In this document: positions 1 to 64,000 of the stretch, one piece after another
How positions within the stretch are numbered: position 1 is the stretch's first letter
How the letters are laid out: every line of letters begins with the position of its first letter
DNA from: Prolixibacteraceae bacterium
Lineage (GTDB): Bacteria; Bacteroidota; Bacteroidia; Bacteroidales; Prolixibacteraceae
Direction: 5' to 3'
Assembly: GCA_963692465.1 (NCBI GenBank)
Contig: OY829943.1
Location: forward strand, 417,935 to 481,934
Length of the DNA stretch: 64,000 nt
Notes under the pieces: generated by a model
Database searches by the model: none
Told to the model about the DNA's origin: nothing
What the model saw: the letters and a program-made list of their open reading frames with translations, nothing else
Program-made: the position numbers and the translations under genes

Positions 1-383
1 AATGGTTAAAAGAACAGAGGAATATGGCCCCCAAGAGTGCTATTGGCATAGCTGTCAACTACACTGGAAGAATGTGGCCCCGGCTGGTTCGCTATGTGGA
101 AGACGGACGATACAGCATTGACAACAACCCGATAGAGAACAAAATCCGCCCGCTTGCTCTGGGTAGAAAAAATTATCTCTTTGCCGGATCACAGCGGGGT
201 GCGCACAGAGCGGCAATGATGTATTCCTTTTTCGGTACCTGTAAAATGAATGAGGTGAATCCATTTCTTTGGCTCCATGATGTCCTTTCCCGTATTCAGG
301 AGCATAAAGCAAACCGCATTGATGAATTGCTCCCTCAAAACTGGAAGCCTCTTGATGTGCTAGTGTCTGATCCTATTAAGTAA
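1..383 (+). CDS. IS66-family transposase, C-terminal part (5' partial; the frame is open to the window edge)
   Basis: There is no in-frame stop between nt 3 and the ORF-track Met at 24. The translation ...DNNPIENKIRPLALGRKNYLFAGSQRGAHRAAMMYSFFGTCKMNEVNPFLWLHDVLSRIQEHKANRIDELLPQNW matches the conserved IS66 transposase C-terminal block (GRKN-LFAGS ... IDELLP-NW). Confidence 0.85.
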   Translation, partial: WLKEQRNMAPKSAIGIAVNYTGRMWPRLVRYVEDGRYSIDNNPIENKIRPLALGRKNYLFAGSQRGAHRAAMMYSFFGTCKMNEVNPFLWLHDVLSRIQEHKANRIDELLPQNWKPLDVLVSDPIK

Positions 384-446
384 TTTTTTGCCCTCTCTTT
401 ATACTTCTTTTCTGTTTTTCCAATAGGTGGTTGACCGGACGCTTAC
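1..446 (+). mobile_element. IS66-family insertion sequence, right-hand end only (the element continues upstream of the window)
   Basis: The transposase C-terminus (CDS 1..383) is followed 63 nt after its stop by GGTGGTTGACCGGACGCTTAC, ending at 446. Read inward on the minus strand this is GTAAGCGTCCGGTCAACCACC, the GTAAGCG-type terminal inverted repeat characteristic of IS66-family ends. Confidence 0.75.
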
Positions 447-490
447 TGGATTTCAACAAAACTAAAAAAACGCACTTACACAATTACAAA

Positions 491-1537
491 ATGAACAAAA
501 TTGATCTTTTAATAATAAATAACTGCCCAGCTTTCTATAAAATAAATCTGTACAATAAATTACATCAGTATTGTAAAATATACGTCATATTCGTAGGTCT
601 ATCAGATCAAGTTGTTATTGAAAATGATTTTGAAAAAAAAATAAAGTTTCCATTTAGCATTATCAACAAAACATCAATAAAAAAGAGGAACAAACTAACA
701 ACTCTAACAACTTTACTATCTATAGTGCGTCACTATAGTTATGATAAAATCATATACGGAGGATGGGATTTATTTGAATTGAAGATACTAATACTTCTAA
801 CTTCTAAACGGAAAAATTGTTTACAATCAGAATCTTCTATACACGAAAGCATAACAACAGGATACATTGCAACAATAAAAAAAATATTACTAACAAAAAT
901 ATCTACTATTTTAACATCAGGAAAACTTCAAAGCGATGTTTTTAAAGCATTGAAATACAAAGGGAAGTACATTGAGACAGGTGGAGTAGGAATCTTTAAT
1001 AAAAACAATACCAATAACAGAAACGAAGGAAATAAAACATCAAACTTTAGATATTTATATGTAGGAAGATTAATTCCCAAGAAAAATTTAAAATATTTAA
1101 TTGAAACATTTAATCGTTTAGGAAGTTATCTGACAATTGTTGGAAGAGGAGAACAATTTGATGAGTTAAAAAGAAGTTCTAATAGCAACATTCACTTTGT
1201 TGGTTTCGTTCCTAACAATAAGATTAATCAAATATATCATCAGCATGATGTGTTTATTCTGCCTTCCAAAAGAGAACCTTGGGGTCTCGTTATTGAAGAA
1301 GCAATTTATTACGGTCTACCAGTAATAGTAAGTAGTGCCGTTGGATGCCAAGAAGAAATGGTAAATCAGCCACAAACCGGCATTACTTTTGATTTAAAAA
1401 ATGAGAACAGCTTAAATAATGCAATTAAATTAATGGAACAGAATTATTCATTCTTTAAGAAAAATGTTTTAAATTTTGATTTTGAACAAAGAGATAGGAT
1501 TCAAGTAGATGCATACTTAGCCCTTTTAGAGAAATAA
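491..1537 (+). CDS. Glycosyltransferase, GT-B fold / family 4-like
   Basis: ORF 431..1537. The TTG at 431 lies inside the IS66 terminal repeat, so the first ATG (491, MNKIDLLIINN) is preferred. It carries the C-terminal E-x7-E retaining-GT signature EPWGLVIEEAIYYGLPVIVSSAVG. Confidence 0.8.
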   Translation: MNKIDLLIINNCPAFYKINLYNKLHQYCKIYVIFVGLSDQVVIENDFEKKIKFPFSIINKTSIKKRNKLTTLTTLLSIVRHYSYDKIIYGGWDLFELKILILLTSKRKNCLQSESSIHESITTGYIATIKKILLTKISTILTSGKLQSDVFKALKYKGKYIETGGVGIFNKNNTNNRNEGNKTSNFRYLYVGRLIPKKNLKYLIETFNRLGSYLTIVGRGEQFDELKRSSNSNIHFVGFVPNNKINQIYHQHDVFILPSKREPWGLVIEEAIYYGLPVIVSSAVGCQEEMVNQPQTGITFDLKNENSLNNAIKLMEQNYSFFKKNVLNFDFEQRDRIQVDAYLALLEK

Positions 1538-1617
1538 CGATTTCAATAAAGTACGTCTTTTTACAAAAGTCCATTATTTCCATAAAAAAGCATATAATTC
1601 AACAATAAATTTTTCCA

Positions 1618-2832
1618 ATGAAGACTCTCCTTCAAATAAACACCGTTGTTAACTCAGGATCTACAGGCCGAATAGTTGAAGGAATTGGTCAACTCGCTAT
1701 TCAAAATGGCTGGAATAGTTATATCGCTTATGGCAGAAATGAGAGGCCAAGCAAATCTAATCTACTAAAAATTGGATCAAATTTAGATGTCAAGATTCAT
1801 GGACTTCAAACAAGATTGTTTGATAAGCATGGACTTGCATCTAGCAATGCCACATATAAATTAATTAATCAAATTAAAGCAATCCATCCGGATATTGTCC
1901 ATTTGCACAACCTTCATGGATATTATATAAATATAGAAATTCTATTTAAATATTTAGCTAAGGCTGATATTCCCATTGTTTGGACATTACATGATTGTTG
2001 GCCCATAACTGGACATTGCGTACATTTTGACTATATTAATTGCATAAAATGGAAAGCCAAGTGTTGTCATTGTCCACAAACAGGTACATATCCTGCAAGC
2101 TTTTTAATAGATCGATCCAAAAGGAATTACTTATTAAAAAAAGGTCTTTTTACCTCTGTTAAAAAAATGGTAATTGTACCCGTTTCTCAATGGTTAGGCG
2201 ATATTATAAATCAATCGTTTTTATGTGACTATCCGGTTCAAGTCATTAACAATGGCATTGACATTCAAACATTTAAGTCTAACACCAATGAGATAATTCG
2301 AGAAAAATATAAAATTGAAGGAAAGTTTATAATCCTTGGAGTTGCAAGTATTTGGAGTTCTCGAAAAGGTTTGGCTGATTTCATTGAACTAAGCAAGTCC
2401 ATTGACATTAATAGTGTAATTGTTTTAGTTGGATTAAACCCAAGACAAATAAGAAATCTCCCCCATAATATCGTTGGAATAAACAAAACAGAGAATACAC
2501 AAGAACTTGCAGACTTGTATTCCTCTGCAGACGTTTTTTTAAACCCAACATGGGAAGATAATTTCCCGACTACAAATTTAGAAGCTCTCTCTTGCGGCAC
2601 ACCTGTCATAACATACCAAACAGGTGGAAGTATCGAGGCTATCTCCATGAAAACCGGAATCATAGTAGAAAAAGGAGATATTTCTGGTTTGCAGAAAGCA
2701 ATAAACAACATCCGAGATAATGGTAAAAAACATTATTCAATCGCATGTAGAGAACGTGCAAAGATGTTATATGATAAAAATGATCGTTTTTTAGATTACA
2801 TAAATCTATACAATAAATTATCCAATCTATAA
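1618..2832 (+). CDS. Glycosyltransferase, GT-B fold / family 4-like
   Basis: 404 aa. It has EDNFPTTNLEALSCGTPVITYQTGG (E-x7-E block) and SRKGL upstream, and sits in a glycan-locus context. Confidence 0.8.
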   Translation: MKTLLQINTVVNSGSTGRIVEGIGQLAIQNGWNSYIAYGRNERPSKSNLLKIGSNLDVKIHGLQTRLFDKHGLASSNATYKLINQIKAIHPDIVHLHNLHGYYINIEILFKYLAKADIPIVWTLHDCWPITGHCVHFDYINCIKWKAKCCHCPQTGTYPASFLIDRSKRNYLLKKGLFTSVKKMVIVPVSQWLGDIINQSFLCDYPVQVINNGIDIQTFKSNTNEIIREKYKIEGKFIILGVASIWSSRKGLADFIELSKSIDINSVIVLVGLNPRQIRNLPHNIVGINKTENTQELADLYSSADVFLNPTWEDNFPTTNLEALSCGTPVITYQTGGSIEAISMKTGIIVEKGDISGLQKAINNIRDNGKKHYSIACRERAKMLYDKNDRFLDYINLYNKLSNL

Positions 2833-2855
2833 TACACAACTTTATCAAATACATC

Positions 2856-3881
2856 ATGTTTAAAAATAAGGTACTTCTTATTACCGGAGGGACAGGTTCT
2901 TTCGGTAATGCTGTTTTGAATCGGTTTCTTGATTCTGAAATCAAAGAAATCAGAATTTTTTCCAGAGACGAAAAGAAACAAGATGACATGCGCCATCTGT
3001 TAAACAATTCCAAAGTAAAATTTTATATAGGAGACGTTCGTGATAGACACAGCGTCGATTATGCAATGAAAGGTGTTGATTATATATTCCATGCTGCAGC
3101 ACTTAAACAAGTTCCCTCTTGTGAATTCTTTCCAATTGAAGCAGTAAAGACAAATATACTTGGGGCACAAAATGTTCTTAGTTCTGCAATTGAACACAAA
3201 GTAAAACGCATGATTGTCCTTAGTACAGACAAAGCTGTATACCCTATTAATGCAATGGGGCTAACTAAAGCTTTAATGGAAAAGGCAATGATTGCAAAAG
3301 CAAGATCACTTGGGGATAATTCTGAAACTGTACTTTGTGGCACCCGCTACGGGAATGTAATGGCTTCAAGAGGTTCTGTTATCCCATTATTTGTTGATCA
3401 GATTAAGGAGAACAAAGATTTAACTGTAACTGACCCCAATATGACTCGCTTCATGATGACACTCGAAGATGCTGTTGATTTGGTCATTTATGCTTTTCAA
3501 CATGGTCAAAACGGAGATATATTTGTTCAAAAAGCTCCAGCATCAACAATCGGTGATCTTGCAAAATCTCTAATTGAACTATACCAATCCAAAAGCAAAA
3601 TCCGCGTTATTGGAACACGCCACGGAGAGAAACTTTATGAAACGTTGGTTAATCGAGAAGAAATGGCCAAAGCTGTTGATATGGGAGACTATTATCGAAT
3701 TCCTGCAGACAATCGTGATCTAAATTACGAAAGATATTTTAGCGAAGGAAAAGAACGAGTTTCAGAAATTGAGGATTACAATTCCCATAATACTCATCGT
3801 TTAGACATAGAAGGCACAAAAAAGCTTCTTCTGAAATTACCAATGATTAGAGAAGACATTAAAAATGAAAACGCCAAATAA
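2856..3881 (+). CDS. fnlA: UDP-N-acetylglucosamine 4,6-dehydratase/5-epimerase (FnlA/CapE/WbjB type)
   Basis: 341 aa. N-terminal Rossmann motif VLLITGGTGSFGNAV, extended-SDR CapD-like body, ...TRYGNVMASRGSVIPLF...MTRFMMTLEDAVDLV. It is followed by capF- and capG-like genes. Confidence 0.85.
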   Translation: MFKNKVLLITGGTGSFGNAVLNRFLDSEIKEIRIFSRDEKKQDDMRHLLNNSKVKFYIGDVRDRHSVDYAMKGVDYIFHAAALKQVPSCEFFPIEAVKTNILGAQNVLSSAIEHKVKRMIVLSTDKAVYPINAMGLTKALMEKAMIAKARSLGDNSETVLCGTRYGNVMASRGSVIPLFVDQIKENKDLTVTDPNMTRFMMTLEDAVDLVIYAFQHGQNGDIFVQKAPASTIGDLAKSLIELYQSKSKIRVIGTRHGEKLYETLVNREEMAKAVDMGDYYRIPADNRDLNYERYFSEGKERVSEIEDYNSHNTHRLDIEGTKKLLLKLPMIREDIKNENAK

Positions 3882-4314
3882 TATTCCTGAAATCATTAAT
3901 GGTGGAATATTCTCTGATAATAGGGGTGATATTGCATACGTAAATGGCTTTAACTTCGAAGGAGTAAAACGTTTCTATATAATAGAACATCCTGATAGTT
4001 CTGTTATCAGAGCATGGCAATATCACAGGATTGAGAAAAAATGGTTCTACGTGGTACAAGGTTCTTTTTGTATAGCGTGGGTTAAAGTTGATAATTGGGA
4101 AAATCCATCTCCTAATTTAGCTGTAGAATTCAAAATCTTAAATGCCTCTGAAAGTGAAATCATTTCCATTCCTGCTGGTTATGCAAATGGATTAAAAGCA
4201 TTAGAGCCTAATTCTAAAATCATAGTTTTTTCGGATATGGATGTTGAAACATCCATTAAGGAAAAAATTCGATTTGATAAAAATATGTGGTTTAACTGGG
4301 AAAATATTAAATAA
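3865..4314 (+). CDS. Small cupin-fold protein, WxcM/FdtA-like (putative nucleotide-sugar isomerase/epimerase)
   Basis: 149 aa. It overlaps the fnlA stop by 17 nt and abuts the next start. It has the pattern DNRGDI...VKRFYII...IRAWQYH...WFYVVQGSF...ISIPAGYANG, typical of the small sugar-cupin family. Confidence 0.6.
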   Translation: MKTPNNIPEIINGGIFSDNRGDIAYVNGFNFEGVKRFYIIEHPDSSVIRAWQYHRIEKKWFYVVQGSFCIAWVKVDNWENPSPNLAVEFKILNASESEIISIPAGYANGLKALEPNSKIIVFSDMDVETSIKEKIRFDKNMWFNWENIK

Positions 4315-5429
4315 TGAAAATAGGTATTACCGGACAAGCTGGCTTTGTTGGTACTCATTTATTCAATTATCTGAGTTTAGACAAAACTAATATCCAAATG
4401 ATTCCATTTAAGGATGAATACTTTTCGAACAAAGAAATACTTATCAATTGGGTCTTACAATGCGATGTCATTATTCATCTTGCAGCTTTAAATAGGCATT
4501 CTGATCCACAAGTTATTTATGAGACCAATATAACCCTTGTAAAACAATTAATTGAAGCATTAAAAAAAGCAGGAAACCATCCGCATATACTTTTTTCATC
4601 AAGCATTCAGGAAGAAAGAGAAAATTCGTATGGAAAATCAAAACAAGAAGGACGATTATTACTAAGCCAGTGGGCGCAACAGACTAATGCTTGTTTTACA
4701 GGAATGGTATTACCAAATGTTTTCGGTTCTTTTGGTCGCCCATATTATAATTCAGTAATCGCAACTTTTTCCCACCAATTGACACACAATGAAATACCTC
4801 GTCTTGAAACAGACAGCAATCTGCAATTAATATATATTGAAGAATTGGTTGCAAAGATTAAAGGACTAATAATCAATCATATTTCGTCAGAAGAGTATTT
4901 TGTTCCTCCTACTGCAGAAAAAAAGGTTTCAGAGATCTTAGCTTTATTAGAAAGGTATAAAGATGAATATTTTGAAAAAGGAATATTTCCAAAAATCAGG
5001 ACTCCTTTTGAACTAAACTTATTCAACACCTTCAGGTGTTATATTGATCAGCAAAAGATGTTCCCCTTCCCTCTTGAAAAACATGAGGATAACCGTGGCA
5101 GTTTTGTTGAAACAATAAAAACAGGAATCGGAGGACAGATTTCATTTTCAACAACAAAGCCGGGAATTACCAGAGGGAATCACTTCCATACCCGTAAGAT
5201 TGAGCGCTTTGCCGTCATTAAGGGAGAAGCTTTAATTCAACTCCGAAGAATAGGCACAGATGATATTATTGAATTTAAACTATCAGGAGACAAACCTTCA
5301 TTTGTAGACATGCCCATTTGGTATACTCATAACATTACAAACATAGGATCAGATGAATTATATACAATTTTCTGGATTAATGAATGGTTTAATTCAAGTG
5401 ACCAGGATACTTTCTTTGAAGAAGTTTAG
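4314..5429 (+). CDS. fnlB: Bifunctional SDR reductase + cupin (FnlB/CapF/WbjC type)
   Basis: 371 aa. An N-terminal Rossmann motif (IGITGQAGFVGTHL) plus a C-terminal cupin (HEDNRGSFVE...GITRGNHFHTRKIERF) gives the CapF two-domain architecture. Confidence 0.8.
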   Translation: MKIGITGQAGFVGTHLFNYLSLDKTNIQMIPFKDEYFSNKEILINWVLQCDVIIHLAALNRHSDPQVIYETNITLVKQLIEALKKAGNHPHILFSSSIQEERENSYGKSKQEGRLLLSQWAQQTNACFTGMVLPNVFGSFGRPYYNSVIATFSHQLTHNEIPRLETDSNLQLIYIEELVAKIKGLIINHISSEEYFVPPTAEKKVSEILALLERYKDEYFEKGIFPKIRTPFELNLFNTFRCYIDQQKMFPFPLEKHEDNRGSFVETIKTGIGGQISFSTTKPGITRGNHFHTRKIERFAVIKGEALIQLRRIGTDDIIEFKLSGDKPSFVDMPIWYTHNITNIGSDELYTIFWINEWFNSSDQDTFFEEV

Positions 5430-5439
5430 ATAAACAATT

Positions 5440-6570
5440 ATGAATAAATTAAAAGTATTAACAGTCGTTGGCACTCGCCCGGAGATTATTCGTTTAGCTT
5501 GTGTATTACAAAAATTAGATAATAGTCCGGCAATAGAACATGTATTAGTACATACTGGTCAAAATTATGACTATGAACTGAATGAGATTTTCTTTGACGA
5601 TTTAAATCTTCGAAAGCCTGATTATTTTCTAAATGCAGCAGGAAAGAATGCGACAGAAACGTCAGGACAAATATTAATTAATATTGATCCAGTATTAGAA
5701 AAAGAACAACCTGATGCATTCTTAGTATTAGGGGACACAAATTCTTGTTTATGTGCTATTGCTGCAAAAAAGAGGCATATTCCAATTTTTCACATGGAAG
5801 CAGGTAATCGTTGTTTTGATCAACGAGTACCAGAAGAAAGTAATCGAAAAATTGTAGATCATATTTCTGATATAAATATGACTTATAGCTCTATTGCACG
5901 AGAATATTTACTTCGCGAGGGTCTTTCTGCTGATCGGATTATTAAAACAGGCAGCCCAATGTATGAAGTACTGCACAAGTATCTACCAAAAATTCAGGCA
6001 GCTAATATTTTAAACACATTAAAACTTAAACGAAACAAATATTTTATTGTTTCTGCTCACAGAGAAGAGAATATTTCTTCTGAGAGGAACTTTCATAATT
6101 TAGTTAAAATATTAAATCAAGTAGCTGAGCAATATAACTATCCGGTAATCGTTTCTTGTCATCCCAGAACCCGCAAAATGATAGAAAAAGAAGAGATAAA
6201 ATTTCATAAGAATATAAAGCTTATGAAACCAATGTCGCTAAGCGATTATAACCATCTCCAAATGAATTCGACTTGTGTTCTTTCAGACAGTGGAACGATC
6301 AATGAAGAATCTTCTATTTTGAATTTCAGAGCCTTAAATATCAGAGAAGCACATGAACGCCCGGAGGCAATGGAAGAAGCAAGTGTCATGATGGTTGGTC
6401 TAAATCCTGATCGTGTAATGCAAGGACTAGTAGAAGTTCAAAGCCAAGACATAGAACAACGAAATTTCCGTCCGGTATATGATTATTCAATGCCCAATGT
6501 AAGTGATAAAGTTGTTCGAATTATTATTTCTTATACGGACTATATAAAAAGAGTTGTGTGGGGAAAATGA
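5440..6570 (+). CDS. fnlC: UDP-N-acetylglucosamine 2-epimerase family (FnlC/CapG/WbjD type, non-hydrolysing)
   Basis: 376 aa. Motifs VVGTRPEIIRL, LVLGDTNS, HMEAGNRCFDQRVPEE, SDSGTINEE. It is the third gene of the capE/F/G-like block. Confidence 0.85.
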   Translation: MNKLKVLTVVGTRPEIIRLACVLQKLDNSPAIEHVLVHTGQNYDYELNEIFFDDLNLRKPDYFLNAAGKNATETSGQILINIDPVLEKEQPDAFLVLGDTNSCLCAIAAKKRHIPIFHMEAGNRCFDQRVPEESNRKIVDHISDINMTYSSIAREYLLREGLSADRIIKTGSPMYEVLHKYLPKIQAANILNTLKLKRNKYFIVSAHREENISSERNFHNLVKILNQVAEQYNYPVIVSCHPRTRKMIEKEEIKFHKNIKLMKPMSLSDYNHLQMNSTCVLSDSGTINEESSILNFRALNIREAHERPEAMEEASVMMVGLNPDRVMQGLVEVQSQDIEQRNFRPVYDYSMPNVSDKVVRIIISYTDYIKRVVWGK

Positions 6571-7775
6571 AAATTCTAATAATCTCACAGTATTTTTACC
6601 CCGAAGAGTTTAAATGTAATGATATTGCTTTTGAACTTTCAAGACGAGGTTACGATGTAACTGTTGTTACCGGGATTCCTAATTACCCTCAAGGATCATT
6701 TTTTAAAGGATATGGACTATTAAAAAAGAAAAAGGAAGTAGTTAACAGTGTTAAAATAAGAAGAATTCCATTAGTTCCTCGAGGTAAAGGAAAAGGAATA
6801 AGATTAGCACTTAATTACTTTAGTTGGTGTGTATTGGCTTCAATATGGATTTTATTCCATGCATTAAAATACAAATATGATAGAATACTTGTACACCAAA
6901 CATCTCCGATAATACAAGGATTTCCGGCTATTGTTGCTAAAAAAATTCAGCATATTCCCATTTATTTCTGGACATTAGATTTGTGGCCAGAAAGTCTTAC
7001 TAGCGCAGGAGGAATTCACAATAAATTTATTCTCAATTTCTTTACAAAAATTGTCTGTTTTTTATATCGACAATCAGATAAAATATTAATTAGTTCGAAA
7101 GGATTTGAAAAATCAATATGCTTAAAAGGAGATTTTGCAGATAAATTAGTTTACTTTCCCAATTGGGCAGAAGATATATTTAATACTCAAATCTCTTACG
7201 CAATTCCAAAGTTACCTAAAGGATTTAAAGTAATGTTCGCAGGAAATATAGGAGAAGCACAGGATTTTGATAATATCATGCAAGCCGCAAGAGAACTTAG
7301 AAACGAAAAAGATATTAAAATCATTTTAATCGGAGATGGGAGAAAACGTGCATGGGTAGAGAACTTCATCAAAAAAGAAGATTTACAAGAAACTGTATAT
7401 GTCATGGGTAGATTCCCGTTGCAATCAATGCCTATTTTCTTTAAACAAGCAGATGTAATGTTGGTTTCATTAAAGGATGAAATTATTTTTAATCTCACCG
7501 TTCCCGCTAAACTTCAGGCATACATGGCTTCAGAAAAGCCAATTATTGCAATGCTCAATGGCGAAAGCACCGAATTAATTAAAGAAGCAAAATGTGGTGT
7601 AACTGCACCTGCAGGAAATTATAAAAAACTTGCTAGCAGAATATTACAATTAAAACATACAAGCAAAGAAGAATTAGATAAGATGGGCAAGAATGGCAAA
7701 GAATTTTGCAACCAACATTTCAATAAATCAAAATGTATAGATCATTTATGTAAATTATTTGATGAATATAAATAA
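6567..7775 (+). CDS. Glycosyltransferase family 4, WbuB-like (putative L-FucNAc-type transferase)
   Basis: The ATG at 6567 overlaps the fnlC stop as ATGA. It begins MKILIISQYFYPE and is a 400-aa GT-B protein. It sits directly after the fnl-like genes, as wbuB does in O-antigen loci. Confidence 0.75.
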   Translation: MKILIISQYFYPEEFKCNDIAFELSRRGYDVTVVTGIPNYPQGSFFKGYGLLKKKKEVVNSVKIRRIPLVPRGKGKGIRLALNYFSWCVLASIWILFHALKYKYDRILVHQTSPIIQGFPAIVAKKIQHIPIYFWTLDLWPESLTSAGGIHNKFILNFFTKIVCFLYRQSDKILISSKGFEKSICLKGDFADKLVYFPNWAEDIFNTQISYAIPKLPKGFKVMFAGNIGEAQDFDNIMQAARELRNEKDIKIILIGDGRKRAWVENFIKKEDLQETVYVMGRFPLQSMPIFFKQADVMLVSLKDEIIFNLTVPAKLQAYMASEKPIIAMLNGESTELIKEAKCGVTAPAGNYKKLASRILQLKHTSKEELDKMGKNGKEFCNQHFNKSKCIDHLCKLFDEYK

Positions 7776-8881
7776 GGAATCTTTATTATCCTCTTCTTTA
7801 ATCGATTACAAATAAAATTAAATTTTGAAATAACAGAAGGTAAAGGATCTCTTTTAATATAATAAAAAGAATTCACAACAAATTCACTCAAACTATCATC
7901 TTTTCTTTGGAAAAAGCTTCTAAAATACGCAGTCACACTCATATAATATTTATAATCATATTGGGGAATTTTAAAAAATCTATTTTGAGAAGATAATAAG
8001 TTAAAGTACGGAAAATTTACCCCAACAGATAACGATCCTAAAAGAGAAGCCCAATAACGAGGATTAATTTCAATCACCTTTATTTGTTTTTCCTTTTCAT
8101 CAAATAATAAATCAATGTGAGCAATTCCCGTCCAATTTAATTTATACATTAGCCCTTTGACTACATCTAAAAGATCTTGATTAAAAAGAAATTGGACACT
8201 AGAAGCTGGCAAGAATCTTGACTTTTTTATCACCCCACGCTGAATTGTATATGCTAATATTTCTCCGTGTCGACACAACACGCTACAATCAATATCATAT
8301 CCATAAATATATTGCTGAATTACATACCGCTTAGCAGAATTACTATAGGAATCTATTTCCTGTAGTAATTCTGCTTTCGTATTATAAAGTCGAATTCCCT
8401 CACCTCCGCTACCCTGAGTTGGTTTAATCAAAACAGGGAAAAAGGTATCTTCAAGGTTAGTTGCTTTTTCTCTCTCTAATAAAACAGTTTTAGGATGAGG
8501 AATTTTATTTTTCCAATTAAATTCAGCGAATAATGCTTTATCAGAAGCAATTTGGAAACTATCCTCATCTGGAATTGAAATAATTAATTCTAATTTTTCA
8601 AGGGTGTTTTTATTCTGTATAATAAATTGGATTCCCTTTTCCGTTACAGGTATTAGAACCGCACTTCTATTTTTAGATGCGATTTCCTTAATGCAAGCTA
8701 AACAGTCAGTTTCATTTTTCTTATAGAAAAAGAACTTGCAATAACGAGAAAACCGAATTGCCGGATATTTCAGAGAAGATAAAATATATACGTCCAGGTC
8801 TACCCTTTTTGATAGACATGTAATAACATTCAATGCAAAATTATTTTCTCCATCAGGAATAATGACAATTTTCTTTTTCAT
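7742..8881 (-). CDS. ATP-grasp domain enzyme (COG3919-like), copy 1
   Basis: ORF 7742..8896; the Met at 8881 (MKKKIVIIPDG) is preferred. It has the ATP-grasp blocks FPVLIKPTQGSGGEGI, DIDCSVLCRHGEILAYTIQ and IKVIEINPRYWASLLGS. It is a paralog of 9988..11151. Confidence 0.75.
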   Translation of the reverse strand: MKKKIVIIPDGENNFALNVITCLSKRVDLDVYILSSLKYPAIRFSRYCKFFFYKKNETDCLACIKEIASKNRSAVLIPVTEKGIQFIIQNKNTLEKLELIISIPDEDSFQIASDKALFAEFNWKNKIPHPKTVLLEREKATNLEDTFFPVLIKPTQGSGGEGIRLYNTKAELLQEIDSYSNSAKRYVIQQYIYGYDIDCSVLCRHGEILAYTIQRGVIKKSRFLPASSVQFLFNQDLLDVVKGLMYKLNWTGIAHIDLLFDEKEKQIKVIEINPRYWASLLGSLSVGVNFPYFNLLSSQNRFFKIPQYDYKYYMSVTAYFRSFFQRKDDSLSEFVVNSFYYIKRDPLPSVISKFNFICNRLKKRIIKIPYLYSSNNLHK

Positions 8882-9142
8882 TAGTCGTACCCGCAATGTT
8901 TATTCATGAAAATTCAGAGAGGGACAAAATTATGAATATATCCGAATAACAACAACTCTGTAGCAAAGAATTTATAGATAAGAAGCTCCTTTTACTAATT
9001 AAATCTATCGGTTCGTGGGATTAATCTGATACTGAGTAAACTTATATGGCATTAAATTTCATAAGAGAATTTAACACGCAGGATTGTAAAATTGGAATGA
9101 TCTTTGCCATGTAAATATTAGACAAAAAAGATATATATTAAG

Positions 9143-9946
9143 ATGAAATTAGACAAAAAAATTATTCGCACATTATTCTTTTTGCTTTTACTTTTTTTAA
9201 TTCAAGTTAAGGGATCTTCTGCTGTCTCCGATACCATAAGAGTACTCTTTATTGGGAACAGTTATATATACGTTAATGATTTACCCTCGTTATTAAAGGA
9301 AGTTGCATCATCCGATGGAAAAGTTATTATCTCCGAACAAGACACTCCGGGTGGGAGTACTCTTGAAGGACACTGGAAATCAGAAATTCCTCAAAAGCTA
9401 ATAAAAGAAGGAGGTTGGAACTACATGATTTTGCAAGAACATAGTCAACGTCCCTCAATGCCAATTGAAAGCGTGAATCAATTAGTTTTCCCATTTGTTC
9501 ACAATCTGGACAGTCTATTTAAAGCATTTAATCCTACGGGAAAAACAATATTTTACATGACATGGGGTAGGAAAAATGGAGATTCCTCAAGATGTAAAGA
9601 ATTGCCACTAGTGTGTACTTATCAAGGCATGGACGACCTCACTCGCGAACGTTATCTCATGATGTCCGAACAAAACAAAGCATTAATTTCGCCAGTGGGT
9701 GTTGTTTGGCGACATTTAAGAGAAACTAATCCCGAAATTGAACTCTACATGAGTGATGAAAGCCATCCTTCAATAAATGGTTCATATGCAGGAGCATTGT
9801 GCTTTTATACGGTTATAACGCAAAAAGACCCCACTCTTATTTCATTCAACTCGACAATTGACCCTACTATGGCTAATATCATTAAAATGGCAGTTAAAAA
9901 AGTTGTTTATGAGCATCTAGATCAATGGAATATTGGACGATATTAG
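9143..9946 (+). CDS. Secreted SGNH/GDSL-like hydrolase (DUF4886-like), copy 1
   Basis: It has a signal peptide (LFFLLLLFLIQVKGSSA), block I VLFIGNSY (Ser nucleophile context), block V SDESHPS (D-x-x-H) and MTWGRKNGDS. It is a paralog of 11371..12414. Confidence 0.65.
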   Translation: MKLDKKIIRTLFFLLLLFLIQVKGSSAVSDTIRVLFIGNSYIYVNDLPSLLKEVASSDGKVIISEQDTPGGSTLEGHWKSEIPQKLIKEGGWNYMILQEHSQRPSMPIESVNQLVFPFVHNLDSLFKAFNPTGKTIFYMTWGRKNGDSSRCKELPLVCTYQGMDDLTRERYLMMSEQNKALISPVGVVWRHLRETNPEIELYMSDESHPSINGSYAGALCFYTVITQKDPTLISFNSTIDPTMANIIKMAVKKVVYEHLDQWNIGRY

Positions 9947-9987
9947 GTATATGAGTAAAATTCTCTAAAGTTAAAATCATCATAATT

Positions 9988-11151
9988 TTAACTTTTCTGC
10001 TTAACCTTTTGTCCAGGTTCCATTTGCAAGTCAGCAATGTCCTTTTTTAAAATACTCTTCAAACAACGATAGACTGTTTTTGATTTTGAAAAAACAAAAG
10101 GCAATGGGTCTATTATAATGTAGAATAATGATGTTTTAACTTTTCCTTCTATGTTATTTCTCTCTTTTATCTTTTTAAAGCTACATTTTAAAAAGGACAA
10201 ACTGTCAACGTAACAATTAAATTTATACTTTGGCTCAGTAAAAGGAACATTGACAATAGATAAATACAATAACTGAGGAAAATTTACTCCAACAGACAGT
10301 GAACCTAACAACGAGGCCCAAAAACGAGGATTAATTTCAATAACTTTTATCTCTCCATTTTCTTCATCATAACGAAGATCAATATGAGCGACCCCATTCC
10401 AATTTAGCTTATGCATTAATTCACTTACCACCTTTAAAGTTTCCTGATCAAAGAGAAACTTTATAGTAGAAGACGGCATAAATTCGGATTTTTTCGTTAT
10501 TCCTTGTTGAATAGTATAAGCTAAAATTTTCCCGTCCTTACAAAGAACACTACAGTCAATATCAAACCCTTTAATATATTGCTGTGCGATATATCTTTTG
10601 TTAATTATCCCCTCTGACGCAATAAACTCAAGCAAATTCATTTTAGTATTAAAAAACATTATTCCTTGTCCATTGCTACCCTGAGTTGGTTTAATAAGTA
10701 CTGGAAAAGAAATATTAGAATTAGCAATATTCTTATCCACTGGGATAGTATACGGATGAGGTAAATTATTTTGTTTACTGAATTTGGCGAATAATAATTT
10801 ATCAGAGGCAATATAAAAAGAGTCAATAATAGGAAGAGACGTAAATATCTTTAATTGGTCTAACTTTTCTTTATGTTTATAAACGAACAGGGTTCCTTTT
10901 TCCTGCAATGGGAAAAGGATGATTCTTCCATCTCCTCTTTCCCTAGAAATCGCTATAATGTGATTCAATAAAAATCCTTCATTTTCGACAAAGCAGAAAT
11001 TTTTACAATATCTAGAAAATCGAACATTTGGAAATTTGACATTTGAAAAAAGATATATTTCTATTCCCTCTGTTTTTGATAAACCCGTAAGTACGCTTAA
11101 AGCAAACCCACTTTCACCATCTGGAATAATAATTATATCGTTACTTTTCAT
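9988..11151 (-). CDS. ATP-grasp domain enzyme (COG3919-like), copy 2
   Basis: 387 aa. It has the same conserved blocks as copy 1 (FPVLIKPTQGSNGQGI, DIDCSVLCKDGKILAYTIQ, IKVIEINPRFWASLLGSLSVGVNFP). Confidence 0.75.
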   Translation of the reverse strand: MKSNDIIIIPDGESGFALSVLTGLSKTEGIEIYLFSNVKFPNVRFSRYCKNFCFVENEGFLLNHIIAISRERGDGRIILFPLQEKGTLFVYKHKEKLDQLKIFTSLPIIDSFYIASDKLLFAKFSKQNNLPHPYTIPVDKNIANSNISFPVLIKPTQGSNGQGIMFFNTKMNLLEFIASEGIINKRYIAQQYIKGFDIDCSVLCKDGKILAYTIQQGITKKSEFMPSSTIKFLFDQETLKVVSELMHKLNWNGVAHIDLRYDEENGEIKVIEINPRFWASLLGSLSVGVNFPQLLYLSIVNVPFTEPKYKFNCYVDSLSFLKCSFKKIKERNNIEGKVKTSLFYIIIDPLPFVFSKSKTVYRCLKSILKKDIADLQMEPGQKVKQKS

Positions 11152-11370
11152 TTCTAATAAATTTAATCTGTTTTTACCTTTAAATATTCAATTTCAAAGG
11201 GAAGGTAGGTTAAAAAGGGGGGAGCTATATCTGAAATTCAAGCAACTGTATGAATCTATTTAATAAACAAAAGGAATCCCTCACTTAGTGTATAAAGCTT
11301 TTTCTTAAAAAAAACAATTTTCCTTATTTTCGATTGTTGAAATTTGACTGTACGAATGTAATTAAAGAAG

Positions 11371-12414
11371 ATGAAAAATTTATTCCTTGTATTTGGTGCA
11401 CTATTCTGTTTCTGCTGTTGCACAGACTATCTATCAGGACAGGAGTTCAACAACCCAAGAGTTTCCCAAGACACAATAAGGGTATTGTTTATTGGAAATA
11501 GCTATACGTATACGAATGATCTTCCTCTATTATTAAAAAAAATTGCATCATCTGATGGAAAAACTATTATAACAGAACAAGATACCCCAGGAGGATGCAC
11601 CTTAGAAGGTCACTGGAATTCAGGAGTACCACAAAAGTTGATAAAAAAAGGCAATTGGGATTATATGGTTTTACAAGAACATAGTCAACTTCCTTCTGAA
11701 CCATTGAATGGATTTAATAACAAAGTATTACCTTTTGTAGAAAAGCTTAACAGTCTTTTTAAAAAACAAAATCAAAAAGGGAAGACTATTTTATATATGA
11801 CATGGGGAAGAAAAAACGGAGATTCTGATCGCTGCGGCAAATGCCCAGACGTCTGTTCATATGAAGGAATGGACAGCCTAACTCGTGCTCGTTATTTAAT
11901 ATTAGGAGATAAAATCGAATCATATATTTCACCTGTTGGCGCCATATGGAGATACATTCGAAACAAACATCCAGAAATCGAACTTTATAGCAGTGACTGT
12001 AGTCATCCTTCAATAAATGGATCTTTTGCCGGTGCATTAAGTTTTTATACTATAATTACACAAAAGAATCCTTCTAAAATAGTCTATAACACTTCAATTT
12101 CACCTGCTATTACATCAATGATAAAAGAGGCAGTTGAGAAAATTGCATACGACAGCTTGTATTACTGGAATGTTGGAATAACTGCCTTTTCTTATAAAGA
12201 AAGAGCAAACAATCTGGTCTCCTTTCGTAATCTTTCACGTAATTACGATTCGCTACTTTGGAATTTTGGTGATGGACAAAATTCAACAGAAAAAAATCCA
12301 TCGCACCAGTATCCAAAGAAAGAAGTATACAGAGTCACTCTCTACATAACGAAGAATAACAAAACCAGCTGTTTCTCATCAGATATTTCTACTATTCTTC
12401 GTCGATTAAGATAA
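11371..12414 (+). CDS. Secreted SGNH/GDSL-like hydrolase with C-terminal PKD-like domain, copy 2
   Basis: It has a signal peptide, VLFIGNSY, SDCSHPS and MTWGRKNGDS, as in copy 1. It also has about 80 extra C-terminal residues, WNFGDGQNSTEKNPSHQYPKKEVYRVTLYI (PKD-type motif). Confidence 0.65.
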   Translation: MKNLFLVFGALFCFCCCTDYLSGQEFNNPRVSQDTIRVLFIGNSYTYTNDLPLLLKKIASSDGKTIITEQDTPGGCTLEGHWNSGVPQKLIKKGNWDYMVLQEHSQLPSEPLNGFNNKVLPFVEKLNSLFKKQNQKGKTILYMTWGRKNGDSDRCGKCPDVCSYEGMDSLTRARYLILGDKIESYISPVGAIWRYIRNKHPEIELYSSDCSHPSINGSFAGALSFYTIITQKNPSKIVYNTSISPAITSMIKEAVEKIAYDSLYYWNVGITAFSYKERANNLVSFRNLSRNYDSLLWNFGDGQNSTEKNPSHQYPKKEVYRVTLYITKNNKTSCFSSDISTILRRLR

Positions 12415-12419
12415 CCCTT

Positions 12420-13205
12420 ATGCCAATTGAGATGGAAAATAAGCTGACGAAACGGGATATAATATCAAGAGAATTTCAGATAAAGAAATTCAATGTAAAA
12501 CACATGGTCCCGACGGTCACTCTGACAATAAACGTTGAAGCTGATAATTTGATTCAACGTAAAAAGGATATCAACGGTAATGCTAATTCACCGCACCTGA
12601 CAGTTACTCATATCATTCTGAAAGCGGTTGCTGAGGTCATTGTTAACTATCCGTTGTTATACAGCTTCTTTGATAGGCACAAGATCGTCCCCAATGCCGA
12701 GTTAATTTTGAATATTCCCGTTGCCATAGAAAATCATGTCGAATATGTCTCCATTCATAATGCCGAATCAAAATCATTGGAGGATATTGCAAGTGAATGC
12801 TCGGCTGAGATAGAAAAAATCAATAGGCACGAAGGGGAATTCATGAAATTGTTAGAAAAGATGGATAGGATGTCGGTATTACAAAAAATAGGATTTTACA
12901 TCTTTGAGCTAAAAGGTGCAGTTCCCTTCTTACGAAAATACTACGGTAATTTCCCTGTTTCAAACATCGGTTCTTTTAAGGTCAACAGTGGAACTCTGGC
13001 ATTGTCACAACCGATGGTTTCATCTCTTTGTATTGGCCGCATTACGTCTGTCCTACAAAAGGAGAATGGGAACTTGATTGACAAACTTATCTTGCCATTG
13101 AGTGTTTCATTTGATCATCGGGCCCTTGACGGGGCTTATGCCGGGGCTTTTCTGAATGAATTAAAAGAACATTTGGAAAAACCGGTATTGTCTGAAATTG
13201 AATGA
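12420..13205 (+). CDS. Stand-alone 2-oxoacid dehydrogenase E2-type (CAT-fold) acyltransferase catalytic domain
   Basis: 261 aa. It has the catalytic motif SFDHRALDGAYAGAFLNELKEHLEKP (DHR-x-x-DG) at the C-terminus. There is no lipoyl or subunit-binding domain in the ORF. It starts 5 nt after the stop of 11371..12414. Confidence 0.75.
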   Translation: MPIEMENKLTKRDIISREFQIKKFNVKHMVPTVTLTINVEADNLIQRKKDINGNANSPHLTVTHIILKAVAEVIVNYPLLYSFFDRHKIVPNAELILNIPVAIENHVEYVSIHNAESKSLEDIASECSAEIEKINRHEGEFMKLLEKMDRMSVLQKIGFYIFELKGAVPFLRKYYGNFPVSNIGSFKVNSGTLALSQPMVSSLCIGRITSVLQKENGNLIDKLILPLSVSFDHRALDGAYAGAFLNELKEHLEKPVLSEIE

Positions 13206-13232
13206 GTAAGTGAGTTTTCCGGCAAAATCGTT

Positions 13233-13262
13233 ACAAATTACCAATATGAGTGTATTGGATTT
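13233..13262 (+). repeat. Copy of the last ~30 nt of the ATPase CDS 16604..17803
   Basis: ACAAATTACCAATATGAGTGTATTGGATTT here versus ACAAATTACCAATATGGTGTATAGGATTT at 17766..17793. Confidence 0.7.
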
Positions 13263-13265
13263 GTG

Positions 13266-13289
13266 AAAGCCTATTCGTAGGCTTTTTTT
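13266..13289 (+). terminator. Rho-independent terminator after the glycan tailoring operon
   Basis: Stem AAAGCCT / AGGCTTT with a 6-nt loop, followed by a T-run. Confidence 0.7.
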
Positions 13290-13301
13290 GTTCCTCTATG
13301 T

Positions 13302-13334
13302 TGTCTGATAATTATTGACATGGATAAAATTTCA
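13302..13334 (+). repeat. 33-nt core repeat, copy 1 (TGTCTGATAATTATTGACATGGATAAAATTTCA)
   Basis: An identical 33-mer occurs at 16284..16316, and a copy with 2 substitutions at 18069..18101. All three are in the same orientation. Confidence 0.85.
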
Positions 13335-13341
13335 AGTTGCC

Positions 13342-13662
13342 ATGAAAAACAACAAAGTAATTGACAGATTAAATCAAATCGTTTCTTCTGAACCATCCAA
13401 ATGGCTTGATGATGAAAAAAGAAGAAAAGAGAATCGCGATTGGTTGAATAATTCAACTAAAATCGCCATACGAATACTACGGGCTATAAGAGCTCAAAAA
13501 GAGACGAGAAATATGTCACAAAAAATGCTCGCTGACATAATGGGGGTTAGTCAACAATATATTAGCAAAATAGTAAAAGGGCAAGAGAACCTTTCTCTGG
13601 AAACAATCTGCAAGCTTGAAAAAGCTCTTGGAATTGTTCTTGTTGAGATTCCGAAACTTTAG
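13342..13662 (+). CDS. XRE-family helix-turn-helix transcriptional regulator
   Basis: ORF 13315..13662; the ATG at 13342 (MKNNKVIDRL) is preferred. It has the HTH_3 motif MSQKMLADIMGVSQQYISKIVKGQENLSLETICKLEKALG. Confidence 0.8.
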   Translation: MKNNKVIDRLNQIVSSEPSKWLDDEKRRKENRDWLNNSTKIAIRILRAIRAQKETRNMSQKMLADIMGVSQQYISKIVKGQENLSLETICKLEKALGIVLVEIPKL

Positions 13663-13670
13663 AAGAAACC

Positions 13671-13713
13671 TGTCTCAATGGAATTATCTGTATCGCATGC
13701 TGAAATTGAGACA
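13671..13713 (+). promoter_or_regulatory. 9-bp inverted repeat between the XRE gene and the ATPase gene (operator or weak terminator)
   Basis: TGTCTCAAT (13671-13679) and ATTGAGACA (13705-13713) form a perfect inverted repeat with a 25-nt spacer. Confidence 0.35.
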
Positions 13714-13773
13714 ATGGAATCAGTTACAATTATTTTTGTAATTTTGTCTAAAAGCAAACAATAATATTACACC

Positions 13774-14826
13774 ATGATTAATCGGGTAAATATCAAAAAC
13801 TTTCAGATATTCGATAATTTTCAGATATCAAATTTCACTCCTGTAAATGTTATCATTGGCCGCAATGATTCAGGAAAAACCAGTTTGCTAAAAATACTTT
13901 ATACAGTTACGAAGTCGGTTGAAGAATTTGGTCTAAAGCAACAACATTCTCCCGAATCTTTTAAAAAAATTATCAGTAAAAAAATCCAAAATACGTTTAA
14001 TACACATAAAACCGGGATTGGAAGTCTTGTAAAACGCGGGACAGAAAAGTTATTTTTTGACCTCACTTTTGATAATAACCAGAGCATTCATTTTTCATTT
14101 ACTGACCGAGCAACGGAGAACATTGTTGACTGTTCTGCATCAATCAATAACGTTGATAATTGTTTCAATTCCCTTTTCATCCCGGCAAAGGAGGTTCTTT
14201 CTATTTTCAAAGCAATAGAAACTTCTCGTGGCAGTTTATTTGTCCCTGATTTTGATGATACTTACCTTGACCTTGTTAATGCTCTAAAAATTCCAACGCA
14301 ACAAGGGCGGGTCGAAACAAATCTTCTAAATGTGAATAATATCCTTTCCCATCTTTTTGAAGGAGAGATTCAACAGGTTAACGAGGGATTCGATATCGAT
14401 TTTGTATTTAAAAAGGGAAAGTACGACTTCGCGATGCCGGTAACCGCTGAAGGAATTAAAAAAATTGGTGTTATTACAACACTTATCAGAAATCACCGAT
14501 TAAATAAAAATACAATCCTTTTCATGGATGAACCGGATACTAATTTACATCCGGATGCAATACGTCAGCTATGCGAAATTATTTATGATATCAGTAAAGC
14601 TGGAATTCAGATTTTCCTTTCTTCCCACAATTATTTCCTTATAAAGCAACTCTCTATCATTGCCCGCCGTGAAAAACAATCAATGAATTGTCTCTCTCTG
14701 TGTAATAATGAAGAGCAAAAAACTCAATATTTAATCGCTGATCTTAAAGACGGTATGCCGTCTAATTCAATTATTGACGAAGCATTGAAAATGTTAGATG
14801 ATGAAACTGACATTGATTTAAAATAA
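13774..14826 (+). CDS. ABC/SMC-type P-loop ATPase (AAA_15/AAA_21-like)
   Basis: 350 aa. Walker A VIIGRNDSGKTSLL, signature-like TAEGIKK, Walker B ILFMDEPDTNLHP, H-loop-like FLSSHN. No fused nuclease domain is recognisable. Confidence 0.75.
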   Translation: MINRVNIKNFQIFDNFQISNFTPVNVIIGRNDSGKTSLLKILYTVTKSVEEFGLKQQHSPESFKKIISKKIQNTFNTHKTGIGSLVKRGTEKLFFDLTFDNNQSIHFSFTDRATENIVDCSASINNVDNCFNSLFIPAKEVLSIFKAIETSRGSLFVPDFDDTYLDLVNALKIPTQQGRVETNLLNVNNILSHLFEGEIQQVNEGFDIDFVFKKGKYDFAMPVTAEGIKKIGVITTLIRNHRLNKNTILFMDEPDTNLHPDAIRQLCEIIYDISKAGIQIFLSSHNYFLIKQLSIIARREKQSMNCLSLCNNEEQKTQYLIADLKDGMPSNSIIDEALKMLDDETDIDLK

Positions 14827-14833
14827 TTATCTC

Positions 14834-15199
14834 ATGTCTATTAGCGAAAGTGGTATAACTCTTAATTTTCCGGATAACAATTATTTTCGATTTCAAAATT
14901 GCAAGGCATATCAAAAACTTTCTAATATTCATTTCAATTTTAAAGATAAAAAACCAACAAAAAACTGATCTAAACTTCATTAAAGATCAATATAAAGCGA
15001 TGTTCAGACCTTATGAAAAGCTTTTCAGCATTAAAAGTACAGTAATAAGTCATGATAAGGCTATTGAAAGATTTCAATGGGTAGAATAATATCTACATCC
15101 GATGGAATGGTCTGGATAAAGGGGCATGTAATCGGTAATTACAAATGGTTCTTCATCACTTCAGGCGATGTTTTAGCCGAAAGTTCCAAAAATAAATAG
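14834..15199 (+). pseudogene. Possible frameshifted partner gene of the ATPase (three consecutive reading segments)
   Basis: Segment 1 is 14834-14968 (MSISESGITLNFPDNNYFRFQNCKAYQKL...). Segment 2 continues in another frame from the A-rich run at about 14948-14965 to the stop at 15087-15089 (...DLNFIKDQYKAMFRPYEKLFSIKSTVISHDKAIERFQWVE). Segment 3 is in the third frame, to the stop at 15197-15199 (...DGMVWIKGHVIGNYKWFFITSGDVLAESS). Confidence 0.35.
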
Positions 15200-15298
15200 T
15201 TGGGTATTCGGAAATTAAATTTTCAACAATAACTGTAAAAATTAAACATTGATTTAATTCCATTGTTATTTTTGTATAGAAAAAAAATAAACTGAGCT

Positions 15299-15775
15299 AT
15301 GCCTACATCTTTTACTTCAACAGATTCTCAAGTTTGTATGTGGTTTAACAAATTGATTTCGTCTCTCGTAGGTGATCAAATTGAAATAGAATCAGGGATT
15401 GCTAATAAAGAAAAAAAAGATTTTTACGGGGCGGCTATGAATAGCGATTATTATAGTTTAAGTAGTAATGTTCGCTTACAATCAACACAATTTTTTATTT
15501 CAAGCATGCTAAAAGATTACATTGAAGAAATAAAAAAAAGGAATGCTCAACCGCTTTCTCTTTCATTGAAATTATCTAATTCGAAGATTCTTGCCTGGGC
15601 TATTACAAAAGATGATGACGAAGAAACAGAGAATAAGTTGTATTTGGCTGCTGCTGCAATAAATGCAAAATATTATAAAGAGGGATTTTATATTAGTACA
15701 ACGATTGTTGAAGAGTCGGATAATTACAATGCTCCCGCTCAATATCAACTTCTATTTAGCAATGGCCAACTTTAA
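15299..15775 (+). CDS. Hypothetical protein (158 aa), first gene of an overlapping pair
   Basis: A clean ORF with no motif I recognise. Its stop overlaps the next start by 14 nt. Confidence 0.6.
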   Translation: MPTSFTSTDSQVCMWFNKLISSLVGDQIEIESGIANKEKKDFYGAAMNSDYYSLSSNVRLQSTQFFISSMLKDYIEEIKKRNAQPLSLSLKLSNSKILAWAITKDDDEETENKLYLAAAAINAKYYKEGFYISTTIVEESDNYNAPAQYQLLFSNGQL

Positions 15776-16250
15776 TGAACATTTAAATCAAGCACAAAGC
15801 AATCTTTCTTTTTTACGGGAGATTAATAGTTTATCTAACCATTATTGGGATTGGCAGGTTACTACATGTTTTTATGTTGCGGTTCACCTCATTAATGCTT
15901 ATATCGCGGATAAATCTAACATGCATTATCGTAGTCACGAGGATGTAGCCCAGGCAATAAATCCGTATAATCAATTGTCTCCATTAAAAGTGACTGATGA
16001 AGTATACGTATCATATTGTAAACTTCAAAATTTATCTCGTCGGGCCCGTTATTTAATAAATGACAACATGAAAAATCGAGAAACAAATGGGCACTTTACT
16101 TCTGATAAACACTTTATTAAAGCATTAAAAAGTTTAGATAGAATATTAGATTTCTTCATCAAAAAATACCCTTCAGAATCTTTTGACACATTAGATTTAC
16201 ACTGCATGGAAGGAAAGAAAACATCTTTTGCCTATTTCCAGATTTTATAA
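15762..16250 (+). CDS. Hypothetical alpha-helical protein (162 aa), second gene of the overlapping pair
   Basis: ORF 15663..16250. The ATG at 15762 (MANFNEHLNQAQSNL) is preferred because upstream of it the frame runs inside the previous CDS. It contains one R-x4-H spacing (RETNGH). An internally deleted ghost copy lies at 17938..18020. Confidence 0.6.
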   Translation: MANFNEHLNQAQSNLSFLREINSLSNHYWDWQVTTCFYVAVHLINAYIADKSNMHYRSHEDVAQAINPYNQLSPLKVTDEVYVSYCKLQNLSRRARYLINDNMKNRETNGHFTSDKHFIKALKSLDRILDFFIKKYPSESFDTLDLHCMEGKKTSFAYFQIL

Positions 16251-16363
16251 AATGTAAGTGTTAATCTTTTTGTTGTTTAGAAATGTCTGATAATTATTGA
16301 CATGGATAAAATTTCAGAAAAAAATGTGAACTCCGATATTGTTGGCACTGAAAATGGCACTGT
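16235..16363 (+). repeat. ~130-nt direct repeat, copy 1 (3' end of CDS 15762..16250 plus downstream sequence; contains core copy 2 at 16284-16316)
   Basis: It aligns by eye, with a few substitutions and 1-nt indels, to 18020..18163. Confidence 0.85.
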
Positions 16364-16603
16364 TGCGTTCTTCGTTAACGGAGGAGTAATGATATCTTGA
16401 TATTAAATTTGTTGAGAAGGGAACAAGAAACGGAAAGAAATTTTTTATTGAAAGTACCAATGTAAGCAGGTTCTTCAGACAATATCACATGAACAAATAC
16501 AGCAAAAAAATATCAATAACGCTGCATGCAAACAGCATTTTTAAACTAATATTGCTGAACACAAACAGCAAATAAGTATATTTGCCACATTAATACAACA
16601 AAT

Positions 16604-17803
16604 ATGGAAACTCTATTTGCTAAACAAGATCGCTTGCTAAAACTGACTTCTACAAAAATAGTTCGTGAACTGATGAAACAGATTCATTGGGAAACTCAAC
16701 TGATCGCAATCCGAGGAGCACGAGGTGTAGGAAAAACAACACTTATGTTGCAATATATCAAACTAAACTATCCGACTTATAGTAGGGAAGTTTTGTATTG
16801 TACGATGGATTCTGTATTCTTCTCAAACCACAGTTTATTGGATTTAGCAGATACTTTTTATAAAAATGGTGGCAAGAGATTATTTTTAGATGAAGTTCAT
16901 AAATACCCTACATGGAGCAAGGAGATAAAGGAAATCTATGATATGTACCCTGATCTGCAAATCGTATTCAGCGCATCATCACTTCTGCAAATTCTAAACG
17001 GGGATGCTGATTTGTCCCGTCGATGTATCCCATACACGATGCAGGGACTTTCTTTTCGGGAATTCTTCCTGTTCTATAAGAATATTGAACTACCGATATA
17101 TTCGTTAAAAGATATTTTATCTTTCCCTGAGAAACTATGTGCTGAAGTAAACGATAAATGTCATCCATTGCCTTTCTTCAAAGAATATCTCCAATATGGA
17201 TATTATCCTTTTTATTTGAGAAATCAATTGGACTATTACACCAGCATAGAGCAGATAACGAACTTTATTATAGAAACAGAATTGACATTGCTGTGTAAGG
17301 TTGATGTGGCAAATGTACGTAAGCTGAAAGCATTGTTAGGAGTATTGGCAACTTCGGTGCCTTTCGAAGTGGATATTTCTAAATTGGCAACAACAATAGG
17401 AGTACACCGGAATACAGTGATTTCTTATTTGTATGATATGGATAAAGCTGAATTGATAAATATGTTATTTTCAGATCTTTTGTCGGTAAAGAAAATGCAG
17501 AAGCCGGATAAGATTTATTTAGATAACCCCAATTTGCTTTATGCGTTGGCTTCACAGCCTGTTAAAAAAGGAACAGTCCGAGAAACATTTGTTGTCAACC
17601 AATTAGCATATTTGCATCAGATAGAGTATGGAAAAACAGCCGGTGATTTTAAGGTGGATGGTCAATATTTTTTTGAAGTAGGCGGTGAAAACAAGACATA
17701 TAAACAGATTGCAGATGTGCCTGATTCATATATTCTGGCTGACAATATAGAAACTCCTTATCATCACAAATTACCAATATGGTGTATAGGATTTCTTTAT
17801 TAA
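16604..17803 (+). CDS. AAA+ ATPase with DUF4143-type C-terminal domain (COG1373 family)
   Basis: 399 aa. Walker A IRGARGVGKTTLM, Walker B RLFLDEVHKYPTW, and a C-terminal winged-helix/DUF4143-like region. Confidence 0.8.
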   Translation: METLFAKQDRLLKLTSTKIVRELMKQIHWETQLIAIRGARGVGKTTLMLQYIKLNYPTYSREVLYCTMDSVFFSNHSLLDLADTFYKNGGKRLFLDEVHKYPTWSKEIKEIYDMYPDLQIVFSASSLLQILNGDADLSRRCIPYTMQGLSFREFFLFYKNIELPIYSLKDILSFPEKLCAEVNDKCHPLPFFKEYLQYGYYPFYLRNQLDYYTSIEQITNFIIETELTLLCKVDVANVRKLKALLGVLATSVPFEVDISKLATTIGVHRNTVISYLYDMDKAELINMLFSDLLSVKKMQKPDKIYLDNPNLLYALASQPVKKGTVRETFVVNQLAYLHQIEYGKTAGDFKVDGQYFFEVGGENKTYKQIADVPDSYILADNIETPYHHKLPIWCIGFLY

Positions 17804-17823
17804 TATCCTATCAAGCGTTTTAT

Positions 17824-17879
17824 TTAAAAGAACGTTTGGAAAAACCGGCATTATCTGGAATTGAATAAGTAAGTTTTCC
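17824..17879 (+). pseudogene. Ghost of the 3' end of an E2-type acyltransferase gene
   Basis: It still reads LKERLEKPALSGIE-stop, versus LKEHLEKPVLSEIE-stop at the end of CDS 12420..13205 (nt 13161-13220). The flanking GTAAGT..GTTTTCC is also shared. Confidence 0.75.
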
Positions 17880-17937
17880 ATAAGCATTCAGAGACGTACT
17901 CCCCATTCACAGATAGATCGAATAATTAATGTAGCCA

Positions 17938-18020
17938 CATTATTGGGATTGGCAGGTTACTACATGTTTTTATGTTGCAATTCACCTCATTAATGCTTAT
18001 ATCGCGGATAAATCTAACAT
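17938..18020 (+). pseudogene. Ghost (5'-truncated, internally deleted) of a second copy of CDS 15762..16250
   Basis: It matches 15839..15922 with 2 substitutions. It then joins directly to the sequence homologous to 16235 onward, so about 0.3 kb of the gene is missing. Confidence 0.8.
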
Positions 18021-18163
18021 TTCCAGATTTCATGAAATATAAGTGCTAATTTTTTTGTTGTTTAGAAATGTCTGATAATTACTGACGTGGATAAAATTTC
18101 AAAAAAAATGTGAACTCTGATATTGTTGGCACTGTAAACGACACTGTAAATGGCACTGTAAAT
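18020..18163 (+). repeat. ~130-nt direct repeat, copy 2 (contains core copy 3 at 18069-18101), ending in three tandem 12-mers
   Basis: It aligns to 16235..16363. The tail is GGCACTGTAAAC GACACTGTAAAT GGCACTGTAAAT (18128-18163), where copy 1 has only GGCACTGAAAAT GGCACTGT. Confidence 0.85.
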
Positions 18164-19446
18164 TATTTAATAGCATACAATGGAACGTTTGTCATCCATG
18201 ATTCTTCCTTGTAATCGGACAACGAGGTCCGGATGGCTTTTGAAGGTTTATACTTTTCACAAAACAACCTGAAACTTTTGGCGTTCAGGTTTTCACCCGA
18301 TTTTACCTCAATGGGGATAACTTCCCCTTGGTCCTGAATGACGAAATCGACTTCCGCCGTACTCCGATCATTTGTCCAATATCCAATATAGCGTTCACTG
18401 TCCAGACGCAATTGCTGCATCACGTACTGCTCTGTGAGTGCCCCTTTAAACTCGGTAAAGATTCCATCTCCCTCAATGATCGTCCGAACGTTAAGCCCAG
18501 CCATGGCACCAAGCAAGCCTACATCGTGCAGAAATAATTTAAATACGGAAACATTCTGGTAAGCGGCAAGCGGGATTCCTGGTTTTGATACCCGATAGCA
18601 TTTCAGCAATAAGCCACAATCCGTCAGCCACTGGATAGCTAACTCAAAGTCTTTGGATCGAGCTCCCTCTCTGATTACTCCATATACAAATTTTTTATTC
18701 TCTTTAGCTAATTGCGACGGGACACTTTGCCAAACCATCCGGATGCGGGGAACGGTTTCATTAGGTGCATGCTTGGAAAAATCACCTTCATAGGAGTTAA
18801 GTATCCTGTTCTGAATGCGGCGAACCAGTTGCCAATCGCGAGTTTGAACAAAAGCATCCACCACTTCGGGCATTCCCCCCACATAGAAATAATAGCGGAG
18901 ATATTCTTTAAGTTTCTCCGTAAAAATAGAAAGGACGCTCCAGTTCTTAGCCGTTAGTGCTTCAACCAATGCCTTTTCATTCTGAGATAACAGGAATTCG
19001 GAGAACGAAAGCGGACGCAAATCCAAAAAATCAACCTTCCCGACAGGAAAAGAAACTTGACTATGCAACCCCATTCCAAGCAAGGAACCGGCTGCAACCA
19101 CATGGTATTGGGGTGCTTTCTCACAGAAATATTTCAGAGAGGTAACACCACGTTCTGCTGACTGGATTTCGTCTAAAATAATCAATGTATCTTCGGCTGT
19201 TATTGTGGTTTGAGCATGTATCTGAAGCACTGTTATTATCCGTTCAATATCGAAATCGTTAGTGAAAATAGTTTGCAATGCAGGGGTTTCCTCAAAATTC
19301 ACATAGATGAATTTAGCATACGAAGTACGACCAAACTCCTGCAAGAGCCATGTCTTTCCTACCTGTCGCGCACCTCTTACAATCAGTGGCTTACGGAATT
19401 TATCTTCCTTCCACTTCTTTAAACTGACAATTGATTCCCGATACAT
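18163..19446 (-). CDS. AAA+ ATPase with DUF4143-type C-terminal domain (COG1373 family)
   Basis: 427 aa. Walker A VRGARQVGKTWLL, Walker B LIILDEIQ, and a C-terminal PD-(D/E)xK-like/DUF4143 region (EVDFVI...IPIEVKSG). Confidence 0.8.
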   Translation of the reverse strand: MYRESIVSLKKWKEDKFRKPLIVRGARQVGKTWLLQEFGRTSYAKFIYVNFEETPALQTIFTNDFDIERIITVLQIHAQTTITAEDTLIILDEIQSAERGVTSLKYFCEKAPQYHVVAAGSLLGMGLHSQVSFPVGKVDFLDLRPLSFSEFLLSQNEKALVEALTAKNWSVLSIFTEKLKEYLRYYFYVGGMPEVVDAFVQTRDWQLVRRIQNRILNSYEGDFSKHAPNETVPRIRMVWQSVPSQLAKENKKFVYGVIREGARSKDFELAIQWLTDCGLLLKCYRVSKPGIPLAAYQNVSVFKLFLHDVGLLGAMAGLNVRTIIEGDGIFTEFKGALTEQYVMQQLRLDSERYIGYWTNDRSTAEVDFVIQDQGEVIPIEVKSGENLNAKSFRLFCEKYKPSKAIRTSLSDYKEESWMTNVPLYAIK

Positions 19447-19479
19447 CTATTTATTCCCATCTAAAATTGATATGAATAT

Positions 19480-19535
19480 ACACTTTTATCAGGATAAAAA
19501 TGTAAACAGACCACACTTTTATCAAGATAAAAATG
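19480..19535 (-). promoter_or_regulatory. Two 23-nt direct repeats, each with an internal palindrome, just upstream of ATPase gene 18163..19446
   Basis: ACACTTTTATCAGGATAAAAATG (19480-19502) and ACACTTTTATCAAGATAAAAATG (19513-19535), period 33 nt. Each contains TTTTATC..GATAAAA. Confidence 0.45.
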
Positions 19536-19842
19536 ATATACCTCCCAATGTAATCCAAATCGGAACTCCTTATCGCTACTAATTACCAGTATACGTATTG
19601 AATTTATATATTTGGATATCAAATTAAATCTGGTTATGAAGAATAACAAAAGCTTGCCCCTTCTGAATTGTTTTTAATCTGAATTTATGCAACAGGATCT
19701 GTTAACACGACGTATAGTATGGATACAGTTCGTTGCTCAAGGTTGTCAATTCGTAAATTGTCTTTACTCTTTAATACAATCCAAAGAAAAAGGGGAAGAT
19801 TGAAATCTATTTGATGATTACCTTTAATGAAAAATTCATCAG

Positions 19843-21027
19843 ATGCCTCTAATTCTAAATATTACAATATGCTTTGGATTGGCTGCAATGCTTGTCTTTT
19901 TCTGTATTCCTACAATTATTGGAGTAGCAAGGAAAAAAAAGCTCTATGATGTTCCAAACGCAAGAAAAGTAACGACTCAGGTGATTCCTACATTAGGAGG
20001 GGTTGCTATATTCCTGGGGTTCGTTATTGCAGTCACGGTCTCCCTATACAATTATACATTCCTTGAATTTCGTTATATACTAACGGCCTTAACCATCATG
20101 CTCTTTGTCGGTTTAAAAGATGACCTGATGGATATCTCGGCATCGAGTAAATTTATCGGTGAATTTGTTGCTGCTACGATGGTGTGCGTTCTGGGTAACA
20201 TTCGCTTCACTGATTTACATGGTTTATTAGGAATTCATGCATTAAATCCGTTCTTCAGTATTGTATTATCGCTGCTTTTTATTGCGTTTATTGCCAATGC
20301 AATTAACCTGATTGACGGAATTGACGGACTTGCCTCAGGAATTGTTATAGTGGCTTGTGCAACACTCGGCACTTGGTTCTATCTCTCCGGAAATAATACT
20401 TATGCTCTCATGAGCTTTGCGTTAGTGGGTGCATTGTGCTCATTTTTTCTCTACAATGTCTTCGGGAAAAGCAACAAGATCTTTATGGGCGATACGGGGT
20501 CTTTAATTCTGGGGCTCATTCTGTCGGTACTCATTATTCGTTTTAACGAATTAAATATAGTGGGTGGAAAGCCTTACTCGGTTCCTGCTTCTCTTGCCAT
20601 TTCCCTGGGTATTGTTATTCTTCCGGTCATTGATACACTTCGGGTTATGATTCTAAGAATGATCCACGGAAAGTCTCCATTTAAAGCGGATCGAAATCAT
20701 ATTCATCACATGCTCCTTGATCTTAATTTTACGCATCTGCAGGCTACGTTAATATTAGTCGGGGCAAATCTGCTCTTTACAATTGCCTCTTTTGCTCTTC
20801 GGGACCTTGGAACAAATATACTTCTGTTCATTAATGTTGCCGCCGGATTTTCATTGGCCTTTATGCCTTCTTTGATTTTGAAACGGCGGGCCGAAAAATC
20901 AATCGGTAACGAAATGAGACTAACCGATGAAGAAATGAAAGAAATTACGAAACTAATAAATGACTCTTCCTCATTGGTTATCACAAAGAAACATCATCAA
21001 CCGACCAGTATAGGTGGCACCAACTAA
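19843..21027 (+). CDS. wecA: Polyisoprenyl-phosphate N-acetylhexosamine-1-phosphate transferase (WecA/WbpL, MraY-like GT4 family)
   Basis: 394 aa, polytopic. Motifs VGLKDDL, NAINLIDGIDGLASG, MGDTGSLILG, DRNHIHH. Confidence 0.85.
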   Translation: MPLILNITICFGLAAMLVFFCIPTIIGVARKKKLYDVPNARKVTTQVIPTLGGVAIFLGFVIAVTVSLYNYTFLEFRYILTALTIMLFVGLKDDLMDISASSKFIGEFVAATMVCVLGNIRFTDLHGLLGIHALNPFFSIVLSLLFIAFIANAINLIDGIDGLASGIVIVACATLGTWFYLSGNNTYALMSFALVGALCSFFLYNVFGKSNKIFMGDTGSLILGLILSVLIIRFNELNIVGGKPYSVPASLAISLGIVILPVIDTLRVMILRMIHGKSPFKADRNHIHHMLLDLNFTHLQATLILVGANLLFTIASFALRDLGTNILLFINVAAGFSLAFMPSLILKRRAEKSIGNEMRLTDEEMKEITKLINDSSSLVITKKHHQPTSIGGTN

Positions 21028-21052
21028 GACATTAAGGTTGTTGAAAATGCGA

Positions 21053-21844
21053 TTACGCACTCAATATCCGTTGTTCCTTCATCCTTTTTGAAAATTCGAC
21101 AATTTGTTCCCGGGAAATTGAGCAACAAAATTCTTCTCCATTCTTGGTCAAAACACAGACTTTTTTGGAGATGTTTATCTTTGACAAATAGGTGGAATTA
21201 ATAATACAAGAACGCTTAGTTCGGATAAACGTATTCTTATCAAGTTTTGGGTAGATTCGCCCCAAATTGAGGGTGACCATCTCTTTTTGCTCGTTTCCTA
21301 AAAAGAAAATACTATAATTCCCTTCTGCTTTAATATAAATGATATCCTGCGGTTCAATGAGTACAAATCCATTCAAATTATGAAACGCAATCTTATTTAA
21401 TATCTGGGGAGAACAAAATCCATCGTTTTTTGAGGTTGATGCTTTCGTCTTGTTCTTTTCGTCTGCCCGTTTCTGCAATAGAACAGAAATCCGGTCCAAT
21501 AATGAGATTAAAGTCGTTTTGTCCGTTATCGGATCTGGGTCAAACTCTCTAAATCCCAGGAAATACTGGACATAGGGATTTTCATTAATAAACTCGACGG
21601 TTTTTTCGGAAGAAAAGCCTTCCTTGCACTTTACAATGACCGCTCCAATAACCAATTTTATTTCCTGATCGGGAAGTAAAAGATCGGGATAAAAAAGACT
21701 GTTTTTTTTATACAGATATAAAAGTCTTTTCCATGGAATTCGTTGTGCTAATAAAATCCAACGGTTATTTTCATCCAGCTTTTTCCCAAAATGGACGATG
21801 GAACTTTTAAAAACCAAGGGGTTTATCTGACTTTGTGTATACAT
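21053..21844 (-). CDS. LytTR DNA-binding protein fused to an IS5/IS4-type transposase N-terminal (DUF772-like) region
   Basis: Residues about 25-120 (NNRWILLAQRIPWKRL...VIGAVIVKCKEGFSSEKTVEFINENPYVQYFLGFREFDPDPITDKTTLISLLDRI) follow the DUF772 transposase N-terminus pattern. Residues about 155-255 (FVLIEPQDIIYIKAEGNYSIFFL...FIRTKRSCIINSTYLSKI) form a LytTR domain. There is no DDE domain. Confidence 0.7.
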   Translation of the reverse strand: MYTQSQINPLVFKSSIVHFGKKLDENNRWILLAQRIPWKRLLYLYKKNSLFYPDLLLPDQEIKLVIGAVIVKCKEGFSSEKTVEFINENPYVQYFLGFREFDPDPITDKTTLISLLDRISVLLQKRADEKNKTKASTSKNDGFCSPQILNKIAFHNLNGFVLIEPQDIIYIKAEGNYSIFFLGNEQKEMVTLNLGRIYPKLDKNTFIRTKRSCIINSTYLSKINISKKVCVLTKNGEEFCCSISREQIVEFSKRMKEQRILSA

Positions 21845-21879
21845 AGCGACGTTTATATTTAATTACCGAAAAAGATGAT

Positions 21880-22200
21880 CTATTTGTATGATTTTCTCGC
21901 AGCTCTAATGATTGATTTATACTGAAAGACTCTGCTATATAAAGGCAATGATTCAACCCGACGTAAGGTCTTTTGATATTGCGTTCTTAACGATTGTTCA
22001 TAAAAGAACAGATTATGCCATTTCTCTTGCTCCTTAATTTTTTCAAGTAGAATGGTCTTTTGATTTTCAAGATTCTTAATCTTTGCCTCAAGCACAATGA
22101 TCCGCTGGTGAGTTTCACTGTTCTCTAATTTTTCTATCCTTTCAAAAATTTCCTGATAAGTCTGCATATCAAGAATTACCCTGTTGCTAGATTTTTCCAT
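21880..22200 (-). CDS. Hypothetical coiled-coil protein (106 aa)
   Basis: Heptad-like sequence IEKLENSETHQRIIVLEAKIKNLENQKTILLEKIKEQEK. It is on the same strand as, and 35 nt upstream of, the LytTR gene. Confidence 0.5.
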   Translation of the reverse strand: MEKSSNRVILDMQTYQEIFERIEKLENSETHQRIIVLEAKIKNLENQKTILLEKIKEQEKWHNLFFYEQSLRTQYQKTLRRVESLPLYSRVFQYKSIIRAARKSYK

Positions 22201-22636
22201 TTCTTGTTATATTTCCTCATAAGAAAAAAGATACTTCTTAATAAAGTTAGTGAAAAATAACAAGTTAGAGGTAAAAAAACAGAAAGGCATTTAATATCGC
22301 ACAAATTATTACCGTATGACAGAATGTATACTTTCCCTTTATGAATAGCCTCATCCAGTGGGTGAATTACCTATTCTGCTGACTGAATCGTAAGCGACAC
22401 ATTGTGTGAAATGACGAATATATTGTATGAAATACCCCAAATTAGTGATAAAGCAAAATTAGATAAATGGGTGAAATGACGGGGGTAATGGATAAGCGTA
22501 TCCATTCAGTAAAGCAAATATCGCAATGTGACTTGCTAACCATGAGCACAATAAGACCTATTTACTTTCTCCAAAATTTACTTTAACTTAGATGGGATAT
22601 TGCATATTCATCGATAAAAACCAAAAAAAATTAAAG

Positions 22637-23239
22637 ATGAGAAATGTAATCCTTACTGTAAGTCTGCTCCTGGGAGGCATTTTTGCCTTCGCACAGGGAG
22701 GTGAACCACAACGTCCGGATAGGATGGCTAATCATACGACCCACAATTCGAGAACGAACATTGCGTCGTACAAAACATTTGACTTTGAACTGATCAACAC
22801 CGACAATCCGGCAATGGAAAAACAACTGACTGACATACTACAAAACAAACTGGAGCAGAAAGGACTGAAACGGGATCGGAAAAATCCAGGATTATTGGTA
22901 TTTATCAGTTTCTACTCGGGCGATGACAAACAATATGTGCCACCGACTTCAAAGGTAAAAACAAGATACGGAAACGAATATAATATATGGACGGGAGGTA
23001 ACAATAGATCGCAGATATCTTCGAAACTATCGGATGGATATCCAAAAACAACTTACCGATACTCCTACAAAGTGAGAATGTTGGATGCCCAAAAAACAAA
23101 AGCTAATTCGCCTGCCCCGCCTATTGTCTGGCAATCGGAACAAGAAGGAACTTCGGGTAAAAAAATTGACTTGCTCCAGATGGCTCCGTCGATTTATGAC
23201 CAAATGATCAGGGGCTTGCGTTACAATGCCAATGAATAG
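22637..23239 (+). CDS. Secreted protein, possibly DUF4136-like
   Basis: ORF 22592..23239; the Met at 22637 gives a signal peptide (MRNVILTVSLLLGGIFAFAQ). The family call is weak. Confidence 0.45.
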   Translation: MRNVILTVSLLLGGIFAFAQGGEPQRPDRMANHTTHNSRTNIASYKTFDFELINTDNPAMEKQLTDILQNKLEQKGLKRDRKNPGLLVFISFYSGDDKQYVPPTSKVKTRYGNEYNIWTGGNNRSQISSKLSDGYPKTTYRYSYKVRMLDAQKTKANSPAPPIVWQSEQEGTSGKKIDLLQMAPSIYDQMIRGLRYNANE

Positions 23240-23248
23240 CAACGCCAA

Positions 23249-24475
23249 TTATTCCTTTCTTAAATCGTAACCGGATGGGGACTGATAAATACGTAAACCA
23301 AAAGCGGGAAGAATAGACAAAACATGATCAATTAACTCGGATTGATATCGCTCATAAGAAACAGCATCTGTTTTGTTACTATAAGTCGTAATTTCGATGG
23401 GTAGTCCGGTCTCGGTTGGTTGCTGGTTGCGAACCATGGTCTGCATACTGATATGGGTTTGCGGCTGCTGTAGAATATAAGCTTCCATGTAGTGCCGGAA
23501 CAGTCCGATATTGGCCGGACGGTATGAACCATTCTTCAACTCGGCTATATATTCGTGAAGAAGCGGATTCCGACTGAATTTATCCAGTAGTTCATTTGAA
23601 CACAGCCGGATGCTATTCATATCAATGCGTATGGATCGTTTAACCCGGCGTGCACCGGATTCTTCCATTCCTTTCCAGTTGATGAAAGACTCAACGGTCA
23701 TGGTATAGGTGGGGATTGTGGTAATGGTCTTATCCCAATTCTGGACTTTGACGGTGTTCAAATTAATCTCTGTGACAATCCCATCGGCCTGGTGAGCCGG
23801 CATTTCAATCCAATCGCCTAATTGTACCATCTTATCGGTCGACAGCTTTATCCCGGCTACAAACGACAGAATGGTGTCTTTAAAGACTAATAAAAGAATG
23901 GCGGTTGCTGCTGTTAGTCCGGCTAACATCTTGGTGGGGTCTTCATTGATCAGAATTGATACAAACAAAATACCACTGAACAGATAAACCAGTATTTTGA
24001 CAACCTGTATATAGCTTTTGATCGATTTCTGATTGGCATTTTTCTTATAATAGATTTCCTCAGCCGCATTCAAAAACGAAACGATGATCAAAACGACAGT
24101 ACTCAGAAAATAAATCCGCCCTACCCGTAAAAGACACTCACTCAACCATGGGTATTCAAAAAGGTCTCCTGACTGAATTGAATGAGCCCCATGAATGAAA
24201 AAATAATGCGAATAATAAACAATCGCTGCAGGGAAAAAATGAGCAAAACGATGAAATACTTTATGATGGAAAAGAATACTATCCCACTCATTCTTGGTAT
24301 TGGTGGTAATCCGCAGAAATATACGGATGATAATTTCCCGAACAATATAGAAACCGATGACTGCAATGCCGGCTAAAATGACTAACGTAATAACAACGGC
24401 TAAGAAGTTAGCAAGGTGTTCTGAAAACTTATAATTCTGCAACCAGTGAAATAAAAATCGGATTACACTTTCCAT
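23249..24475 (-). CDS. Mechanosensitive ion channel, MscS family
   Basis: 408 aa with N-terminal TM helices and the MscS beta-domain motif LGDWIEMPAHQADGIVTEINLNTVKVQNWDKTITTIPTYTM. Confidence 0.85.
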   Translation of the reverse strand: MESVIRFLFHWLQNYKFSEHLANFLAVVITLVILAGIAVIGFYIVREIIIRIFLRITTNTKNEWDSILFHHKVFHRFAHFFPAAIVYYSHYFFIHGAHSIQSGDLFEYPWLSECLLRVGRIYFLSTVVLIIVSFLNAAEEIYYKKNANQKSIKSYIQVVKILVYLFSGILFVSILINEDPTKMLAGLTAATAILLLVFKDTILSFVAGIKLSTDKMVQLGDWIEMPAHQADGIVTEINLNTVKVQNWDKTITTIPTYTMTVESFINWKGMEESGARRVKRSIRIDMNSIRLCSNELLDKFSRNPLLHEYIAELKNGSYRPANIGLFRHYMEAYILQQPQTHISMQTMVRNQQPTETGLPIEITTYSNKTDAVSYERYQSELIDHVLSILPAFGLRIYQSPSGYDLRKE

Positions 24476-24491
24476 CTTCGGGGTCTTTTAG

Positions 24492-26222
<1,731 letters not shown>

Positions 26223-26247
26223 TCTTAATAATAGAAGAAAAATCTTT

Positions 26248-28200
26248 ATGGATAAGAATACAGTTACAGGACTGACCTTAATTTTTCTGGTTGTCGTTGT
26301 TTTTAGTTTTCTGAACCAGCCATCTAAAAAAGATCTTGCTGCAAAACAGCGTTATCAGGATTCTATACAGATGGTCCAATCCAGAAACGCCAAAAATGTC
26401 GCTCAGGCTGCAGCAATGGCAAAAAATGCTCCGGGACAGAATGCCCCTGCATTAAACGCCGCTTCACCTGATTCTGCTAAAAAAATAAAGAATCAACAGC
26501 AAACTCAACAGTATGGTTCTTTCGCTTCGGATGTTAATGGTTCGGAAAAACTGATTACACTCGAAAATAACCTGATGAAAGTGGTCCTTTCAAACAAAGG
26601 AGGACGAATCTATTCGGTTACGTTAAAGAACTTCAAAACCTACGACAAAAAACCACTGGTTCTCTTTCAGGGTTATAACAATCATTTCGGACTGGAGTTC
26701 TTCGCTGATAATCGGAGTATTCAAACCGAAAACCTGTTTTTCACCCCCGATCAGAATGTCAGCTCGATGTCGGTTAACGGCCCTGCTATTAAAACAGGCC
26801 GCGAAGGAAAAGAATCTTATAACAAAGATTTTCCCGGTGAAACAAAATCGATAACCATGCATCTGAATGCCGGCCCGGATCAATATATCGAATACAAATA
26901 TACGATCAAGCATAACTCCTATATGATCGGCTTCGATGTAATCACAAACGGCATGGACAAACTGATGGGAGGCAATTCTAAACTCATAAACTTCAACTGG
27001 ACTGCCAAAATTCCCCGTCAGGAAAAGATGTCGTCGATGGGCGAAGATCGCTATTCAACAATTCATTACCGCTTTGCAGATGATAAAGCTGAAAAACTCA
27101 GCGAATCAAAATCAGACTCCAAATCGCTCCGTACTCAGGTACAGTGGATCGGCTTTAAACAGCTATTCTTCTCTTCGGTATTAATCGCAGAAAAGAATAA
27201 CATGGTTAGCGCTGACATTAAAACAGACAAAACGGATAAAGACTCACTGTTTCTGGGCCGATACAGTGCTGATATTGCTTTGCCTTTCGAGGGAAAAAGC
27301 CATGAGGTACTCCCTATGAAATTCTATTTCGGTCCAAACCATTATAATACGCTAAAACAATATAATCTGGATCTCGAAAATGAAATCAACCTGGGCTGGG
27401 CTTTGGTTGCTCCGGTTAATAAATACCTCGTTATCCCGGTATTTAACTGGTTGAGAACATTCATTTCCAGCTTCGGTATCATTATCCTGCTTCTTACCAT
27501 CTTTATCCGGTTGATTATTGCTCCGTTTACCTATAAATCTTACCTCTCGCAGGCAAAGATGCGAGTACTGAAACCGGAAATAGACGAAATAAATAAGAAG
27601 ATTCCGGCAGATAAAACGGTTGAAAGACAACAAGCCTCTATGGCTCTTTATAAAAAAGCCGGGGTGAATCCAATGGGTGGCTGTCTTCCCATCTTGTTCC
27701 AATTCCCGGTGCTGGTCGCTTTGTTCTATTTCTTCCCGACGTCTATCGAGTTGCGTCAGCAAAGTTTCTTATGGGCCCCTGACCTCTCAACCTATGATTC
27801 AATTTGCCATCTGCCGTTTAATATTCCATTCTATGGCGACCATGTGAGTCTCTTCTGTCTGTTGATGACGGTTACGACGATCATTTCAACCAAACTGAAT
27901 TCGGACGGTTCAACAGCAGGTAGCGAACAGATGCCAGGTATGAAAACCATGATGTATCTCATGCCCGTTATGTTCCTGTTCATCCTGAACAGCTACTCGG
28001 CCGGACTGAGTTATTATTACTTTCTGAGTAACCTGATCGGAATCGCACAGATGTATGTATTCCGCTTTTTCATTGATGAAGATAAGATTCATCGTCAGAT
28101 GCAGGAAAACAGAAAAAAACCGGTTAAAAAATCAAGGTTCGCCAAACGTCTTGAAGAAGTTGCCAAGCAGCAACAGGCTCTTCAGGCTAAAAAGCGTTAA
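26248..28200 (+). CDS. yidC: Membrane protein insertase YidC (long Bacteroidota form)
   Basis: 650 aa with a large periplasmic domain and a C-terminal 60-kDa-IMP core (KMRVLKPEIDEINKK...YKKAGVNPMGGCLPILFQFPVLVALFYFF). Confidence 0.9.
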   Translation: MDKNTVTGLTLIFLVVVVFSFLNQPSKKDLAAKQRYQDSIQMVQSRNAKNVAQAAAMAKNAPGQNAPALNAASPDSAKKIKNQQQTQQYGSFASDVNGSEKLITLENNLMKVVLSNKGGRIYSVTLKNFKTYDKKPLVLFQGYNNHFGLEFFADNRSIQTENLFFTPDQNVSSMSVNGPAIKTGREGKESYNKDFPGETKSITMHLNAGPDQYIEYKYTIKHNSYMIGFDVITNGMDKLMGGNSKLINFNWTAKIPRQEKMSSMGEDRYSTIHYRFADDKAEKLSESKSDSKSLRTQVQWIGFKQLFFSSVLIAEKNNMVSADIKTDKTDKDSLFLGRYSADIALPFEGKSHEVLPMKFYFGPNHYNTLKQYNLDLENEINLGWALVAPVNKYLVIPVFNWLRTFISSFGIIILLLTIFIRLIIAPFTYKSYLSQAKMRVLKPEIDEINKKIPADKTVERQQASMALYKKAGVNPMGGCLPILFQFPVLVALFYFFPTSIELRQQSFLWAPDLSTYDSICHLPFNIPFYGDHVSLFCLLMTVTTIISTKLNSDGSTAGSEQMPGMKTMMYLMPVMFLFILNSYSAGLSYYYFLSNLIGIAQMYVFRFFIDEDKIHRQMQENRKKPVKKSRFAKRLEEVAKQQQALQAKKR

Positions 28201-28225
28201 TCTGATTTCTTAGATAAAAATAAAA

Positions 28226-28256
28226 GGGCAACTCTGTTTGGAGCTGCCCTTTTTTA
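28226..28256 (+). terminator. Rho-independent terminator after yidC
   Basis: Stem GGGCAACTC / GAGCTGCCC (1 mismatch), 6-nt loop, T-run. Confidence 0.65.
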
Positions 28257-28448
28257 TTCCGACGACTGTACCATGCGCCTGCGTTCATTCTATTCACAAG
28301 AAGCGTCAGCCTATCTGCATGATAAAAAGTTGCATCAAATACAGATCAACTTGAAAAACCGAGAATAAATCTGAATCGAATAAGAATATTGCAGGAAAAT
28401 AAAACAGTGGAACTCTTATTCGATCCATGAATCATTGGAAACAAAAAA

Positions 28449-28490
28449 GGAAAGCAGTCTCATCAATATGAGACTGCTTTCCTTTTTTCT
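28449..28490. terminator. Bidirectional hairpin terminator (3' of the tRNA on the minus strand)
   Basis: Perfect 14-bp stem GGAAAGCAGTCTCA / TGAGACTGCTTTCC, flanked by an A-run upstream and a T-run downstream. Confidence 0.75.
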
Positions 28491-28491
28491 G

Positions 28492-28563
28492 AGCCGGAGA
28501 CGGGAGTTGAACCCGTGACCCCATCCTTACCAAGGATGTACTCTACCACTGAGCTACTTCGGC
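28492..28563 (-). tRNA. tRNA-Thr (anticodon GGT)
   Basis: The minus strand reads GCCGAAG-TA-GCTC-AGTGGTA-GAGT-A-CATCC-TTGGTAA-GGATG-GGGTC-ACGGG-TTCAACT-CCCGT-CTCCGGC-T. This is a cloverleaf with one A/C mismatch in the acceptor stem, a T-loop TTCAACT, and the anticodon loop centred on GGT. Confidence 0.88.
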
Positions 28564-28873
28564 TTTCCTTTTTTTATTGTGGCAGCAAAAGTAAAAATTA
28601 TTTCATACCCTGCAAGGTAATCATCATGAAAACTGAGCTTTTTTTTCTCTAAACCGCTAGCTTTTTCAAGTCATTCAGCTGTAACAACCTCTAAGACAAA
28701 AAGGAAGATTGCATTCCTTCTTTTCTACTCAAAAAAAATTGAGTTTATACCCAAATCAATATTTTAAACGGACTAATTACAGTTCAAACGACTGAAGAAG
28801 AATTACAATAATTACCTTTGCGCTGTTCTGGTTGACAATTGAATCAGATCTTTTTTTAATAAAACCCGTTAAG

Positions 28874-30493
28874 ATGCGAAGACTTTTTTTACTAATGATA
28901 ATGCTTTCTCCTTATCTGTTAGCTGCACAATGTTACCCCAAACGCGAAATGAGAGCGGCATGGATTGCTACGGTAGCAAATATTGACTGGCCTTCAACAT
29001 CTAATCTTTCGGTTGAAAAACAACAGAAAGAAATGATTCGATTACTTGATGAGCTTAAATCATATAACCTGAATACCGTAATTTTTCAAATACGACCGGC
29101 TACTGACGCGTTCTATGCTTCCCCATACGAGCCGTGGTCGCAATGGCTGAACGGAAAACAAGGACGCGGTCCTGATCCTTTCTACGATCCACTCGAATTC
29201 ATTATTCGGGAATGCAGAAAAAGAGGCATGGAGATTCAGGTGTGGGTTAATCCTTATCGCGCAGTTTTCGGGGCACGAAGGACCATTACTGATCCGAAAC
29301 ATATTACTAATCTTCATCCGGACTGGTTCCTGACTTACGGAAACAGCAAATATTTCGACCCCGGCCTTCCTCAAACCCGTGACTACGTGGCTAAAGTGAT
29401 TAGCGATGTAGTCAGACGATACGATATCGACGGCGTTCACCTGGATGATTATTTCTACCCTTACAAAATCGCTCATGAAGAATTTCCCGATAATCATTCG
29501 TTCGAAGAATTTCCACGAGGATTTAAAAAAGAGCAGAAAGAAGACTGGAGAAGAGATAATGTGAATCTGATTATCAAGCAACTTCACGATAGTATCAAAT
29601 ACATTAAACCGTGGGTTCAGTTCGGCGTCTCCCCTTTTGGCGTATGGAGAAATCTGTATCAAGACCCGGAGGGGTCAAAGACCAAAGCAGGAACAACGAA
29701 TTACGACGATTTATATGCAGACATCTTAAAATGGCAGAAGAGTGACTGGGTGGACTACGTTACCCCTCAGTTATACTGGCCGATTGGAAAGAAAATTGCC
29801 GATTACGCAGTTCTCTCTGACTGGTGGAGTAAAAATGCAAACGGGGCACAAGTCTATATCGGACAGGCACCTTATCGTATTGATAAAAAATCGAAAGACC
29901 GGGCTTGGAAAAGTTCGATGGAACTGATCAGGCAAATTAACATTAACCGTTCTTTACCCAACGTGAAGGGAAGCTTCTATTTCAGTGCCAAACATTTTCT
30001 GCGCAATCCGTTGCGTTTAAAACAGGAATTAGTTAATGGAGACTATAAATATCCGGCTCTTCAGCCTGAGAATAATCGTATCCCGACAATTATTCCTTCG
30101 CTGCCCGACAATGCAGTTCTCGCTATTGAAAATAACATGTTAAAACTAAAATGGGATAAAGGGATCAACAATCAATCATTTATCATCTATTGCTATCAAA
30201 AAAATGATTCGTTAAAAACGAACAACCCGGCAAATATTATTACGATAACAGGTGAAACAGAATACTGCATCCCGTTTGATAAAAAACATGACCCATCGGA
30301 ATACATCTATGTGATCACCGCTTTAAGTCCGTCTTATGCAGAAAGTCTGCCTGTCATTTTTGAGTCGTCAAAAGAACAGAATGTTCATCTGATTACGAAA
30401 CAAGAGAAGTTACCTTTCTCTGCATCCGATTCTTCACATTACATGAAAACACTTCCTTTTTACGATTCAAACTACGACATTAATAAAAGATGA
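28874..30493 (+). CDS. Glycoside-hydrolase-like family 10 protein (GHL10 / YngK / COG1649-type)
   Basis: The Met at 28874 gives a signal peptide (MRRLFLLMIMLSPYLLAAQ). It has EMRAAWIATVANIDWPS, IFQIRPATDAFY, VHLDDYFYP. Confidence 0.7.
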   Translation: MRRLFLLMIMLSPYLLAAQCYPKREMRAAWIATVANIDWPSTSNLSVEKQQKEMIRLLDELKSYNLNTVIFQIRPATDAFYASPYEPWSQWLNGKQGRGPDPFYDPLEFIIRECRKRGMEIQVWVNPYRAVFGARRTITDPKHITNLHPDWFLTYGNSKYFDPGLPQTRDYVAKVISDVVRRYDIDGVHLDDYFYPYKIAHEEFPDNHSFEEFPRGFKKEQKEDWRRDNVNLIIKQLHDSIKYIKPWVQFGVSPFGVWRNLYQDPEGSKTKAGTTNYDDLYADILKWQKSDWVDYVTPQLYWPIGKKIADYAVLSDWWSKNANGAQVYIGQAPYRIDKKSKDRAWKSSMELIRQININRSLPNVKGSFYFSAKHFLRNPLRLKQELVNGDYKYPALQPENNRIPTIIPSLPDNAVLAIENNMLKLKWDKGINNQSFIIYCYQKNDSLKTNNPANIITITGETEYCIPFDKKHDPSEYIYVITALSPSYAESLPVIFESSKEQNVHLITKQEKLPFSASDSSHYMKTLPFYDSNYDINKR

Positions 30494-30501
30494 TCTGAAA
30501 A

Positions 30502-31608
30502 ATGGAAAAAACTCAACGTTATATTGCACTCGACGTCCTTCGCGGACTTACAGTGGCAATGATGATTCTGGTCAATAATCCAGGAAATTGGAGTTATGTC
30601 TATGCTCCCTTATTACACTCTCAATGGAACGGTTGTACGCCAACGGATCTGGTCTTTCCATTCTTTCTGTTTGTTGTGGGTGTTTCACTCTATTTCTCTT
30701 TCAATAAATACAACAACAGCTTAAACAGGCAGTCTTTGCTGAAAATAGGAAGGCGAACGGTCTTAATTTTTCTAATCGGCCTCTTTCTGAATTCTTTTCC
30801 GCAATGGATGACGGTCTATTCCAAATTACGGATCATGGGTGTTTTGCAACGAATTGCTCTGGCATACGGAATCGGCGCTCTGATTATCCTTGCTGTTAAA
30901 CCGAAGATACTACCCTATCTGGGTGCTTTTATATTACTATTATACTGGGGATTAATCTATTTTATCGGTAGTCCGGACCCTTATTCCCTACAGAACAATA
31001 TCACAACCGATGTGGATTCTGCAATTTTCGGAGTCAATCATCTTTATACGGGTTTTGGTATTCCTTTCGACCCTGAGGGAATTTTAAACACACTCCCAGC
31101 GCTTGTAACCGTCATAATCGGCTACCAAGTTGGAAAGTTGATAAAGAGCACAGACAAAGAGAAAGTTCCCATAACGCTTCTCTTTTGGGGCATTGCTTCG
31201 ATCATCGGCGGACTGATCTGGAATATCGGATTTCCGATCAACAAAGCATTGTGGTCAAGCTCATATGTTCTTTATACAGCTGGCTGGGCCATTCTAGTGC
31301 TTTCTCTTTTGGTATGGATCATTGATCTCAGGGGAAAAGTCAAATGGGCTAAGCCGTTTCAGGTATTTGGCATGAATCCGCTCTTCTTATATGCGCTTTC
31401 GGAGCTCATTGGCATCTCACTGATGAAGATAAAAGTTCCGACCGGGCCCACTACTTTTATATCTGGTGGCGGATGGATTTACAACAATTTGTTCTTCACG
31501 ATTGATAAGACGTACAATGGATCTCTTCTTTTTGCCATCATGAATGTTGTCATCTTATGGCTTATCGGATATGTGTTGTACAAACGTAAAATATTTATTA
31601 AAGTGTGA
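30502..31608 (+). CDS. Polytopic membrane acyltransferase, heparan-alpha-glucosaminide N-acetyltransferase-like (DUF1624/DUF5009, NagX-like)
   Basis: YIALDVLRGLTVAMMILVNNPGNWS...HSQWNGCTPTDLVFPFFLFVVG, with about 10 TM segments. Confidence 0.7.
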   Translation: MEKTQRYIALDVLRGLTVAMMILVNNPGNWSYVYAPLLHSQWNGCTPTDLVFPFFLFVVGVSLYFSFNKYNNSLNRQSLLKIGRRTVLIFLIGLFLNSFPQWMTVYSKLRIMGVLQRIALAYGIGALIILAVKPKILPYLGAFILLLYWGLIYFIGSPDPYSLQNNITTDVDSAIFGVNHLYTGFGIPFDPEGILNTLPALVTVIIGYQVGKLIKSTDKEKVPITLLFWGIASIIGGLIWNIGFPINKALWSSSYVLYTAGWAILVLSLLVWIIDLRGKVKWAKPFQVFGMNPLFLYALSELIGISLMKIKVPTGPTTFISGGGWIYNNLFFTIDKTYNGSLLFAIMNVVILWLIGYVLYKRKIFIKV

Positions 31609-31620
31609 TCGGACAAAAAA

Positions 31621-31650
31621 GGCTGAAGAAAAAATCTTCAGCCTTTTTTA
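31621..31650. terminator. Bidirectional terminator between convergent genes
   Basis: Stem GGCTGAAG / CTTCAGCC, with an A-run before and a T-run after. Confidence 0.7.
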
Positions 31651-31662
31651 TTGTTTTATACT

Positions 31663-32151
31663 TTACTTTTCAGGATGCTTGACATAGATCATTTTGTCAT
31701 CTTTTTCATCATAGTAATCTTTAAGGGTCGCGACAGCGGTATATCCCCGTTTATCAAAGAAAATACGGGCAACCCGACATCTGGACCGTGAGGGAATTTC
31801 AGCCCAAATATGTTTTCCTCCCCGTTTGGCAATATCCTTCTCTGCGATCTTCAGAATCAACTTACCGATCCCGGTCTTCACCTTTTCCTGTCTCACCCCA
31901 AGGAACCGAATATAGAAAGACTCAGGACTAACCGGGTCCGGTCCATATCCAACAAAACCGACGACCTGCTTTCCATCCTCAACGATGACCCAATAAGAGC
32001 CGCTATCGGGCTCTCCCCATTCTATATTCTGTCCTGCCATCTTTACGGCCGCATCAACTTCATTATCCTGGAATACATCAGAAGTCTCAAGGATATAACT
32101 GATCGAATCAACATCAGAAGATTCAAGATAATTTCTAAACTCTAATTTCAT
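31663..32151 (-). CDS. GNAT-family N-acetyltransferase
   Basis: ORF 31663..32211; the Met at 32151 (MKLEFRNY) is preferred. It has the acetyl-CoA binding block FLGVRQEKVKTGIGKLILKIAE. Confidence 0.7.
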   Translation of the reverse strand: MKLEFRNYLESSDVDSISYILETSDVFQDNEVDAAVKMAGQNIEWGEPDSGSYWVIVEDGKQVVGFVGYGPDPVSPESFYIRFLGVRQEKVKTGIGKLILKIAEKDIAKRGGKHIWAEIPSRSRCRVARIFFDKRGYTAVATLKDYYDEKDDKMIYVKHPEK

Positions 32152-32342
32152 ACCGGTCACAAGTTTTTTTTGTAAAACACGCGCCCCGAAAGAAAAAATG
32201 TCGGGAATCATTTTTATTTCATCAGGTGCTAATAATATGAAATTCCACGATAAAACAAAAATCTATTTCACAAAATAAATTCACATTCCCTCATCTTTCT
32301 TAAAATTATCTCACTTTAAAGGATTTTCGTAAGGTTTTCTCC

Positions 32343-32388
32343 TTAAAAAACGAATAGGAGATGAAAAAAAAATCACCTCCTATTCGTT
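32343..32388 (-). terminator. Rho-independent terminator downstream of the acidic-protein gene
   Basis: Perfect 12-bp stem (AACGAATAGGAG / CTCCTATTCGTT), followed on the minus strand by TTTTTT. Confidence 0.7.
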
Positions 32389-32465
32389 GATCCGTATGAC
32401 AAATATTTTAGAAAACACAAGTCATATCCAACAATAAAAGAACACATTAGTATTTTCTTATTGCT

Positions 32466-32864
32466 TTAAAAATCATCATCATTATAATACCCGCCACCAC
32501 CGAATTCTTCATCACTACTAAGATCGTCATTCAAAAGGTCACTCGACTCCTCAATATGAAGATCTTCAAATTCTCTCATATCTTCATCAAAATTATAAGC
32601 GGCGTCGTCGTTGCTCTCTTCGTCATCCGATGATTCATCGTCTTCGTCTTCATCATCATCTTCAACATCAGCCTCATCAATGTCATAATCATCGTCAAGA
32701 TCGTCCTCATCGACATCATCATCTTCACGATCTTCGTCGTTGAAATCGTCATCTTCGTCAACACTTTTCTTCATTGAATACTCCAACGAACCATAGAACT
32801 TATCCATTCCACCAAAGTCTTCTTCAAAACCACCGACTTCTTCAAAAATGTCACCTTTTTTCAT
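32466..32864 (-). CDS. Hyper-acidic low-complexity protein (132 aa)
   Basis: Long D/E runs (DEDDDFNDEDREDDDVDEDDLDDDYDIDEADVEDDDEDEDDESSDDEE). It has its own terminator and lies 176 nt downstream of the PBP1A gene on the same strand. Confidence 0.6.
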   Translation of the reverse strand: MKKGDIFEEVGGFEEDFGGMDKFYGSLEYSMKKSVDEDDDFNDEDREDDDVDEDDLDDDYDIDEADVEDDDEDEDDESSDDEESNDDAAYNFDEDMREFEDLHIEESSDLLNDDLSSDEEFGGGGYYNDDDF

Positions 32865-33040
32865 TTCGGCCTAGTTTTATTTGTTATACATTTATTTTAG
32901 TTACCTGTAAAACAACATTATTACTCATCTCATAAAAATAAATAGTGCTCATAATCCGCTTCTCAATAACAAGATGGCTCTTTTGTTACTCTTACATGAG
33001 CAAATATACGGGAAAGATTAATACACCTAATAGTTTAAAA

Positions 33041-35527
33041 CTATTTTTTCTCTTCTTTATCAGGAGAAGTTCCTTTTGTTGGGGTTACGGTATTTCCGGG
33101 TACGGTTGCCGGGACATTTCCAGGTGCGGTTGCCGGGGTATTCGCCGGAGTATTATTTGTCGATGAACTCTGTTTTTGTTCTTCCAGTTGTTTTTGTAAG
33201 TCAGACAGATATTGCTGTTTGAGTCCTTCAACCGTCACATCGGCATAAGGAGATTCACCCGTTCCACTAATGTGCGGCAATTGAAGTTTATCCCAGACTG
33301 GTTTAATGGGCTGATGAAAAGAAGCATAAGTTACTTTTCTGAAACTCGGGTCGGCATTTACTTTCTGCATAAAATAAGCAAAAACAGGCATTGCCTGTAC
33401 GGAAGCTTGTCCGAGATTCAATGTTTTAAAATGGATTCTGGGATCATCCGCTCCGACCCAGCAACCGGCAACTATCGATGGGTTATAACCGATAAACCAC
33501 CCATCAGCCTGATTCTGTGAGGTTCCGGTCTTCCCCGCCAAATCGGTCTTAACACCATAGGCATAACGGAGTGCACCTGCGGTTCCGCTGTTCACAACGG
33601 CCCTGGTCATACAATTCAGAATATCTACATTGGTAGTGTCTGCGACGTAGGTCCGACCGGAATGTTCTCCTGTAAAATCGTGAATCAGATTTCCCCCTGC
33701 ATCGGTTATTTTCAAAAGATAATAAGGGTCTACCCGACTGCCACGGTTAGCAAAAACACTATAAGCTTCAATCATTTCCCGAAGAGAAACATCAGCCGAC
33801 CCAAGGGCCAGAGATGCATATCCCGGTAACTCTGAAGCAATGCCCATCTTCTTAGCCAAACGAATGGCATTTTCTATTCCGCCTCTCAATAACATCTCAA
33901 CAGAGATAGAATTAACCGAATAGGCCAAAGCTCCTTCCATCGAATAGTAATTTCCGTAAGTGTTATCAGAATTCTTCGGGGACCAGTTATTATAAGCTTC
34001 ATAAGTCTTTCGCTCATCCTTATAATATACAAACGGACTGACTCCATTTGCCAATGCAGATAGGTATACAATAGGCTTAAACAGCGAACCAGCCTGTCGT
34101 TGCGATGTCACATGATCGTACTTAAAATACTGTTGGTTAATACCCCCTATCCATGCTAATACTTTACCCGAGCGGGGATCCATCGCCATAAAACCGCAAT
34201 TGAGAAAACGAAGATAGTGTTTGACCGAATCAAGAGGGCTCATCATAACGGTTTTTTCACCATTCCAGTCCCATATACGCATCTTAACCTTTGTGACAAA
34301 AATCTTTTTAATCCATTTATCTGAAACCCCGGATGCTTTTAATTGTTGATAATGATCGGAACGTCTTACGGCTTCACTTAAAACCGAAGCATCATTACCC
34401 CATGGATTGTGTCGTCCCCATTGATTATCAAACTGCCGCTGCAGCGAAGCCATGTGATGTTGCATTGCCTGTTCGGCATAAGTCTGTAACCGGGAATCGA
34501 TGGTTACATAAATTTTCAGTCCGTCATTATACAAGTCCCAGTAAGATCCATCCGTTTTAGGGTGTTTGCGAAGCCAGTCCTCCAGCTCTACTTTGATTTT
34601 CTCCCTTAGGTAAGGTGCTAATCCGTCACTTTGTGTATCCTTCCGATAGTTGAGATCAAGCGGTTTTATCTGGGCCATGTTTTCTTTTTCCGGGGAAATA
34701 ACGCCGTATTTTGCCATCTGTGCAAGGACCACGTTTCTCCGGTCAAATGCACGTTGTGGAAACATACGTGGATTAAATAACGCAGGAGCTTTTAACATTC
34801 CAATTAGAACGGCTGATTCATCAAGAGTCAAATTTGAAGCATGCTTGCTGAAAAAACGTTGCGATGCAGCTTCTATGCCATAAGTCTCTTCACCAAAAGG
34901 GACCGTATTTAAATAAAGATCAAGTATCTCATCTTTGGTATGAAGTTTCTCTATACGAGTTGCGACAATTACTTCCCTCACTTTAGCCACTGGCATGGTA
35001 AAAGGACCGTGATCAACGCGGGGAAAAAGATTTTTTGCCAACTGCTGACTCAAGGTACTTCCTCCACCGGAACTACGATCGCCTAATATAAGCGACTTAA
35101 ACAGCACCCGGAGTAAACTACGGCGGTCAACCCCTTTATGCTCATAAAAACGAGCATCTTCTGTTGCTATTAATGCATTGACAACATCCGGAGAAATCTT
35201 ACTTAAAGGGACTGTCGTTCTATTTTTACTAAAAATTCGCCCCAGTACATGATTATCGGAAGAGATAATCTCGGTTGCCGTAACCGTTCGGATTCGTTCC
35301 AAATCGGCCTTATTGGGAATGATTCCCCACCAGCCCTGATAAACGGTAATAATAAAAACAGAAAAAAGAACAATTGCCGAAACAATACAGACAGCAGAAC
35401 CGATTAGAATTCTTTTTCGCGTAAGAACTTTCCTCAACAGTTCATGCAGGAACACCTCTCCTTGTTTAAATGCTGAAAACAATTTTCCTCCTTTCCATCT
35501 GCCATGCATGTTCTTATTTTCTCTCAT
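33041..35527 (-). CDS. mrcA: Penicillin-binding protein 1A (bifunctional transglycosylase/transpeptidase)
   Basis: GT51 motifs (ATEDARFYEHKGVD, GGSTLSQQLAKN), transpeptidase motifs (SLFKP, SVN, KTGT), and a low-complexity Pro/Thr/Ala tail. Confidence 0.9.
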   Translation of the reverse strand: MRENKNMHGRWKGGKLFSAFKQGEVFLHELLRKVLTRKRILIGSAVCIVSAIVLFSVFIITVYQGWWGIIPNKADLERIRTVTATEIISSDNHVLGRIFSKNRTTVPLSKISPDVVNALIATEDARFYEHKGVDRRSLLRVLFKSLILGDRSSGGGSTLSQQLAKNLFPRVDHGPFTMPVAKVREVIVATRIEKLHTKDEILDLYLNTVPFGEETYGIEAASQRFFSKHASNLTLDESAVLIGMLKAPALFNPRMFPQRAFDRRNVVLAQMAKYGVISPEKENMAQIKPLDLNYRKDTQSDGLAPYLREKIKVELEDWLRKHPKTDGSYWDLYNDGLKIYVTIDSRLQTYAEQAMQHHMASLQRQFDNQWGRHNPWGNDASVLSEAVRRSDHYQQLKASGVSDKWIKKIFVTKVKMRIWDWNGEKTVMMSPLDSVKHYLRFLNCGFMAMDPRSGKVLAWIGGINQQYFKYDHVTSQRQAGSLFKPIVYLSALANGVSPFVYYKDERKTYEAYNNWSPKNSDNTYGNYYSMEGALAYSVNSISVEMLLRGGIENAIRLAKKMGIASELPGYASLALGSADVSLREMIEAYSVFANRGSRVDPYYLLKITDAGGNLIHDFTGEHSGRTYVADTTNVDILNCMTRAVVNSGTAGALRYAYGVKTDLAGKTGTSQNQADGWFIGYNPSIVAGCWVGADDPRIHFKTLNLGQASVQAMPVFAYFMQKVNADPSFRKVTYASFHQPIKPVWDKLQLPHISGTGESPYADVTVEGLKQQYLSDLQKQLEEQKQSSSTNNTPANTPATAPGNVPATVPGNTVTPTKGTSPDKEEKK

Positions 35528-35642
35528 AAAAAGTGGAACCTTCTAACGTGGCAAAAGTAACAAAAAAAAGAAACCCCTTGAAATACATGTTCGGTATTCC
35601 AAGGGGCTCTGGTTACAGCATTATGTTTTATATTTTTCGCTC

Positions 35643-35940
35643 CTACTGAAGAGTAAAAACTTCTTTTTGTAGATTTTGTGAATCCGTACCAACAAAAACA
35701 TCATATCTCCCGGGTTCGGTTCCTACCGTCATACCCTTTCTAAGAAACTCAAGACCACAGTCCTTCGTTGTTGGCAATATAAACAAAGCCTTGCCGGTCT
35801 GTCGCAATTGACCAGTTTTGATTTGCAGTATGATACTCCGATTTATTGTAATTGACAACAAATGAATTTGCTACAATATTATTTTCCACAAAAAAAAGGG
35901 AAACAATAATGCTGACCAAAATAAATCTGCCCTTTCTCAC
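35643..35940 (-). pseudogene. Scar made of two unrelated gene fragments (sensor N-terminus + glycosidase-like C-terminus)
   Basis: 35749-35940 encodes a signal/TM segment plus one two-component-regulator-propeller-like repeat (YHTANQNWSIATDRQGFVYIANNEGLW) and then stops. An overlapping frame, 35643-35861, ends ...GTEPGRYDVFVGTDSQNLQKEVFTLQ, which resembles the C-terminal end of GH3-type glycosidases. Confidence 0.4.
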
Positions 35941-36138
35941 CCTTAGTTAATTTAGTAGTAGGCAAATTTACGCATTTTTTTACGGACTATTTATGAGTAT
36001 AATTATAATTACAAAAACTCATCTTCTGATTGACTTTTCTATTAAATTACGAATTGACTTCAGGTTGCCTACCGCAGACTTACCATTGGGGTAGGCTTAC
36101 GGTAGGTTATATGCTTCCTGCTTTGACACCTGAAAAAT

Positions 36139-36909
36139 TTATTCTTCTTTTTTCTGTTTTTGTACCATCTCGGTAAAACTCTTAGCAGCAGTCGTAATTT
36201 CGGAAGGCATCATGATAACCGTTGTTGTATTGTTGTCAATTCCGATTTCTGAAAGCATCTGCATCCGTCTAAGTTCAAGCGCAATCGGACTTCCCTCCAT
36301 CTGCTTTGCTCCCTGAGTTAGTTTAACTGAAGCCTCCAGCTCAGCTTCCGCTTTAATAATACGAGCTCTCTTTTCCCGAATTGCTTCTGCTTCACGAGCC
36401 ATAGCACGTTGCATTGATTCTGGAATCTCAACATCCTTCATCTCAACCATTTCTATTTTTATTCCCCATGGTTCCGTAGCTGAATCGACTAACTGTTGAA
36501 GCTTGTTATTAATATCTTCCCGCTCTTTAAGCACTTCGTCCAATTGGTGTTGCCCGATAATATTACGCAAAACTGTTACAGAGAACTGATAAACAGCCTG
36601 ATTATAATTGGCAACTTCAATAATTGCCTTCTTTGGATCTATAACTTTAAACCATAAAACGGCATTCACTTTAATAGTCACACTATCTTTCGTGATAGTT
36701 TCCTGTTGCTCCAAATCAACGGTTTTTGTCCGCATATCAATTTTCTGCTGAGAATCGATAACTGGAATAAGCCAATACAATCCAGGCCCTTTAACTGCAT
36801 GAAACCGACCCAAACGAAAAACAATCGCTCTTTGATATTCCTGTGCTACTCTTAATCCAGAAAGGAATAAAAGCACAATCATTAGTACAATAAAACCTAG
36901 AATCTCCAT
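36139..36909 (-). CDS. SPFH/band-7 protein (stomatin-like)
   Basis: N-terminal TM segment, VAQEYQRAIVFRLGR, and a coiled ...REAEAIREKRARIIKAEAELEAS. Confidence 0.9.
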   Translation of the reverse strand: MEILGFIVLMIVLLFLSGLRVAQEYQRAIVFRLGRFHAVKGPGLYWLIPVIDSQQKIDMRTKTVDLEQQETITKDSVTIKVNAVLWFKVIDPKKAIIEVANYNQAVYQFSVTVLRNIIGQHQLDEVLKEREDINNKLQQLVDSATEPWGIKIEMVEMKDVEIPESMQRAMAREAEAIREKRARIIKAEAELEASVKLTQGAKQMEGSPIALELRRMQMLSEIGIDNNTTTVIMMPSEITTAAKSFTEMVQKQKKEE

Positions 36910-37244
36910 AATCGTTAATTTTTCATTTAAAACATGTGATGAATTTAGAATATATAATAATATCTACGCTATAAATTTCTGTTTTTTATTGTCGAAAACG
37001 AATTAACATTATTTCTTAACGGAAAGACAACACGAACAATTGCGGTCGCCTGCTCCGCTTTTTAAATCATTCAAGATTATATTCTTATGATCGGTACATT
37101 CAAAACAAGGAGGTATCTTGCCTTTTTGGACAAGATGAATGTGAAATAATGGTCCTTTTTAATCTAAAACAGGTTCTGAAACAGGTATAATTTTTAAACA
37201 GGCAACCTTTCTATTATCTTTGTACCCTTCAAATTTTAATATTT

Positions 37245-39179
37245 ATGGTTTCGGTAGATCAGTTATGTGTTAGCTTCGGGGGGTTCGACCTGCTGAAAGA
37301 TATTTGCTTCTTAGTTAATCCTAAAGACCGCATCGGATTGGTCGGCAAAAATGGAGCAGGAAAATCAACACTTTTAAAAATAATCGCAGGAGAAAAGCAC
37401 CCGTCTTCAGGGCGGGTTGCTATGTCAAAAGACATTACCATTGGATATCTTCCTCAGCACATGCCGTTAATTGATGGCAAAACAGTCATGGAAGAGGCTC
37501 TTGGTGCCTTCGAGCATATCAATTTCATGGAAAAAGAGATTGGTCGGATGAATCAGGAATTAATCCAAAGGACGGACTATGAATCGGATGAATACATGGA
37601 TTTAATAACCCGTGTTACGGAACTCACTGAACGTTTTCAGATCTTCGGCGGACAAAACATGGATGAAGAAGCGGAAAAAACACTACTTGGACTGGGCTTC
37701 CTCCGTAAAGATTTTGACAGGCAAACATCCGAATTCAGTGGCGGTTGGCGTATGCGTATCGAATTATCAAAAATTTTATTGCGCCGTCCCGACATCTTTC
37801 TGCTTGATGAACCAACTAATCATCTTGATATTGAATCAATCCAGTGGCTTGAGACTTTCCTCAGTTCCTACAATGGCTCTGTGGTCCTCGTTTCTCACGA
37901 TAAAGCTTTCCTGGATAATGTTACAAACAGAACCATCGAAATTTCACTCGGCCACATCTATGATTACAAGGCCAATTATTCCAGATACCTTGAACTTCGG
38001 GCAGAACGAAGAGAACAACAACTATCGGCTTATCGGAATCAACAAAAAATGATTCAGGAGACAGAAGATTTTATCGATCGTTTTCGCTATAAAGCAACAA
38101 AAGCGGTTCAGGTCCAATCAAGAATCAAACAACTGGATAAAGTTGACCGTATCGAAATCGACGAAGAAGATTATTCCCGATTGAATATCAAATTTCCTCC
38201 GGCACCCCGATCTGGAAATATTGTCGTTGAGGCTAAAAATTTCACAAAAGCATTTGATGACCTTGTTGTTTTAAAAAACGTGAACCTAACCATTGAAAAA
38301 GGACAAAAAATTGCTTTCGCCGGAAAAAACGGTGAAGGAAAAACAACAATGGTCCGTGCCATCATCGGTGAAATACAACATGAAGGTTATTTAAAAATAG
38401 GGCACAATGTTCATATTGGCTACTTTGCCCAGAATCAGGCAAGCATGCTTGATGAAAGTAAAACAATCTTCGACACCATTGACCAAATAGCGGTTGGTGA
38501 TATTCGCACCAAAATACGGGATATTTTAGGAGCTTTCATGTTCTCCGGTGATTCTGTCGATAAAAAGGTAAAAGTACTCTCGGGAGGAGAGCGAACTCGC
38601 CTTGCAATGATTAAACTGCTCCTTGAACCTGTAAATCTGCTGATTCTCGATGAGCCAACAAATCACCTTGACATGCGAACCAAAGAAATTCTAAAACAAG
38701 CTCTTATTGATTTTGATGGCACACTGCTTGTTGTTTCTCATGATCGGGAATTTCTCAATGGATTAGTTAATATTGTCTATGAATTCACCAACAAACAAAT
38801 CAAACAACACATTGGCGGAATCTATGACTTCCTAAAAAGTAAAAATGTAGAGTCTCTTCACGAATTAGACAAAAAGAGTACAACGTCTAACTCCAATCAA
38901 AAGAAAACAGTTGAAGTCCCTAAGGTCTCTTACGAAGAACAAAAAGAAATTAATCGAAGTATTAATAAAGTTGAAAAGGATATTTCTCGGGCTGAAGAAA
39001 AAATAGCCTCAATAGAGAAAAAAACAACTGTTTTAGACCGGGAACTCGCTGCTGACACTGCAAATTCCTCTCTTTTTCAACAATACGAGAATCTAAAAAA
39101 AGAACTCGCTACAACAATGAATTTGTGGGAAAAACTTAATGAAGAGCATGAACAATGGATGAAAAAGAAAACATGGTAA
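37245..39179 (+). CDS. ABC-F family ATPase (two ABC cassettes, no TM domain, coiled-coil tail)
   Basis: GKNGAGKST and GKNGEGKTT Walker A motifs, LSGGWRMR / LSGGERTR signatures, LLDEPTNHLD twice. Confidence 0.9.
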   Translation: MVSVDQLCVSFGGFDLLKDICFLVNPKDRIGLVGKNGAGKSTLLKIIAGEKHPSSGRVAMSKDITIGYLPQHMPLIDGKTVMEEALGAFEHINFMEKEIGRMNQELIQRTDYESDEYMDLITRVTELTERFQIFGGQNMDEEAEKTLLGLGFLRKDFDRQTSEFSGGWRMRIELSKILLRRPDIFLLDEPTNHLDIESIQWLETFLSSYNGSVVLVSHDKAFLDNVTNRTIEISLGHIYDYKANYSRYLELRAERREQQLSAYRNQQKMIQETEDFIDRFRYKATKAVQVQSRIKQLDKVDRIEIDEEDYSRLNIKFPPAPRSGNIVVEAKNFTKAFDDLVVLKNVNLTIEKGQKIAFAGKNGEGKTTMVRAIIGEIQHEGYLKIGHNVHIGYFAQNQASMLDESKTIFDTIDQIAVGDIRTKIRDILGAFMFSGDSVDKKVKVLSGGERTRLAMIKLLLEPVNLLILDEPTNHLDMRTKEILKQALIDFDGTLLVVSHDREFLNGLVNIVYEFTNKQIKQHIGGIYDFLKSKNVESLHELDKKSTTSNSNQKKTVEVPKVSYEEQKEINRSINKVEKDISRAEEKIASIEKKTTVLDRELAADTANSSLFQQYENLKKELATTMNLWEKLNEEHEQWMKKKTW

Positions 39180-39186
39180 TAAAAAA

Positions 39187-39225
39187 AGAAGAGGTCATCT
39201 AAATAGATGACCTCTTCTTTTTTTA
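39187..39225. terminator. Bidirectional terminator between convergent genes
   Basis: Perfect 14-bp stem AGAAGAGGTCATCT / AGATGACCTCTTCT, flanked by an A-run and a T-run. Confidence 0.8.
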
Positions 39226-39696
39226 TTATGGTTGGATTATCGGGACTTCTCGTTTAAACGTTTCTTCAAGAGAGATAATAGTCTCGGTACTCGCGACTCC
39301 TGATATTTTCTGAATTTTATCATTGAGGATTTCCTTCAAATGCTCATTATCCCGGGCATACAACTTGATAAATATAGCATACTGTCCTGTTGTATAATGA
39401 CATTCTACAACTTCGGGAATTCGTCTCAATTCTTCTGTAATTTCCGAATACAATCCTGCTTTATCCAGAAAAATCCCCATATAAGTACAGGTTCTATATT
39501 CGATCATCTTTGGATTAATATGATAACCGGATCCTGTAATTACTCCCATCTCAATCATTCTGTTCACGCGCTGATGAACAGCCGCTCTCGATATTCCACA
39601 TACTTCTGCAACATCTTTAAACGGAGTCCTTGCATTTTTGGTTATTATATCTAAAATCTGATAATCTATACTATCAAGATAATGCTTTGTTGTCAT
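39226..39696 (-). CDS. Lrp/AsnC-family transcriptional regulator
   Basis: The Met at 39696 (MTTKHYLDSIDYQILDIITKNARTPFKDVAEVCGISRAAVHQRV) is preferred over the ORF-track start. It has an HTH plus an RAM/ASNC domain. Confidence 0.85.
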   Translation of the reverse strand: MTTKHYLDSIDYQILDIITKNARTPFKDVAEVCGISRAAVHQRVNRMIEMGVITGSGYHINPKMIEYRTCTYMGIFLDKAGLYSEITEELRRIPEVVECHYTTGQYAIFIKLYARDNEHLKEILNDKIQKISGVASTETIISLEETFKREVPIIQP

Positions 39697-39856
39697 GTTT
39701 CCTCTTTTTAATTCCGACAGACAACAAATATAAGCAAATACCATCTATTTGGAAAAAAAACAAATAAAATAACACCATAAAGCAATAATTCAGTCAAGAA
39801 TTAAGTTCATGTGCAATAGTATTAAAAAAAGAAAACACACTCTTTTAATTTATATA

Positions 39857-40339
39857 TTATCGGATAGGAACCTGACGTTTAAAAACGGTATCCAAAGAAA
39901 TAAAAGTCTCCGTTCTTGCAATACCTTCGATACCCTGCAAATCGGTATCAATAACTTTCTTAAGATGCAGATTAGTTTTCGCCTGAACTTTAGCAAAAAT
40001 TGCATACTGTCCGGTCATATGATAACATTCAACAATTTCAGGAATCAAACTTAGTGCCTTTACCACCTTCGTATCATAACTGGCTTTCTCAAGATAAATC
40101 CCCATATAAGCACACGTATTATAGCCCAGTTTCTGTGGATCAACAATGAAAGCAGATCCGGTAATAATTCCAAGATTTAACAACCTCTGTACCCGCTGAT
40201 GAATAGCTGCCCCTGAAACACCACAGGCTCTGGCAACTTCAAGAAAGGGAATTCTTGCATTCTTCGTTATTAAGTCAAGAATTTTTTGATCCAATTCATC
40301 AATCTGAACGTTTGTTGTATCGAGAAAATCACTTATCAT
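39857..40339 (-). CDS. Lrp/AsnC-family transcriptional regulator (paralog of the adjacent gene)
   Basis: LDQKILDLITKNARIPFLEVARACGVSGAAIHQRV, with the same domain order. Confidence 0.85.
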   Translation of the reverse strand: MISDFLDTTNVQIDELDQKILDLITKNARIPFLEVARACGVSGAAIHQRVQRLLNLGIITGSAFIVDPQKLGYNTCAYMGIYLEKASYDTKVVKALSLIPEIVECYHMTGQYAIFAKVQAKTNLHLKKVIDTDLQGIEGIARTETFISLDTVFKRQVPIR

Positions 40340-40514
40340 GATATTTAATTTTAGATTTCGCTATTACTGTTTATAAATTTACAAAAATTCCATCTCAACT
40401 TCCAATATGTTATTCAACACATTTTTCAGGAAGCTCCCCGTTTGGACGTGCGAATATATAATTTTTAAAAACGGAATATTCAGTTCTTCTATTAATCTTT
40501 TTCTGTATAAAGCA

Positions 40515-42455
40515 CTACTTGAATACAAGAGGAAGAGGTTTTCTCCCGGCAAAATTATTAAACAATGGACGTAATTCTCCTTTTAATGTAAACCCAAAAC
40601 CTTTCATCCCTCCCGGTCTGGAAGGGAAAACCTCACCCGAAAGTTCAATGGTTCTAAAAACAAGTGCTTCATTCATGATTCGAACTCCCATTCCCACTCC
40701 CACATAGAGTTTCTGTTCATTTAACGGAGCTCCTGAATGCCCAAGCAAACTAAAATCAGAAAAATAGAAACTCGCTAATTTAAAATTCAAAATACTCTGG
40801 TAATGAAACAGTACGGTCTCACTCCGAAAAGTAAAACGTTGGGTATTATTTATCTGTGAATTCAAAAAATCACGAATTCCTTTATCATTATCAACAAATA
40901 AACCTTCCGGGTTAAACCGGTGAATTCCAACCGTATAATAAAGGGCAAAAAATTGCCGACTCTTCAAGCCCATCAAATAAAATAACCGGGAAAAATATTG
41001 TGATGTAAAATCAAATATTCCCTGTTGAAAATTACGCTTATTATAAAAACCTCCAAATCCGGCAGAACAATACAAATAATTCATTCGGGGAGATAAAAAA
41101 TGTCCTGTCGAAAAAAACAAATGCCCGTACCCCCGATTTAGAAACTCATTCTTATCATATCCGGCAACTCCTTCCAAAAGCATTCCAATCGGAATATCCT
41201 CAGTTCTTCCAAAGCCATAAATCAGATTATTCTGCACATGACTCCATTTAGAAAACGACAGTCCACCGTAAAAAGAAAACGAATTAGAATAATAATAGGC
41301 CATCTCTGACGAACTATCAGGTCGCTCATTGAAATGTTTGATCTCAATCAAATTGGATAGAATAAGACTAGAGGCTTTCTCTCCTACTGCATCATTCAAC
41401 GGAAAACTCCTTCCAAGCCAATATTCTTGATAATTAAAACCAAGAGGATTTTTTGAAATTATGGGGTCCGAATCCGAAACACGATATGCATCTTTCAGTA
41501 CCCATACGGATGCCCCGCCTGCCCATTTCGTTTTTATCGTTTTAAAATCCTTTTCCAAAGATACCCCAACGCCTCTACGGTTATAATTATTTCCGACATC
41601 AATGGTCAAATCAGCAAAAGTTCCTCCTATATTGCGGATATAGTAATTAATATCATATCCCGTCTGTGGTATTTTCTGATTATTGTACAGTAAGGCCAAT
41701 GATAATTCCTGACCGACTCCCAGTACATTCTTATTATAAATCTTTGTCTCTGTTTTATTGTACGAGGTATTACTAATATCAATTCCAAAAGAAAAAACAT
41801 CTTTAACCATCACGGTTAAATCTACAATACTTGGATCATTGAACCTTGCAACCGGAACTATTCGTACATCTCGAATAAACGGATACTCTCTCAATATGCG
41901 TTCATTCTCGGTAAGGATAAAACTACTTAAGGATTCACCACTTTTAAACAAAAGCGATTTTTTTATAAAGCTGACCCTTGTTTTTACATGGGCATGGTTT
42001 GCCGTTCGTCCAGCCCATGTTGTAGCTGGTCTGTCAGGAGAATTAAAATCAGCTCCGAATGGAGCCAACTGAACAATGTAAATATACCCTATCTTTCGTC
42101 CCTCATAATACTTGAAAAAGTTTCTTCTATCAGGTTCATTCATCTGATAATCGTCCGGCTTATTGATAAACCAGTCATGAAGCATTTTTGTTAGAAAATT
42201 TTGATACGCAACCGCTCGCAATGTGTCATAAAACGATTCATTGGTCGGTAATGGGATCAAACGAAGAGCCGGATCTTTTTCTAAATTCTGATTTTTTAAT
42301 ACATAGGGTTTAAGAAACCATAAAGTATCCTGATCTGAAACAACGTAATGTGGAGGAATTACAAGACGTTCCCTCCCCGTAGCAAATACGCTTCGAATCG
42401 GGGTAAAAAAGCAAATCATACCGACAATTACAATCGTGATTATCTTCTTCAACAC
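40515..42455 (-). CDS. Outer-membrane protein, Omp85/BamA-like (one POTRA-like segment + beta-barrel), function unknown
   Basis: A signal sequence, then a POTRA-like stretch (RKIGYIYIVQL...LLFKSGESLSSFILTENERILREYPFIRDVRIVPV...IVDLTVMVKD). About 400 aa of alternating aromatic/glycine beta-strand pattern follow, ending in F-K. Confidence 0.55.
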   Translation of the reverse strand: MLKKIITIVIVGMICFFTPIRSVFATGRERLVIPPHYVVSDQDTLWFLKPYVLKNQNLEKDPALRLIPLPTNESFYDTLRAVAYQNFLTKMLHDWFINKPDDYQMNEPDRRNFFKYYEGRKIGYIYIVQLAPFGADFNSPDRPATTWAGRTANHAHVKTRVSFIKKSLLFKSGESLSSFILTENERILREYPFIRDVRIVPVARFNDPSIVDLTVMVKDVFSFGIDISNTSYNKTETKIYNKNVLGVGQELSLALLYNNQKIPQTGYDINYYIRNIGGTFADLTIDVGNNYNRRGVGVSLEKDFKTIKTKWAGGASVWVLKDAYRVSDSDPIISKNPLGFNYQEYWLGRSFPLNDAVGEKASSLILSNLIEIKHFNERPDSSSEMAYYYSNSFSFYGGLSFSKWSHVQNNLIYGFGRTEDIPIGMLLEGVAGYDKNEFLNRGYGHLFFSTGHFLSPRMNYLYCSAGFGGFYNKRNFQQGIFDFTSQYFSRLFYLMGLKSRQFFALYYTVGIHRFNPEGLFVDNDKGIRDFLNSQINNTQRFTFRSETVLFHYQSILNFKLASFYFSDFSLLGHSGAPLNEQKLYVGVGMGVRIMNEALVFRTIELSGEVFPSRPGGMKGFGFTLKGELRPLFNNFAGRKPLPLVFK

Positions 42456-42584
42456 TTCACGCCTTTAGAGATACACTTCTTATTTTACCAAAATTGGAAA
42501 AAAATCACTCCTTACGCAACCTTTCTTATACATTTTGAATCAATAAAATGAATGTTCTTCGAATTAAATCTAAATAGCAATAAT

Positions 42585-43352
42585 ATGAAACGATTTTTAT
42601 TCCTTTTTATCGCATGCTTATCTGTCGTAGGATTCTTTTCGGCATGTATTAACAACAATGACACTGACCGTGGTTCTTCCGACATAGGAACAGTTAATAA
42701 AACAGATGATGCAAGTGCAAAATACACAATTACCTGTGACAATAGTACACTTTTACTTCCGACCACAACTGATTCATACGGACCAACTTTAAAAAACGGA
42801 GAGAGAGTTTATGTCGAATACAGCCTTATAAGTGCCAATCCTTCTTCTGTGGCATCTTCGGTCCAATACAATGTAAAAATACTTGGAATAAGTCCGATTT
42901 TAACCAAGCCCATTTTCAATATTACCCCGGCCACCCAGGACAGCATTGGAAACGATCCCATACTTTGTATTGACAATATGTGGATTTCAGGAAAATACCT
43001 CAACTATATGCTTGAGTATTATGGAGGGACAACGACCCACCTTATAAATCTTGTTAAAGATGTAAAAAAACAGGACCCGACCGGAGCAACCATAAATCTG
43101 GAACTAAGACATAACAGTAAAGGAGATGCCGGTCAAACGTGGTTCCGCACAATTGTTAGTTTCGATCTTACCTCTTTACAACAAGCAGGGAGAAATTCAC
43201 TAAATATTGTAGTCTCTGACAAAGAGTATTATGGGCAAATAACAACCAAGCAAATTACATATACATACACTGGAACAAAATCCGCTATAAGCAAACAACC
43301 ACAAAACAAGATAAACATAAGCACAATACCCACCAGTAATATCTTAAAATAG
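42585..43352 (+). CDS. Lipoprotein, possibly NigD-like, copy 1
   Basis: The Met at 42585 gives a lipobox (MKRFLFLFIACLSVVGFFSAC). It shares long blocks with copy 2 (ILTKPIFNITPATQDSIGNDPI..IDNMWISGKYLN...YYGGTTTHLINLVKD..KQDPTGAT.NLELRHN.KGDA). Confidence 0.55.
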   Translation: MKRFLFLFIACLSVVGFFSACINNNDTDRGSSDIGTVNKTDDASAKYTITCDNSTLLLPTTTDSYGPTLKNGERVYVEYSLISANPSSVASSVQYNVKILGISPILTKPIFNITPATQDSIGNDPILCIDNMWISGKYLNYMLEYYGGTTTHLINLVKDVKKQDPTGATINLELRHNSKGDAGQTWFRTIVSFDLTSLQQAGRNSLNIVVSDKEYYGQITTKQITYTYTGTKSAISKQPQNKINISTIPTSNILK

Positions 43353-43653
43353 CGTGCACATTCATTTCTCTCAATAAAGTTTCTTTAGGGGCTGTCTAAT
43401 GACAGCTCCTTTTTTATTTTTTCTTCTCAATAAATCAGACTAATCAACTACTTATTATTCCAGTTTGATTTGCATCGCTTTTCATTGTCGGGTCACTACA
43501 GATTCGTTTTTAACTACAGATCCAATTTTTAGAGGAATTAGAGTCTCCCTAATTTTATCCAAACTGGGAAAAAACTTAATTCTCACGCAACCTTTTCGAT
43601 ACATTCTGAATCAATAAAAGAAATATTCGTTCAAATCACTAAACAGAAACAAT

Positions 43654-44346
43654 ATGAAACGATCCTTATTCCTTTTTATTTCGTGTTTGTCCTTCATCGG
43701 ACTCTTTTCCGCATGTAACACCCACAATGAATATGACCCTGTTTATCAAGACTTAGGGATAATTACGCAAACATCTAGTGATATGCCTTCCGGTTTCAGA
43801 ATTACCCGCGATGATAATACGGTATTAATTCCATCGAATGCCAGTTCTTTTGTCTCAACAGTGAAAAATGGTCAGAGGGTTCTGGTTAATTACACCCAAA
43901 TAAAGGACAATTCTTCGTCTGGAACCTCTACACAAAATGTAAAAATACAATCGCTATACCCAATTCTAACAATGCCCATTTTTAATATTACACCAACTAC
44001 ACAGGATAGCATCGGAAATAATCCGATCACCATTGACAATATGTGGATTTCAGGAAAGTATCTCAATTTCCAACTTAGATATTACGGAGGAACAACAACC
44101 CACCTTATAAATCTTGTTAAAGATGCCCAAAAACAAGATCCAACCGGTGCAACCGTAAATCTTGAACTAAGACACAACAACAAAGGAGATGCAGCACAAG
44201 TTCAAATAATTACTATCGTCAGCTTCGATATTTCTTCCTTACAGCAAAGCGGGAAAACAGTTGTAAATATCTCAGTATTGAATAAAGACTATTATAACCA
44301 AACAACAACAAAACAAATTACTTACTCTTGGTTTCATGCCGACTAG
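43654..44346 (+). CDS. Lipoprotein, possibly NigD-like, copy 2
   Basis: Lipobox MKRSLFLFISCLSFIGLFSAC. It is a paralog of 42585..43352. Confidence 0.55.
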   Translation: MKRSLFLFISCLSFIGLFSACNTHNEYDPVYQDLGIITQTSSDMPSGFRITRDDNTVLIPSNASSFVSTVKNGQRVLVNYTQIKDNSSSGTSTQNVKIQSLYPILTMPIFNITPTTQDSIGNNPITIDNMWISGKYLNFQLRYYGGTTTHLINLVKDAQKQDPTGATVNLELRHNNKGDAAQVQIITIVSFDISSLQQSGKTVVNISVLNKDYYNQTTTKQITYSWFHAD

Positions 44347-44451
44347 CTTTTACATTCATTTCTCACAATAAGGTTTCTTAGGGGTTGCCCATTTTAGGGT
44401 AGCCCCCTTCTTTTTGCCTTTACAAAATCGAACATTAACCGATTTGCTTAT

Positions 44452-45288
44452 TTAATCCAAGCTTATTTGTGTCGCTTCTATTCTTTTACCAAGAAAAACC
44501 TCCGCATTGTTCTCGAATAAATCAGAAGACTCGGTTGTAAGAAATCGTATATTTCCTGTTCGGGAACAACGTTCATCAATCTCCTGATGGCGAATCATAT
44601 AATCCTGTAATTTATTGGCGACAATAGGCCCCTGTTCTATGATTCGCACCGTAGAAGGAATGTATTGTTTGATCTTATGAATAAGAAGTGGATAATGAGT
44701 ACACCCCAAAATTAGGGTATCAATATCAGGATCCTTTGTAAGCAACATCTCAACATATTTACGAACAAAATAATCGGCCCCAGGGGTTTCTATTTCCTGA
44801 TTCTCAATAATAGGAACCCACATCGGACAGGCAAGTTGAGTAACATGAAAATTAGAGGTCCCTTTTATTTTTTCTATTTCCAATGGGTACGATTGGGATG
44901 CCACAGTCCCGACAGTGGCAAGAATTCCGATATGACCATTTCTGGTAAGAGAAGGAACCTCTTCAACACTCGGTCTTATAACTCCCAACACTCTTCCTGA
45001 AGGATTAATTCGATGAAGATCTTTTTGTTGAATGGTCCGCAATGCCTTCGCAGAAGCCGTATTACATGCTAGAATAATCAAAGGACACCCCATTTCGAAA
45101 AGTTTAGTCACTGCCTGAAGGGTGTAATTGTAAACGACTTCGAAAGATCTGGACCCATAGGGAGCACGCGCATTATCGCCTAAATAGAGATAGTCATATT
45201 GCGGTAGAACTTTAACAATCTCTCTCAATATTGTCAAGCCTCCGTAGCCAGAATCAAAAACGCCTATCGACTTAATATCTTTAATCAT
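44452..45288 (-). CDS. murI: Glutamate racemase
   Basis: The Met at 45288 (MIKDIKSIGVFDSGYGGLT) is preferred. It has ILACNTAS and LGCTHYPL motifs. Confidence 0.9.
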   Translation of the reverse strand: MIKDIKSIGVFDSGYGGLTILREIVKVLPQYDYLYLGDNARAPYGSRSFEVVYNYTLQAVTKLFEMGCPLIILACNTASAKALRTIQQKDLHRINPSGRVLGVIRPSVEEVPSLTRNGHIGILATVGTVASQSYPLEIEKIKGTSNFHVTQLACPMWVPIIENQEIETPGADYFVRKYVEMLLTKDPDIDTLILGCTHYPLLIHKIKQYIPSTVRIIEQGPIVANKLQDYMIRHQEIDERCSRTGNIRFLTTESSDLFENNAEVFLGKRIEATQISLD

Positions 45289-45357
45289 TTCAAATAGATA
45301 AAAGAAAAGCCATCCTAACAGATGGCTTTTCAAAATTAAATATTGTTGATGAAATTT

Positions 45358-45885
45358 TTATTGAATACCCAATTTCTTTTTTACGAAAGGAAGAACATCA
45401 AGACTTTCTGCCGATTTGTACAAAATAGGAGAATTTCCTTCGGTAGCTTCAAAAACATAAATCAACCCCTTTTCCTTAGCAACTTCATCAATTGCAGCTC
45501 TTGCTTTTTCAAGCAGTGGTTTGAAAAGTTCTGCTCTTTTTTTGTTCACTTCTGTTGTTGCTGTCTGCTGAAAAGTCTCCATTCTTTTATTCATGTCATT
45601 CAATTGTGTTTCTGCGGCAGTTTTTGCTGCATCATTCATTGAATCTCTTTTACTAACGTAAACAGAAACCTTCTGCTGATATTCCTTTTGAATAGCACTA
45701 TACTGATCATCAAATTCTTTAGCATACTTTTCCAATTGAGTTTCTGCTACTGCTCTGCCCGGAAGCACTTCCATAAGTTTCTGAGAATCAATATGACCAA
45801 ATTTTAATGCTTTCTGCGCAAACGTATTATTCCCTGCAAAAATCAGGAAAAGGGCAATTACACTAAGTCTGAAAAAATTCTTCAT
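45358..45885 (-). CDS. skp: OmpH/Skp-family periplasmic chaperone
   Basis: The Met at 45885 gives a signal peptide. It has a coiled, Lys/Glu/Gln-rich body and sits downstream of bamA. Confidence 0.8.
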   Translation of the reverse strand: MKNFFRLSVIALFLIFAGNNTFAQKALKFGHIDSQKLMEVLPGRAVAETQLEKYAKEFDDQYSAIQKEYQQKVSVYVSKRDSMNDAAKTAAETQLNDMNKRMETFQQTATTEVNKKRAELFKPLLEKARAAIDEVAKEKGLIYVFEATEGNSPILYKSAESLDVLPFVKKKLGIQ

Positions 45886-45918
45886 AACACTGAGTTTTGT
45901 TTTTAGCAAATATATCAA

Positions 45919-46431
45919 TTAATTTTTATACCCTAACTTTTTCAACACCTGATCACTTAAATCATAAGTCGGATTTGTATACAACAGAGTTGTTCCATTG
46001 GCTTTATCAAAGATAACGGCATACCCCCCTTCATCTGCAATCACCTTAATTGCATTGTAAACCTCGTTCTGAATTGGCTTTACCAAATTCTGACGTTTTT
46101 TATAAAGATCTCCTTCCGGACCAAAATATTTTCTCTGTAAGTTTTTATATTCTTTTTCCCGATTAATGATAACGTCTTCTCTTTTTTGTTTCATATCTGC
46201 CGAAAGAAGAACACTCTCGGATTGGAAGTTTTTATACATCTGTTGCAATTCAGTCTGAACGGTTTCCAATTCTTTCTGATATTGCTTCGACGTTTGATCA
46301 ATCTGCTCCTGAGCTGTCTTAAACGCAGGAATATTATCTAATATATATTGCGTATCGACATATCCATATTTCTGCGCAAAAAGGTTTCCTCCCATAAGGA
46401 GCAAGACAAAAGCAAAAAATATCTTTTTCAT
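45919..46431 (-). CDS. skp: OmpH/Skp-family periplasmic chaperone
   Basis: Signal peptide, YGYVDTQYILDNIP, and a position directly after bamA. Confidence 0.8.
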   Translation of the reverse strand: MKKIFFAFVLLLMGGNLFAQKYGYVDTQYILDNIPAFKTAQEQIDQTSKQYQKELETVQTELQQMYKNFQSESVLLSADMKQKREDVIINREKEYKNLQRKYFGPEGDLYKKRQNLVKPIQNEVYNAIKVIADEGGYAVIFDKANGTTLLYTNPTYDLSDQVLKKLGYKN

Positions 46432-46446
46432 AGCGATCGTTTAAAA

Positions 46447-49029
46447 TTAGAATTGTTGTCCAAGCGTAAATGCGAACTGTCCTTTATTTCCGGTTCCTCC
46501 TGAAAGATGAGTTTTATCAAATCCATATCCCCAGTCAACTCCCATCAATCCAAACATTGGCAGGTAAATACGAACACCGATACCGGCAGACCGTCTTATA
46601 TCAAACGGATTAAACTGAGTAATGTCATACCAGGAATTTCCCCCCTCTAAAAATGCCAGAGCATAAATAGTGGTCGATTCTTTCAATGCAATTGGATAAC
46701 GAAGCTCCATCGTTAATTTATCATATACATTTGCACTCGGACTCGCAGTCAGAGCATTACTTTCATACCCTCTTAATCCGATAACTTCATAAGTATAATA
46801 AGACATTCCCGACATACCGTCTCCACCAAGAGAGAACCCATCAATCGGAGAACGCTTGTTCTTGTTATAATAACCGATATAACCATATTCAAATTTCGTA
46901 TTCAGAATCAGCTTCTGATCGTTCGTTAAAGCTGTAAAGTTTGATCCTTTAAACTTCCATTTATGAAATTCGATCCAACGGAAACGAGACTGATCAGAAA
47001 GACTGGAACTAGAATAGTTCTTACCATCCCATAATGAGTACGGAGGCGTTAGTTCGACAGAAAGAGTATAAGATGACCCATTCCTTGGATAAATCGGATT
47101 AACAATAGATGAACGACTCAAGGCTGTTTTCAGACTAACGGTATTTGTGTTCCCATTGCTAATAACCGTATAACCATAATTCCAGTTTTTCAAATAATTA
47201 TACTGGTAACTCAATTCATGATAAAGCGAGAAGTAATCATCCGGCCAGTTTAGTCGGTAACCATAACCAACAGATATTCCACTTGTTACATTTTTCGCCT
47301 TAACTTTATAATCAGAATAGTCGGTGGAATAAGTACTACCATATCCATAATAGCTCCCATATCCATAAGATCCTGTCGAACTATAGGGATTCGTATAATA
47401 GCTACTTTCCCCAATTGTATAAATATTGTGGAACAAACTCACAGTAAACGAGTTGGGCTTCTTTCCACCAAACCATGGCTCGGTAAATGACAAACTATAA
47501 GTTTGGTAAACCTTTCCATTGGTCTGAACTTTTAGACTCAGGGTTTGTCCATCTCCTGTAGGCAAGGGTCGCCATGCATCTTTATTAAAAATATTTCGAA
47601 CCGAAAAGTTTGAAAATTTCAGTCCAACACTTCCGATTAACATTCCGCCACCCCAACCACCGGATAACTCAACCTGGTCATTAGCTTTCTCTTCAAGACC
47701 ATAGATTATATTAACCGTGTTGTTTTCGTAATTAGGCTGAACATCCGGTTTGATCTTTTCCGGATCAAAATGCCCGAGTTGCCCTAACTCCCGATATGAA
47801 CGCAAAAGATTATCCTTACTGAAAAGATCTCCGGGGAGAGTTCTGAGTTCTCTTCGGGCAACATGTTCATTGGTTTTCGTGTTTCCTTTTATTTCAACCC
47901 GATCAATTGTTGCCTGTTGACCTTCATAGATTCGCATTTCAAAGTTGATCGTATCCCTACTAATATTAACCTCAACCGGATCTATCTGGAAAAAGACATA
48001 ACCATGATCATTATATAAAGAACTTACATTAGTGCTCTGATCATCTTTCAACCTGTCATTTAATAGTTTCAGGTCATAAACATCTCCTTTTTTTATCCCG
48101 AGAACCCGATCAAGAACGACCTTATCATAAACGGTATTCCCTACCCACCGAATGTCACCAAAATAGTATTTATTCCCTTCACTAATCCAGAGATCCAAAT
48201 TGATTGTCTTGTCAGGGTTCTTACTAATAGAATCTTTGGTGACAATTGCATCCCGATACCCCAGGTCGTTATACTTGGCTATCAGATTGTCTTTGTCCTC
48301 CCTGTATTTGCTTTCGATAAATTTTTTGGAAAAGAAGAAGTTTTTGAATTTCTTTTCTTTCGTCTTTTTCATTGCTTTTTTCAGAGTAGTTTCTTTAACG
48401 TTTTTAACGCCGTGGAAAGTAATGTTAGCAATTTTAACCTTAGCCTTTTTGTCTACAGTTATATCAACAAAAACGTAGTTTTTTCTGTTCGGATCATCCC
48501 GTTGAACAACGGTAACTTCCGTATTAAAAAATCCCTTCTCTTTATAATAATCCAGAATAGCCTTTTGTGCATTATTCAATTGAGGTTTGGATATTTTCTG
48601 TCCCTCGATCATCACCACTTTACCAAAAATCGCTTCTCTCTCTGATTTGGTTACTCCTGTAATATTCATCTTTGACAAACTTGGAACTTCCTGAAGATAA
48701 AATTGAAGATAAACTTTCCCATCTACGATTTTTGCAACTACAACCTTCACATCAGAGAAAAGCTGAAGGTTCCAAAGGTTTTTTATCGCAGAAGTAACTG
48801 CATCACCGGGAATTTCCACTTCATCTCCTACCTGAAGACCTGTAGCCTGAAGCAGAGATGCATGATCAAAATACTTAATACCAACAATTTCCAAGCCCCC
48901 AATAACATATTTCTGTGGAGACGAATAGGATACCGAAACGTTTGTACTATCGGCTGCCACCTGGCTAAAACCTGAATAGCCAAAGATCAGGAGGAGGAAT
49001 AATAAAGTTAATTTCTTATGCATTCTCAT
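46447..49029 (-). CDS. bamA: Outer membrane protein assembly factor BamA
   Basis: The Met at 49029 (MRMHKKLTLLFLLLIFGYSGFSQ) is preferred and overlaps the uppS stop. It has five POTRA-like repeats plus an Omp85 barrel ending ...FAFTLGQQF. Confidence 0.9.
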   Translation of the reverse strand: MRMHKKLTLLFLLLIFGYSGFSQVAADSTNVSVSYSSPQKYVIGGLEIVGIKYFDHASLLQATGLQVGDEVEIPGDAVTSAIKNLWNLQLFSDVKVVVAKIVDGKVYLQFYLQEVPSLSKMNITGVTKSEREAIFGKVVMIEGQKISKPQLNNAQKAILDYYKEKGFFNTEVTVVQRDDPNRKNYVFVDITVDKKAKVKIANITFHGVKNVKETTLKKAMKKTKEKKFKNFFFSKKFIESKYREDKDNLIAKYNDLGYRDAIVTKDSISKNPDKTINLDLWISEGNKYYFGDIRWVGNTVYDKVVLDRVLGIKKGDVYDLKLLNDRLKDDQSTNVSSLYNDHGYVFFQIDPVEVNISRDTINFEMRIYEGQQATIDRVEIKGNTKTNEHVARRELRTLPGDLFSKDNLLRSYRELGQLGHFDPEKIKPDVQPNYENNTVNIIYGLEEKANDQVELSGGWGGGMLIGSVGLKFSNFSVRNIFNKDAWRPLPTGDGQTLSLKVQTNGKVYQTYSLSFTEPWFGGKKPNSFTVSLFHNIYTIGESSYYTNPYSSTGSYGYGSYYGYGSTYSTDYSDYKVKAKNVTSGISVGYGYRLNWPDDYFSLYHELSYQYNYLKNWNYGYTVISNGNTNTVSLKTALSRSSIVNPIYPRNGSSYTLSVELTPPYSLWDGKNYSSSSLSDQSRFRWIEFHKWKFKGSNFTALTNDQKLILNTKFEYGYIGYYNKNKRSPIDGFSLGGDGMSGMSYYTYEVIGLRGYESNALTASPSANVYDKLTMELRYPIALKESTTIYALAFLEGGNSWYDITQFNPFDIRRSAGIGVRIYLPMFGLMGVDWGYGFDKTHLSGGTGNKGQFAFTLGQQF

Positions 49030-49768
49030 TCTGGATTTGTTCACTTGTTTTACCAAATCGTCTTTCTCTTTGCTGAAAATCATATAAAGCTTCAAAAAGA
49101 TCTTCTTTGCGAAAATCAGGCCACAAGATAGGAGAAAAATATAATTCAGCATAAGCAATTTGCCAAAGAAGAAAATTACTTATACGTAATTCACCACTAG
49201 TGCGAATCAGTAACTCCGGATCCGGGATACCTGATGTATTTAAATAACGGCTAAAATCATCCTCTGTCAACGTCTCCAATGAGGTTTCCCCATTTTTAAC
49301 TGCTTTCCCTATTTCCTTTACCGCATGGAGTATCTCCCATCTGGAACTGTAACTCAACGCCAGAACGAGATTTAATCCTGTATTTTTATTAAGTTTTTCT
49401 TTGCTTTCATCTAAATTCTTCCGAACCTCAATTGGAAGGCTATCCAAATCTCCAATAGAAAGCAACTTGACATTATTCTTATTCAGATTCTCTGTTTCAT
49501 TAGAAATAGCATATACCAATAAAGCCATCAGTGCCTGGACTTCCGCTGTCGGACGATTCCAGTTTTCTGTTGAGAAAGTATAAAGTGTAATGTATTCTAT
49601 ACCCACTTCACTAGCCCCTTCCACTACCGCACGAACAGCATCCAGTCCGTGCTCATGTCCTACGGCATGATCGTCTCCTCTCATGCGAGCCCAACGACCG
49701 TTCCCATCCATTATAATGGCAACATGCCGAGGTATATGGTCCAATTTTAATTTCTCTTTAAAAGACAT
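49016..49768 (-). CDS. uppS: Undecaprenyl-diphosphate synthase (isoprenyl transferase)
   Basis: PRHVAIIMDGNGRWA, TLYTFSTENWNRP, RTSGELRISNFLLWQ. Confidence 0.95.
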   Translation of the reverse strand: MSFKEKLKLDHIPRHVAIIMDGNGRWARMRGDDHAVGHEHGLDAVRAVVEGASEVGIEYITLYTFSTENWNRPTAEVQALMALLVYAISNETENLNKNNVKLLSIGDLDSLPIEVRKNLDESKEKLNKNTGLNLVLALSYSSRWEILHAVKEIGKAVKNGETSLETLTEDDFSRYLNTSGIPDPELLIRTSGELRISNFLLWQIAYAELYFSPILWPDFRKEDLFEALYDFQQRERRFGKTSEQIQNENA

Positions 49769-49777
49769 AGCACAAAA

Positions 49778-50482
49778 CTAATTTAAACCTTCTAATGAAG
49801 GACATGGCTTTTTGCCCGTATAAAACAAATAACTAATATGGATACCTAGCCAAGATATCCAATCATTATTATGAACATTACTTGTTGCCTCAAGATTAAG
49901 AGGATCTTTGTACATTTTATTTCCTTGTTGATGATCAATCTCATCACTAAAAGTTTTCTGAACATTAATTTCCGCACCGATACCCCATTTAGGAGATAAA
50001 CTATAATTAAACCCAAAAGATAATGGAATAAATGCGGTTATATTATTTCCATTGGAACTTCTCCATACACCATTCACAACTCCGTTTTCTTTGTCGTTAT
50101 CAAAATAGAGCGTCCCCACTCCCAGTGCAAGATAAGGACTAAATTTGTAATTATCATTTCCGAGGATATAATCCAAATAATTGACCTGAAGTTGAACAGA
50201 AAACTCAGCTATTCTTTTTGAGAATGTCGTCTGTTGTTCATTGAAAGTTCCGTCGCTCTTTAACTGCCCATAATACAGTCCTGTTTTTATTGCAAAACGA
50301 GTATTCAAGTTCCGTAAATAAAACAACCCCATCAACGGGGCAACAGACTGTTTCATCTTTTGATTCGTTATATCTCCATAGTAGTGGGACACAGCACCTA
50401 CAAGTCCAACTTCGGCAGACTCTTGCGCATCAACTGTGCCAATTACTAGTAATAATACTGAAAACATAACTAATCGTTTCAT
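49778..50482 (-). CDS. Outer-membrane beta-barrel protein (DUF6089-like)
   Basis: The Met at 50482 gives a signal peptide. It has an alternating beta-strand pattern. Its position upstream of uppS-bamA is conserved in Bacteroidota (recalled synteny). Confidence 0.55.
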   Translation of the reverse strand: MKRLVMFSVLLLVIGTVDAQESAEVGLVGAVSHYYGDITNQKMKQSVAPLMGLFYLRNLNTRFAIKTGLYYGQLKSDGTFNEQQTTFSKRIAEFSVQLQVNYLDYILGNDNYKFSPYLALGVGTLYFDNDKENGVVNGVWRSSNGNNITAFIPLSFGFNYSLSPKWGIGAEINVQKTFSDEIDHQQGNKMYKDPLNLEATSNVHNNDWISWLGIHISYLFYTGKKPCPSLEGLN

Positions 50483-50648
50483 TGATATTCTTGTTGTTCG
50501 GAGTTTTTTCAAAACAATTCTATTGTTTCTTACAATATCTACTCCGTTGGAAAGTTACAAATGTAATATAATTATAAAAACATGCTGCTTTATAGTCTGC
50601 GAAAGGATTTTAGTGGATGTTAAAAATTTGTAAGGAAAAGTTAAAGTC

Positions 50649-51530
50649 CTAATTCCTCTTATCAACTCCCCACATTAATTTACCTCTCAGGGTCGAATAG
50701 AAATCATGTTCCCTAAGTTTTATGATCCGAAGTTTAAACCCTGCTTTTCTTATTTTTATTCGCGTTTGAACATCTGTAATCATTGAACGTGAATCAAGAG
50801 AAGTTAGGAAATGCTCACTTCTTCCCTCTATTTCAAACGACAATTCATTCCCATCCGGGATTACAATTGGACGAACGGTCAGATTATGTGAAGCAATTGG
50901 AGATAAGACAAATACAGACGCATCAGGAGAAACAATCGGACCATTAACACTTAATGAATATGCGGTTGATCCGGTAGGCGTTGAAATAATCAACCCATCA
51001 GCCCAGTACGTATTCAAATATTCATCATTGATATAAGCGTGAATGGTTATCATTGATGAACTATCAATCTTATGAAAGGTAATCTCATTCAATGCATAAT
51101 TATATTCCCGAAATAAGTTACTGGGTTTCACTAACTCAAGAAGACTCCTTTCCTCCAGACGATAATGTCCATCAAGAATTTGGTCTATTGCATAACCAAT
51201 TTCTGCCTGCGAAATATCGGCTAAAAATCCCAGCCTCCCGATATTTATTCCTACAATTGGTATTCTTGACTCACCGACTAGCGAAGCAGCCTCCAAAAAC
51301 GTACCATCTCCCCCAATACTAACCAACAAATCAGTTGTATTTTTCAATTCTTCAGAAGTACTGAAAAATGCATCTATTGCCGGATTTATATCGTATTTCG
51401 TTTTTAAATACTCTGCAAACGGACGATACAACACTATTGCATTCTGTCGACATTTAAGTGCTGTGAATATATTGTTCAAACTTGCAATAAATTCAGAATG
51501 AATATTTTTCCCAAAAATTCCAATTCTCAT
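50649..51530 (-). CDS. nadK: NAD kinase
   Basis: SIGGDGTFL, GINIGRLGFL, DGLIISTPTGSTAYSLS. Confidence 0.9.
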   Translation of the reverse strand: MRIGIFGKNIHSEFIASLNNIFTALKCRQNAIVLYRPFAEYLKTKYDINPAIDAFFSTSEELKNTTDLLVSIGGDGTFLEAASLVGESRIPIVGINIGRLGFLADISQAEIGYAIDQILDGHYRLEERSLLELVKPSNLFREYNYALNEITFHKIDSSSMITIHAYINDEYLNTYWADGLIISTPTGSTAYSLSVNGPIVSPDASVFVLSPIASHNLTVRPIVIPDGNELSFEIEGRSEHFLTSLDSRSMITDVQTRIKIRKAGFKLRIIKLREHDFYSTLRGKLMWGVDKRN

Positions 51531-51537
51531 CGCTTCA

Positions 51538-52203
51538 CTATATATTCAAATATTTCATAAACTCCTCAAAACGATCATCATAAAGGTTCTTCATCATTGA
51601 ATTGTCATTATAAAAAGCCTTTATATTATAATCATAACGAACAAAGGTCTGTATTATTGCCGAAAGATCTGAGATATTTATCCTCAAAGTAATATCAAGC
51701 TCTTGTGAATCAGGGACAGAAACCACATATAAATTCAAAATCTTTGCGCCATTTCCTTCCACGATCTGTGATATCTGAGATAAAGAATAATCGAAATGCC
51801 CAACCTCAAGGACTAAAGTACTACTAACCCCCTGTCCGGAACAAAAATCGCATATTTTAAAAGCCAGTCGGTTTAAGGAAACCATCCCTTTGTATTTTTT
51901 ATTTGAATCAAGAATTGGGACTACCGTTATTTTAAAGCGAGAAACAATAGTTGCTATATCAAAAAAATGCTGTGTCGTCACAACATACGGACTGATCAAC
52001 GACATCTTTTTGCTCTTAATCGGCACATTCACAAGATCATTATCATAAATATCCTGATCGGATATTAGCGCAATATACTCCCCGTCATCAACAATAGGCA
52101 AATGGGATACTTTAAAAGTTTCCATCCAATTAAGTGCTTTTTGTCCAATGTCATCAAGCGATAAAGATGGAAGTATATCTGAAATAAGTTGTTCTGCTAT
52201 CAC
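51538..52203 (-). CDS. CBS domain-containing protein
   Basis: ORF 51538..52272. The long form would abut the divergent pdxJ start, so GTG 52203 (VIAEQLISD) is preferred. It has two CBS repeats (HLPIVDDGEYIALISDQDI; VVPILDSNKKYKGMVS). Confidence 0.7.
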   Translation of the reverse strand: MIAEQLISDILPSLSLDDIGQKALNWMETFKVSHLPIVDDGEYIALISDQDIYDNDLVNVPIKSKKMSLISPYVVTTQHFFDIATIVSRFKITVVPILDSNKKYKGMVSLNRLAFKICDFCSGQGVSSTLVLEVGHFDYSLSQISQIVEGNGAKILNLYVVSVPDSQELDITLRINISDLSAIIQTFVRYDYNIKAFYNDNSMMKNLYDDRFEEFMKYLNI

Positions 52204-52271
52204 TTTTTTGGGTTTTTTATTAAAAACAACTATAAATATTGTATTTTGCAGAATATTAAAAAAAATTAGCA

Positions 52272-52988
52272 ATGACTAGATTAAGTGTAAATATAAACAA
52301 AATTGCCACACTTAGAAATGCAAGAGGAGGAAATGTTCCTAATGTTTTCCAATGCGCTATCGACTGCCAGTCTTTTGGTGCTGAAGGGATTACTGTTCAT
52401 CCTCGTTCCGATGAAAGACATATTCGTTACCAGGATGTTTATGATATCAGACCGATTATTACCACTGAACTTAATATGGAGGGATATCCCGATCATCGAT
52501 TCATTGATTTAGTAAAAGAAGTAAAACCAAATCAAGTTACTCTTGTCCCCGATCTTCCCAATGCCATAACATCCAGTGCAGGTTGGGATACCTTATCCCA
52601 TCAGGACTTTTTACGGGAAATTGTCAGAGAACTAAAAGATGAAGGAATACGGGTTTCTATTTTCGTCGACACAAATCTTAAAAATATTGACGGAGCACTA
52701 AAGGTTGGCGCTGACCGCGTTGAACTATACACGGGCCCTTTTGCGTTTAACTTCCCGACAGATGCAAAAAAAGCAATTGCCCCTTTTACAAAAGCAGCCA
52801 ACTATGCTCACAAATTGGGACTTGGATTAAATGCAGGCCACGATCTTAACTTAGATAATTTGAAATTCTTCAACGAACAAATTCCATTCCTTGATGAAGT
52901 CTCTATCGGGCATGCTTTAATTTCCGATGCTCTTTATTTGGGACTCGAAAAAACAATCAAAGCTTACCAGAGCTGTCTGTTAAAATAA
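52272..52988 (+). CDS. pdxJ: Pyridoxine 5'-phosphate synthase
   Basis: [45 protein letters not shown]. Confidence 0.95.
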
Positions 52989-52994
52989 ATTCCC

Positions 52995-53807
52995 ATGAAT
53001 TTGTTTTTTCGCAAACTCGGGAGTGGATCCCAGAAAATAGTAATTCTCCATGGGCTTTACGGCTCATCGGATAACTGGATGACCATCGGTAGAAAATTAT
53101 CAGATACCAAAGAGGTATTTCTAATTGATCTTCGTAATCATGGTCATTCATTTCACGATCCGGTACATTCTTACAAAGCAATGGCCGAAGACGTGATTAA
53201 TCTCCTTCATAAAGAAATCACAGGACCAATTTGCCTCATGGGACATAGCATGGGAGGAAAAACAGCAATGCTCATTGCTGCATTATGCCCTGAAAAAATA
53301 GAAAAACTCATCATTGCAGATATCGCACCCAAAGACTACCGACTCATGTCTGAAGACCAAAGCCAGTTCTCTTTTCACAAAAATCTGCTAAGCCAAATGA
53401 ACCTAATTGATTTTAAAGATTGTAAATCACTCAAAGACGTAGGAGAAAAAATATCCCGATTTGCACCTGACCCTGCACTATGCCATTTTCTCATGAAAGA
53501 TGTTGCAAAAACAGCACTAGGCTACCAATGGAAAATAAATATTCCTGTTCTGTTTCAATCTATTGATGAAATAATCGGAGGCCCGAAATACAAAGTTCTC
53601 CAAAATAGCAACGGACAGAAATTTACTTTCCCCGTACTGCTCCTTCGTGGCGAGAATTCTCCCTATGTCAATACTTCTGATCTTCCTCTCTTTACAAATC
53701 TGTACAATGATTTTAGTATTAAAACAATTCCCAATGCAGGGCACTGGCTTCATGCAGAACAACCGAATATCTTTTTAGAAAACGTCTCTTATTTTCTTAA
53801 TAAATAA
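52995..53807 (+). CDS. Alpha/beta-fold hydrolase (YbfF-like esterase)
   Basis: Oxyanion HGLYGS, nucleophile elbow GHSMGG, C-terminal NAGHWLHAEQP. Confidence 0.8.
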   Translation: MNLFFRKLGSGSQKIVILHGLYGSSDNWMTIGRKLSDTKEVFLIDLRNHGHSFHDPVHSYKAMAEDVINLLHKEITGPICLMGHSMGGKTAMLIAALCPEKIEKLIIADIAPKDYRLMSEDQSQFSFHKNLLSQMNLIDFKDCKSLKDVGEKISRFAPDPALCHFLMKDVAKTALGYQWKINIPVLFQSIDEIIGGPKYKVLQNSNGQKFTFPVLLLRGENSPYVNTSDLPLFTNLYNDFSIKTIPNAGHWLHAEQPNIFLENVSYFLNK

Positions 53808-53816
53808 ACTTTCTGC

Positions 53817-55319
53817 CTAACACTTATCCTTCTTCAACCGATTATATTTCTTCGTTACCTCTAGAAGAAAACGAATAGACTCTTCTTTGAGCTCTTCTTT
53901 TTTAAACCGCCATTCCCAATTATTTCCAAGAGTTCCCGGAGTATTCATGCGAGCTTTTTCATCCAACCCCAAAATATCCTGCAATGGTGCAATTGCCACA
54001 GATGCCACAGATGCCCAAACTGTTCGGATCATTCGATGTGAAATTAAAGCATCAGTTCCTGTCAGATATGAAATAACAAGATTCTGTTCTTCCTGACTAA
54101 GTCCGCTAAACCATCCTTCTGTTGTATTATTATCATGAGTTCCGGTATAAGCCACAAATTCATGTTCGTAATTCTGTGGCAAATATTCATTCCCCGAGTC
54201 CGAAGAAAAGGCAAACTGTAAAACTTTCATCCCCGGCAAATGAAATTCATTTCTCAATGCTTCTACTGTAGGAGTTATAAGTCCCAAATCTTCAGCTAAA
54301 ATTGACATATCCTTCACCTGCGACTTAAAGAGCGATAACATCTCTTTTCCTTTAGCCTTTAACCATGTTCCCCCCACTGCATCTTTTGATCCGGCAGGAA
54401 TAGCCCAAAAAGACTCTAAGCCTCTGAAATGATCAATACGAATGCGATCAAACAACTTCAGATTAAAATGCAAACGTGCAATCCACCAGTCATAATCTCT
54501 TAATGCCAAGCTCTCCCAATCATAAACAGGATTTCCCCATAACTGTCCTGTAGTACTAAAATAATCAGGAGGGACTCCTCCAACCTTCGTGGGCTTATGA
54601 TCTTTATCTAAATAGAAGATGTTCTGGTTTCCCCAGACATCAGAACTCTCATATGAAACATACAAAGGTAAATCTCCTATAATCCTGATTCCTTTCTTAT
54701 TCGCATATTTTCTTAATTGGAGCCACTGTTTGAAAAACAAAAACTGAATAAATCGATTCCGTTCATAATCTTCATTATACCTCCTCCGATAAGCACTCAT
54801 CGTATCAGCATTCCGGTTTGCCAACCCTGGCTCCCATGTATTCCAGGAGGTTTCACCCAAATGTTTCCGGCAAGCCATAAATAAAGCATAATCGTCAAGC
54901 CACCAATTGTTTTCCATAAGGAAATGCCGATATTCAGCAATATCTTCCGAATTTCCTTTCCTTGCAAATCCATCAAATGCCTTAAAAAGAAGAGGAAGCT
55001 GAATCTCAGCCGACTTTCGATAATCCACCTTCTCTTCTGAAAACCGATTCTTCGGAAGATCTTCCTTGGTCAGCCATCCTTGGGCAATCAAATCCATTAA
55101 ATCAATTAACAAAGGATTCCCTGCAAACGCAGAATAACACTGATAAGGTGAATTTCCGTAAGCTACCGGACCAAGAGGAAGAATCTGCCACCACGATTGT
55201 CCTGTAGTCGACAAAAAGTCAATAAACCATCGGGCCCCAGAGCCTAATGTTCCAATAGGAAACGGACCCGGTAAAGAAGATGGATGTAATAAAATTCCTG
55301 AAGAGCGTTTGCCAATCAT
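53817..55319 (-). CDS. malQ: 4-alpha-glucanotransferase (GH77, amylomaltase)
   Basis: RSSGILLHPSSLPG, RIDHFRG, AEDLG, YTGTHDN. Confidence 0.9.
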   Translation of the reverse strand: MIGKRSSGILLHPSSLPGPFPIGTLGSGARWFIDFLSTTGQSWWQILPLGPVAYGNSPYQCYSAFAGNPLLIDLMDLIAQGWLTKEDLPKNRFSEEKVDYRKSAEIQLPLLFKAFDGFARKGNSEDIAEYRHFLMENNWWLDDYALFMACRKHLGETSWNTWEPGLANRNADTMSAYRRRYNEDYERNRFIQFLFFKQWLQLRKYANKKGIRIIGDLPLYVSYESSDVWGNQNIFYLDKDHKPTKVGGVPPDYFSTTGQLWGNPVYDWESLALRDYDWWIARLHFNLKLFDRIRIDHFRGLESFWAIPAGSKDAVGGTWLKAKGKEMLSLFKSQVKDMSILAEDLGLITPTVEALRNEFHLPGMKVLQFAFSSDSGNEYLPQNYEHEFVAYTGTHDNNTTEGWFSGLSQEEQNLVISYLTGTDALISHRMIRTVWASVASVAIAPLQDILGLDEKARMNTPGTLGNNWEWRFKKEELKEESIRFLLEVTKKYNRLKKDKC

Positions 55320-55468
55320 ATTAAATGCTTGTCATAGAAGGATGCAAATTTATAAAAAATAGGACAATACAATCTTAAGAAATATCAATACCCGTCATCG
55401 AATATCAAACACCGTCTACGTTATTGCATTCATGTTCAAATAACCCAGGAAGCACCGACACCCGACTC

Positions 55469-55521
55469 AAAAAAATAAAAAAATCCAGAAATTAGAGATT
55501 TCACACCTCTAATTTCTGGAT
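55469..55521 (-). terminator. Rho-independent terminator after the S9 peptidase gene
   Basis: Perfect 15-bp stem ATCCAGAAATTAGAG / CTCTAATTTCTGGAT, followed on the minus strand by a T-run. Confidence 0.8.
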
Positions 55522-55563
55522 TCTAATAGTATTTACCAACCAAGCGATTGGTTACGCATAAAT

Positions 55564-57660
55564 TTATTTCTTATCAACTTTTAGCCATTTATCAAGCCAC
55601 CCAAAGAATACCCTTTGCCATAAAATTCCGTTCTGGGCTCCTAATACCCAATGATTCTCTTCTGGAAGGAAAAGGAATTCTGCCGGAATGCCTTTAAGCA
55701 ATGCAGAATTATAAGCTCCCATCCCTTGCGTATAAGGAATACGGAAATCCTGTCCTCCATGAATAACTAAAATCGGGGTATCCCAATTCTGTACAAATTT
55801 ATGGGGAGAGAAAGAGTAGGAACGTTGTGCTGCAAGATTCTTCCGATCCCAATAAGCTCCTCCTGTATCCCAATTTTCAAACCACATCTCATCGGTTGTA
55901 GAATACAAAGCTTCTATATTGAAAATTCCATCATGAGCAATAAAAGCTTTAAATCGTTTCTGATGATGTCCTGCAAGATAATAAACAGAAAATCCGCCAT
56001 AACTTGCACCGACACATCCCAGATGATCTTTATCTACATAAGGCTCTTTCGAAACAGCATCAATAGCCGACAAATAATCATTCATATTCTGTCCCCCATA
56101 ATCCTTACTGATCTGTTCCAGCCATTTCATCCCAAAACCCGGTACCCCCCGACGATTAGGTGCCACAATAATATAATTGTTGGCAGCCATCATCTGAAAA
56201 TTCCACCGAAAACTCCAAAACTGGCTAACAGTCGATTGAGGACCTCCTTCACAATAAAGTAATGTGGGATATTTTTTTGACGCATCAAAATGCGGAGGGA
56301 GAATAACCCACACCAACATCTCTTTATTATCAGTGGTTTTGACCCAGCGTTTTTCTACTTTACCAAAAGTAAGCTGCGACAACAAATTATCATTCACCGT
56401 TGTAATCGGCTCATCTTTACCGGTCATCGGATCAACCCGGTAGATTTCGGCAGGTTGAGACATCGAGACCTTTTCTGCAACCAGGTACTTCCCGGCAACA
56501 GCTACATTGTGATAATCATGAATTCCATTCGTCACCGGAGAAATCTTTCCACTTGCAATCTCCATTTTATAAATTTCTTCGGTAGCATGCCAGTCCGAAA
56601 TAAAATAGATCGTCTTACTATCCGGACTCCAACTCATTAACGTCGCATTCTGATCAAAGTTTTCAGAGTAATTTTTACGCTGTCCGGTTGTCAAATCCTT
56701 AATCATAATCCGGGTCTTGTCCGACTCATATCCATCACGTTCCATACTCTCCCATGCTAAATATTTTCCATCAGGAGAATAAACCGGATTCCAGTCATAT
56801 CCCATACACCCTTTGCTGACATTCTCCGTTTTCCCGGTAGCCAGGTCATAAACATAAATCTCTGAGTTTGTTGAAAGAGTATAAGCCTTTCCTGTTAATT
56901 TTTTACAAGAATAGGCAATTTGCCTGCCATCCTGACTCCAGTTGATTTGTTCCATTCCTCCGGAAGGTTTGATTGGCGAATCAAAACGTTCACCTTTCAT
57001 CAGGTCTTCAACGCCACTCAATGTTCCATCTGCATAATCGGCAACAAAAACGTGACTGTAAGTATAGTCATGCCATGCATCCCAATGCCGGTACATCAAA
57101 CCGGTCTCCAACCGGGCGTTTGCCTTAGGCAAATCAGGAAAAAGATCCTGTACACTTTGATCTAATTTAACATTCCCTGTAAAAAGAATTTTATTGCCAT
57201 CCGGTGAATATTTAAATCCGGTAATTCCACCTTTAACAAAAGTAACCTGCCGGGGATTACTCCCATCCGGATTAATCTCCCAAAGTTGCTCCTCTCCGCT
57301 TTTGCCCGAGATATATCCGATTTTCTGACCATCCGGGCGCCAAAGAGCACCATATTCCTTTTCCGGGGTGTTGGTTATCTGCCGGGCAGTTCCTCCTGCT
57401 ACCGGAACAACATAAAGGTCTCGATATGATTTATTTTCCGGAATATTAAAGTAAGTTACACCATACAATAATTGCTGACCATCCGGAGAAACAACCGGTT
57501 CACTGACCCGACCAAAACTCCATAATACTTCCGGAGTCATAATATCCGACTTTAATTTTTGCACAGAGGGAATGTAGTCCTTCGCCTCCTGCCCTTCACT
57601 CTGAATTGCAGAAGCCGAAAGTAATCCACACAAACCTAAGCCTAAGATTGCCATTTTCAT
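55564..57660 (-). CDS. S9-family serine peptidase (beta-propeller + prolyl-oligopeptidase/acylaminoacyl-peptidase domain)
   Basis: Signal peptide, TolB-like repeats (SPDG...), nucleophile GASYGG, C-terminal HGGQDFRIP...ENHW. Confidence 0.85.
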   Translation of the reverse strand: MKMAILGLGLCGLLSASAIQSEGQEAKDYIPSVQKLKSDIMTPEVLWSFGRVSEPVVSPDGQQLLYGVTYFNIPENKSYRDLYVVPVAGGTARQITNTPEKEYGALWRPDGQKIGYISGKSGEEQLWEINPDGSNPRQVTFVKGGITGFKYSPDGNKILFTGNVKLDQSVQDLFPDLPKANARLETGLMYRHWDAWHDYTYSHVFVADYADGTLSGVEDLMKGERFDSPIKPSGGMEQINWSQDGRQIAYSCKKLTGKAYTLSTNSEIYVYDLATGKTENVSKGCMGYDWNPVYSPDGKYLAWESMERDGYESDKTRIMIKDLTTGQRKNYSENFDQNATLMSWSPDSKTIYFISDWHATEEIYKMEIASGKISPVTNGIHDYHNVAVAGKYLVAEKVSMSQPAEIYRVDPMTGKDEPITTVNDNLLSQLTFGKVEKRWVKTTDNKEMLVWVILPPHFDASKKYPTLLYCEGGPQSTVSQFWSFRWNFQMMAANNYIIVAPNRRGVPGFGMKWLEQISKDYGGQNMNDYLSAIDAVSKEPYVDKDHLGCVGASYGGFSVYYLAGHHQKRFKAFIAHDGIFNIEALYSTTDEMWFENWDTGGAYWDRKNLAAQRSYSFSPHKFVQNWDTPILVIHGGQDFRIPYTQGMGAYNSALLKGIPAEFLFLPEENHWVLGAQNGILWQRVFFGWLDKWLKVDKK

Positions 57661-57733
57661 ATTCTTGTGAAATTATAATCCAAAAGCAAAATTAGCCCTA
57701 ATTTTACTTTTTCCTGCTTTTTTCTAAAATTAA

Positions 57734-59047
57734 TCAGCTACAGGTATCAAGCATAAAGTTTTTAAATTGTTCGAATTCGGAAGAAAGGGCTATCGATTTC
57801 TTCTCTCCTTTCATAAAAACTTTCAGCTTTTCTGGAACTACGATTGTTCCTTTCCCAACAATCTCTTCCATCGTCGGTAAGAATTTTGCAGGATGAGCTG
57901 TTTCCAAAAATACACCAACCTGACCTTCTTTCAAGTACGTCTTCAATCCATTGAATGCACAGGCCCCATGAGGATCTAAAAGATACCCCAAGTTCTTATA
58001 AGTCGATTTAATTGTCTGACGAATCTCTTCATCTGAAAAACGACATCCTTGTATCATACGGGCAATCGCCGAATGTGATCCGTCATACAAATCCAATATC
58101 CGGGCAAAGTTACTGGGACTTCCTACATCCATTGCATTAGCAATAGTCTCAACAGAAGGAACCGGATCATATTTACCCGTTTGAAGATACCGGTAAACAA
58201 CATCATTCTCATTGTTAGCCGCAATAAACTGTTCGATCGGTAATCCCATCTCACGAGCAAAAAGTCCGGCCGTTATATTTCCAAAATTTCCACTGGGAAC
58301 AGCAAATACCAAATCCTTATTTCTTAATGCTCCTATTTCTTTCAATCGGGCATATGCATTAAAATAATAAAACGACTGGGGTAAAAACCGGGCAACATTG
58401 ATTGAATTCGCAGAGGTCAAATAAAGCACCTTTCGCAAATCTCTGTCAAGAAATGCCTGTTTAACCAAACGCTGACAGTCATCAAAATTTCCATCAACCT
58501 CCAATGCTGTAATATTGGCACCTAACGTTGTAAACTGCTTTTCCTGAATTTCACTCACCTTCCCTTTCGGATAAAGAACGAATACTTTTATTCCCGGCAC
58601 ATTAAGGAACCCGTTAGCTACTGCACTTCCGGTATCTCCTGATGTTGCAACCAACACATTAACAATCTGATCTGAACCTTCAATAAAATATTCAAGCAAA
58701 CGAGCCATAAAACGAGCCCCTACATCTTTAAACGCAAGAGTCGGCCCATGGAAAAGTTCAAGCGACCAAATCCGATCTGTTACCGAAACAATCGGACAAT
58801 CAAAATTAAGGGTATCATCAACAATCTTTTTCAACCTCGACGATTCAATGTCTTCCCCAAAAAATTTGAATGCAACTTCTTCAGCTATTTCTTGAAAAGA
58901 TAATTGATCAATCTCCTCAAAGAAATGAGAATCAAATTTTTCAATCCGATCCGGCATAAATAGTCCTTTATCATCGGCGAGGCCGGAGACAACGGCCTCT
59001 TTCAGACTAATTCCGCTAATTTTTTTATTGGTACTATAATATTTCAT
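57734..59047 (-). CDS. thrC: Threonine synthase
   Basis: PLP lysine context HGPTLAFKDVG, ATSGDTGSA, 437 aa. Confidence 0.93.
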   Translation of the reverse strand: MKYYSTNKKISGISLKEAVVSGLADDKGLFMPDRIEKFDSHFFEEIDQLSFQEIAEEVAFKFFGEDIESSRLKKIVDDTLNFDCPIVSVTDRIWSLELFHGPTLAFKDVGARFMARLLEYFIEGSDQIVNVLVATSGDTGSAVANGFLNVPGIKVFVLYPKGKVSEIQEKQFTTLGANITALEVDGNFDDCQRLVKQAFLDRDLRKVLYLTSANSINVARFLPQSFYYFNAYARLKEIGALRNKDLVFAVPSGNFGNITAGLFAREMGLPIEQFIAANNENDVVYRYLQTGKYDPVPSVETIANAMDVGSPSNFARILDLYDGSHSAIARMIQGCRFSDEEIRQTIKSTYKNLGYLLDPHGACAFNGLKTYLKEGQVGVFLETAHPAKFLPTMEEIVGKGTIVVPEKLKVFMKGEKKSIALSSEFEQFKNFMLDTCS

Positions 59048-59107
59048 CGTTCTTAATTTAATAATTCGAAAACTGATTCTTCTCAGGCAAAAAACCAGAA
59101 TATCCTA

Positions 59108-60313
59108 TCATTTTAATAACTCTTTAATAAATTCAGTCCCATATAAAACACCATATTCTCCTTCTTTTACTGAATCTTCATTGAATATAGTTACACAATC
59201 AGCCTGAATTCCTGGTTTATAGATTACAAAAGGAACAGGCTTCCGGGTATGAGTTCGAATAGCACAGGGAGTCGGATGATCAGGTAACAAAGCAATACAT
59301 ACCGGTTCGTCAAAAGAAGCGACAGCTTTCATTATCGGCCCCAATACCCGATGGTCAATATCTTCAATAGTCTGCTTTTTCAACAAATAGTCCCCTTCGT
59401 GACCAGCCTCATCCGGAGCTTCAATGTGTAGATAGACCAAATCATTCTTCTTGAGTGCCTCAATTGCAGCCTGTGCTTTTCCCTCATAATTGGTATTGAA
59501 TAATCCGGTAGCTCCTTTGACTTTAATAATCTCCATTCCTGCATATACTCCAATTCCCTGAATCAAATCAACTGCAGAAATAACAGCAGTATGATTCAGA
59601 CCATACATCTCTTTCAGAGTTTCCATACGCGGTCTGTAACCCGGAGACCATGGCCAGATTGAGTTAGCAGGATCTTTCCCTTCCGCTTTTCGTTTTAAAT
59701 TAATCGGATGATTTTCTAAAATCTTCATTGATTCAACAATCAACCGGTTTAAAAGCTCTGCGGTAGGTTCTGCTTCTGGCACCTGTGCCTTCACCAAAAT
59801 ATTGCGCCAGGGAGTCCCCGGAACATCATGAGGAGGAATACAATCAATACGTTTATCCCCTCCTTTTATAACTAAAAGATGTCGGTAAGAAACTCCTTTA
59901 TAAAAACGCACCCGATCTGTTCCTAATTTTTCTGAAAGAACATCAATCAATTCATGGGCCTCTTTATTCGTAATATGACCTGCCGAATGATTTTTCAGGT
60001 TATCACCTTCAATAGAAACCAGATTGCACCGCATAGCCATATCATCCGAGCCCAACTCTACCCCAATACTGGCAGCTTCCAAAACTCCTCTTCCTTCATA
60101 AATCTGCTCAACATCGTAGCCCAAGACAGCAGAATTTGCAACTTCACTTCCAGGATGAAGACTCTCTGGAACAGTCACTAATTGTCCGTTTCTCCCTATT
60201 CTGGCCAGTTCATCCATATAAGGTGTATCTGCAGCCATCAATGGTGTTTGGTTATTTAATTCTTTTATCGGTTCATCGGCCATTCCATCAGCCAATAATA
60301 TCAGGTATTTCAT
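59108..60313 (-). CDS. Cofactor-independent phosphoglycerate-mutase-like (ApgM-type metalloenzyme); probable non-canonical homoserine kinase
   Basis: Alkaline-phosphatase-superfamily motifs (LILLADGMAD, HIEAPDEAGHEG, LLPDHPTP). It sits between thrA and thrC where thrB would be expected. Confidence 0.75.
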   Translation of the reverse strand: MKYLILLADGMADEPIKELNNQTPLMAADTPYMDELARIGRNGQLVTVPESLHPGSEVANSAVLGYDVEQIYEGRGVLEAASIGVELGSDDMAMRCNLVSIEGDNLKNHSAGHITNKEAHELIDVLSEKLGTDRVRFYKGVSYRHLLVIKGGDKRIDCIPPHDVPGTPWRNILVKAQVPEAEPTAELLNRLIVESMKILENHPINLKRKAEGKDPANSIWPWSPGYRPRMETLKEMYGLNHTAVISAVDLIQGIGVYAGMEIIKVKGATGLFNTNYEGKAQAAIEALKKNDLVYLHIEAPDEAGHEGDYLLKKQTIEDIDHRVLGPIMKAVASFDEPVCIALLPDHPTPCAIRTHTRKPVPFVIYKPGIQADCVTIFNEDSVKEGEYGVLYGTEFIKELLK

Positions 60314-60326
60314 TTTTTCTGTTTTT

Positions 60327-62756
60327 TTAAATGTTAGACACTCTCATGATATCTGCAAATACTCCGGCAGCTGTAACATCAGCCCCAGCTCCATATCCTT
60401 TAATAATCATCGGATACTGGTTATAACGATCGGTTGTAAAAAGAAAAACATTATTACTTCCTTCCAGTTCGTAAAAAGGATGATTAGGCGGAACCGTTTC
60501 AATACCCACGGTTGCTTTACCCTCTTCATAACGAGCAACGAAACGCATCCTTTTCCCTTCAGACGCGGCTTTAGCTGCAATCTCTCCAAAAATTTTATCG
60601 TACGCTTTGATCTTTTGAAGAAAGTCCGCCGCCGGACCTTCAAAATATTCCTCCGGAATAAAACTTTTCACATCAACCTCTTCCTGCTCAAGGCAATAGC
60701 CTGATTCACGAGCCAAAATAACGAGTTTACGAACTACATCTCTTCCACATAAATCAATTCTCGGATCCGGTTCTGTATACCCTTTTTCTCTGGCCAGACT
60801 AATTGCTTCACTAAGCGGAGTTTTTTCATCAACTACATTAAAAATGAAATTCAAAGTTCCTGAAAGAACCGCTTCAATCTTTATGATTTTATCCCCCGAA
60901 TTTCTTAAATCATTTAGGGTATTAATAACCGGCAGTCCGGCACCAACATTAGTCTCAATAAGAAATTTCACACCTCTTAAGGCTGCCGTATGTTTCAATT
61001 CCAGATAATCGGAATAAGCAGAAGAGGCCGCAATCTTATTCGCTGCAACAATCGAAATATTATTATCAAGAATCGGCTTATAAAAAGCCACAGGAGCATC
61101 TCCTGCCGTACAATCAACAAATAATGCATTAAAAAGATTCAGAGATATGATTCTTTTTACAAATTGCTCAAGATTTGCAGGTTCTCCCTGTTCCTCTAGA
61201 ATTTTTTGCCACTCATCTAACAATATTCCCTCTCGTGAAAAATACATATTCCGGGTATTGGTAATCCCGACAATTCTCAACCGGAGTCTTTTACCCCGCA
61301 ATAATTTTTCCTTCTGCTGTCTGATTTGATCCAACAAATGACTGGAAACCCGACCAGTACCAACAATGAACACATTCAGTTCATTATACGGAGAAAGAAA
61401 AAACGCCTCATGAGCTACATTCAAAGTCTTGTACAAATCCCGGTCAGCAACAACCCACGAAAGATTAAATTCCGAGGCTCCCTGTGCTATCGCTATAACA
61501 TTAATTCCACTCTTCCCCAAAGTATTAAATAGTTTTCCGGCAATACCTGGTGATTGTTTCATATGCTCCCCAACAATGGCTACAATACTTAGATCTTGTT
61601 CAATCTGAATACAATTAATAATACCACGTTTTATCTCCACATCAAATTCGCGATGCAAAGCTACATCTGCCTTATCTGAGAAATTCGCATCAATGGCAAC
61701 ACTAATGGAATTTTCAGAAGAAGCCTGTGAGATTAGAATAACATTAATTTCCTGTTCAGCAAAAACACTGAATAGTCTTGCTGAAATGCCTGTAACTCCA
61801 ACCATTCCCAAGCCCTGCACGGTTATCAGTGCAATACCCGGAATGGAAGAGATTCCTTTTACCGGTTTACCAACCCCATTTTTCCCAAGTTCTGAGATAA
61901 CTGTTCCTGCAGCTTCGGAATTTGATAAATTACGAATATGAAGCGGTATTTTCTTTTTATAGATCGGAATAATTCCCGGAGGATATAAAACACCAGCTCC
62001 AAAATGAGATAATTCCATTGCTTCCGCATAGCTCAATCGTTCAATTGGATAAGATTGATCAACCACTTCCGGATCTGCGGTCATAAAACCATCAACAGAA
62101 GTCCATATCTCCAGAATGTCTGCATCAAGAACTGATGCTATAAGTGAAGCCGTGTAATCCGATCCGCCACGCCCTAGTGTTGTTATATTTCCGGTCACCG
62201 AAGATGCAATATATCCGGCAATAACAGGAATTCCTTCAAGTCCTGTTATTGCTTCAATGATTGCTTTCTGTGTATATTGATGATCCACATTTGCTTTACC
62301 AAAATCATCGTCAGTTTTAACAATTTTCAGTGCATCAATCGGTACTGCTCTCGGAATAAAATATTCTATAATCTGCCATATAAAACGTTCCCCAAAACTC
62401 AGAATCCGATCCTGAAGAGCCGGAGTAAGTTCCCTTACCATCGAAACCCCTTTTGCATACCTTTCCAGCTCAGAAAAAAGTGACAAAAATTCACTTCTGA
62501 CAAGATCCCTTTGATCCTCGTTAAACAAAGAATCGATCAAATTTAAATGACACGTTCGTATTTCTGATAATGTTATATGATAATCCGACGAAAAAGCAGC
62601 TGCTTCATTGGCAGCTTTAAGTAATTGATCGGTTATTCCACGCATAGCCGAAACAACTACAACAACTTGATCTTTTTCTTTAACAATAATTTCCTTCATT
62701 TTAAGAAAACTCTGAGGACTATATAAAGAGTCTCCTCCAAATTTCAAAACTTTCAT
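60327..62756 (-). CDS. thrA: Bifunctional aspartokinase / homoserine dehydrogenase
   Basis: 809 aa. MKVLKFGGDS, GRGGSDYTA, two ACT regions, and a C-terminal homoserine dehydrogenase domain (VFIVGTGRVS ... GAGADVTAAGVFADI). Confidence 0.95.
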   Translation of the reverse strand: MKVLKFGGDSLYSPQSFLKMKEIIVKEKDQVVVVVSAMRGITDQLLKAANEAAAFSSDYHITLSEIRTCHLNLIDSLFNEDQRDLVRSEFLSLFSELERYAKGVSMVRELTPALQDRILSFGERFIWQIIEYFIPRAVPIDALKIVKTDDDFGKANVDHQYTQKAIIEAITGLEGIPVIAGYIASSVTGNITTLGRGGSDYTASLIASVLDADILEIWTSVDGFMTADPEVVDQSYPIERLSYAEAMELSHFGAGVLYPPGIIPIYKKKIPLHIRNLSNSEAAGTVISELGKNGVGKPVKGISSIPGIALITVQGLGMVGVTGISARLFSVFAEQEINVILISQASSENSISVAIDANFSDKADVALHREFDVEIKRGIINCIQIEQDLSIVAIVGEHMKQSPGIAGKLFNTLGKSGINVIAIAQGASEFNLSWVVADRDLYKTLNVAHEAFFLSPYNELNVFIVGTGRVSSHLLDQIRQQKEKLLRGKRLRLRIVGITNTRNMYFSREGILLDEWQKILEEQGEPANLEQFVKRIISLNLFNALFVDCTAGDAPVAFYKPILDNNISIVAANKIAASSAYSDYLELKHTAALRGVKFLIETNVGAGLPVINTLNDLRNSGDKIIKIEAVLSGTLNFIFNVVDEKTPLSEAISLAREKGYTEPDPRIDLCGRDVVRKLVILARESGYCLEQEEVDVKSFIPEEYFEGPAADFLQKIKAYDKIFGEIAAKAASEGKRMRFVARYEEGKATVGIETVPPNHPFYELEGSNNVFLFTTDRYNQYPMIIKGYGAGADVTAAGVFADIMRVSNI

Positions 62757-62991
62757 AACATCAATGTATTATCAGAAAATTCATTAAATTTTCAAGTAAA
62801 AAATAGCATAACATAAATCTATGATACACCGTTACAATCACATAAAAAATAATCGAATAAGAGAAAAAGGAACATAACAAATGCAGGAGACCTCTCATCT
62901 TTCCTTCTCAATCTTTCAAAAGGAAAAAGGTCTTAAGAAGCAGGCGGTAATCAGCCCGCCCGCTCTTTGTTTTTTGATGTTGATGGATAGT

Positions 62992-64000
62992 TTATTCGGC
63001 CGAGGCCGTCGTCCCTGAGACGGACGTAAGAATCTTTGATTCTAATTCCTGGGCTAGTTCCAGGTTGTCACGAAGAAGATTTTTAACGGACTCTCTACCT
63101 TGTCCTAATTTTGTGTCACCATAGCTAAACCATGATCCACTCTTTTGAATAATACCGCGCTCTACTCCCATATCAACTATTTCGCCGTTTTTCGAAATAC
63201 CTTCACCATACATGATATCAAAGTCTGCTTTTTTAAATGGAGGTGCCACTTTATTTTTTACTACACGAACCCGAGTATGAGTTCCAAGGACTTCTTCTCC
63301 ATCTTTAATTTGTCCGGTACGTCGGATATCCAAACGAACCGAAGCATAAAATTTGAGAGCATTTCCTCCTGTTGTGGTCTCCGGATTACCGAACATCACC
63401 CCTATTTTTTCCCGCAACTGGTTAATAAAAACACAACAAGTTCCAGTTTTACTAATAGTGGCAGTCAACTTCCGTAATGCCTGCGACATCAAACGAGCCT
63501 GAAGTCCCATTTTAGAATCCCCCATCTCCCCTTCTATCTCTGCCTTAGGAGTCAACGCTGCAACCGAATCAATTACGATAATATCCAGTGCACCCGAACG
63601 AATAAGGTTCTCTGTAATTTCAAGAGCTTGTTCTCCATTGTCGGGTTGAGAGATTAATAAATCGTCTATTTTTACGCCTAACTTTTGTGCATAAAGAGGA
63701 TCAAACGCATGTTCTGCATCAATAATAGCAGCCATACCCCCTGTTTTTTGTGCCTCTGCAATTGCATGAATAGCCAGTGTTGTTTTTCCTGATGATTCCG
63801 GCCCATAAATTTCGATAATACGACCTTTGGGAAGACCGCCTATCCCTAAGGCAATATCAAGCCCCAGAGAACCTGTCGATATAGACGGTATATTCTCCAA
63901 GGGTTTATCGCCCATTCGCATGATAGACCCTTTCCCATAGGTTTTTTCAATCTTATCCATGGTCAACTGAAGTGCTTTCAGTTTCTCCCGATTTGTGTTA
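62992..64000 (-). CDS. recA: Recombinase RecA (5' end beyond the window)
   Basis: [19 protein letters not shown] and [17 protein letters not shown] motifs. The frame remains open upstream of the ORF-track Met at 63966 (...[22 protein letters not shown]) to the window edge. Confidence 0.95.

Follow-up and report, generated by a model that had tools for sequence, protein, structure and literature searches.

Positions 7742-12414 of the window (the 64,000-nt stretch of a Prolixibacteraceae contig whose first lines are given above) carry a genuine tandem duplication, old and specific to this lineage, that involves two enzymes of known superfamilies, both of them uncharacterised. In each unit a minus-strand ATP-grasp gene and a divergently transcribed plus-strand SGNH gene with a signal peptide are separated by a gap of 219-261 nt; two such units in tandem fill the interval. 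The duplication was a single, ancient event in which a two-gene segment of ~2.25 kb was copied. That the two genes are neighbours probably reflects a juxtaposition specific to this lineage rather than a conserved two-enzyme machine, with each enzyme most likely acting alone, and the arrangement occurs twice because the whole segment was copied. The features discussed are as follows.

6558-7775, plus strand: WbuB/WcaI-like GT4 glycosyltransferase (by profile matches), the last glycan gene before the units
7742-8881, minus strand: ATP-grasp paralog 1, 379 aa from the ATG at 8881 (the database start); the ORF reaches a TTG at 8896
8882-9142, no strand: divergent intergenic region 1, 261 nt, 30% GC
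9143-9946, plus strand: DUF4886-type SGNH paralog 1, 267 aa, with a Sec-type signal peptide and neither a PKD nor a T9SS sorting domain
9947-9987, no strand: convergent spacer between the units, 41 nt, AT-rich
9988-11151, minus strand: ATP-grasp paralog 2, 387 aa, 50% identical to paralog 1
11152-11370, no strand: divergent intergenic region 2, 219 nt, 27% GC
11371-12414, plus strand: DUF4886-type SGNH paralog 2, 347 aa, with SGNH and PKD domains and without a T9SS sorting domain
12241-12372, plus strand: PKD domain of SGNH paralog 2, residues 291-334 (PKD_4, 38.9 bits)
12420-13205, plus strand: stand-alone 2-oxoacid dehydrogenase E2 catalytic-domain (CAT-fold) acyltransferase, 5 nt past SGNH paralog 2
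19843-21027, plus strand: WecA-like initiating transferase (Glycos_transf_4), bounding the glycan region at its far end

The open reading frames of the duplicated divergent pairs lie where the first-pass annotation had placed them, and every motif block that it quoted recurs in the paralog alignments. The identity between the ATP-grasp paralogs extends over 353 aligned aa (E = 6e-121), and the SGNH paralogs are 64% identical over 236 aa (E = 2e-120). Corresponding positions in the two units are displaced by 2267 nt in the ATP-grasp genes and by 2240 nt in the SGNH genes, which indicates one tandem unit of ~2.25 kb and thus a single segmental duplication. Values of dS for the paralog pairs are saturated (about 1.9 and 2.4, with omega 0.22 and 0.13); the duplication is therefore old and all four genes have been under purifying selection, in agreement with the earlier description of an old duplication maintained as pairs. 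All four genes are intact and have kept their catalytic residues, and the substrate specificities of the paralogs have probably diverged. The two divergent intergenic regions, previously judged not alignable by eye, indeed share no similarity, with a local alignment no better than that of shuffled sequence (score 21; shuffles average 20.5, and 123 of 300 score at least as high).

Both minus-strand proteins match Pfam ATP-grasp_3 (PF02655; 53.1 and 52.4 bits, cutoff 23.2). The AF2 model of paralog 1 (pLDDT 92.4, pTM 0.90) has the three-domain ATP-grasp fold, and Foldseek relates it with probability 1.00 to biotin carboxylase, 2pn1, PurK, L-amino-acid ligases and PylC (TM about 0.6). K153, D257, N273 and R275 do not vary across 35 family members, and E271 hardly does; all five are present in both paralogs, where they include the nucleotide/Mg-binding Lys of the 'LIKP' strand and the E-x-N-x-R of 'IEINPR'. 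Score, fold and conserved residues together uphold the assignment of both proteins as ATP-grasp ligases. They have a long three-domain architecture with a C-terminal helical extension, and match CPSase-like and Ddl-like profiles best. A place in a primary-metabolism clade was rejected, as NCBIfam scores are far under every equivalog cutoff (PurK, 35.1 vs. 326; CPSase large subunit, 47.2 vs. 1027; AccC, 27.3 vs. 626.5; Ddl, 30.1 vs. 243).

The best sequence and profile matches are to the 'carbamoyl-phosphate-synthase-like' proteins PRK12767/2pn1 and to COG3919-type carboligases; one homolog carries the JGI label D-aspartate ligase. The window proteins share the three-domain layout and stand-alone size of PRK12767/2pn1 (2pn1: 65 bits with the family profile, Foldseek TM 0.64/0.78, identity about 15%), but score far below the equivalog cutoff (PRK12767.1-4, 74.7 bits vs. 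390), and 2pn1 is itself without an assigned function. No relative of either paralog above 46% identity occurs among 5.8 billion protein clusters; any lineage that might retain the pair has therefore hardly been sampled, a point against reading the adjacency as a local juxtaposition. As judged from sequence, the two proteins represent an uncharacterised subfamily, found mainly in Bacteroidota, of predicted stand-alone, cytoplasmic ligases of the carboxylate-amine type.

Both plus-strand proteins match Pfam DUF4886 (PF16227, SGNH clan; 33.2 and 43.6 bits, cutoff 26.7), a family with no known activity and no characterised member (PMC9487903). The AF2 model of paralog 1 (pLDDT 91.1) adopts the SGNH fold, with 4i8i (BACUNI_01406 of Bacteroides uniformis, a DUF4886 protein; TM 0.72/0.75) and 4s1p as best matches, followed by SGNH esterases and PatB. 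The SGNH catalytic blocks are present in both window copies, as Ser (G-N-S), Gly (P-G-G), Asn (K-N-G-D) and Asp-x-x-His; among 34 sequences G38, N39, D205 and H208 are invariant, and S40, G70 and N145 are at least 90% conserved. The N-terminus of paralog 2 is Cys-rich and lipobox-like. The intact catalytic set and the signal peptide support the assignment as exported SGNH proteins, and we predict Sec-exported serine esterases or acyltransferases of the DUF4886 type. They differ from 4i8i, with which they share 19% identity, in belonging to a much larger subfamily whose members usually combine SGNH, PKD and T9SS C-terminal sorting domains; this form, of about 420 aa, accounts for most of the best 120 of 1740 homologs. 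Pfam and NCBIfam scans found no sorting domain (Por_Secre_tail, PF18962) in either window copy, and both copies fall within one clade that lacks it (100% bootstrap), for which loss of the domain would be the simpler reading. The window copies thus appear to have shed parts of the family architecture. The PKD domain of paralog 2, which the first-pass annotation took for a gained tail, is probably ancestral to the family, and the proposed direction of change is most likely backwards.

An accessory island of low GC content (0.31-0.35, vs. 0.38-0.42 further on) contains the units; L-FucNAc-type glycosyltransferase genes border it on one side and the WecA-like gene on the other. Two GT4 genes, FnlA/B/C-like genes and the WbuB-like gene occupy 431-7775. 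The location of the units inside a glycan locus therefore holds by position, with glycan genes on both sides, but the interval 7.7-19.4 kb also carries cargo without a glycan role. This includes candidate defence genes at 13.8-19.4 kb (HEC-02A, 1e-101; PDC-S01, 8.6e-184) and the E2 catalytic-domain gene, which elsewhere, in the contexts examined, either pairs with LysR-type regulators or stands among non-glycan genes. No MBOAT, AT3 or carrier protein gene is present among the annotated ORFs of 431-21027, and the accessible part of the locus has no UDP-sugar dehydrogenase or other uronic-acid-forming gene.

Co-occurrence of the two families was measured as adjacency, up to 7-10 kb, in 80 metagenomic ATP-grasp loci (46 with at least 1 kb upstream, 16 with a divergent upstream neighbour) and seven DUF4886 contexts. 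A DUF4886 homolog was present in none of the 80 loci, over about 451 kb of flanks, and an ATP-grasp gene in none of the seven contexts; the families were thus adjacent in no other sampled context, which speaks against the functional coupling of the pair proposed earlier. Because both genes were copied in one segmental event, the second pair is not independent evidence of linkage. The commonest immediate neighbours of ATP-grasp homologs (101 neighbours) are Acetyltransf_6 (10) and FemAB (7), as an overlapping FemAB-like pair, and then NMO (5), with no SGNH family in the 25 families listed. An Algoriphagus homolog adjoins a PLP decarboxylase gene. The closest outside homolog (41%) is followed by CHASE2 and peptidase genes, with no DUF4886 gene in 4.2 kb downstream, its contig giving just 159 nt upstream. 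An EPS marker occurs in 8 of the 80 loci, and some relatives reside inside exopolysaccharide operons (L040, L014), which supports a glycan role for these; genes in such operons encode a UDP-sugar dehydrogenase, deacetylases, an AsnB-like enzyme and a FemAB-like transferase.

On the SGNH side, a third paralog in the same genome stands between the housekeeping genes ribH and pdxH. An ortholog of copy 2 (79.5% identical) is located directly upstream of gmd and fcl, its other neighbour being a 233-aa gene of no assigned function; there is no ATP-grasp gene in the 1.55 kb of contig upstream (whole contig, 5 kb), and nucleotide homology between this contig and the window stops at the gene borders.

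If the two enzymes act separately, the ATP-grasp protein would use ATP to form an acyl-phosphate and then a carboxylate-amine amide (e.g., with an amino acid) on a cytoplasmic glycan precursor, a role proposed because relatives are embedded in exopolysaccharide operons. For the SGNH proteins the proposed role is to strip O-acyl groups from an extracytoplasmic glycan or to transfer them. Whether either enzyme acts on the glycan of its own locus is roughly an even bet. The C-terminal domain of Cj1438 from Campylobacter jejuni HS:2 is an ATP-dependent capsule amidoligase (PMC11800379), likewise an ATP-grasp enzyme of a surface-polysaccharide locus, and its amide on a sugar carboxylate (GlcA C6) is the type of chemistry proposed here. 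The window proteins differ from it in being stand-alone ATP-grasp_3 matches with no TupA-like Pfam match (E ≤ 0.01), and in the lack of a uronic-acid gene in the accessible part of their locus.

It is rather unlikely that neither enzyme acts on the locus glycan and that the two belong, with the candidate defence genes and the CAT-fold acyltransferase, to the cargo of the accessory island. In that case the product of the ATP-grasp protein would be an amide of a small molecule or peptide, and the SGNH protein would cleave esters of exogenous substrates, the presumed activity of its T9SS-secreted relatives. The non-glycan genes of the island speak for this, as do the absence of a uronic-acid gene from the accessible part of the locus, the mostly non-glycan contexts of the ATP-grasp relatives (with NMO and PLP decarboxylase among the neighbours) and the status of most DUF4886 relatives as T9SS cargo in unrelated contexts; the ATP-grasp genes also run opposite to, and interrupt, a co-directional glycan operon. 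Glycan genes nevertheless flank both sides, a subset of ATP-grasp relatives is clearly within exopolysaccharide operons, and gmd and fcl directly follow the copy-2 ortholog. To a graspetide role, in which the ATP-grasp genes would encode macrocyclases for omega-ester or amide RiPPs with precursor peptides in the divergent gaps, we give almost no credence. ATP-grasp RiPP ligases are known in Bacteroidota and gaps of this size could in principle fit a short gene, but the two gaps contain no ORFs of 20 aa or longer other than mutually unrelated ones of low complexity, the gaps are dissimilar to each other, and the long architecture and CPSase-like and Ddl-like matches of the proteins argue against it.

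The first-pass annotation had proposed that each ATP-grasp protein and its adjacent SGNH protein form a two-step decoration/editing module for the L-FucNAc-type glycan, with cytoplasmic ligation followed by transfer or trimming outside, in two specificities. We regard this as improbable. The position between glycan genes, a divergent arrangement that permits a shared control region, purifying selection that has retained both pairs since an old duplication, and the ATP-grasp relatives in exopolysaccharide operons all speak for it, and the copy-2 ortholog and a relative without a sorting domain adjoin nucleotide-sugar or AT3 acyltransferase genes (an AT3 gene is adjacent in a single distant relative, L089). 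A precedent is the Dlt system (DltA ligase, DltC, DltB, DltD), in which a ligase in the cytoplasm cooperates with an SGNH-fold protein outside it; DltD is listed among SGNH-family proteins as a D-alanyl transferase (PMC9487903). Together with AT3-SGNH O-acetyltransferases of the OafA/OatA type, Dlt shares the proposed logic of cytoplasmic activation or acyl supply and an SGNH-fold protein outside the membrane, acting on a cell-surface glycopolymer. Those systems, however, require an MBOAT or AT3 translocase, and Dlt also a carrier, whereas the annotated ORFs of 431-21027 include no such protein to carry an activated group over the membrane; the activating enzyme here is moreover an ATP-grasp protein, not an adenylate-forming ligase. 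The failure of the families to co-occur in the other contexts sampled, the origin of the second pair as a copy and the absence of a common conserved element from the intergenic regions also count against such a module. To our knowledge, an amide made by an ATP-grasp enzyme is not a typical SGNH substrate.

There is also a slim chance that the two genes are a recently invented, lineage-restricted couple that was duplicated and split into two specificities; one enzyme might, for example, decorate a surface glycan with an aminoacyl or acyl group that the other trims or relocates. Such a couple, it could be proposed, goes unseen elsewhere because the lineage is almost unsampled.

Both pairs are intact and their arrangement has not changed since the dS-saturating duplication, in a region that otherwise rearranges freely. 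This counts against the favoured view of a lineage-specific juxtaposition, and is also what selection on a pair would give. At the edges of the first unit, the 3' end of ATP-grasp paralog 1 shares 34 nt with the WbuB-like GT4 gene, which is convergent to it, and a 14-nt inverted repeat (9967-9980/9982-9995) reaches from the spacer into the end of ATP-grasp paralog 2.

The two units are genuine products of an old tandem duplication; each encodes two uncharacterised enzymes that belong to known superfamilies. Their four ORFs lie exactly where the first-pass annotation had placed them in the window:

7742-8896, minus strand: ATP-grasp paralog 1 (ATP-grasp 1; database protein from the ATG at 8881, 379 aa)
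9143-9946, plus strand: SGNH paralog 1 (copy 1; 267 aa)
9988-11151, minus strand: ATP-grasp paralog 2 (ATP-grasp 2; 387 aa)
11371-12414, plus strand: SGNH paralog 2 (copy 2; 347 aa)

In protein alignments, the ATP-grasp paralogs are 50% identical across 353 residues and the SGNH paralogs 64% identical across 236 residues, and these alignments contain all of the shared motif blocks quoted in the first-pass annotation. Homologous DNA lies 2267 nt apart for the ATP-grasp genes and 2240 nt apart for the SGNH genes, which indicates that a two-gene unit of ~2.25 kb was duplicated in tandem once to give both pairs. Based on Nei-Gojobori estimates (ATP-grasp pair, dN 0.43, dS 1.9, omega 0.22; SGNH pair, dN 0.30, dS 2.4, omega 0.13), dS is saturated, the duplication is old and purifying selection acts on each of the four genes, which bears out the earlier view of an ancient duplication that has been maintained. 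The two divergent gaps, of 261 and 219 nt and previously described as not alignable by eye, have a mutual similarity no higher than that of shuffled sequence. They contain one match to the Bacteroidota -7 box (TAnnTTTG), upstream of ATP-grasp 1, which the window-wide rate of ~1 per kb makes uninformative; an Rfam scan of window positions 1-24000 returned zero families at gathering score. A graspetide (RiPP) reading of the ATP-grasp genes is essentially excluded, as the gaps share no small ORF.

Pfam scores above the cutoffs for all four proteins uphold the family assignments: ATP-grasp_3 for both minus-strand proteins (53.1 and 52.4 bits, cutoff 23.2) and DUF4886, of the SGNH clan, for both plus-strand proteins (33.2 and 43.6 bits, cutoff 26.7). 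An AF2 model of the ATP-grasp protein (pLDDT 92.4) is equally similar to biotin carboxylase, the orphan 2pn1, PurK, L-amino-acid ligases and PylC (13-18% identity, TM ~0.6), and a profile of the family agrees, matching both the CPSase ATP-grasp domain and 2pn1 with scores of ~65 bits. NCBIfam scores are far under all equivalog cutoffs (best 74.7 vs 390; PurK 35 vs 326; Ddl 30 vs 243). This indicates that the proteins lie outside primary metabolism, including the PurK/CarB-like clade that the first-pass annotation had named as contrary to its reading, and that they are claimed by no characterised subfamily. The ATP/Mg-binding residues are kept: K153 (‘LIKP’), N273 and R275 (‘IEINPR’) are invariant, and E271 (‘IEINPR’) is nearly so. 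The subfamily spans some 440 clusters (50% identity, E <= 1e-30), with named members mainly from the Bacteroidota; leaving the paralog aside, identity to relatives is at most 46%, and the best near-full-length matches reach ~42%. P0322, a metagenomic protein of 846 aa, has two tandem copies of the subfamily fused in one polypeptide; judging from this fusion, paired copies of the ligase recur at least once.

The AF2 model of the SGNH protein (pLDDT 91.1) has the DUF4886 structure 4i8i as its top match (TM 0.72/0.75), followed by 4s1p and then by generic SGNH esterases and PatB. DUF4886 is one of five such SGNH families whose activity is not known (PMC9487903). The catalytic blocks G-N-S, P-G-G, K-N-G-D and D205-x-x-H208 are kept across 34 homologs and both window copies, and an invariant cysteine pair (C151 and C158) fits an extracytoplasmic location.

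A homolog search gave 1740 matches, and most of the best 120 are proteins of ~420 aa with SGNH, PKD and T9SS C-terminal sorting domains. The analysis documents a large uncharacterised Bacteroidota family of this architecture, with one clade (100% bootstrap) that is without the sorting domain and holds both window copies, two orthologs from other samples and P0122, a third DUF4886-type paralog from the same genome. Within this clade, PKD is kept in copy 2 (PKD_4, residues 291-334, Pfam) and absent from copy 1 and P0122. Since most of these homologs already carry PKD and the sorting domain, the PKD of copy 2 is most likely ancestral, and the gain of a PKD-like tail proposed in the first-pass annotation probably has the direction reversed; the sorting domain was most likely lost in the clade, and PKD also in copy 1 and P0122. 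The branching order of the three paralogs (54% vs 34% bootstrap) neither confirms nor contradicts sister status of copies 1 and 2. Copy 1 begins with an ordinary Sec signal peptide. The N-termini of copy 2 (window 11371-11450) and its ortholog on another contig (L087, 1554-1630) are Cys-rich and lipobox-like (…FCFCCCTDY and …LCLCSCTDY), with an acidic residue after; we infer that lipoprotein anchoring may have replaced T9SS export in the copy-2 type.

Co-occurrence of ligase and SGNH genes beyond this genome, which the first-pass annotation had suggested as a check and whose absence it had named as refuting its reading, did not emerge in the loci sampled. A profile-guided scan covered 80 metagenomic ATP-grasp loci (29-40% identity, ~451 kb of flanking DNA); 46 of the 80 have ≥1 kb of upstream sequence, and 16 of these 46 a divergent upstream neighbour. 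With co-occurrence measured as adjacency, in a poorly sampled lineage without close ATP-grasp orthologs, the pairing was seen in 0 of the 80 ATP-grasp loci (tblastn for DUF4886 SGNH, both SGNH copies as queries) and in 0 of the seven SGNH-side contexts examined. Pfam assignments of 101 immediate neighbours were led by the overlapping FemAB-like families Acetyltransf_6 (10) and FemAB (7), then NMO (5), and none of the 25 neighbour families listed is an SGNH family. An Algoriphagus homolog adjoins a PLP decarboxylase, and CHASE2 and peptidase genes lie downstream of the nearest outside homolog that has neighbours (41%), on a contig with only 159 nt upstream of that homolog. A single-protein query against a genome collection had Methanobrevibacter (25% identity) as its sole match. 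A 375-aa gene recurring upstream of some ATP-grasp homologs was considered as a hidden ATP-grasp paralog and rejected (hhalign probability 1.7%).

On the SGNH side, P0122, which has 272 aa and shares 68% identity with copy 1, is encoded between ribH and pdxH (locus L004, 8001-8819); a different sample contains an ortholog 89% identical to it. A Chryseobacterium homolog and one homolog without a sorting domain are in unrelated contexts; another relative without this domain adjoins an AT3 acyltransferase and an epimerase. The copy-2 ortholog (79.5% protein and 82% nucleotide identity, dS 0.9) is preceded on its 5-kb contig by a 233-aa gene of unknown kind and followed by gmd and then an fcl-like gene, and nucleotide homology with the window ends at the gene borders. 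Among the contexts sampled, ATP-grasp/SGNH adjacency occurs in this genome only (3.56 Mb; also in Logan assemblies ERR12015700 and ERR12015701). A pair seen twice can reflect one segmental duplication; from the alignments, the second pair here is a copy, hence no independent instance of linkage.

The units have the following surroundings:

24-383, at the window start: IS66 transposase gene (C-terminal portion)
upstream of the units, plus strand: glycan genes (two GT4; FnlA-, FnlB- and FnlC-like; WbuB/WcaI-like GT4)
3865-4314, plus strand: ORF of 149 aa between the FnlA- and FnlB-like genes, both of which it overlaps; database assemblies annotate it as a gene
12420-13205, plus strand: stand-alone 2-oxoacid-dehydrogenase E2 catalytic domain (CAT-fold acyltransferase), 261 aa, starting 5 nt after copy 2
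13315-13662: HTH ‘control protein’-like gene, opening a candidate defence run (13315-19446)
13774-14826: HEC-02A-type AAA_21 ATPase (E 1e-101)
15299-16250: two unannotated ORFs
16604-17803: PDC-S01-type AAA_14/DUF4143 ATPase (E 6e-27)
18163-19446: PDC-S01-type AAA_14/DUF4143 ATPase (E 8.6e-184)
19843-21027: WecA-like Glycos_transf_4 gene, then pyrG and yidC
21053-21844, minus strand: ORF of 263 aa with a DUF772 transposase-domain segment and a LytTR DNA-binding domain, at the edge of the glycan region
28832-31608, plus strand: GHL10 glycosyl-hydrolase-like gene, then an HGSNAT-type transmembrane acetyltransferase gene

The glycan locus is interrupted by mobile elements: just upstream of the window (L095, 1-5611), a complete IS66 (TnpB and a transposase of 517 aa) and an ISL3 transposase flank a 461-aa multi-span Wzy-like membrane protein. 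The 149-aa ORF has no Pfam match, and the DUF772/LytTR ORF may represent a gene chimera or a gene in decay. GC content rises at about 18 kb, from 0.31-0.35 to 0.38-0.42. The ATP-grasp genes are oriented opposite to the glycan operon, and ATP-grasp 1 and the WbuB-like gene share 34 nt where their ends overlap. The E2 catalytic-domain protein has the DHRxxDG motif and is without lipoyl and subunit-binding domains. Close homologs are few (about 22, 39-53% identity), and elsewhere the gene usually has a LysR regulator after it or is in non-glycan contexts, which suggests a CAT-like small-molecule acyltransferase. The gene was rejected as a third part of the module, given these neighbours and the presence of gmd next to the copy-2 ortholog. 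A PADLOC scan of ATP-grasp 1, SGNH copy 1 and the E2 catalytic-domain gene gave zero defence-model matches.

With glycan genes on both sides and candidate defence genes and an E2 gene among them, the units are in a mosaic accessory island inside the glycan region. The earlier placement inside a glycan locus holds by position (GT4/Fnl/WbuB-like to WecA-like genes), but the interval also holds non-glycan cargo, and adjacency is weak evidence where a region gathers defence genes and cargo as well. That the units are themselves island cargo without relation to the glycan ranks second among the readings and is unlikely. We consider it most likely, and probable, that the two enzymes are independent and were juxtaposed and then co-duplicated.

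The coupled two-step system of ligase and exported SGNH enzyme, proposed in the first-pass annotation for decorating or editing the glycan, ranks third and is quite improbable. Selection on the pair would be compatible with the lasting retention of each unit's two genes, but among the contexts sampled adjacency was seen in this genome only, and its second occurrence is a copy. Dlt and AT3-SGNH O-acetyltransferases also combine cytoplasmic activation with an exported SGNH-fold enzyme; they depend on a membrane translocase and in some cases on a carrier protein, whereas no membrane translocase (MBOAT/AT3) or carrier-protein gene is encoded between 431 and 21027, so that a mechanistic link lacks a part. 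Among the annotated ORFs (431-31608), the HGSNAT-type gene is alone in resembling a membrane acyltransferase, and it is 16 kb away from the units. The proposed coupling is unsupported; if functional, the pairing would be a new route of Bacteroidota surface-glycan decoration and give DUF4886 its first function.

Taken as independent enzymes, the SGNH proteins may act as extracytoplasmic O-acyl esterases or transferases on a glycan, a role that fits their catalytic set and export signals, the tendency of the sorting-domain-less clade toward nucleotide-sugar gene neighbourhoods, and the single AT3 neighbour. The ATP-grasp subfamily would form amide bonds on glycan precursors, via a uronic-acid carboxylate or a de-N-acetylated amine. 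This is supported by relatives inside tightly packed exopolysaccharide operons (about 8 of the 80 loci), which are the best available context for the function of the subfamily. One such operon (L040, 1222-11371) encodes, in order, two polysaccharide deacetylases, GT4, a UDP-sugar dehydrogenase, a FemAB-like GNAT, the ATP-grasp protein, and AMP-binding-like and AsnB-like proteins; another (L014, 2316-8104) has the deacetylases, GT4, FemAB-like gene and ATP-grasp in common with it. Amide chemistry has been shown for C. jejuni Cj1438C, a TupA-like ATP-grasp (PMC11800379), which is like the window proteins in the proposed chemistry but is an unrelated ATP-grasp.

Follow-up and report, generated by a model that had tools for sequence, protein, structure and literature searches.

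O-antigen and capsule gene clusters are exchanged by recombination in their conserved flanks. The locus described here, a 6.6-kb islet of defence-type cassettes in the window (the whole stretch of 64,000 nucleotides that was analysed, from a Prolixibacteraceae bacterium), lies between an acyltransferase gene on the left, the final gene of a polysaccharide-biosynthesis cluster, and a wecA-like gene on the right (Table 1). The comparison holds in three respects: the islet adjoins an initiating transferase gene at a polysaccharide cluster's 3' end, biosynthesis alleles are 7–8% diverged next to a flank that is 98–99.5% identical, and a gene-end relic of an earlier allele is retained at the islet junction. 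Unlike such junctions, the islet adds defence-type cassettes and a head-to-tail duplicated unit and has no framing IS. Its decaying content (an orphan XRE gene, HEC-02A with a 44-aa HEC-02B stub, a 158-aa/HEPN-like pair and two PDC-S01 ATPases) is packed between two conserved genes, and the cassettes are present or absent by strain, several of them decayed, as in defence islands and hotspots. However, these cassettes have no integrase, transposase or prophage carrier, and they turn over by repeat-bounded deletions and partial duplications instead of the arrival of recognisable mobile elements.

The head-to-tail units with a novel junction also recall tandem duplication and amplification with later loss between repeats and pseudogene decay (RecA-dependent unequal crossing-over, deletional bias of bacterial genomes), as do the internal deletions of the redundant copy, the perfect 33-bp repeat that bounds one deletion, and apparent gene conversion between copies; unlike those of a recent tandem duplication, however, the copies are about 9% diverged and one pair (b/b'') is much older. 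Islands at gene 3' ends (tRNA/tmRNA, ICE/CIME accretion) are resembled by the live acyltransferase to the left and the direct-orientation ghost of about 17 codons to the right of a 4.6-kb insert, but there is no integrase at the islet, the ATPase-end ghost is on the wrong side, and the ghost HEPN-like gene holds internal sequence, beyond an att-sized end. With integron cassettes the islet shares promoter-poor, gene-sized units in one orientation and a recurring short separator; it has neither intI nor attI, and the separator, a 33-nt core, differs from attC in having no imperfect hairpin and only three copies. The repeated gene ends and the core are a real residue of duplication, insertion and deletion in a patch of defence genes; the locus shows ordinary genome turnover in progress and no new machine, and related strains carry differing versions of the islet.

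Table 1. Features of the islet and its borders (positions in the window).
Feature	Position	Strand	Evidence or remark
Acyltransferase, 2-oxoacid_dh-type	12420–13205	+	Pfam PF00198, 4.7e-31
Repeat a: acyltransferase 3' end and ~15 nt downstream	13152/13161–13220	+	
b ghost: last ~12 codons of A-type PDC-S01 ATPase, frameshifted	13227–13262	+	in L188 too
Segment missing in L190/L192	13231–15144	+	b ghost, terminator, core copy 1, XRE, HEC-02A, HEC-02B stub
Intrinsic-terminator-like hairpin and T run, after b ghost	13265–13286	+	DNA fold z = -3.3
Core copy 1	13302–13334	+	exact
2,982-bp module: XRE, HEC-02A, HEC-02B stub, 158-aa gene, HEPN-like gene, one core	13335–16316	+	edges are core copies 1 and 2
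Orphan XRE/HTH_3 gene, 106 aa	13342–13662	+	Pfam 4.4e-15
HEC-02A ABC-type ATPase (AAA_21/AAA_15)	13774–14826	+	PADLOC HEC-02A, 1e-101
HEC-02B stub	14834–14968	+	PADLOC, profile positions 5–34 of 182
158-aa gene, conserved partner of HEPN-like gene	15299–15775	+	
HEPN-like gene, 162 aa	15762–16250	+	weak Pfam HEPN match (0.008)
Core copy 2	16284–16316	+	exact
Segment d with 12-nt unit (GGCACTGTAAAT-like)	16317–16363	+	unit number varies among copies and strains
ATPase A upstream control module	16521–16584	+	GCTG-N8-CAGC palindromes 16521–16536 and 16554–16569, then TATATTTG 16577–16584
ATPase A, PDC-S01 type (AAA_14, weak DUF4143)	16604–17803	+	Pfam, PADLOC; last ~19 codons are repeat b
a': acyltransferase-end ghost, diverged allele (last ~17 codons, stop, ~11 nt)	17813–17879	+	
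Ghost HEPN-like gene	17921–18035	+	internal fragment joined to the gene's final 16 nt
Core copy 3	18069–18101	+	2 mismatches: T14C, A19G
Segment d', three 12-nt units	18102–18162	+	ends 3 nt before ATPase B stop codon
ATPase B, second PDC-S01 ATPase (AAA_14, DUF4143)	18163–19446	-	Pfam 1e-36, 1.5e-26; PADLOC 8.6e-184
Two 23-nt palindrome-containing repeats (TTTTATC..GATAAAA), 33 nt apart	19480–19535	.	upstream of ATPase B
b'': third A-type ATPase-end ghost, last ~19 codons, in-frame stop	19556–19612	+	~230 nt upstream of wecA
wecA-like glycosyl-1-phosphate transferase, islet right border	19843–21027	+	Pfam PF00953, 1.1e-36; TIGR02380, 3e-45

Self-comparison confirmed all five repeat observations of an earlier sequence-only reading and refined their coordinates and identities. 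The 3' end of the HEPN-like gene with what follows it (16234–16363) matches 18019–18147 at 90.8% with one gap, and the match runs to about 18159 if a 12-nt tandem-unit difference is allowed. The interior of the same gene (15840–15922) recurs at 17938–18020 at 98%, extendable to 15825/17921 at 92%, and the ghost HEPN-like gene lacks 15923–16233 because this second copy is fused directly to the preceding repeat. The acyltransferase end (13161–13211) matches 17824–17874 at 90%, the ghost translating as LKERLEKPALSGIE-stop; by eye its start extends to about 17813 (AF-Y-LKE vs AFLNELKE), some 9 nt past the ATPase A stop codon. That this ghost (a') represents a diverged allele, as had been suggested, is borne out: it is a fourth acyltransferase allele, and its distinguishing residues PALSGIE are present in the live allele of the related strain L188, the live alleles of L188 and L190 having 92–93% identity to that of the window. 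The ATPase A end (17760–17794) matches the b ghost at 89%, and its 17743–17801 region matches b'' at about 76%, with protein-level support.

The order of these markers, which had appeared permuted, is better read as two collinear head-to-tail units plus one extra ATPase-end stub. One copy of the segment (acyltransferase end, HEPN, core, d, ATPase end) gives way to the other about 9 nt past the stop of ATPase A, and most of the second copy has been deleted. A chi-square test found even divergence over a, HEPN-end/core/d and the HEPN fragment (p = 0.24; 9.4% when pooled). Among the unit-1/unit-2 pairs b/b'' stands out as significantly more diverged, so a single duplication is not the whole account.

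The 33-mer is private to the islet locus and not a generic high-copy repeat. No further copy with up to three mismatches occurs in the 64 kb (chance expectation 0), and searches of genome, metagenome and viral public collections and of 2.4 Mb of related loci gave no matches. Copies 1 and 2 are perfectly identical with sharp edges and unrelated flanks, whereas 9.4% divergence predicts about 3 differences (P of none = 0.04); copy 3 has both flanks in common with copy 2. Eight core copies from three strains were compared; their five substitutions all fall within the central TTGACA, while the outer 13 and 14 nt are invariant in every copy and the flanking sequence is about 9% diverged, a pattern that hints at constraint on the outer parts. 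Fold analysis of the core found no hairpin, dyad or unusual fold.

Three haplotypes from independent sequencing projects were compared, those of the window, L188/L189 and L190/L192, the latter two as short contigs only. L188/L189 lack precisely the 2,982 bp that separate core copy 1 from core copy 2 and keep a single core: L188 1–643 corresponds to window 12693–13334 and L188 611–2488 to window 16284–18163, the overlap being exactly the core. In L190/L192 the acyltransferase is joined straight to the 158-aa/HEPN pair (L190 1–773 is window 12436–13208, L190 787–2760 is window 15147–17121); an imperfect direct repeat, AATCG(G)T(AA)TTACAAAT, stands at both ends of the missing segment, and the L190 junction keeps no clean copy of it. 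Unitigs of L188, L189, L190 and L192 pass through the core in a k=31 graph, so the core is single-copy in those strains; the window-strain unitigs break at it. The acyltransferase alleles differ pairwise by 7–8%, whereas the right part of the islet is 98.3–99.5% identical, L188 switching from diverged to near-identical sequence at about 13272. For about 40 nt, segment d of L188 resembles d', suggesting gene conversion between the copies. Structural variation at the junctions is thus present, and the variants support the view that recombination between alternative cassette arrangements has recurred at one site. The direct repeats around ATPase A, which had been thought able to delete or swap it, are there, but no variant without that cassette was seen among the haplotypes found; in L191 ATPase A is interrupted by an IS.

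In our opinion the repeats are probably scars left by recombination and decay at the junction downstream of a hypervariable polysaccharide-biosynthesis locus, produced by repeat-mediated homologous or illegitimate recombination plus deletion. The two-unit structure may have arisen from tandem segmental duplication or from concatenation of two alleles, with single-crossover or homology-facilitated illegitimate recombination as a candidate route; a recent in-place duplication should show less than the observed divergence of about 9%, which makes the import of a second allele equally possible. Deletions would then have reduced the second unit to gene-end stubs, with ATPase B taking the place of its ATPase, and we propose that the short stubs persist because longer deletions would harm adjoining intact genes or signals. 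Both other haplotypes would be deletion derivatives of a window-like arrangement, that of L188/L189 formed as the perfect 33-bp direct repeats recombined or slipped and that of L190/L192 via the shorter imperfect repeat, the core acting presumably as a short repeat usable by host recombination and not as a dedicated recombinase site. No recombinase genes lie between 431 and 32864, no att-like structure was found in the islet, and the HEC-02B stub, the orphan XRE gene and the IS in the L191 ATPase are signs of decay. Comparable scars surround ATPases of the same family in other Bacteroidales: partial duplicates of neighbouring genes bracket the ATPase in 9 of 22 loci but in none of 44 control intervals, L112 and L115 carry ghosts of its final 25 codons, L093 has pieces of an epimerase gene between its ATPases, and the recombinant junction of L098 is compatible with a 9.4-kb circle or tandem copy. 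The same L188 sequences would result from a circular 2,982-bp unit inserting at a single core, so that the core-bounded indel may have run in either direction; the explanation also leaves the origin of core copy 1, with the adjoining b ghost and terminator, unaccounted for.

The core had been taken for a possible recombination site or a shared promoter or leader. An indel is indeed bounded by it, but nothing points to a dedicated site-specific system in preference to ordinary recombination at a 33-bp repeat. Were it an att-like site served by a recombinase in trans, the XRE-to-HEPN unit would be an excisable and integrable cassette, and each of the three cores would mark a junction of accreted elements like those of tandem ICE/CIME arrays. 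The sharp-edged identity of copies 1 and 2 between unrelated flanks, the exactness of the L188 indel with one core left, and the invariant outer nucleotides around a variable hexamer, loosely like arms plus spacer, would suit such a site; yet we hold it to be very unlikely, as neither the islet nor its vicinity has a gene for an integrase or recombinase, the outer parts of the core share GATAA in direct orientation and do not form inverted repeats of one another, the fold of the core is not unusual, the flanks common to copies 2 and 3 show the pattern of duplication and not of accretion, and the absence of relatives from the three public collections and the related loci means that there is no family of such sites. 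Selection for a promoter, operator or leader, with copy 1 serving XRE/HEC-02A and copy 2 serving d and ATPase A and any use in crossover incidental, is compatible with the scar explanation and possible, if rather doubtful. The core does stand before the XRE start codon (its last base 7 nt, not the 8 nt given before, ahead of the ATG), a TTTG lies 18 nt upstream of TAATTATTG in the copy-1 and copy-2/3 contexts despite unrelated left flanks, an imperfect dyad TGTC-N11-GACA with central ATAATTAT may be an XRE operator, and the outer parts are conserved in all three strains. However, ATPase A is preceded by a clean match to the Bacteroidetes consensus TAnnTTTG, from which the -7-like element departs; nothing core-like was found upstream of XRE homologues, and the gene ahead of copy 3 is convergent, with its 3' end towards the core.

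Mobility of the A-type ATPase cassette itself (coding sequence with its promoter and operator pair) among Bacteroidales also seems unlikely; a circle of it, carrying a piece of a neighbouring gene, would by single crossover at the resident homologue leave a live gene and a diverged ghost such as a'. Several data point this way: ATPase A has relatives at 77–79% aa identity in distant Bacteroidales, against at most 53% for its neighbours; close homologues occur in about 26 different contexts, between which nucleotide homology is limited to the coding sequence and the operator module; and the bracketing partial duplicates are enriched around the gene. L098, a single 8.5-kb metagenome contig, is compatible with a circle or tandem copy that has ghost repeats at its bounds, and in L188 as in the window strain a' goes together with the near-identical right part. 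Nevertheless, about 7 of 10 contexts have no bracketing repeats, the a/a' homology is just ~60 nt, no circular form was directly observed, and tandem duplication followed by decay gives the same pattern with no circle needed. That the repeats are assembly artefacts or chance similarities has a virtually negligible probability, nothing but the general risk of mis-assembly in repeat-rich regions favouring it; it is refuted by the zero chance matches expected for the 33-mer and by the same ghosts in L188, from a separate project. Copies that are 76–98% identical cannot be collapsed or duplicated reads, and two assemblies and short-read unitigs agree: an independent long-read contig is colinear with the window at 99.98%, and same-strain unitigs match at 100%, with breaks exactly at the repeats.

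As to the cargo, XRE homologues (124–153 aa) are placed between a Gp49/HigB-like gene and a gene of about 145 aa, and the window XRE has neither partner. The recognisable part of the HEC-02B stub is the first ~33 residues of a protein of some 170–180 aa, and HEC-02 defence requires both genes (bioRxiv 10.1101/2024.01.29.577857). The HEPN-like gene has 607 representative homologues, with a HEPN match in 7 of 35 family members, and the 158-aa gene before it has 35% identity to a 161-aa gene preceding the HEPN-like homologue P0248. PDC-S01 is a candidate defence gene only, and ATPase B is only distantly related to ATPase A. The layout of the ATPase A control module (the two palindromes 33 nt apart, followed by TATATTTG) recurs in 44 of 51 distinct homologue upstream regions. 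Downstream of the islet there is an IS5 fragment (21053–21844).

In its behaviour the locus resembles the junction of a hypervariable surface-polysaccharide cluster together with a small defence island, and it changes by duplication, repeat-mediated deletion and gene conversion. The polysaccharide-biosynthesis cluster comprises glycosyltransferases, epimerases and ATP-grasp enzymes and ends with the gene of a 2-oxoacid_dh-type acyltransferase; from there to wecA extend 6.6 kb of defence-type cassettes (see the table). As expected of a defence island or hotspot, unrelated genes of predicted defence type are found here between conserved genes, and their content varies by strain. ATPase A and ATPase B, which are only 24% identical to each other, are both by their profile matches members of PDC-S01, an abundant candidate (unvalidated) defence family (PMC13356809). 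ATPase B matches the PADLOC PDC-S01 profile at 8.6e-184 and has both Pfam domains, AAA_14 and DUF4143, the latter being by classification a PD-(D/E)xK nuclease domain (PMC3424549), while ATPase A matches at 6e-27 with a strong AAA_14 and a DUF4143 that falls under the Pfam cut-off. A 158-aa protein and a weakly HEPN-like protein of 162 aa form a conserved two-gene module (607 representative homologues), and one HEPN-like homologue is encoded with the same partner gene beside phage tail genes. HEC-02A is full length (PADLOC 1e-101); HEC-02B is a 44-aa stub with the first ~33 residues only (profile positions 5-34), and a search 3' of it for more HEC-02B remains found none. Since HEC-02B is just a stub, a complete HEC-02 system, in which HEC-02A (an ABC ATPase) and HEC-02B (a NERD-like nuclease) are both reported to be required for defence (bioRxiv 10.1101/2024.01.29.577857), is ruled out and the locus holds a remnant. 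The XRE gene (106 aa) is shorter than its homologues, which always lie between a Gp49/HigB-like gene and a ~145-aa gene; both partners are absent in the window. In the homologous loci L083-L089 the XRE proteins are 63-67% identical to ours and belong to a conserved three-gene module of a ~186-aa Gp49/HigB-like protein with an N-terminal extension, XRE and a ~145-aa protein, possibly a tripartite system of the toxin-antitoxin type. At the right border, 25 nt 3' of wecA, the first ~120 residues of an IS5-family transposase (DUF772) are fused in one ORF to a LytTR DNA-binding domain; here an IS remnant has probably taken the place of the 5' part of a response-regulator gene.

Positions of the features discussed, in the window unless a contig is named
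Feature	Position	Strand	Counterpart or further copies	Identity or remark
Polysaccharide-biosynthesis cluster	431-13205			
ATPase A	16604-17803	+		
ATPase B	18163-19446	-		
wecA-like initiating transferase	19843-21027			
DUF772-LytTR ORF	21053-21844	-		
33-nt core, copies 1, 2 and 3	13302-13334, 16284-16316, 18069-18101	+	L188 611, 2394; L190 1923	copy 3: 2 mismatches
Acyltransferase end	13161-13211		17824-17874	90%
HEPN-like fragment	15825/15840-15922		17921/17938-18020	92% and 98%
HEPN end, core and d	16234-16363		18019-18147	90.8%
ATPase A end, left ghost	17760-17794		13227-13262	89%
ATPase A end, right ghost	17743-17801		19556-19612	~76%
Unit 1, a-H-core-d-b	13161..17803			a 13161, HEPN 15762, core 2 16284, d 16317, b 17743-17803
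Unit 2, a'-H'-core'-d'-b''	17813..19612			a' 17813, HEPN' 17921, core 3 18069, d' 18102, b'' 19556
12-nt unit in d	16340-16363, 18128-18162		L188 650-690, 2430-2496	2, 3, 2 and at least 4 copies, respectively
Upstream module of A-type ATPases	16521-16584		L093 7890-7948; L102 6906-6962	
Repeats upstream of ATPase B	19480-19535			
Epimerase-related segments			L093 1-66, 1510-1669, 4930-5170, 6990-7340, 9380-9447; L098 6604-6721	
IS in ATPase A			L191 741-1623	
Variable ATPase-type genes, human-gut Bacteroides			L102 9956-11722, L103 9956-10063; L124 11298-13127, L138	presence/absence
1-nt insertions of L003	19413, 20430, 20547			window equivalents

The sequence-only reading had reported a 33-mer, TGTCTGATAATTATTGACATGGATAAAATTTCA, in two exact copies and one altered copy, together with recurrences of the segment around it, of a fragment of CDS 15762-16250 (the HEPN-like gene) and of the ends of the acyltransferase and ATPase A genes. 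When 13-20 kb was compared at high sensitivity with the full window, precisely these pairs were returned, and the observation is confirmed in full. We also found a third ATPase-end ghost, to the right of ATPase B, which translates as IGTPYRY*LPVYVLNLY vs IETPYHHKLPIWCIGFLY, and the acyltransferase ghost a' extends 5' to a point ~9 nt past the ATPase A stop codon. The repeat structure is no artefact: an independent long-read contig is colinear with it at 99.98% identity, and short-read unitigs of the same strain match at 100% and are broken precisely at the repeats. Relative to the window, this long-read contig (L003, from ENA) has three 1-nt insertions, all outside the repeats, by which the gene calls for ATPase B and wecA are broken up into shorter ones; errors in the consensus of that assembly are the probable cause.

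In contrast to the earlier proposal of a permuted order, with acyltransferase and ATPase ends following each other at 13.2 kb and reversed at 17.8 kb, the markers are collinear in two head-to-tail units, so that the adjacency of b and a' is merely the novel junction between them. The same markers in the same order and orientation twice, with a novel junction, are what a tandem segmental duplication or a concatenation of two alleles would leave. The divergence between the units is uniform over a, the HEPN fragment and the HEPN-end/core/d segment (pooled 9.4%, chi-square p = 0.24). The b/b'' pair is significantly more diverged (24%; homogeneity p = 0.004 once it is added), and one duplication is therefore insufficient to explain all. 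In unit 2 much has been deleted: the 158-aa gene is gone, the HEPN gene lacks its first 20 codons and 311 internal nt, and of the A-type ATPase only 19 codons are left, its former position being now occupied by ATPase B with its own upstream region. No similarity to unit 1 could be detected in the 41-57 nt that separate a' from the HEPN ghost. Unit 1 in turn has extra material after a, where an ATPase-end stub, a terminator, core copy 1, XRE, HEC-02A and the HEC-02B stub precede the 158-aa gene.

Public data contain few close relatives of the locus. No acyltransferase homologue above 53% was present in a large protein collection, the best wecA relatives in a synteny search (Prolixibacteraceae and Marinilabiliales-type genomes) were at most 52% identical and had none of the islet genes nearby, and exact-protein look-ups of the acyltransferase, XRE and ATPase A returned only the same strain, that of the HEPN-like protein as delimited here no record. 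The 90%-identity cluster of ATPase A contains two further sequences, the contigs of which represent two more haplotypes, L188/L189 and L190/L192, from two sequencing projects other than that of the window. L188 1-643 corresponds to window 12693-13334 (92.7%) and L188 611-2488 to window 16284-18163 (98.3%), the overlap of the two blocks being exactly the 33-nt core. L188/L189 are without 13335-16316 (2,982 bp) and have the order acyltransferase, b ghost, terminator, one core, d, ATPase A, a', HEPN', core', d'; as in a repeat-mediated deletion polymorphism, exactly one repeat copy is missing together with the intervening DNA. In L190/L192 the acyltransferase gene (93.1%) is joined after 13-16 nt to window 15147-17121 (99.5%), so that 13231-15144 is absent, and in the window this segment has the imperfect direct repeat AATCG(G)T(AA)TTACAAAT at each end. 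The locus is thus polymorphic, with one indel bounded precisely by a perfect 33-bp direct repeat, and these natural variants support the suggestion of the sequence-only reading that alternative arrangements have recombined at one site. In L191, a further contig of the L190 lineage, an IS with a DDE_Tnp_1 transposase interrupts ATPase A at the equivalent of window 17121, after codon ~173; this break is common to six contigs from several samples.

The relics derive from diverged alleles, and ancestry switches where the islet begins on the left. Any two of the three acyltransferase alleles differ by 7-8%, the right part of the islet is 98.3-99.5% identical, and in L188 the identity switches at ~13272, 30 nt left of the core. 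The ghost a' is the same in the window and in L188 and differs from the live alleles at 3 (L188), 4 (L190) and 5 (window) of 45 positions; the diverged allele that had been proposed as its source is hence a fourth one. Its ending PALSGIE is present in the live L188 allele. Segment d of L188 is d'-like for ~40 nt and then d again, and its 12-nt tandem unit (GGCACTGTAAAT or GACACTGTAAAT), which varies in copy number, ranges from 2 to at least 4 copies. From the sequences, this switch and copy variation indicate conversion and slippage among the copies.

The core itself appears to be private. Further copies with up to 3 mismatches were neither found nor expected by chance within the 64 kb, exact-pattern scans of genome_contigs, metagenome_contigs and viral_contigs for a 26-mer of it gave 0 matches, and 2.4 Mb of related loci held no relative with up to 8 mismatches; it is not the generic scattered repeat that would have spoken against the earlier proposal. 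Unitigs of L188/L189 and L190/L192 cross the core unbroken in a k=31 graph, as they could do only if each of those strains has it in a single copy. At 9.4% divergence, a perfect match between copies 1 and 2 is unexpected (P = 0.04). Among eight copies from three strains, including those in the table, all five substitutions fall inside the central TTGACA (positions 14-19), and the outer 13 and 14 nt are invariant with ~9% divergence in the adjoining sequence, which hints at a constraint on the outer parts, e.g. as a promoter or operator. The XRE ATG lies 7 nt past the core end, and in both contexts TAATTATTG is preceded at a distance of 18 nt by a TTTG. Sigma-70-type promoters showed no enrichment in a scan, with 27 sites against 28.4 expected. 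The core's right part, GGATAAAAT, is similar to a half-site of the palindrome upstream of ATPase B. Three other identities were rejected: a conserved XRE leader (upstream regions of the 63-67% identical homologues contain nothing similar), a relic of the 3' end of a Gp49/HigB-like gene (..GIID..; the resemblance is weak and requires a 15-nt deletion), and a 32-aa ORF starting inside copy 2 (MDKIS...), which is not conserved in copies 1 and 3 and was treated as non-coding.

A total of 7,916 proteins match ATPase A at E <= 1e-60, and it is 77-79% identical to homologues in distant Bacteroidales, including Bacteroides cellulosilyticus, whereas no relative of the flanking acyltransferase or wecA exceeds 53%. 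From these identities the ATPase gene is horizontally mobile and has clearly been transferred. In 80 homologous loci, representing about 26 contexts, the nucleotide similarity between contexts ends at the coding sequence, save for a conserved upstream module of two GCTGT-N6-ACAGC palindromes followed by the Bacteroidetes -7 box TAnnTTTG. This module was present in 44 of 51 distinct upstream regions (L105-L184), with a palindrome spacing of exactly 33 nt in 35 and TAnnTTTG in 48 of the 51, and the double palindrome occurred in 24/2,000 control windows. The module has the appearance of a double operator that may serve autoregulation; its left half-sites are degenerate in the window. The region upstream of ATPase B has an analogous layout, with two 23-nt repeats 33 nt apart and the palindrome TTTTATC-AG-GATAAAA in each. 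Among 22 loci whose flanks are complete, 9, representing 3 of about 10 contexts, have the ATPase bracketed by direct repeats of at least 80% identity, against none of 44 control intervals. At the B. cellulosilyticus-type locus these repeats are one decaying and one intact copy of the neighbouring gene, and in some strains the last 25 codons of the ATPase itself are also retained upstream. In a Bacteroidales island from a peat metagenome (L093), the ATPase genes are interspersed with four or more pieces of an NAD-dependent epimerase gene, one of them fused in-frame to an AbiEi_3 N-terminus, and in L098, a contig from another sample that is recombinant at these pieces, the repeat downstream of one ATPase is joined to that upstream of another, consistent with a 9.4-kb circle or a tandem copy. 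These cases make local partial duplication and decay a recurrent, though not universal, process at the loci of this family.

The arrangement in the window is probably the fullest one, from which the other two haplotypes would derive by deletion, in one case through recombination or slippage of the 33-bp repeats and in the other at the shorter imperfect repeat. The two-unit structure probably arose by tandem duplication, or by the joining of two alleles during exchange of the adjoining polysaccharide genes, with later deletional decay that would have cut the redundant copies to stubs abutting intact genes. Almost every junction is only 3-20 nt away from a start or stop codon, as expected where deletions are tolerated only as far as the functional neighbours. 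The 2,982-bp indel may instead have run in the opposite direction, by integration of a circle of this size at a single core. Copies 1 and 2 agree at 33/33 positions between unrelated flanks, like the sites of an att-type element, and a perfect repeat used by RecA would give the same picture as an attL/attR core; such an element is expected to have a family of sites at other loci or genomes, whereas our core had no match in the collections searched. It is also conceivable, but in our judgement unlikely, that the A-type ATPase cassette moves among Bacteroidales, through ghost repeats, as a recombinase-free mobile unit. The PDC-S01 ATPase-nuclease gene and its double-operator promoter module would then be excised as a circle between ghost repeats and re-integrate by a single crossover in the piece of neighbour gene carried along, each move leaving gene-end ghosts, and the pair of 33-nt cores would be another excision and integration point. 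The bracketing repeats and the L098 junction would suit such a unit; for our locus we prefer duplication, repeat-mediated deletion and conversion.

The locus fails the tests for three known kinds of system. An integrase-borne island of accreted att-flanked elements (ICE/CIME-type) needs an integrase or recombinase, whereas in the genes at 431-32864 a search for integrase, transposase and recombinase domains found none bar the IS5 N-terminal fragment; the outer parts of the core share GATAA in direct rather than inverted orientation. An integron needs intI, attI and hairpin attC sites, but there is no integrase here, the fold of the core with its flanks is no better than that of shuffled sequences (z = 0.2 and -0.6), and the region has no Rfam match. 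Invertible promoters or shufflons of Bacteroidales require inverted repeats and a recombinase, whereas all repeats here are direct, the inverted pairs in 12-20 kb being weak ones only (70-86% complementary, 20-30 nt).

What we describe is a sequence-resolved example of how a patch of defence genes beside a surface-polysaccharide locus is assembled and dismantled, in which three haplotypes with repeat-bounded indels are visible together with the still legible relic of a former allele and with gene conversion among the copies. It also gives a lead on the very abundant, uncharacterised PDC-S01 ATPases, a widespread subfamily of which travels as a minimal unit with a conserved pair of palindromic, putative operators and has partial duplicates of neighbouring genes at its flanks unusually often. 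Both points leave current concepts as they are and provide testable starts on the movement and regulation of candidate defence genes. In human-gut Bacteroides populations, presence/absence polymorphism was likewise seen directly beside A-type ATPase genes, between L102 and L103 and between L124 and L138; the variable genes are again of ATPase type, an AAA-ATPase_like/PDDEXK_9 gene (519 aa) and a 517-aa ORF.

Follow-up and report, generated by a model that had tools for sequence, protein, structure and literature searches.

A probable eroding, strain-variable islet of defence- and toxin–antitoxin-type genes between a glycan gene cluster and a wecA-like gene in a Prolixibacteraceae bacterium

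Results

Gene content and flanks of the interval

The region considered here, 13206–19842 of the 64 000 nt of Prolixibacteraceae DNA analysed (the window), is a 6.6-kb stretch with a glycan cluster on one side and the gene for a WecA-like starter enzyme on the other (Table 1). The left flank (431–13205) is glycan machinery, comprising three GT1 genes, FnlA/B/C-like genes, two ATP-grasp genes, two DUF4886 genes and a 2-oxoacid_dh-type acyltransferase gene; the WecA-family gene is the right flank and lies outside the islet. A previous reading made from the sequence alone (the sequence-only reading) had placed between these flanks an XRE regulator, an ABC/SMC-type ATPase, a decayed ORF, an overlapping pair and two DUF4143 ATPases, the last of them inverted, and every one of these ORFs was present at its listed position. 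The gaps, which it had put at about 350 nt each, measure 136, 111, 472, 353, 359 and 396 nt; non-coding DNA accounts for 1827 of the 6637 nt (27.5 %). As that reading had also stated, domain searches found no integrase or transposase domain inside the island and the tRNA scan placed no tRNA there, the sole tRNA lying at 28491; an Rfam search gave no family match inside the island.

Table 1. Positions of genes, repeats and remnants in and beside the islet (window coordinates)
Feature	Position	Strand	Evidence or remark
Acyltransferase 3' end plus 6 nt (segment A)	13161–13211	+	90% identical to 17824–17874, E 6.5e-13
ATPase1-type 3'-end remnant (segment B)	13226–13262	+	32/36 identical to 17760–17794
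Terminator-like hairpin and T-run	13265–13296	+	9-bp stem, then TTTGTTCCTC; consensus match only
33-nt direct repeat, copy 1 (TGTCTGATAATTATTGACATGGATAAAATTTCA)	13302–13334	+	Left boundary of cargo block
Cargo block, 2949 bp	13335–16283	+	In window and L006; missing from L099/L100
XRE-family HTH regulator, 106 aa	13342–13662	+	HTH_3 5.4e-15; same start in L006 gene call
ABC-type ATPase, HEC-02A family, intact	13774–14826	+	PADLOC PDLC04214 HEC-02A, E 1e-101
HEC-02B nuclease-partner pseudogene	14834–15089	+	tblastn with 167-aa partners from L095, L096
158-aa protein, upstream member of module	15299–15775	+	331 representative clusters
162-aa HEPN-like protein, downstream member	15762–16250	+	81 clusters, 1 named HEPN by UniRef
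33-nt direct repeat, copy 2	16284–16316	+	Matches copy 1 at 100%; cargo block's right boundary
Small winged-helix (HTH_24/MarR-like) gene, decayed 5' remnant	16302–16400	+	32-codon ORF, also called in L006
ATPase1: AAA_14, weak DUF4143	16604–17803	+	AAA_14 2e-26, DUF4143 3.8e-05 (below Pfam cut-off), PDC-S01 6e-27
Ghost of acyltransferase 3' end	17824–17879	+	90% identical to 13161–13211; also in L099
Ghost of 162-aa gene, internal part	17921–18020	+	Matches 15825–15922, E 1e-34
Ghost of 162-aa gene 3' end, spacer, 33-nt repeat and winged-helix start	18019–18147	+	91% identical to 16234–16363
ATPase2: AAA_14 plus DUF4143, inverted	18163–19446	-	DUF4143 1e-36, AAA_14 1.5e-26
Second ATPase1-type 3'-end remnant	19559–19627	+	Local alignment to 17746–17814
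WecA/MraY-family GT4 gene	19843–21027	+	PF00953 1.1e-36, TIGR02380 3e-45 (score under that model's cut-off)

The XRE gene, which has an alternative start at 13315, is followed by an ATPase that fits the HEC-02A model end to end, its residues 1–348 aligning with model positions 1–336 of 338 in the PADLOC search. Domain matches to AAA_21 (2.5e-22), AAA_15 (4e-18) and SMC_N (5.6e-08) accompany a Walker A motif, GRNDSGKTS, and a Walker B motif, ILFMDEPD, read off the translation. The gene directly downstream is homologous to HEC-02B and is broken: tblastn relates 14834–14947 to residues 1–38 (E 7e-19) and 14922–15083 to residues 113–166 (E 1e-10) of the 167-aa partner, the two surviving pieces stand in different frames, and about 74 middle codons, the putative E-x-K core among them, are gone. 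The N-terminal remnant matches HEC-02B at 4.7e-08, and intact partners do so at 2.8e-27. HEC-02 (Hma-embedded candidate 02) pairs an ABC ATPase with a NERD nuclease and needs the two genes together for defence (Payne et al., bioRxiv 10.1101/2024.01.29.577857), so that the one experimentally validated system in the islet, to judge from its dead partner gene, is probably non-functional here and would no longer defend the cell. Each of the closest homologues of the ATPase (60–62% identity) has a 167-aa HEC-02B gene after it, in the canonical A+B pair, and one such pair sits within a type I R-M operon; unlike that pair, the window system is not inside another defence operon, and its ATPase is preceded by an XRE gene that is absent from the two closest homologues.

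ATPase1 and ATPase2 share the AAA_14 plus DUF4143 architecture and match models for PDC-S01 (COG1373 ATPases), a PADLOC candidate family defined through guilt-by-embedding; for ATPase2 the match is full length (8.6e-184). The two are only 24% identical, the DUF4143 match of ATPase1 is sub-threshold, and three separate ATPase1-type 3'-end copies mark islet junctions, a feature that has not been described for PDC-S01. The GC content of ATPase2 is 43%, vs 32–35% in its neighbours. DUF4143 is included in a listing of the PD-(D/E)xK superfamily (PMC3424549). The DUF4143 ATPases may act as NTP-driven nucleases in defence. The earlier view that the cargo is defence-type or regulatory and has no glycan role is upheld. 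Its statement that the gene combination could not be assigned to a named system needs correction, most of the cargo being assignable to named families (HEC-02A with a dead HEC-02B, and the PDC-S01 candidate).

The pair that had been called overlapping unknowns does overlap, by 14 nt from the likely ATG of the 162-aa gene at 15762 and not by the 113 nt that the alternative start at 15663 would give, but it is not an unknown: the two genes form a conserved module that is associated with phages and integrases and includes a HEPN-like protein. Searches of Pfam, NCBIfam, PADLOC and PHROG gave no match to the module. Homologues of the two genes lay side by side on the same strand in 11 of 11 loci, six of them IMG/VR contigs. 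Among the neighbours in these loci are major head, portal, anti-repressor and integrase genes, a tyrosine integrase directly adjoining the pair in Wandonia and IMG/VR contig L106; the pair also occurs near housekeeping genes, without glycan surroundings. For the 162-aa protein (AF2 pLDDT 90.7) the top three Foldseek matches were all HEPN domains (probability 1.00, 0.99 and 0.84) with weak E-values of 0.14–0.8; its family lacks the canonical Rx4-6H HEPN motif and has invariant R93/R94/R96 and H117, about 21 residues apart. The 158-aa protein (pLDDT 94) is helical in its N-terminal half and alpha/beta in its C-terminal half, and its best fold match, a weak one (TMq 0.37), was the nucleotidyltransferase 2rff; motif inspection found no GS...DxD nucleotidyltransferase motif in the module. 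The arrangement resembles HEPN-MNT type II/VII toxin–antitoxin systems (for example PDB 5yep, 7ae8, 7bxo) in its small size, its downstream HEPN-like helical bundle, the nucleotidyltransferase-like match upstream, the tight coupling of its genes and its occurrence on phages and beside integrases, and differs from them in lacking both motifs and in the weakness of the Foldseek E-values. We infer a toxin–antitoxin or abortive-infection module.

Repeats and gene remnants

The gaps do contain gene ghosts, as the sequence-only reading had proposed. The 33-nt repeat is present three times in the window (0 expected), the third copy, at 18069–18101, having two mismatches, and the other ghost pairs gave blastn E-values of 1e-13 to 1e-45 (1.8e-45 for 18019–18147 against 16234–16363). 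The internal ghost of the 162-aa gene is 92% identical over 100 nt and 98% over 83 nt (tblastn, 85% over 34 aa). Segment B begins 15 nt past the acyltransferase stop and its score was reached by none of 300 shuffles; the ATPase remnant about 215 nt upstream of wecA scored 26 vs a shuffle maximum of 18 (0/300). The 33-nt repeat holds the ATG of the winged-helix gene, both window copies of which are decayed; at copy 1 this ATG and the first five codons are joined out of frame to XRE. The C-terminal part of the gene is kept in contig L002 (85 codons at the contig end, HTH_24 1.9e-09). The ghosts are collinear with their intact sources, running from acyltransferase end through 162-aa gene and repeat plus winged-helix start to ATPase 3' end, an order consistent with ancient tandem duplication of a ~4.7-kb unit and subsequent deletions.

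Ghosts and duplications of this kind might be produced by metagenome assembly, from strain mixtures collapsed or chimerically joined at repeats, and the ends of short-read contigs do coincide exactly with the repeats (L004 and L005 stop at 13331, L007 covers 13305–15869 and L098 covers 16287–17967). However, the whole island lies inside a 212-kb ENA contig (L006/L097) at 99.98% identity, all Logan fragments, from separate runs, match at 100%, and L099/L100, from two other runs, have the same ghost block on the downstream side of ATPase1 (98.3% identity), which makes such an origin most improbable. Assembly error was also considered for the pseudogene and the repeats and was rejected, the same sequence being present in separate deposits (L006/L097 from ENA; L007, L098 and L001 from Logan).

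Variation among haplotypes

Positions 1–643 of L099 correspond to window 12693–13334 and positions 611–2488 to window 16284–18163, so that in L099/L100 the acyltransferase gene is joined directly to ATPase1 across a single 33-nt repeat, an empty site, where in the window two perfect copies flank the cargo block. Both contigs stop short of wecA, and the fixed flanks hold for acyltransferase to ATPase1 only. Strain L002 is 99% identical to the window from ATPase2 through the right flank and carries a further ~246 bp of the winged-helix gene, which the window has lost, and in a related species (L089; PyrG 97%, YidC 94%) wecA lies in the same chromosomal neighbourhood, lacking upstream glycan genes, ATPases and indeed the whole arrangement. 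Among these three haplotypes and one related species content varies while flanks persist, in line with the sequence-only reading; neither identical content in distant relatives nor a set of ORFs made up wholly of housekeeping genes was found. The cargo-block indel is a cleanly bounded gain or loss of ~3 kb. Between window and L099 the ghost block agrees at 98.3%, vs only ~91% with its intact source, hence the duplication is older than the indel; the ~10% divergence could also reflect import from another lineage instead of duplication in situ.

Since a terminator-like hairpin, which would close the glycan operon, follows the acyltransferase gene, and since the relative's wecA has no glycan genes upstream, the island does not split a glycan operon; the islet is part of a larger variable, low-GC region that extends to about 22.5 kb. 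The same observations bear on whether the genes in the island serve the glycan locus as regulators or accessory factors and so belong in function to the glycan system, the XRE and winged-helix proteins and the ATPases tuning capsule or wecA expression. The position between glycan genes and wecA in mostly shared orientation, the two DNA-binding proteins and the LytTR-type regulators that flank wecA in both the window and L089 would agree with this, but the block is dispensable (the empty site), the winged-helix gene has decayed in both window copies, the hairpin separates operon from island, the HEC-02 ATPase and its partner are members of a validated defence family that elsewhere occurs within an R-M operon, and the HEPN-like pair occurs on phage genomes and near housekeeping genes. 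We regard such a role as improbable.

Discussion

Our preferred reading, to which we give a probability of about 0.65, is that 13206–19842 is an eroding, recombination-shaped, strain-variable islet of defence- and toxin–antitoxin-type genes, situated downstream of the glycan operon terminator and upstream of a wecA-like gene that is placed separately. The observations themselves comprise gene identities at the level of the family, the HEC-02B pseudogene, the repeated sequences, the empty site in L099/L100 and the indel between strains. The islet would comprise three layers. One is the 2.95-kb block within perfect 33-bp direct repeats, with XRE, an intact HEC-02A (a presumed sensor-type ABC ATPase), a dead HEC-02B and the intact HEPN-like module that in other genomes is carried by phages and adjoins integrases; another is the two distantly related AAA_14/DUF4143 genes that match candidate PDC-S01; the third is the ghost fragments, which would derive from the old tandem duplication (unit about 4.7 kb) and later deletions, the second ATPase copy having apparently been replaced by the inverted, compositionally different ATPase2. 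Recombination may have driven turnover, acting between short repeated promoter/5'-end sequences as well as between paralogous gene ends, a process that would need no recombinase encoded in the islet. The islet is a worked example of duplication, deletion and indel, not a new kind of system.

The earlier view of a recombination hotspot rather than a classical mobile element fits an interval that is recombination-shaped and carries no self-mobility gene, but its second part is less secure, as the perfect 33-bp direct repeats and the empty-site allele leave room for site-specific insertion mobilized in trans. On that account the 2.95-kb block would be a site-specific mobile cassette without an integrase of its own, or what is left of an integrative element, with the 33-bp repeat that lies at the winged-helix gene's 5' end as attachment core and at least two insertions at paralogous sites, the older copy having decayed to ghost 17921–18147. 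The repeats lie exactly at both block ends and match the empty site, the out-of-frame fusion of the left winged-helix start to XRE is what would be expected had insertion duplicated the target's 5' end, in the ghost the 162-aa gene, spacer and repeat still adjoin one another, sequences near the two block ends form an imperfect inverted repeat (16/20), and the integrases of Wandonia and L106 adjoin the 158/162-aa pair. However, no recombinase lies in or beside the block, the 33-nt repeat lacks attC-like secondary structure (z = 0.61), a search of JGI metagenome contigs gave no copy of it, RecA-type deletion across 33 bp of identity explains the empty site equally well, and the block is composite, since HEC-02 homologues elsewhere are unlinked to the HEPN-like pair and to XRE. 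We consider a mobile cassette unlikely, though less so than a glycan role.

Defence islands, or hotspots, are clusters of unrelated defence-type genes at a fixed chromosomal position, in which close strains differ in content and decay and atypical base composition are frequent. The eroding islet that we favour resembles them in its strain-variable and decayed content, its atypical base composition and its fixed position. It is unlike them in being small, in that its sole experimentally validated system is broken and its turnover is drawn from only three haplotypes, and in bordering a glycan locus, not a tRNA or integrase gene. There is also a likeness to integron gene cassettes, in a promoter-proximal, repeat-bounded cargo unit that has no integrase and exists in occupied and empty alleles; unlike such cassettes, the islet has no intI gene and its repeat is not attC-like, the window repeats being direct copies of a gene's 5' end.

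Organization of the islet and its flanks

Judged from its sequence, the islet at 13206-19842 has the behaviour of a small chromosomal defence hotspot, and the locus records base by base the turnover of a small defence islet beside a surface-glycan locus. On show are a system of an experimentally validated type, HEC-02, that has lost its nuclease, a 3-kb gain/loss allele with defined boundaries and the fossils of earlier arrangements; the main value of the locus lies in this clear fossil record of turnover, in the empty-site allele and in a phage-borne two-gene module. The ORF list and the flank description of the sequence-only reading were borne out by ORF mapping and domain scans (see table). 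Domain scans of the left flank identified three GT1 glycosyltransferases, two ATP-grasp proteins, two DUF4886 proteins and one 2-oxoacid_dh-type acyltransferase, along with an FnlA/FnlB/FnlC-like trio (Polysacc_synt_2, Polysacc_synt_C/epimerase and UDP-GlcNAc 2-epimerase). A terminator-like hairpin (13265-13296) lies 3' of the acyltransferase gene, which speaks against an operon being interrupted by the island. Non-coding sequence accounts for 27.5% of the islet (1827 of 6637 nt). The islet had been described as free of integrase, transposase and tRNA, and indeed domain scans detected no integrase or transposase domain in any islet ORF and no tRNA was found within 13-20 kb; an Rfam scan of 12-23 kb gave zero matches. 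Identical islet sequence recurs in separately deposited assemblies, including a 212-kb contig that covers the entire island, and the features described here are therefore not assembly errors. A sigma-70 promoter scan was set aside because its count equalled the shuffle expectation and its model does not cover Bacteroidota promoters.

Features of the islet and its immediate flanks (window coordinates)
Feature	Position	Strand	Evidence or remark
Glycan machinery, left flank	431-13205		ORF map, domain scans
2-oxoacid_dh-type acyltransferase	12420-13205		Last gene of left flank
ATPase1-type 3'-end remnant	13226-13262		vs 17746-17814; score reached by 0/300 shuffles
33-nt repeat TGTCTGATAATTATTGACATGGATAAAATTTCA, copy 1	13302		Perfect; 0 expected by chance
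XRE HTH gene	13342-13662		ORF map, domain scans
ABC/SMC-type ATPase (HEC-02A)	13774-14826	+	ORF map, domain scans
HEC-02B pseudogene	14834-15089		167-aa partner residues 1-38 (14834-14947) and 113-166 (14922-15083), different frames
Short-ORF gap, 472 nt	Between ABC ATPase and 158-aa gene		ORF map
158-aa gene, no known family	15299-15775	+	ORF map
162-aa gene, no known family	15762-16250	+	ORF map
33-nt repeat, copy 2	16284		Perfect; 0 expected by chance
AAA_14 ATPase, weak DUF4143 match (ATPase1)	16604-17803	+	ORF map, domain scans
Ghost, acyltransferase 3' end	17824-17874		vs 13161-13211, 90% identity
Ghost, internal part of 162-aa gene	17921-18020		vs 15825-15922, 92% identity
Ghost, 162-aa gene end, spacer, repeat and downstream	18019-18147		vs 16234-16363, 91% identity
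33-nt repeat, copy 3	18069		2 mismatches; 0 expected by chance
AAA_14+DUF4143 ATPase, inverted (ATPase2)	18163-19446	-	ORF map, domain scans
ATPase1-type 3'-end remnant	19559-19627		vs 17746-17814; score reached by 0/300 shuffles
WecA/MraY-family GT4, right flank	19843-21027	+	PF00953 1e-36; TIGR02380 3e-45, under that model's cut-off

Two further features of the glycan region were observed. A C-terminal piece of an IS66-family transposase (24-383, + strand; DDE_Tnp_IS66 4e-20) lies just 5' of the first glycosyltransferase gene, possibly at the left boundary of the variable glycan region. Within the glycan locus, a tandem paralogous duplication (7742-12414) comprises two rounds of an ATP-grasp gene (- strand) plus a DUF4886 gene (+ strand), the ATP-grasp copies being ~50% and the DUF4886 copies 64% identical, with an additional PKD domain in the second DUF4886 protein.

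Variation among relatives

The central proposal of the sequence-only reading, a recombination hotspot with regulatory or defence-type cargo, holds, with the corrections given below. An allele that lacks part of the islet was found in L099 and L100, contigs from two Logan runs that were reached via a cluster mate of ATPase1 (>=90% identical). They align with the window over 12693-13334 at 92.7% identity and then, from the same 33-nt repeat, over 16284-18163 at 98.3%, and the L099 junction consists of the left flank of window repeat 1, a single repeat and the right flank of window repeat 2. The 2949-bp block 13335-16283 is therefore cleanly present in one allele and absent from the other, with the repeat at its boundaries; it contains the XRE gene, HEC-02A, the pseudogene of HEC-02B and the 158/162-aa pair. 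A strain represented by contig L002 is 99.0% identical to the window over 18163-25945 and diverges exactly at the ATPase2 stop codon, where ~246 bp of a winged-helix gene missing from the window stand next to retained ATPase2 and wecA genes. In a related species (contig L089; PyrG 97% and YidC 94% identical, about 85% nucleotide identity from 22560 on), the islet is absent: neither glycan genes nor ATPases lie upstream of wecA, which is 75% identical and has three LytTR genes on its flanks. Two of these LytTR genes each form a pair with a small homologue of the window's 106-aa ORF. The comparison with this species indicates that the conserved backbone starts only at ~22.5 kb and that the islet lies within a larger low-GC variable region. 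Variable content between retained flanks, as anticipated earlier, was thus seen, the comparison comprising only three haplotypes and one related species; among the contigs found, none with alternative content spans both outer flanks.

Searches with WecA yielded other loci. A scan of GTDB genome contigs returned only paralogues or orthologues of 40-52% identity with no synteny, which were useless for a strain-level test, and the 78%-identical homologues P0001 and P0002 were rejected as paralogues in a different glycan locus with a NusG-like gene upstream, i.e. not the orthologous site. The 78%-identical paralogue (L086-L088) belongs to a second glycan-type locus, with a NusG/UpxY-like gene, a GFO_IDH_MocA oxidoreductase and an NTP_transferase. 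Since one copy shares a sample with the strain of the window, several polysaccharide loci linked to wecA are probably present in this organism. Downstream of wecA, a 263-aa protein (21053-21844, - strand) combines an N-terminal IS5-transposase domain (DUF772 2e-08; NF033578 5.5e-19) with a C-terminal LytTR DNA-binding domain and is paired with the 106-aa protein (21880-22200, - strand; no family match). Together with the LytTR genes by wecA in L089 (8676-9853, 11449-12258 and 12380-13625), these proteins give the impression of a regulator family that derives from a transposase and is linked to wecA.

A HEC-02 ATPase with a decayed nuclease partner

The gene combination had previously been regarded as not assignable to a named system, a view that did not survive at the level of its components, each of which falls into, or is similar to, a class already known or proposed (HEC-02, PDC-S01 / COG1373, HEPN-type modules, defence islets). 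The ABC/SMC-type ATPase is a full-length match to PADLOC HEC-02A (PDLC04214, E 1e-101); it also matches AAA_21/AAA_15/SMC_N, and Walker A and B are evident in its translation. HEC-02 consists of an ABC ATPase and a NERD/PD-(D/E)xK nuclease, and defence needs both genes (bioRxiv 10.1101/2024.01.29.577857). The closest HEC-02A homologues (60-62% identical), in an uncultured Draconibacterium (L095) and in Puteibacter caeruleilacunae (L096), are each followed directly 3' by a 167-aa gene matching HEC-02B (2.8e-27), and in L095 the A+B pair sits between hsdS/GmrSD and hsdR, inside a type I R-M operon. The window ATPase has the features of HEC-02A, whereas its required nuclease partner survives only as two pieces (E 7e-19 and 1e-10) with stop codons in between, and no intact HEC-02B gene lies next to HEC-02A in the window. 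This remnant is what the sequence-only reading had recognized as a decayed ORF. Some 74 central codons are absent, among them the FYLIELKD stretch, the putative E-x-K core, and the HEC-02 system of the window is, from sequence, most likely inactive. Annotation pipelines should be cautious here, as a PADLOC-type HEC-02A match would call a system in which the essential partner gene is dead. A JGI metagenome scan with HEC-02A found nothing.

The A/B labels of two PADLOC models appear to be swapped: PDLC04146, labelled HEC-02B (344 positions), matches the ATPase (9.4e-45), and PDLC04145, labelled HEC-02A (170 positions), weakly matches the nuclease partners. In L095 (1-13056; ENA ERZ21878193), intact HEC-02 A+B and GmrSD lie between hsdM-hsdS and hsdR, and the R-M operon is followed by genes for a YgjP-like protein and a Piwi-domain protein (prokaryotic Argonaute), forming a dense defence cluster.

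The 158/162-aa gene pair

The 158-aa and 162-aa proteins have homologues in 331 representative clusters and in 81 clusters (~161 aa each), respectively, and the two genes are adjacent and co-oriented in 11 of the 11 loci examined. A start of the 162-aa gene at 15663, with a 113-nt overlap, was dropped in favour of the ATG at 15762, which fits the ~161-aa length of all homologues. In a TARA MAG the pair is surrounded by housekeeping genes; in Wandonia haliotis it lies directly 3' of a tyrosine integrase; and it is also present on six IMG/VR contigs, of which the three sampled hold major-head, portal, anti-repressor or integrase genes. In moving between unrelated contexts as strictly conserved, co-oriented neighbours, the two genes show a generic property of TA and abortive-infection modules. 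No match to either protein was found in Pfam, NCBIfam, PADLOC or PHROGs, and PDB sequence searches with profiles of the two families gave nothing significant.

AlphaFold (AF2) models were confident, with pLDDT values of 90.7 (162-aa protein) and 94.2 (158-aa protein). The 162-aa model is a four-helix up-down bundle, as in HEPN domains, and its top three Foldseek PDB matches are HEPN domains (probability 1.00/0.99/0.84, TM 0.51-0.66), with fold E-values of 0.14-0.8; one UniRef entry names a homologue HEPN. For the 158-aa protein, the best fold match is 2rff, a putative nucleotidyltransferase (E 0.027, TMq 0.37), and a chain of a HEPN-MNT complex ranks 35th; its modelled likeness to nucleotidyltransferases or HEPN-MNT is suggestive only. 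The pair was not assigned to the HEPN-MNT family; it lacks both the HEPN Rx4-6H motif and the MNT GS motif. The invariant residues of the 162-aa family are R93, R94 and R96 and H117, ~21 residues apart, with no canonical Rx4-6H, and the R-ETNG-H of the window's protein is unconserved across the family; the 158-aa family conserves W15, F16, W100, E111, N122, E138, D141 and P146, with no sign of the GS motif that, beside DxD/E, marks an MNT antitoxin. We read the pair as a divergent HEPN-type module that would work like a TA or abortive-infection system. Widespread and unannotated on Bacteroidota chromosomes and phage contigs (about 330 clusters for the 158-aa protein), it is a reasonable candidate for a new system of this type.

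The DUF4143 ATPases

ATPase2 matches PDC-S01 at 8.6e-184 and DUF4143 at 1e-36, and ATPase1 matches PDC-S01 at 6e-27 and, under the cut-off, DUF4143 at 3.8e-05; the PDC-S01 architecture, i.e. an HMM match with N-terminal AAA_14 and C-terminal DUF4143, is present. PDC-S01 is a PADLOC candidate defined by guilt-by-embedding, and DUF4143 is listed within the PD-(D/E)xK superfamily (PMC3424549). The two ATPases, only 24% identical to each other, are found near the degenerate HEC-02 and the HEPN-like pair and are not embedded in an R-M, BREX or DISARM operon. Both ATPases and the HEPN-like pair are intact, and as far as sequence goes may still act in defence or addiction. The GC content of ATPase2 is 43%, compared with 32-35% for its neighbours and 41% for the chromosomal backbone. 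Logan contig L001 begins within ATPase2 at 18522, where no repeat is visible in the window; this start and the backbone-like GC hint at ATPase2 paralogues elsewhere in the genome.

Repeats, ghosts and the exchange of cargo

The gene ghosts that had been noticed in the gaps are real: a repeat search and blastn revealed them to be fossils of neighbouring genes, 90-92% identical to their sources, with no ghost content above shuffles in 16364-16603 and 15090-15298. The 33-nt repeat holds the start of a small gene, its ATG and the codons next to it (MDKIS...); the C-terminal part of this gene is kept in L002 as 85 codons at the contig end (winged-helix, HTH_24 1.9e-09); both copies of this gene in the window are truncated. 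The ghosts follow the order of their sources, namely acyltransferase end, 162-aa gene, repeat and winged-helix start, ATPase position and ATPase 3' end, and the two acyltransferase-end copies lie 4663 nt apart. This collinearity is consistent with the tandem duplication, long ago, of a unit spanning ~13161-17823, the second copy of which would then have undergone large deletions and had its ATPase replaced by the inverted ATPase2. Ghosts and sources differ by ~9-10%, against 1-2% between haplotypes, so either the duplication happened long ago or the second copy derives from a lineage that had diverged. L099 retains the ghost block, and the ghosts therefore predate the 2949-bp indel.

Our current working model is that cargo is gained and lost via recombination at short shared sequences, without a recombinase of the islet's own, the shared sequences being the 33-bp promoter/5'-end repeat and paralogous gene ends. 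The earlier exclusion of a mobile element cannot stand in full, as perfect 33-bp direct repeats (13302 and 16284) with a single-copy empty-site allele (L099/L100) are one hallmark of such elements; the others, an integrase or transposase or a tRNA insertion, are not found in the islet. The empty site can be explained by RecA-type deletion between the two repeats, and equally a trans-mobilised site-specific insertion that duplicated the 5' end of its target can explain it. In favour of insertion, the left repeat joins the start of the winged-helix gene, out of frame, to XRE, and the adjacency of 162-aa gene and repeat is found again in a ghost. Against insertion, the islet lacks a recombinase, the repeat shows nothing attC-like in its structure (its fold is no better than that of shuffles) and the block itself is composite. 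We consider it rather unlikely that the repeat serves as the core attachment site for a novel class of integrase-less, trans-mobilised defence cassettes. Such cassettes would target the 5' end/operator of a small winged-helix gene next to genes for DUF4143 ATPases, would have used this type of site at least twice (one intact, one ghost) and would carry, in the 158/162-aa pair, a divergent and new abortive-infection or TA system of the HEPN type, common to Bacteroidota chromosomes and phages. A JGI metagenome scan with the 33-nt repeat found nothing. The near-palindrome TGTCtgATAATTATtGACA inside the repeat could be an operator for the XRE or the winged-helix protein.

An imperfect inverted repeat (16/20; 13347-13366 and 16259-16278) lies 13 nt and 5 nt inside the left and right block ends, respectively; it is A/T-rich and may be due to chance. 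At the start of the small winged-helix gene, a tandem 12-nt repeat (GGCACTGTAAAT/C, peptide G-T-V-N) occupies 18130-18162 in the window, 1-30 in L002 and 2440-2496 in L099; its copy number varies between haplotypes, and short-read contigs stop inside it.
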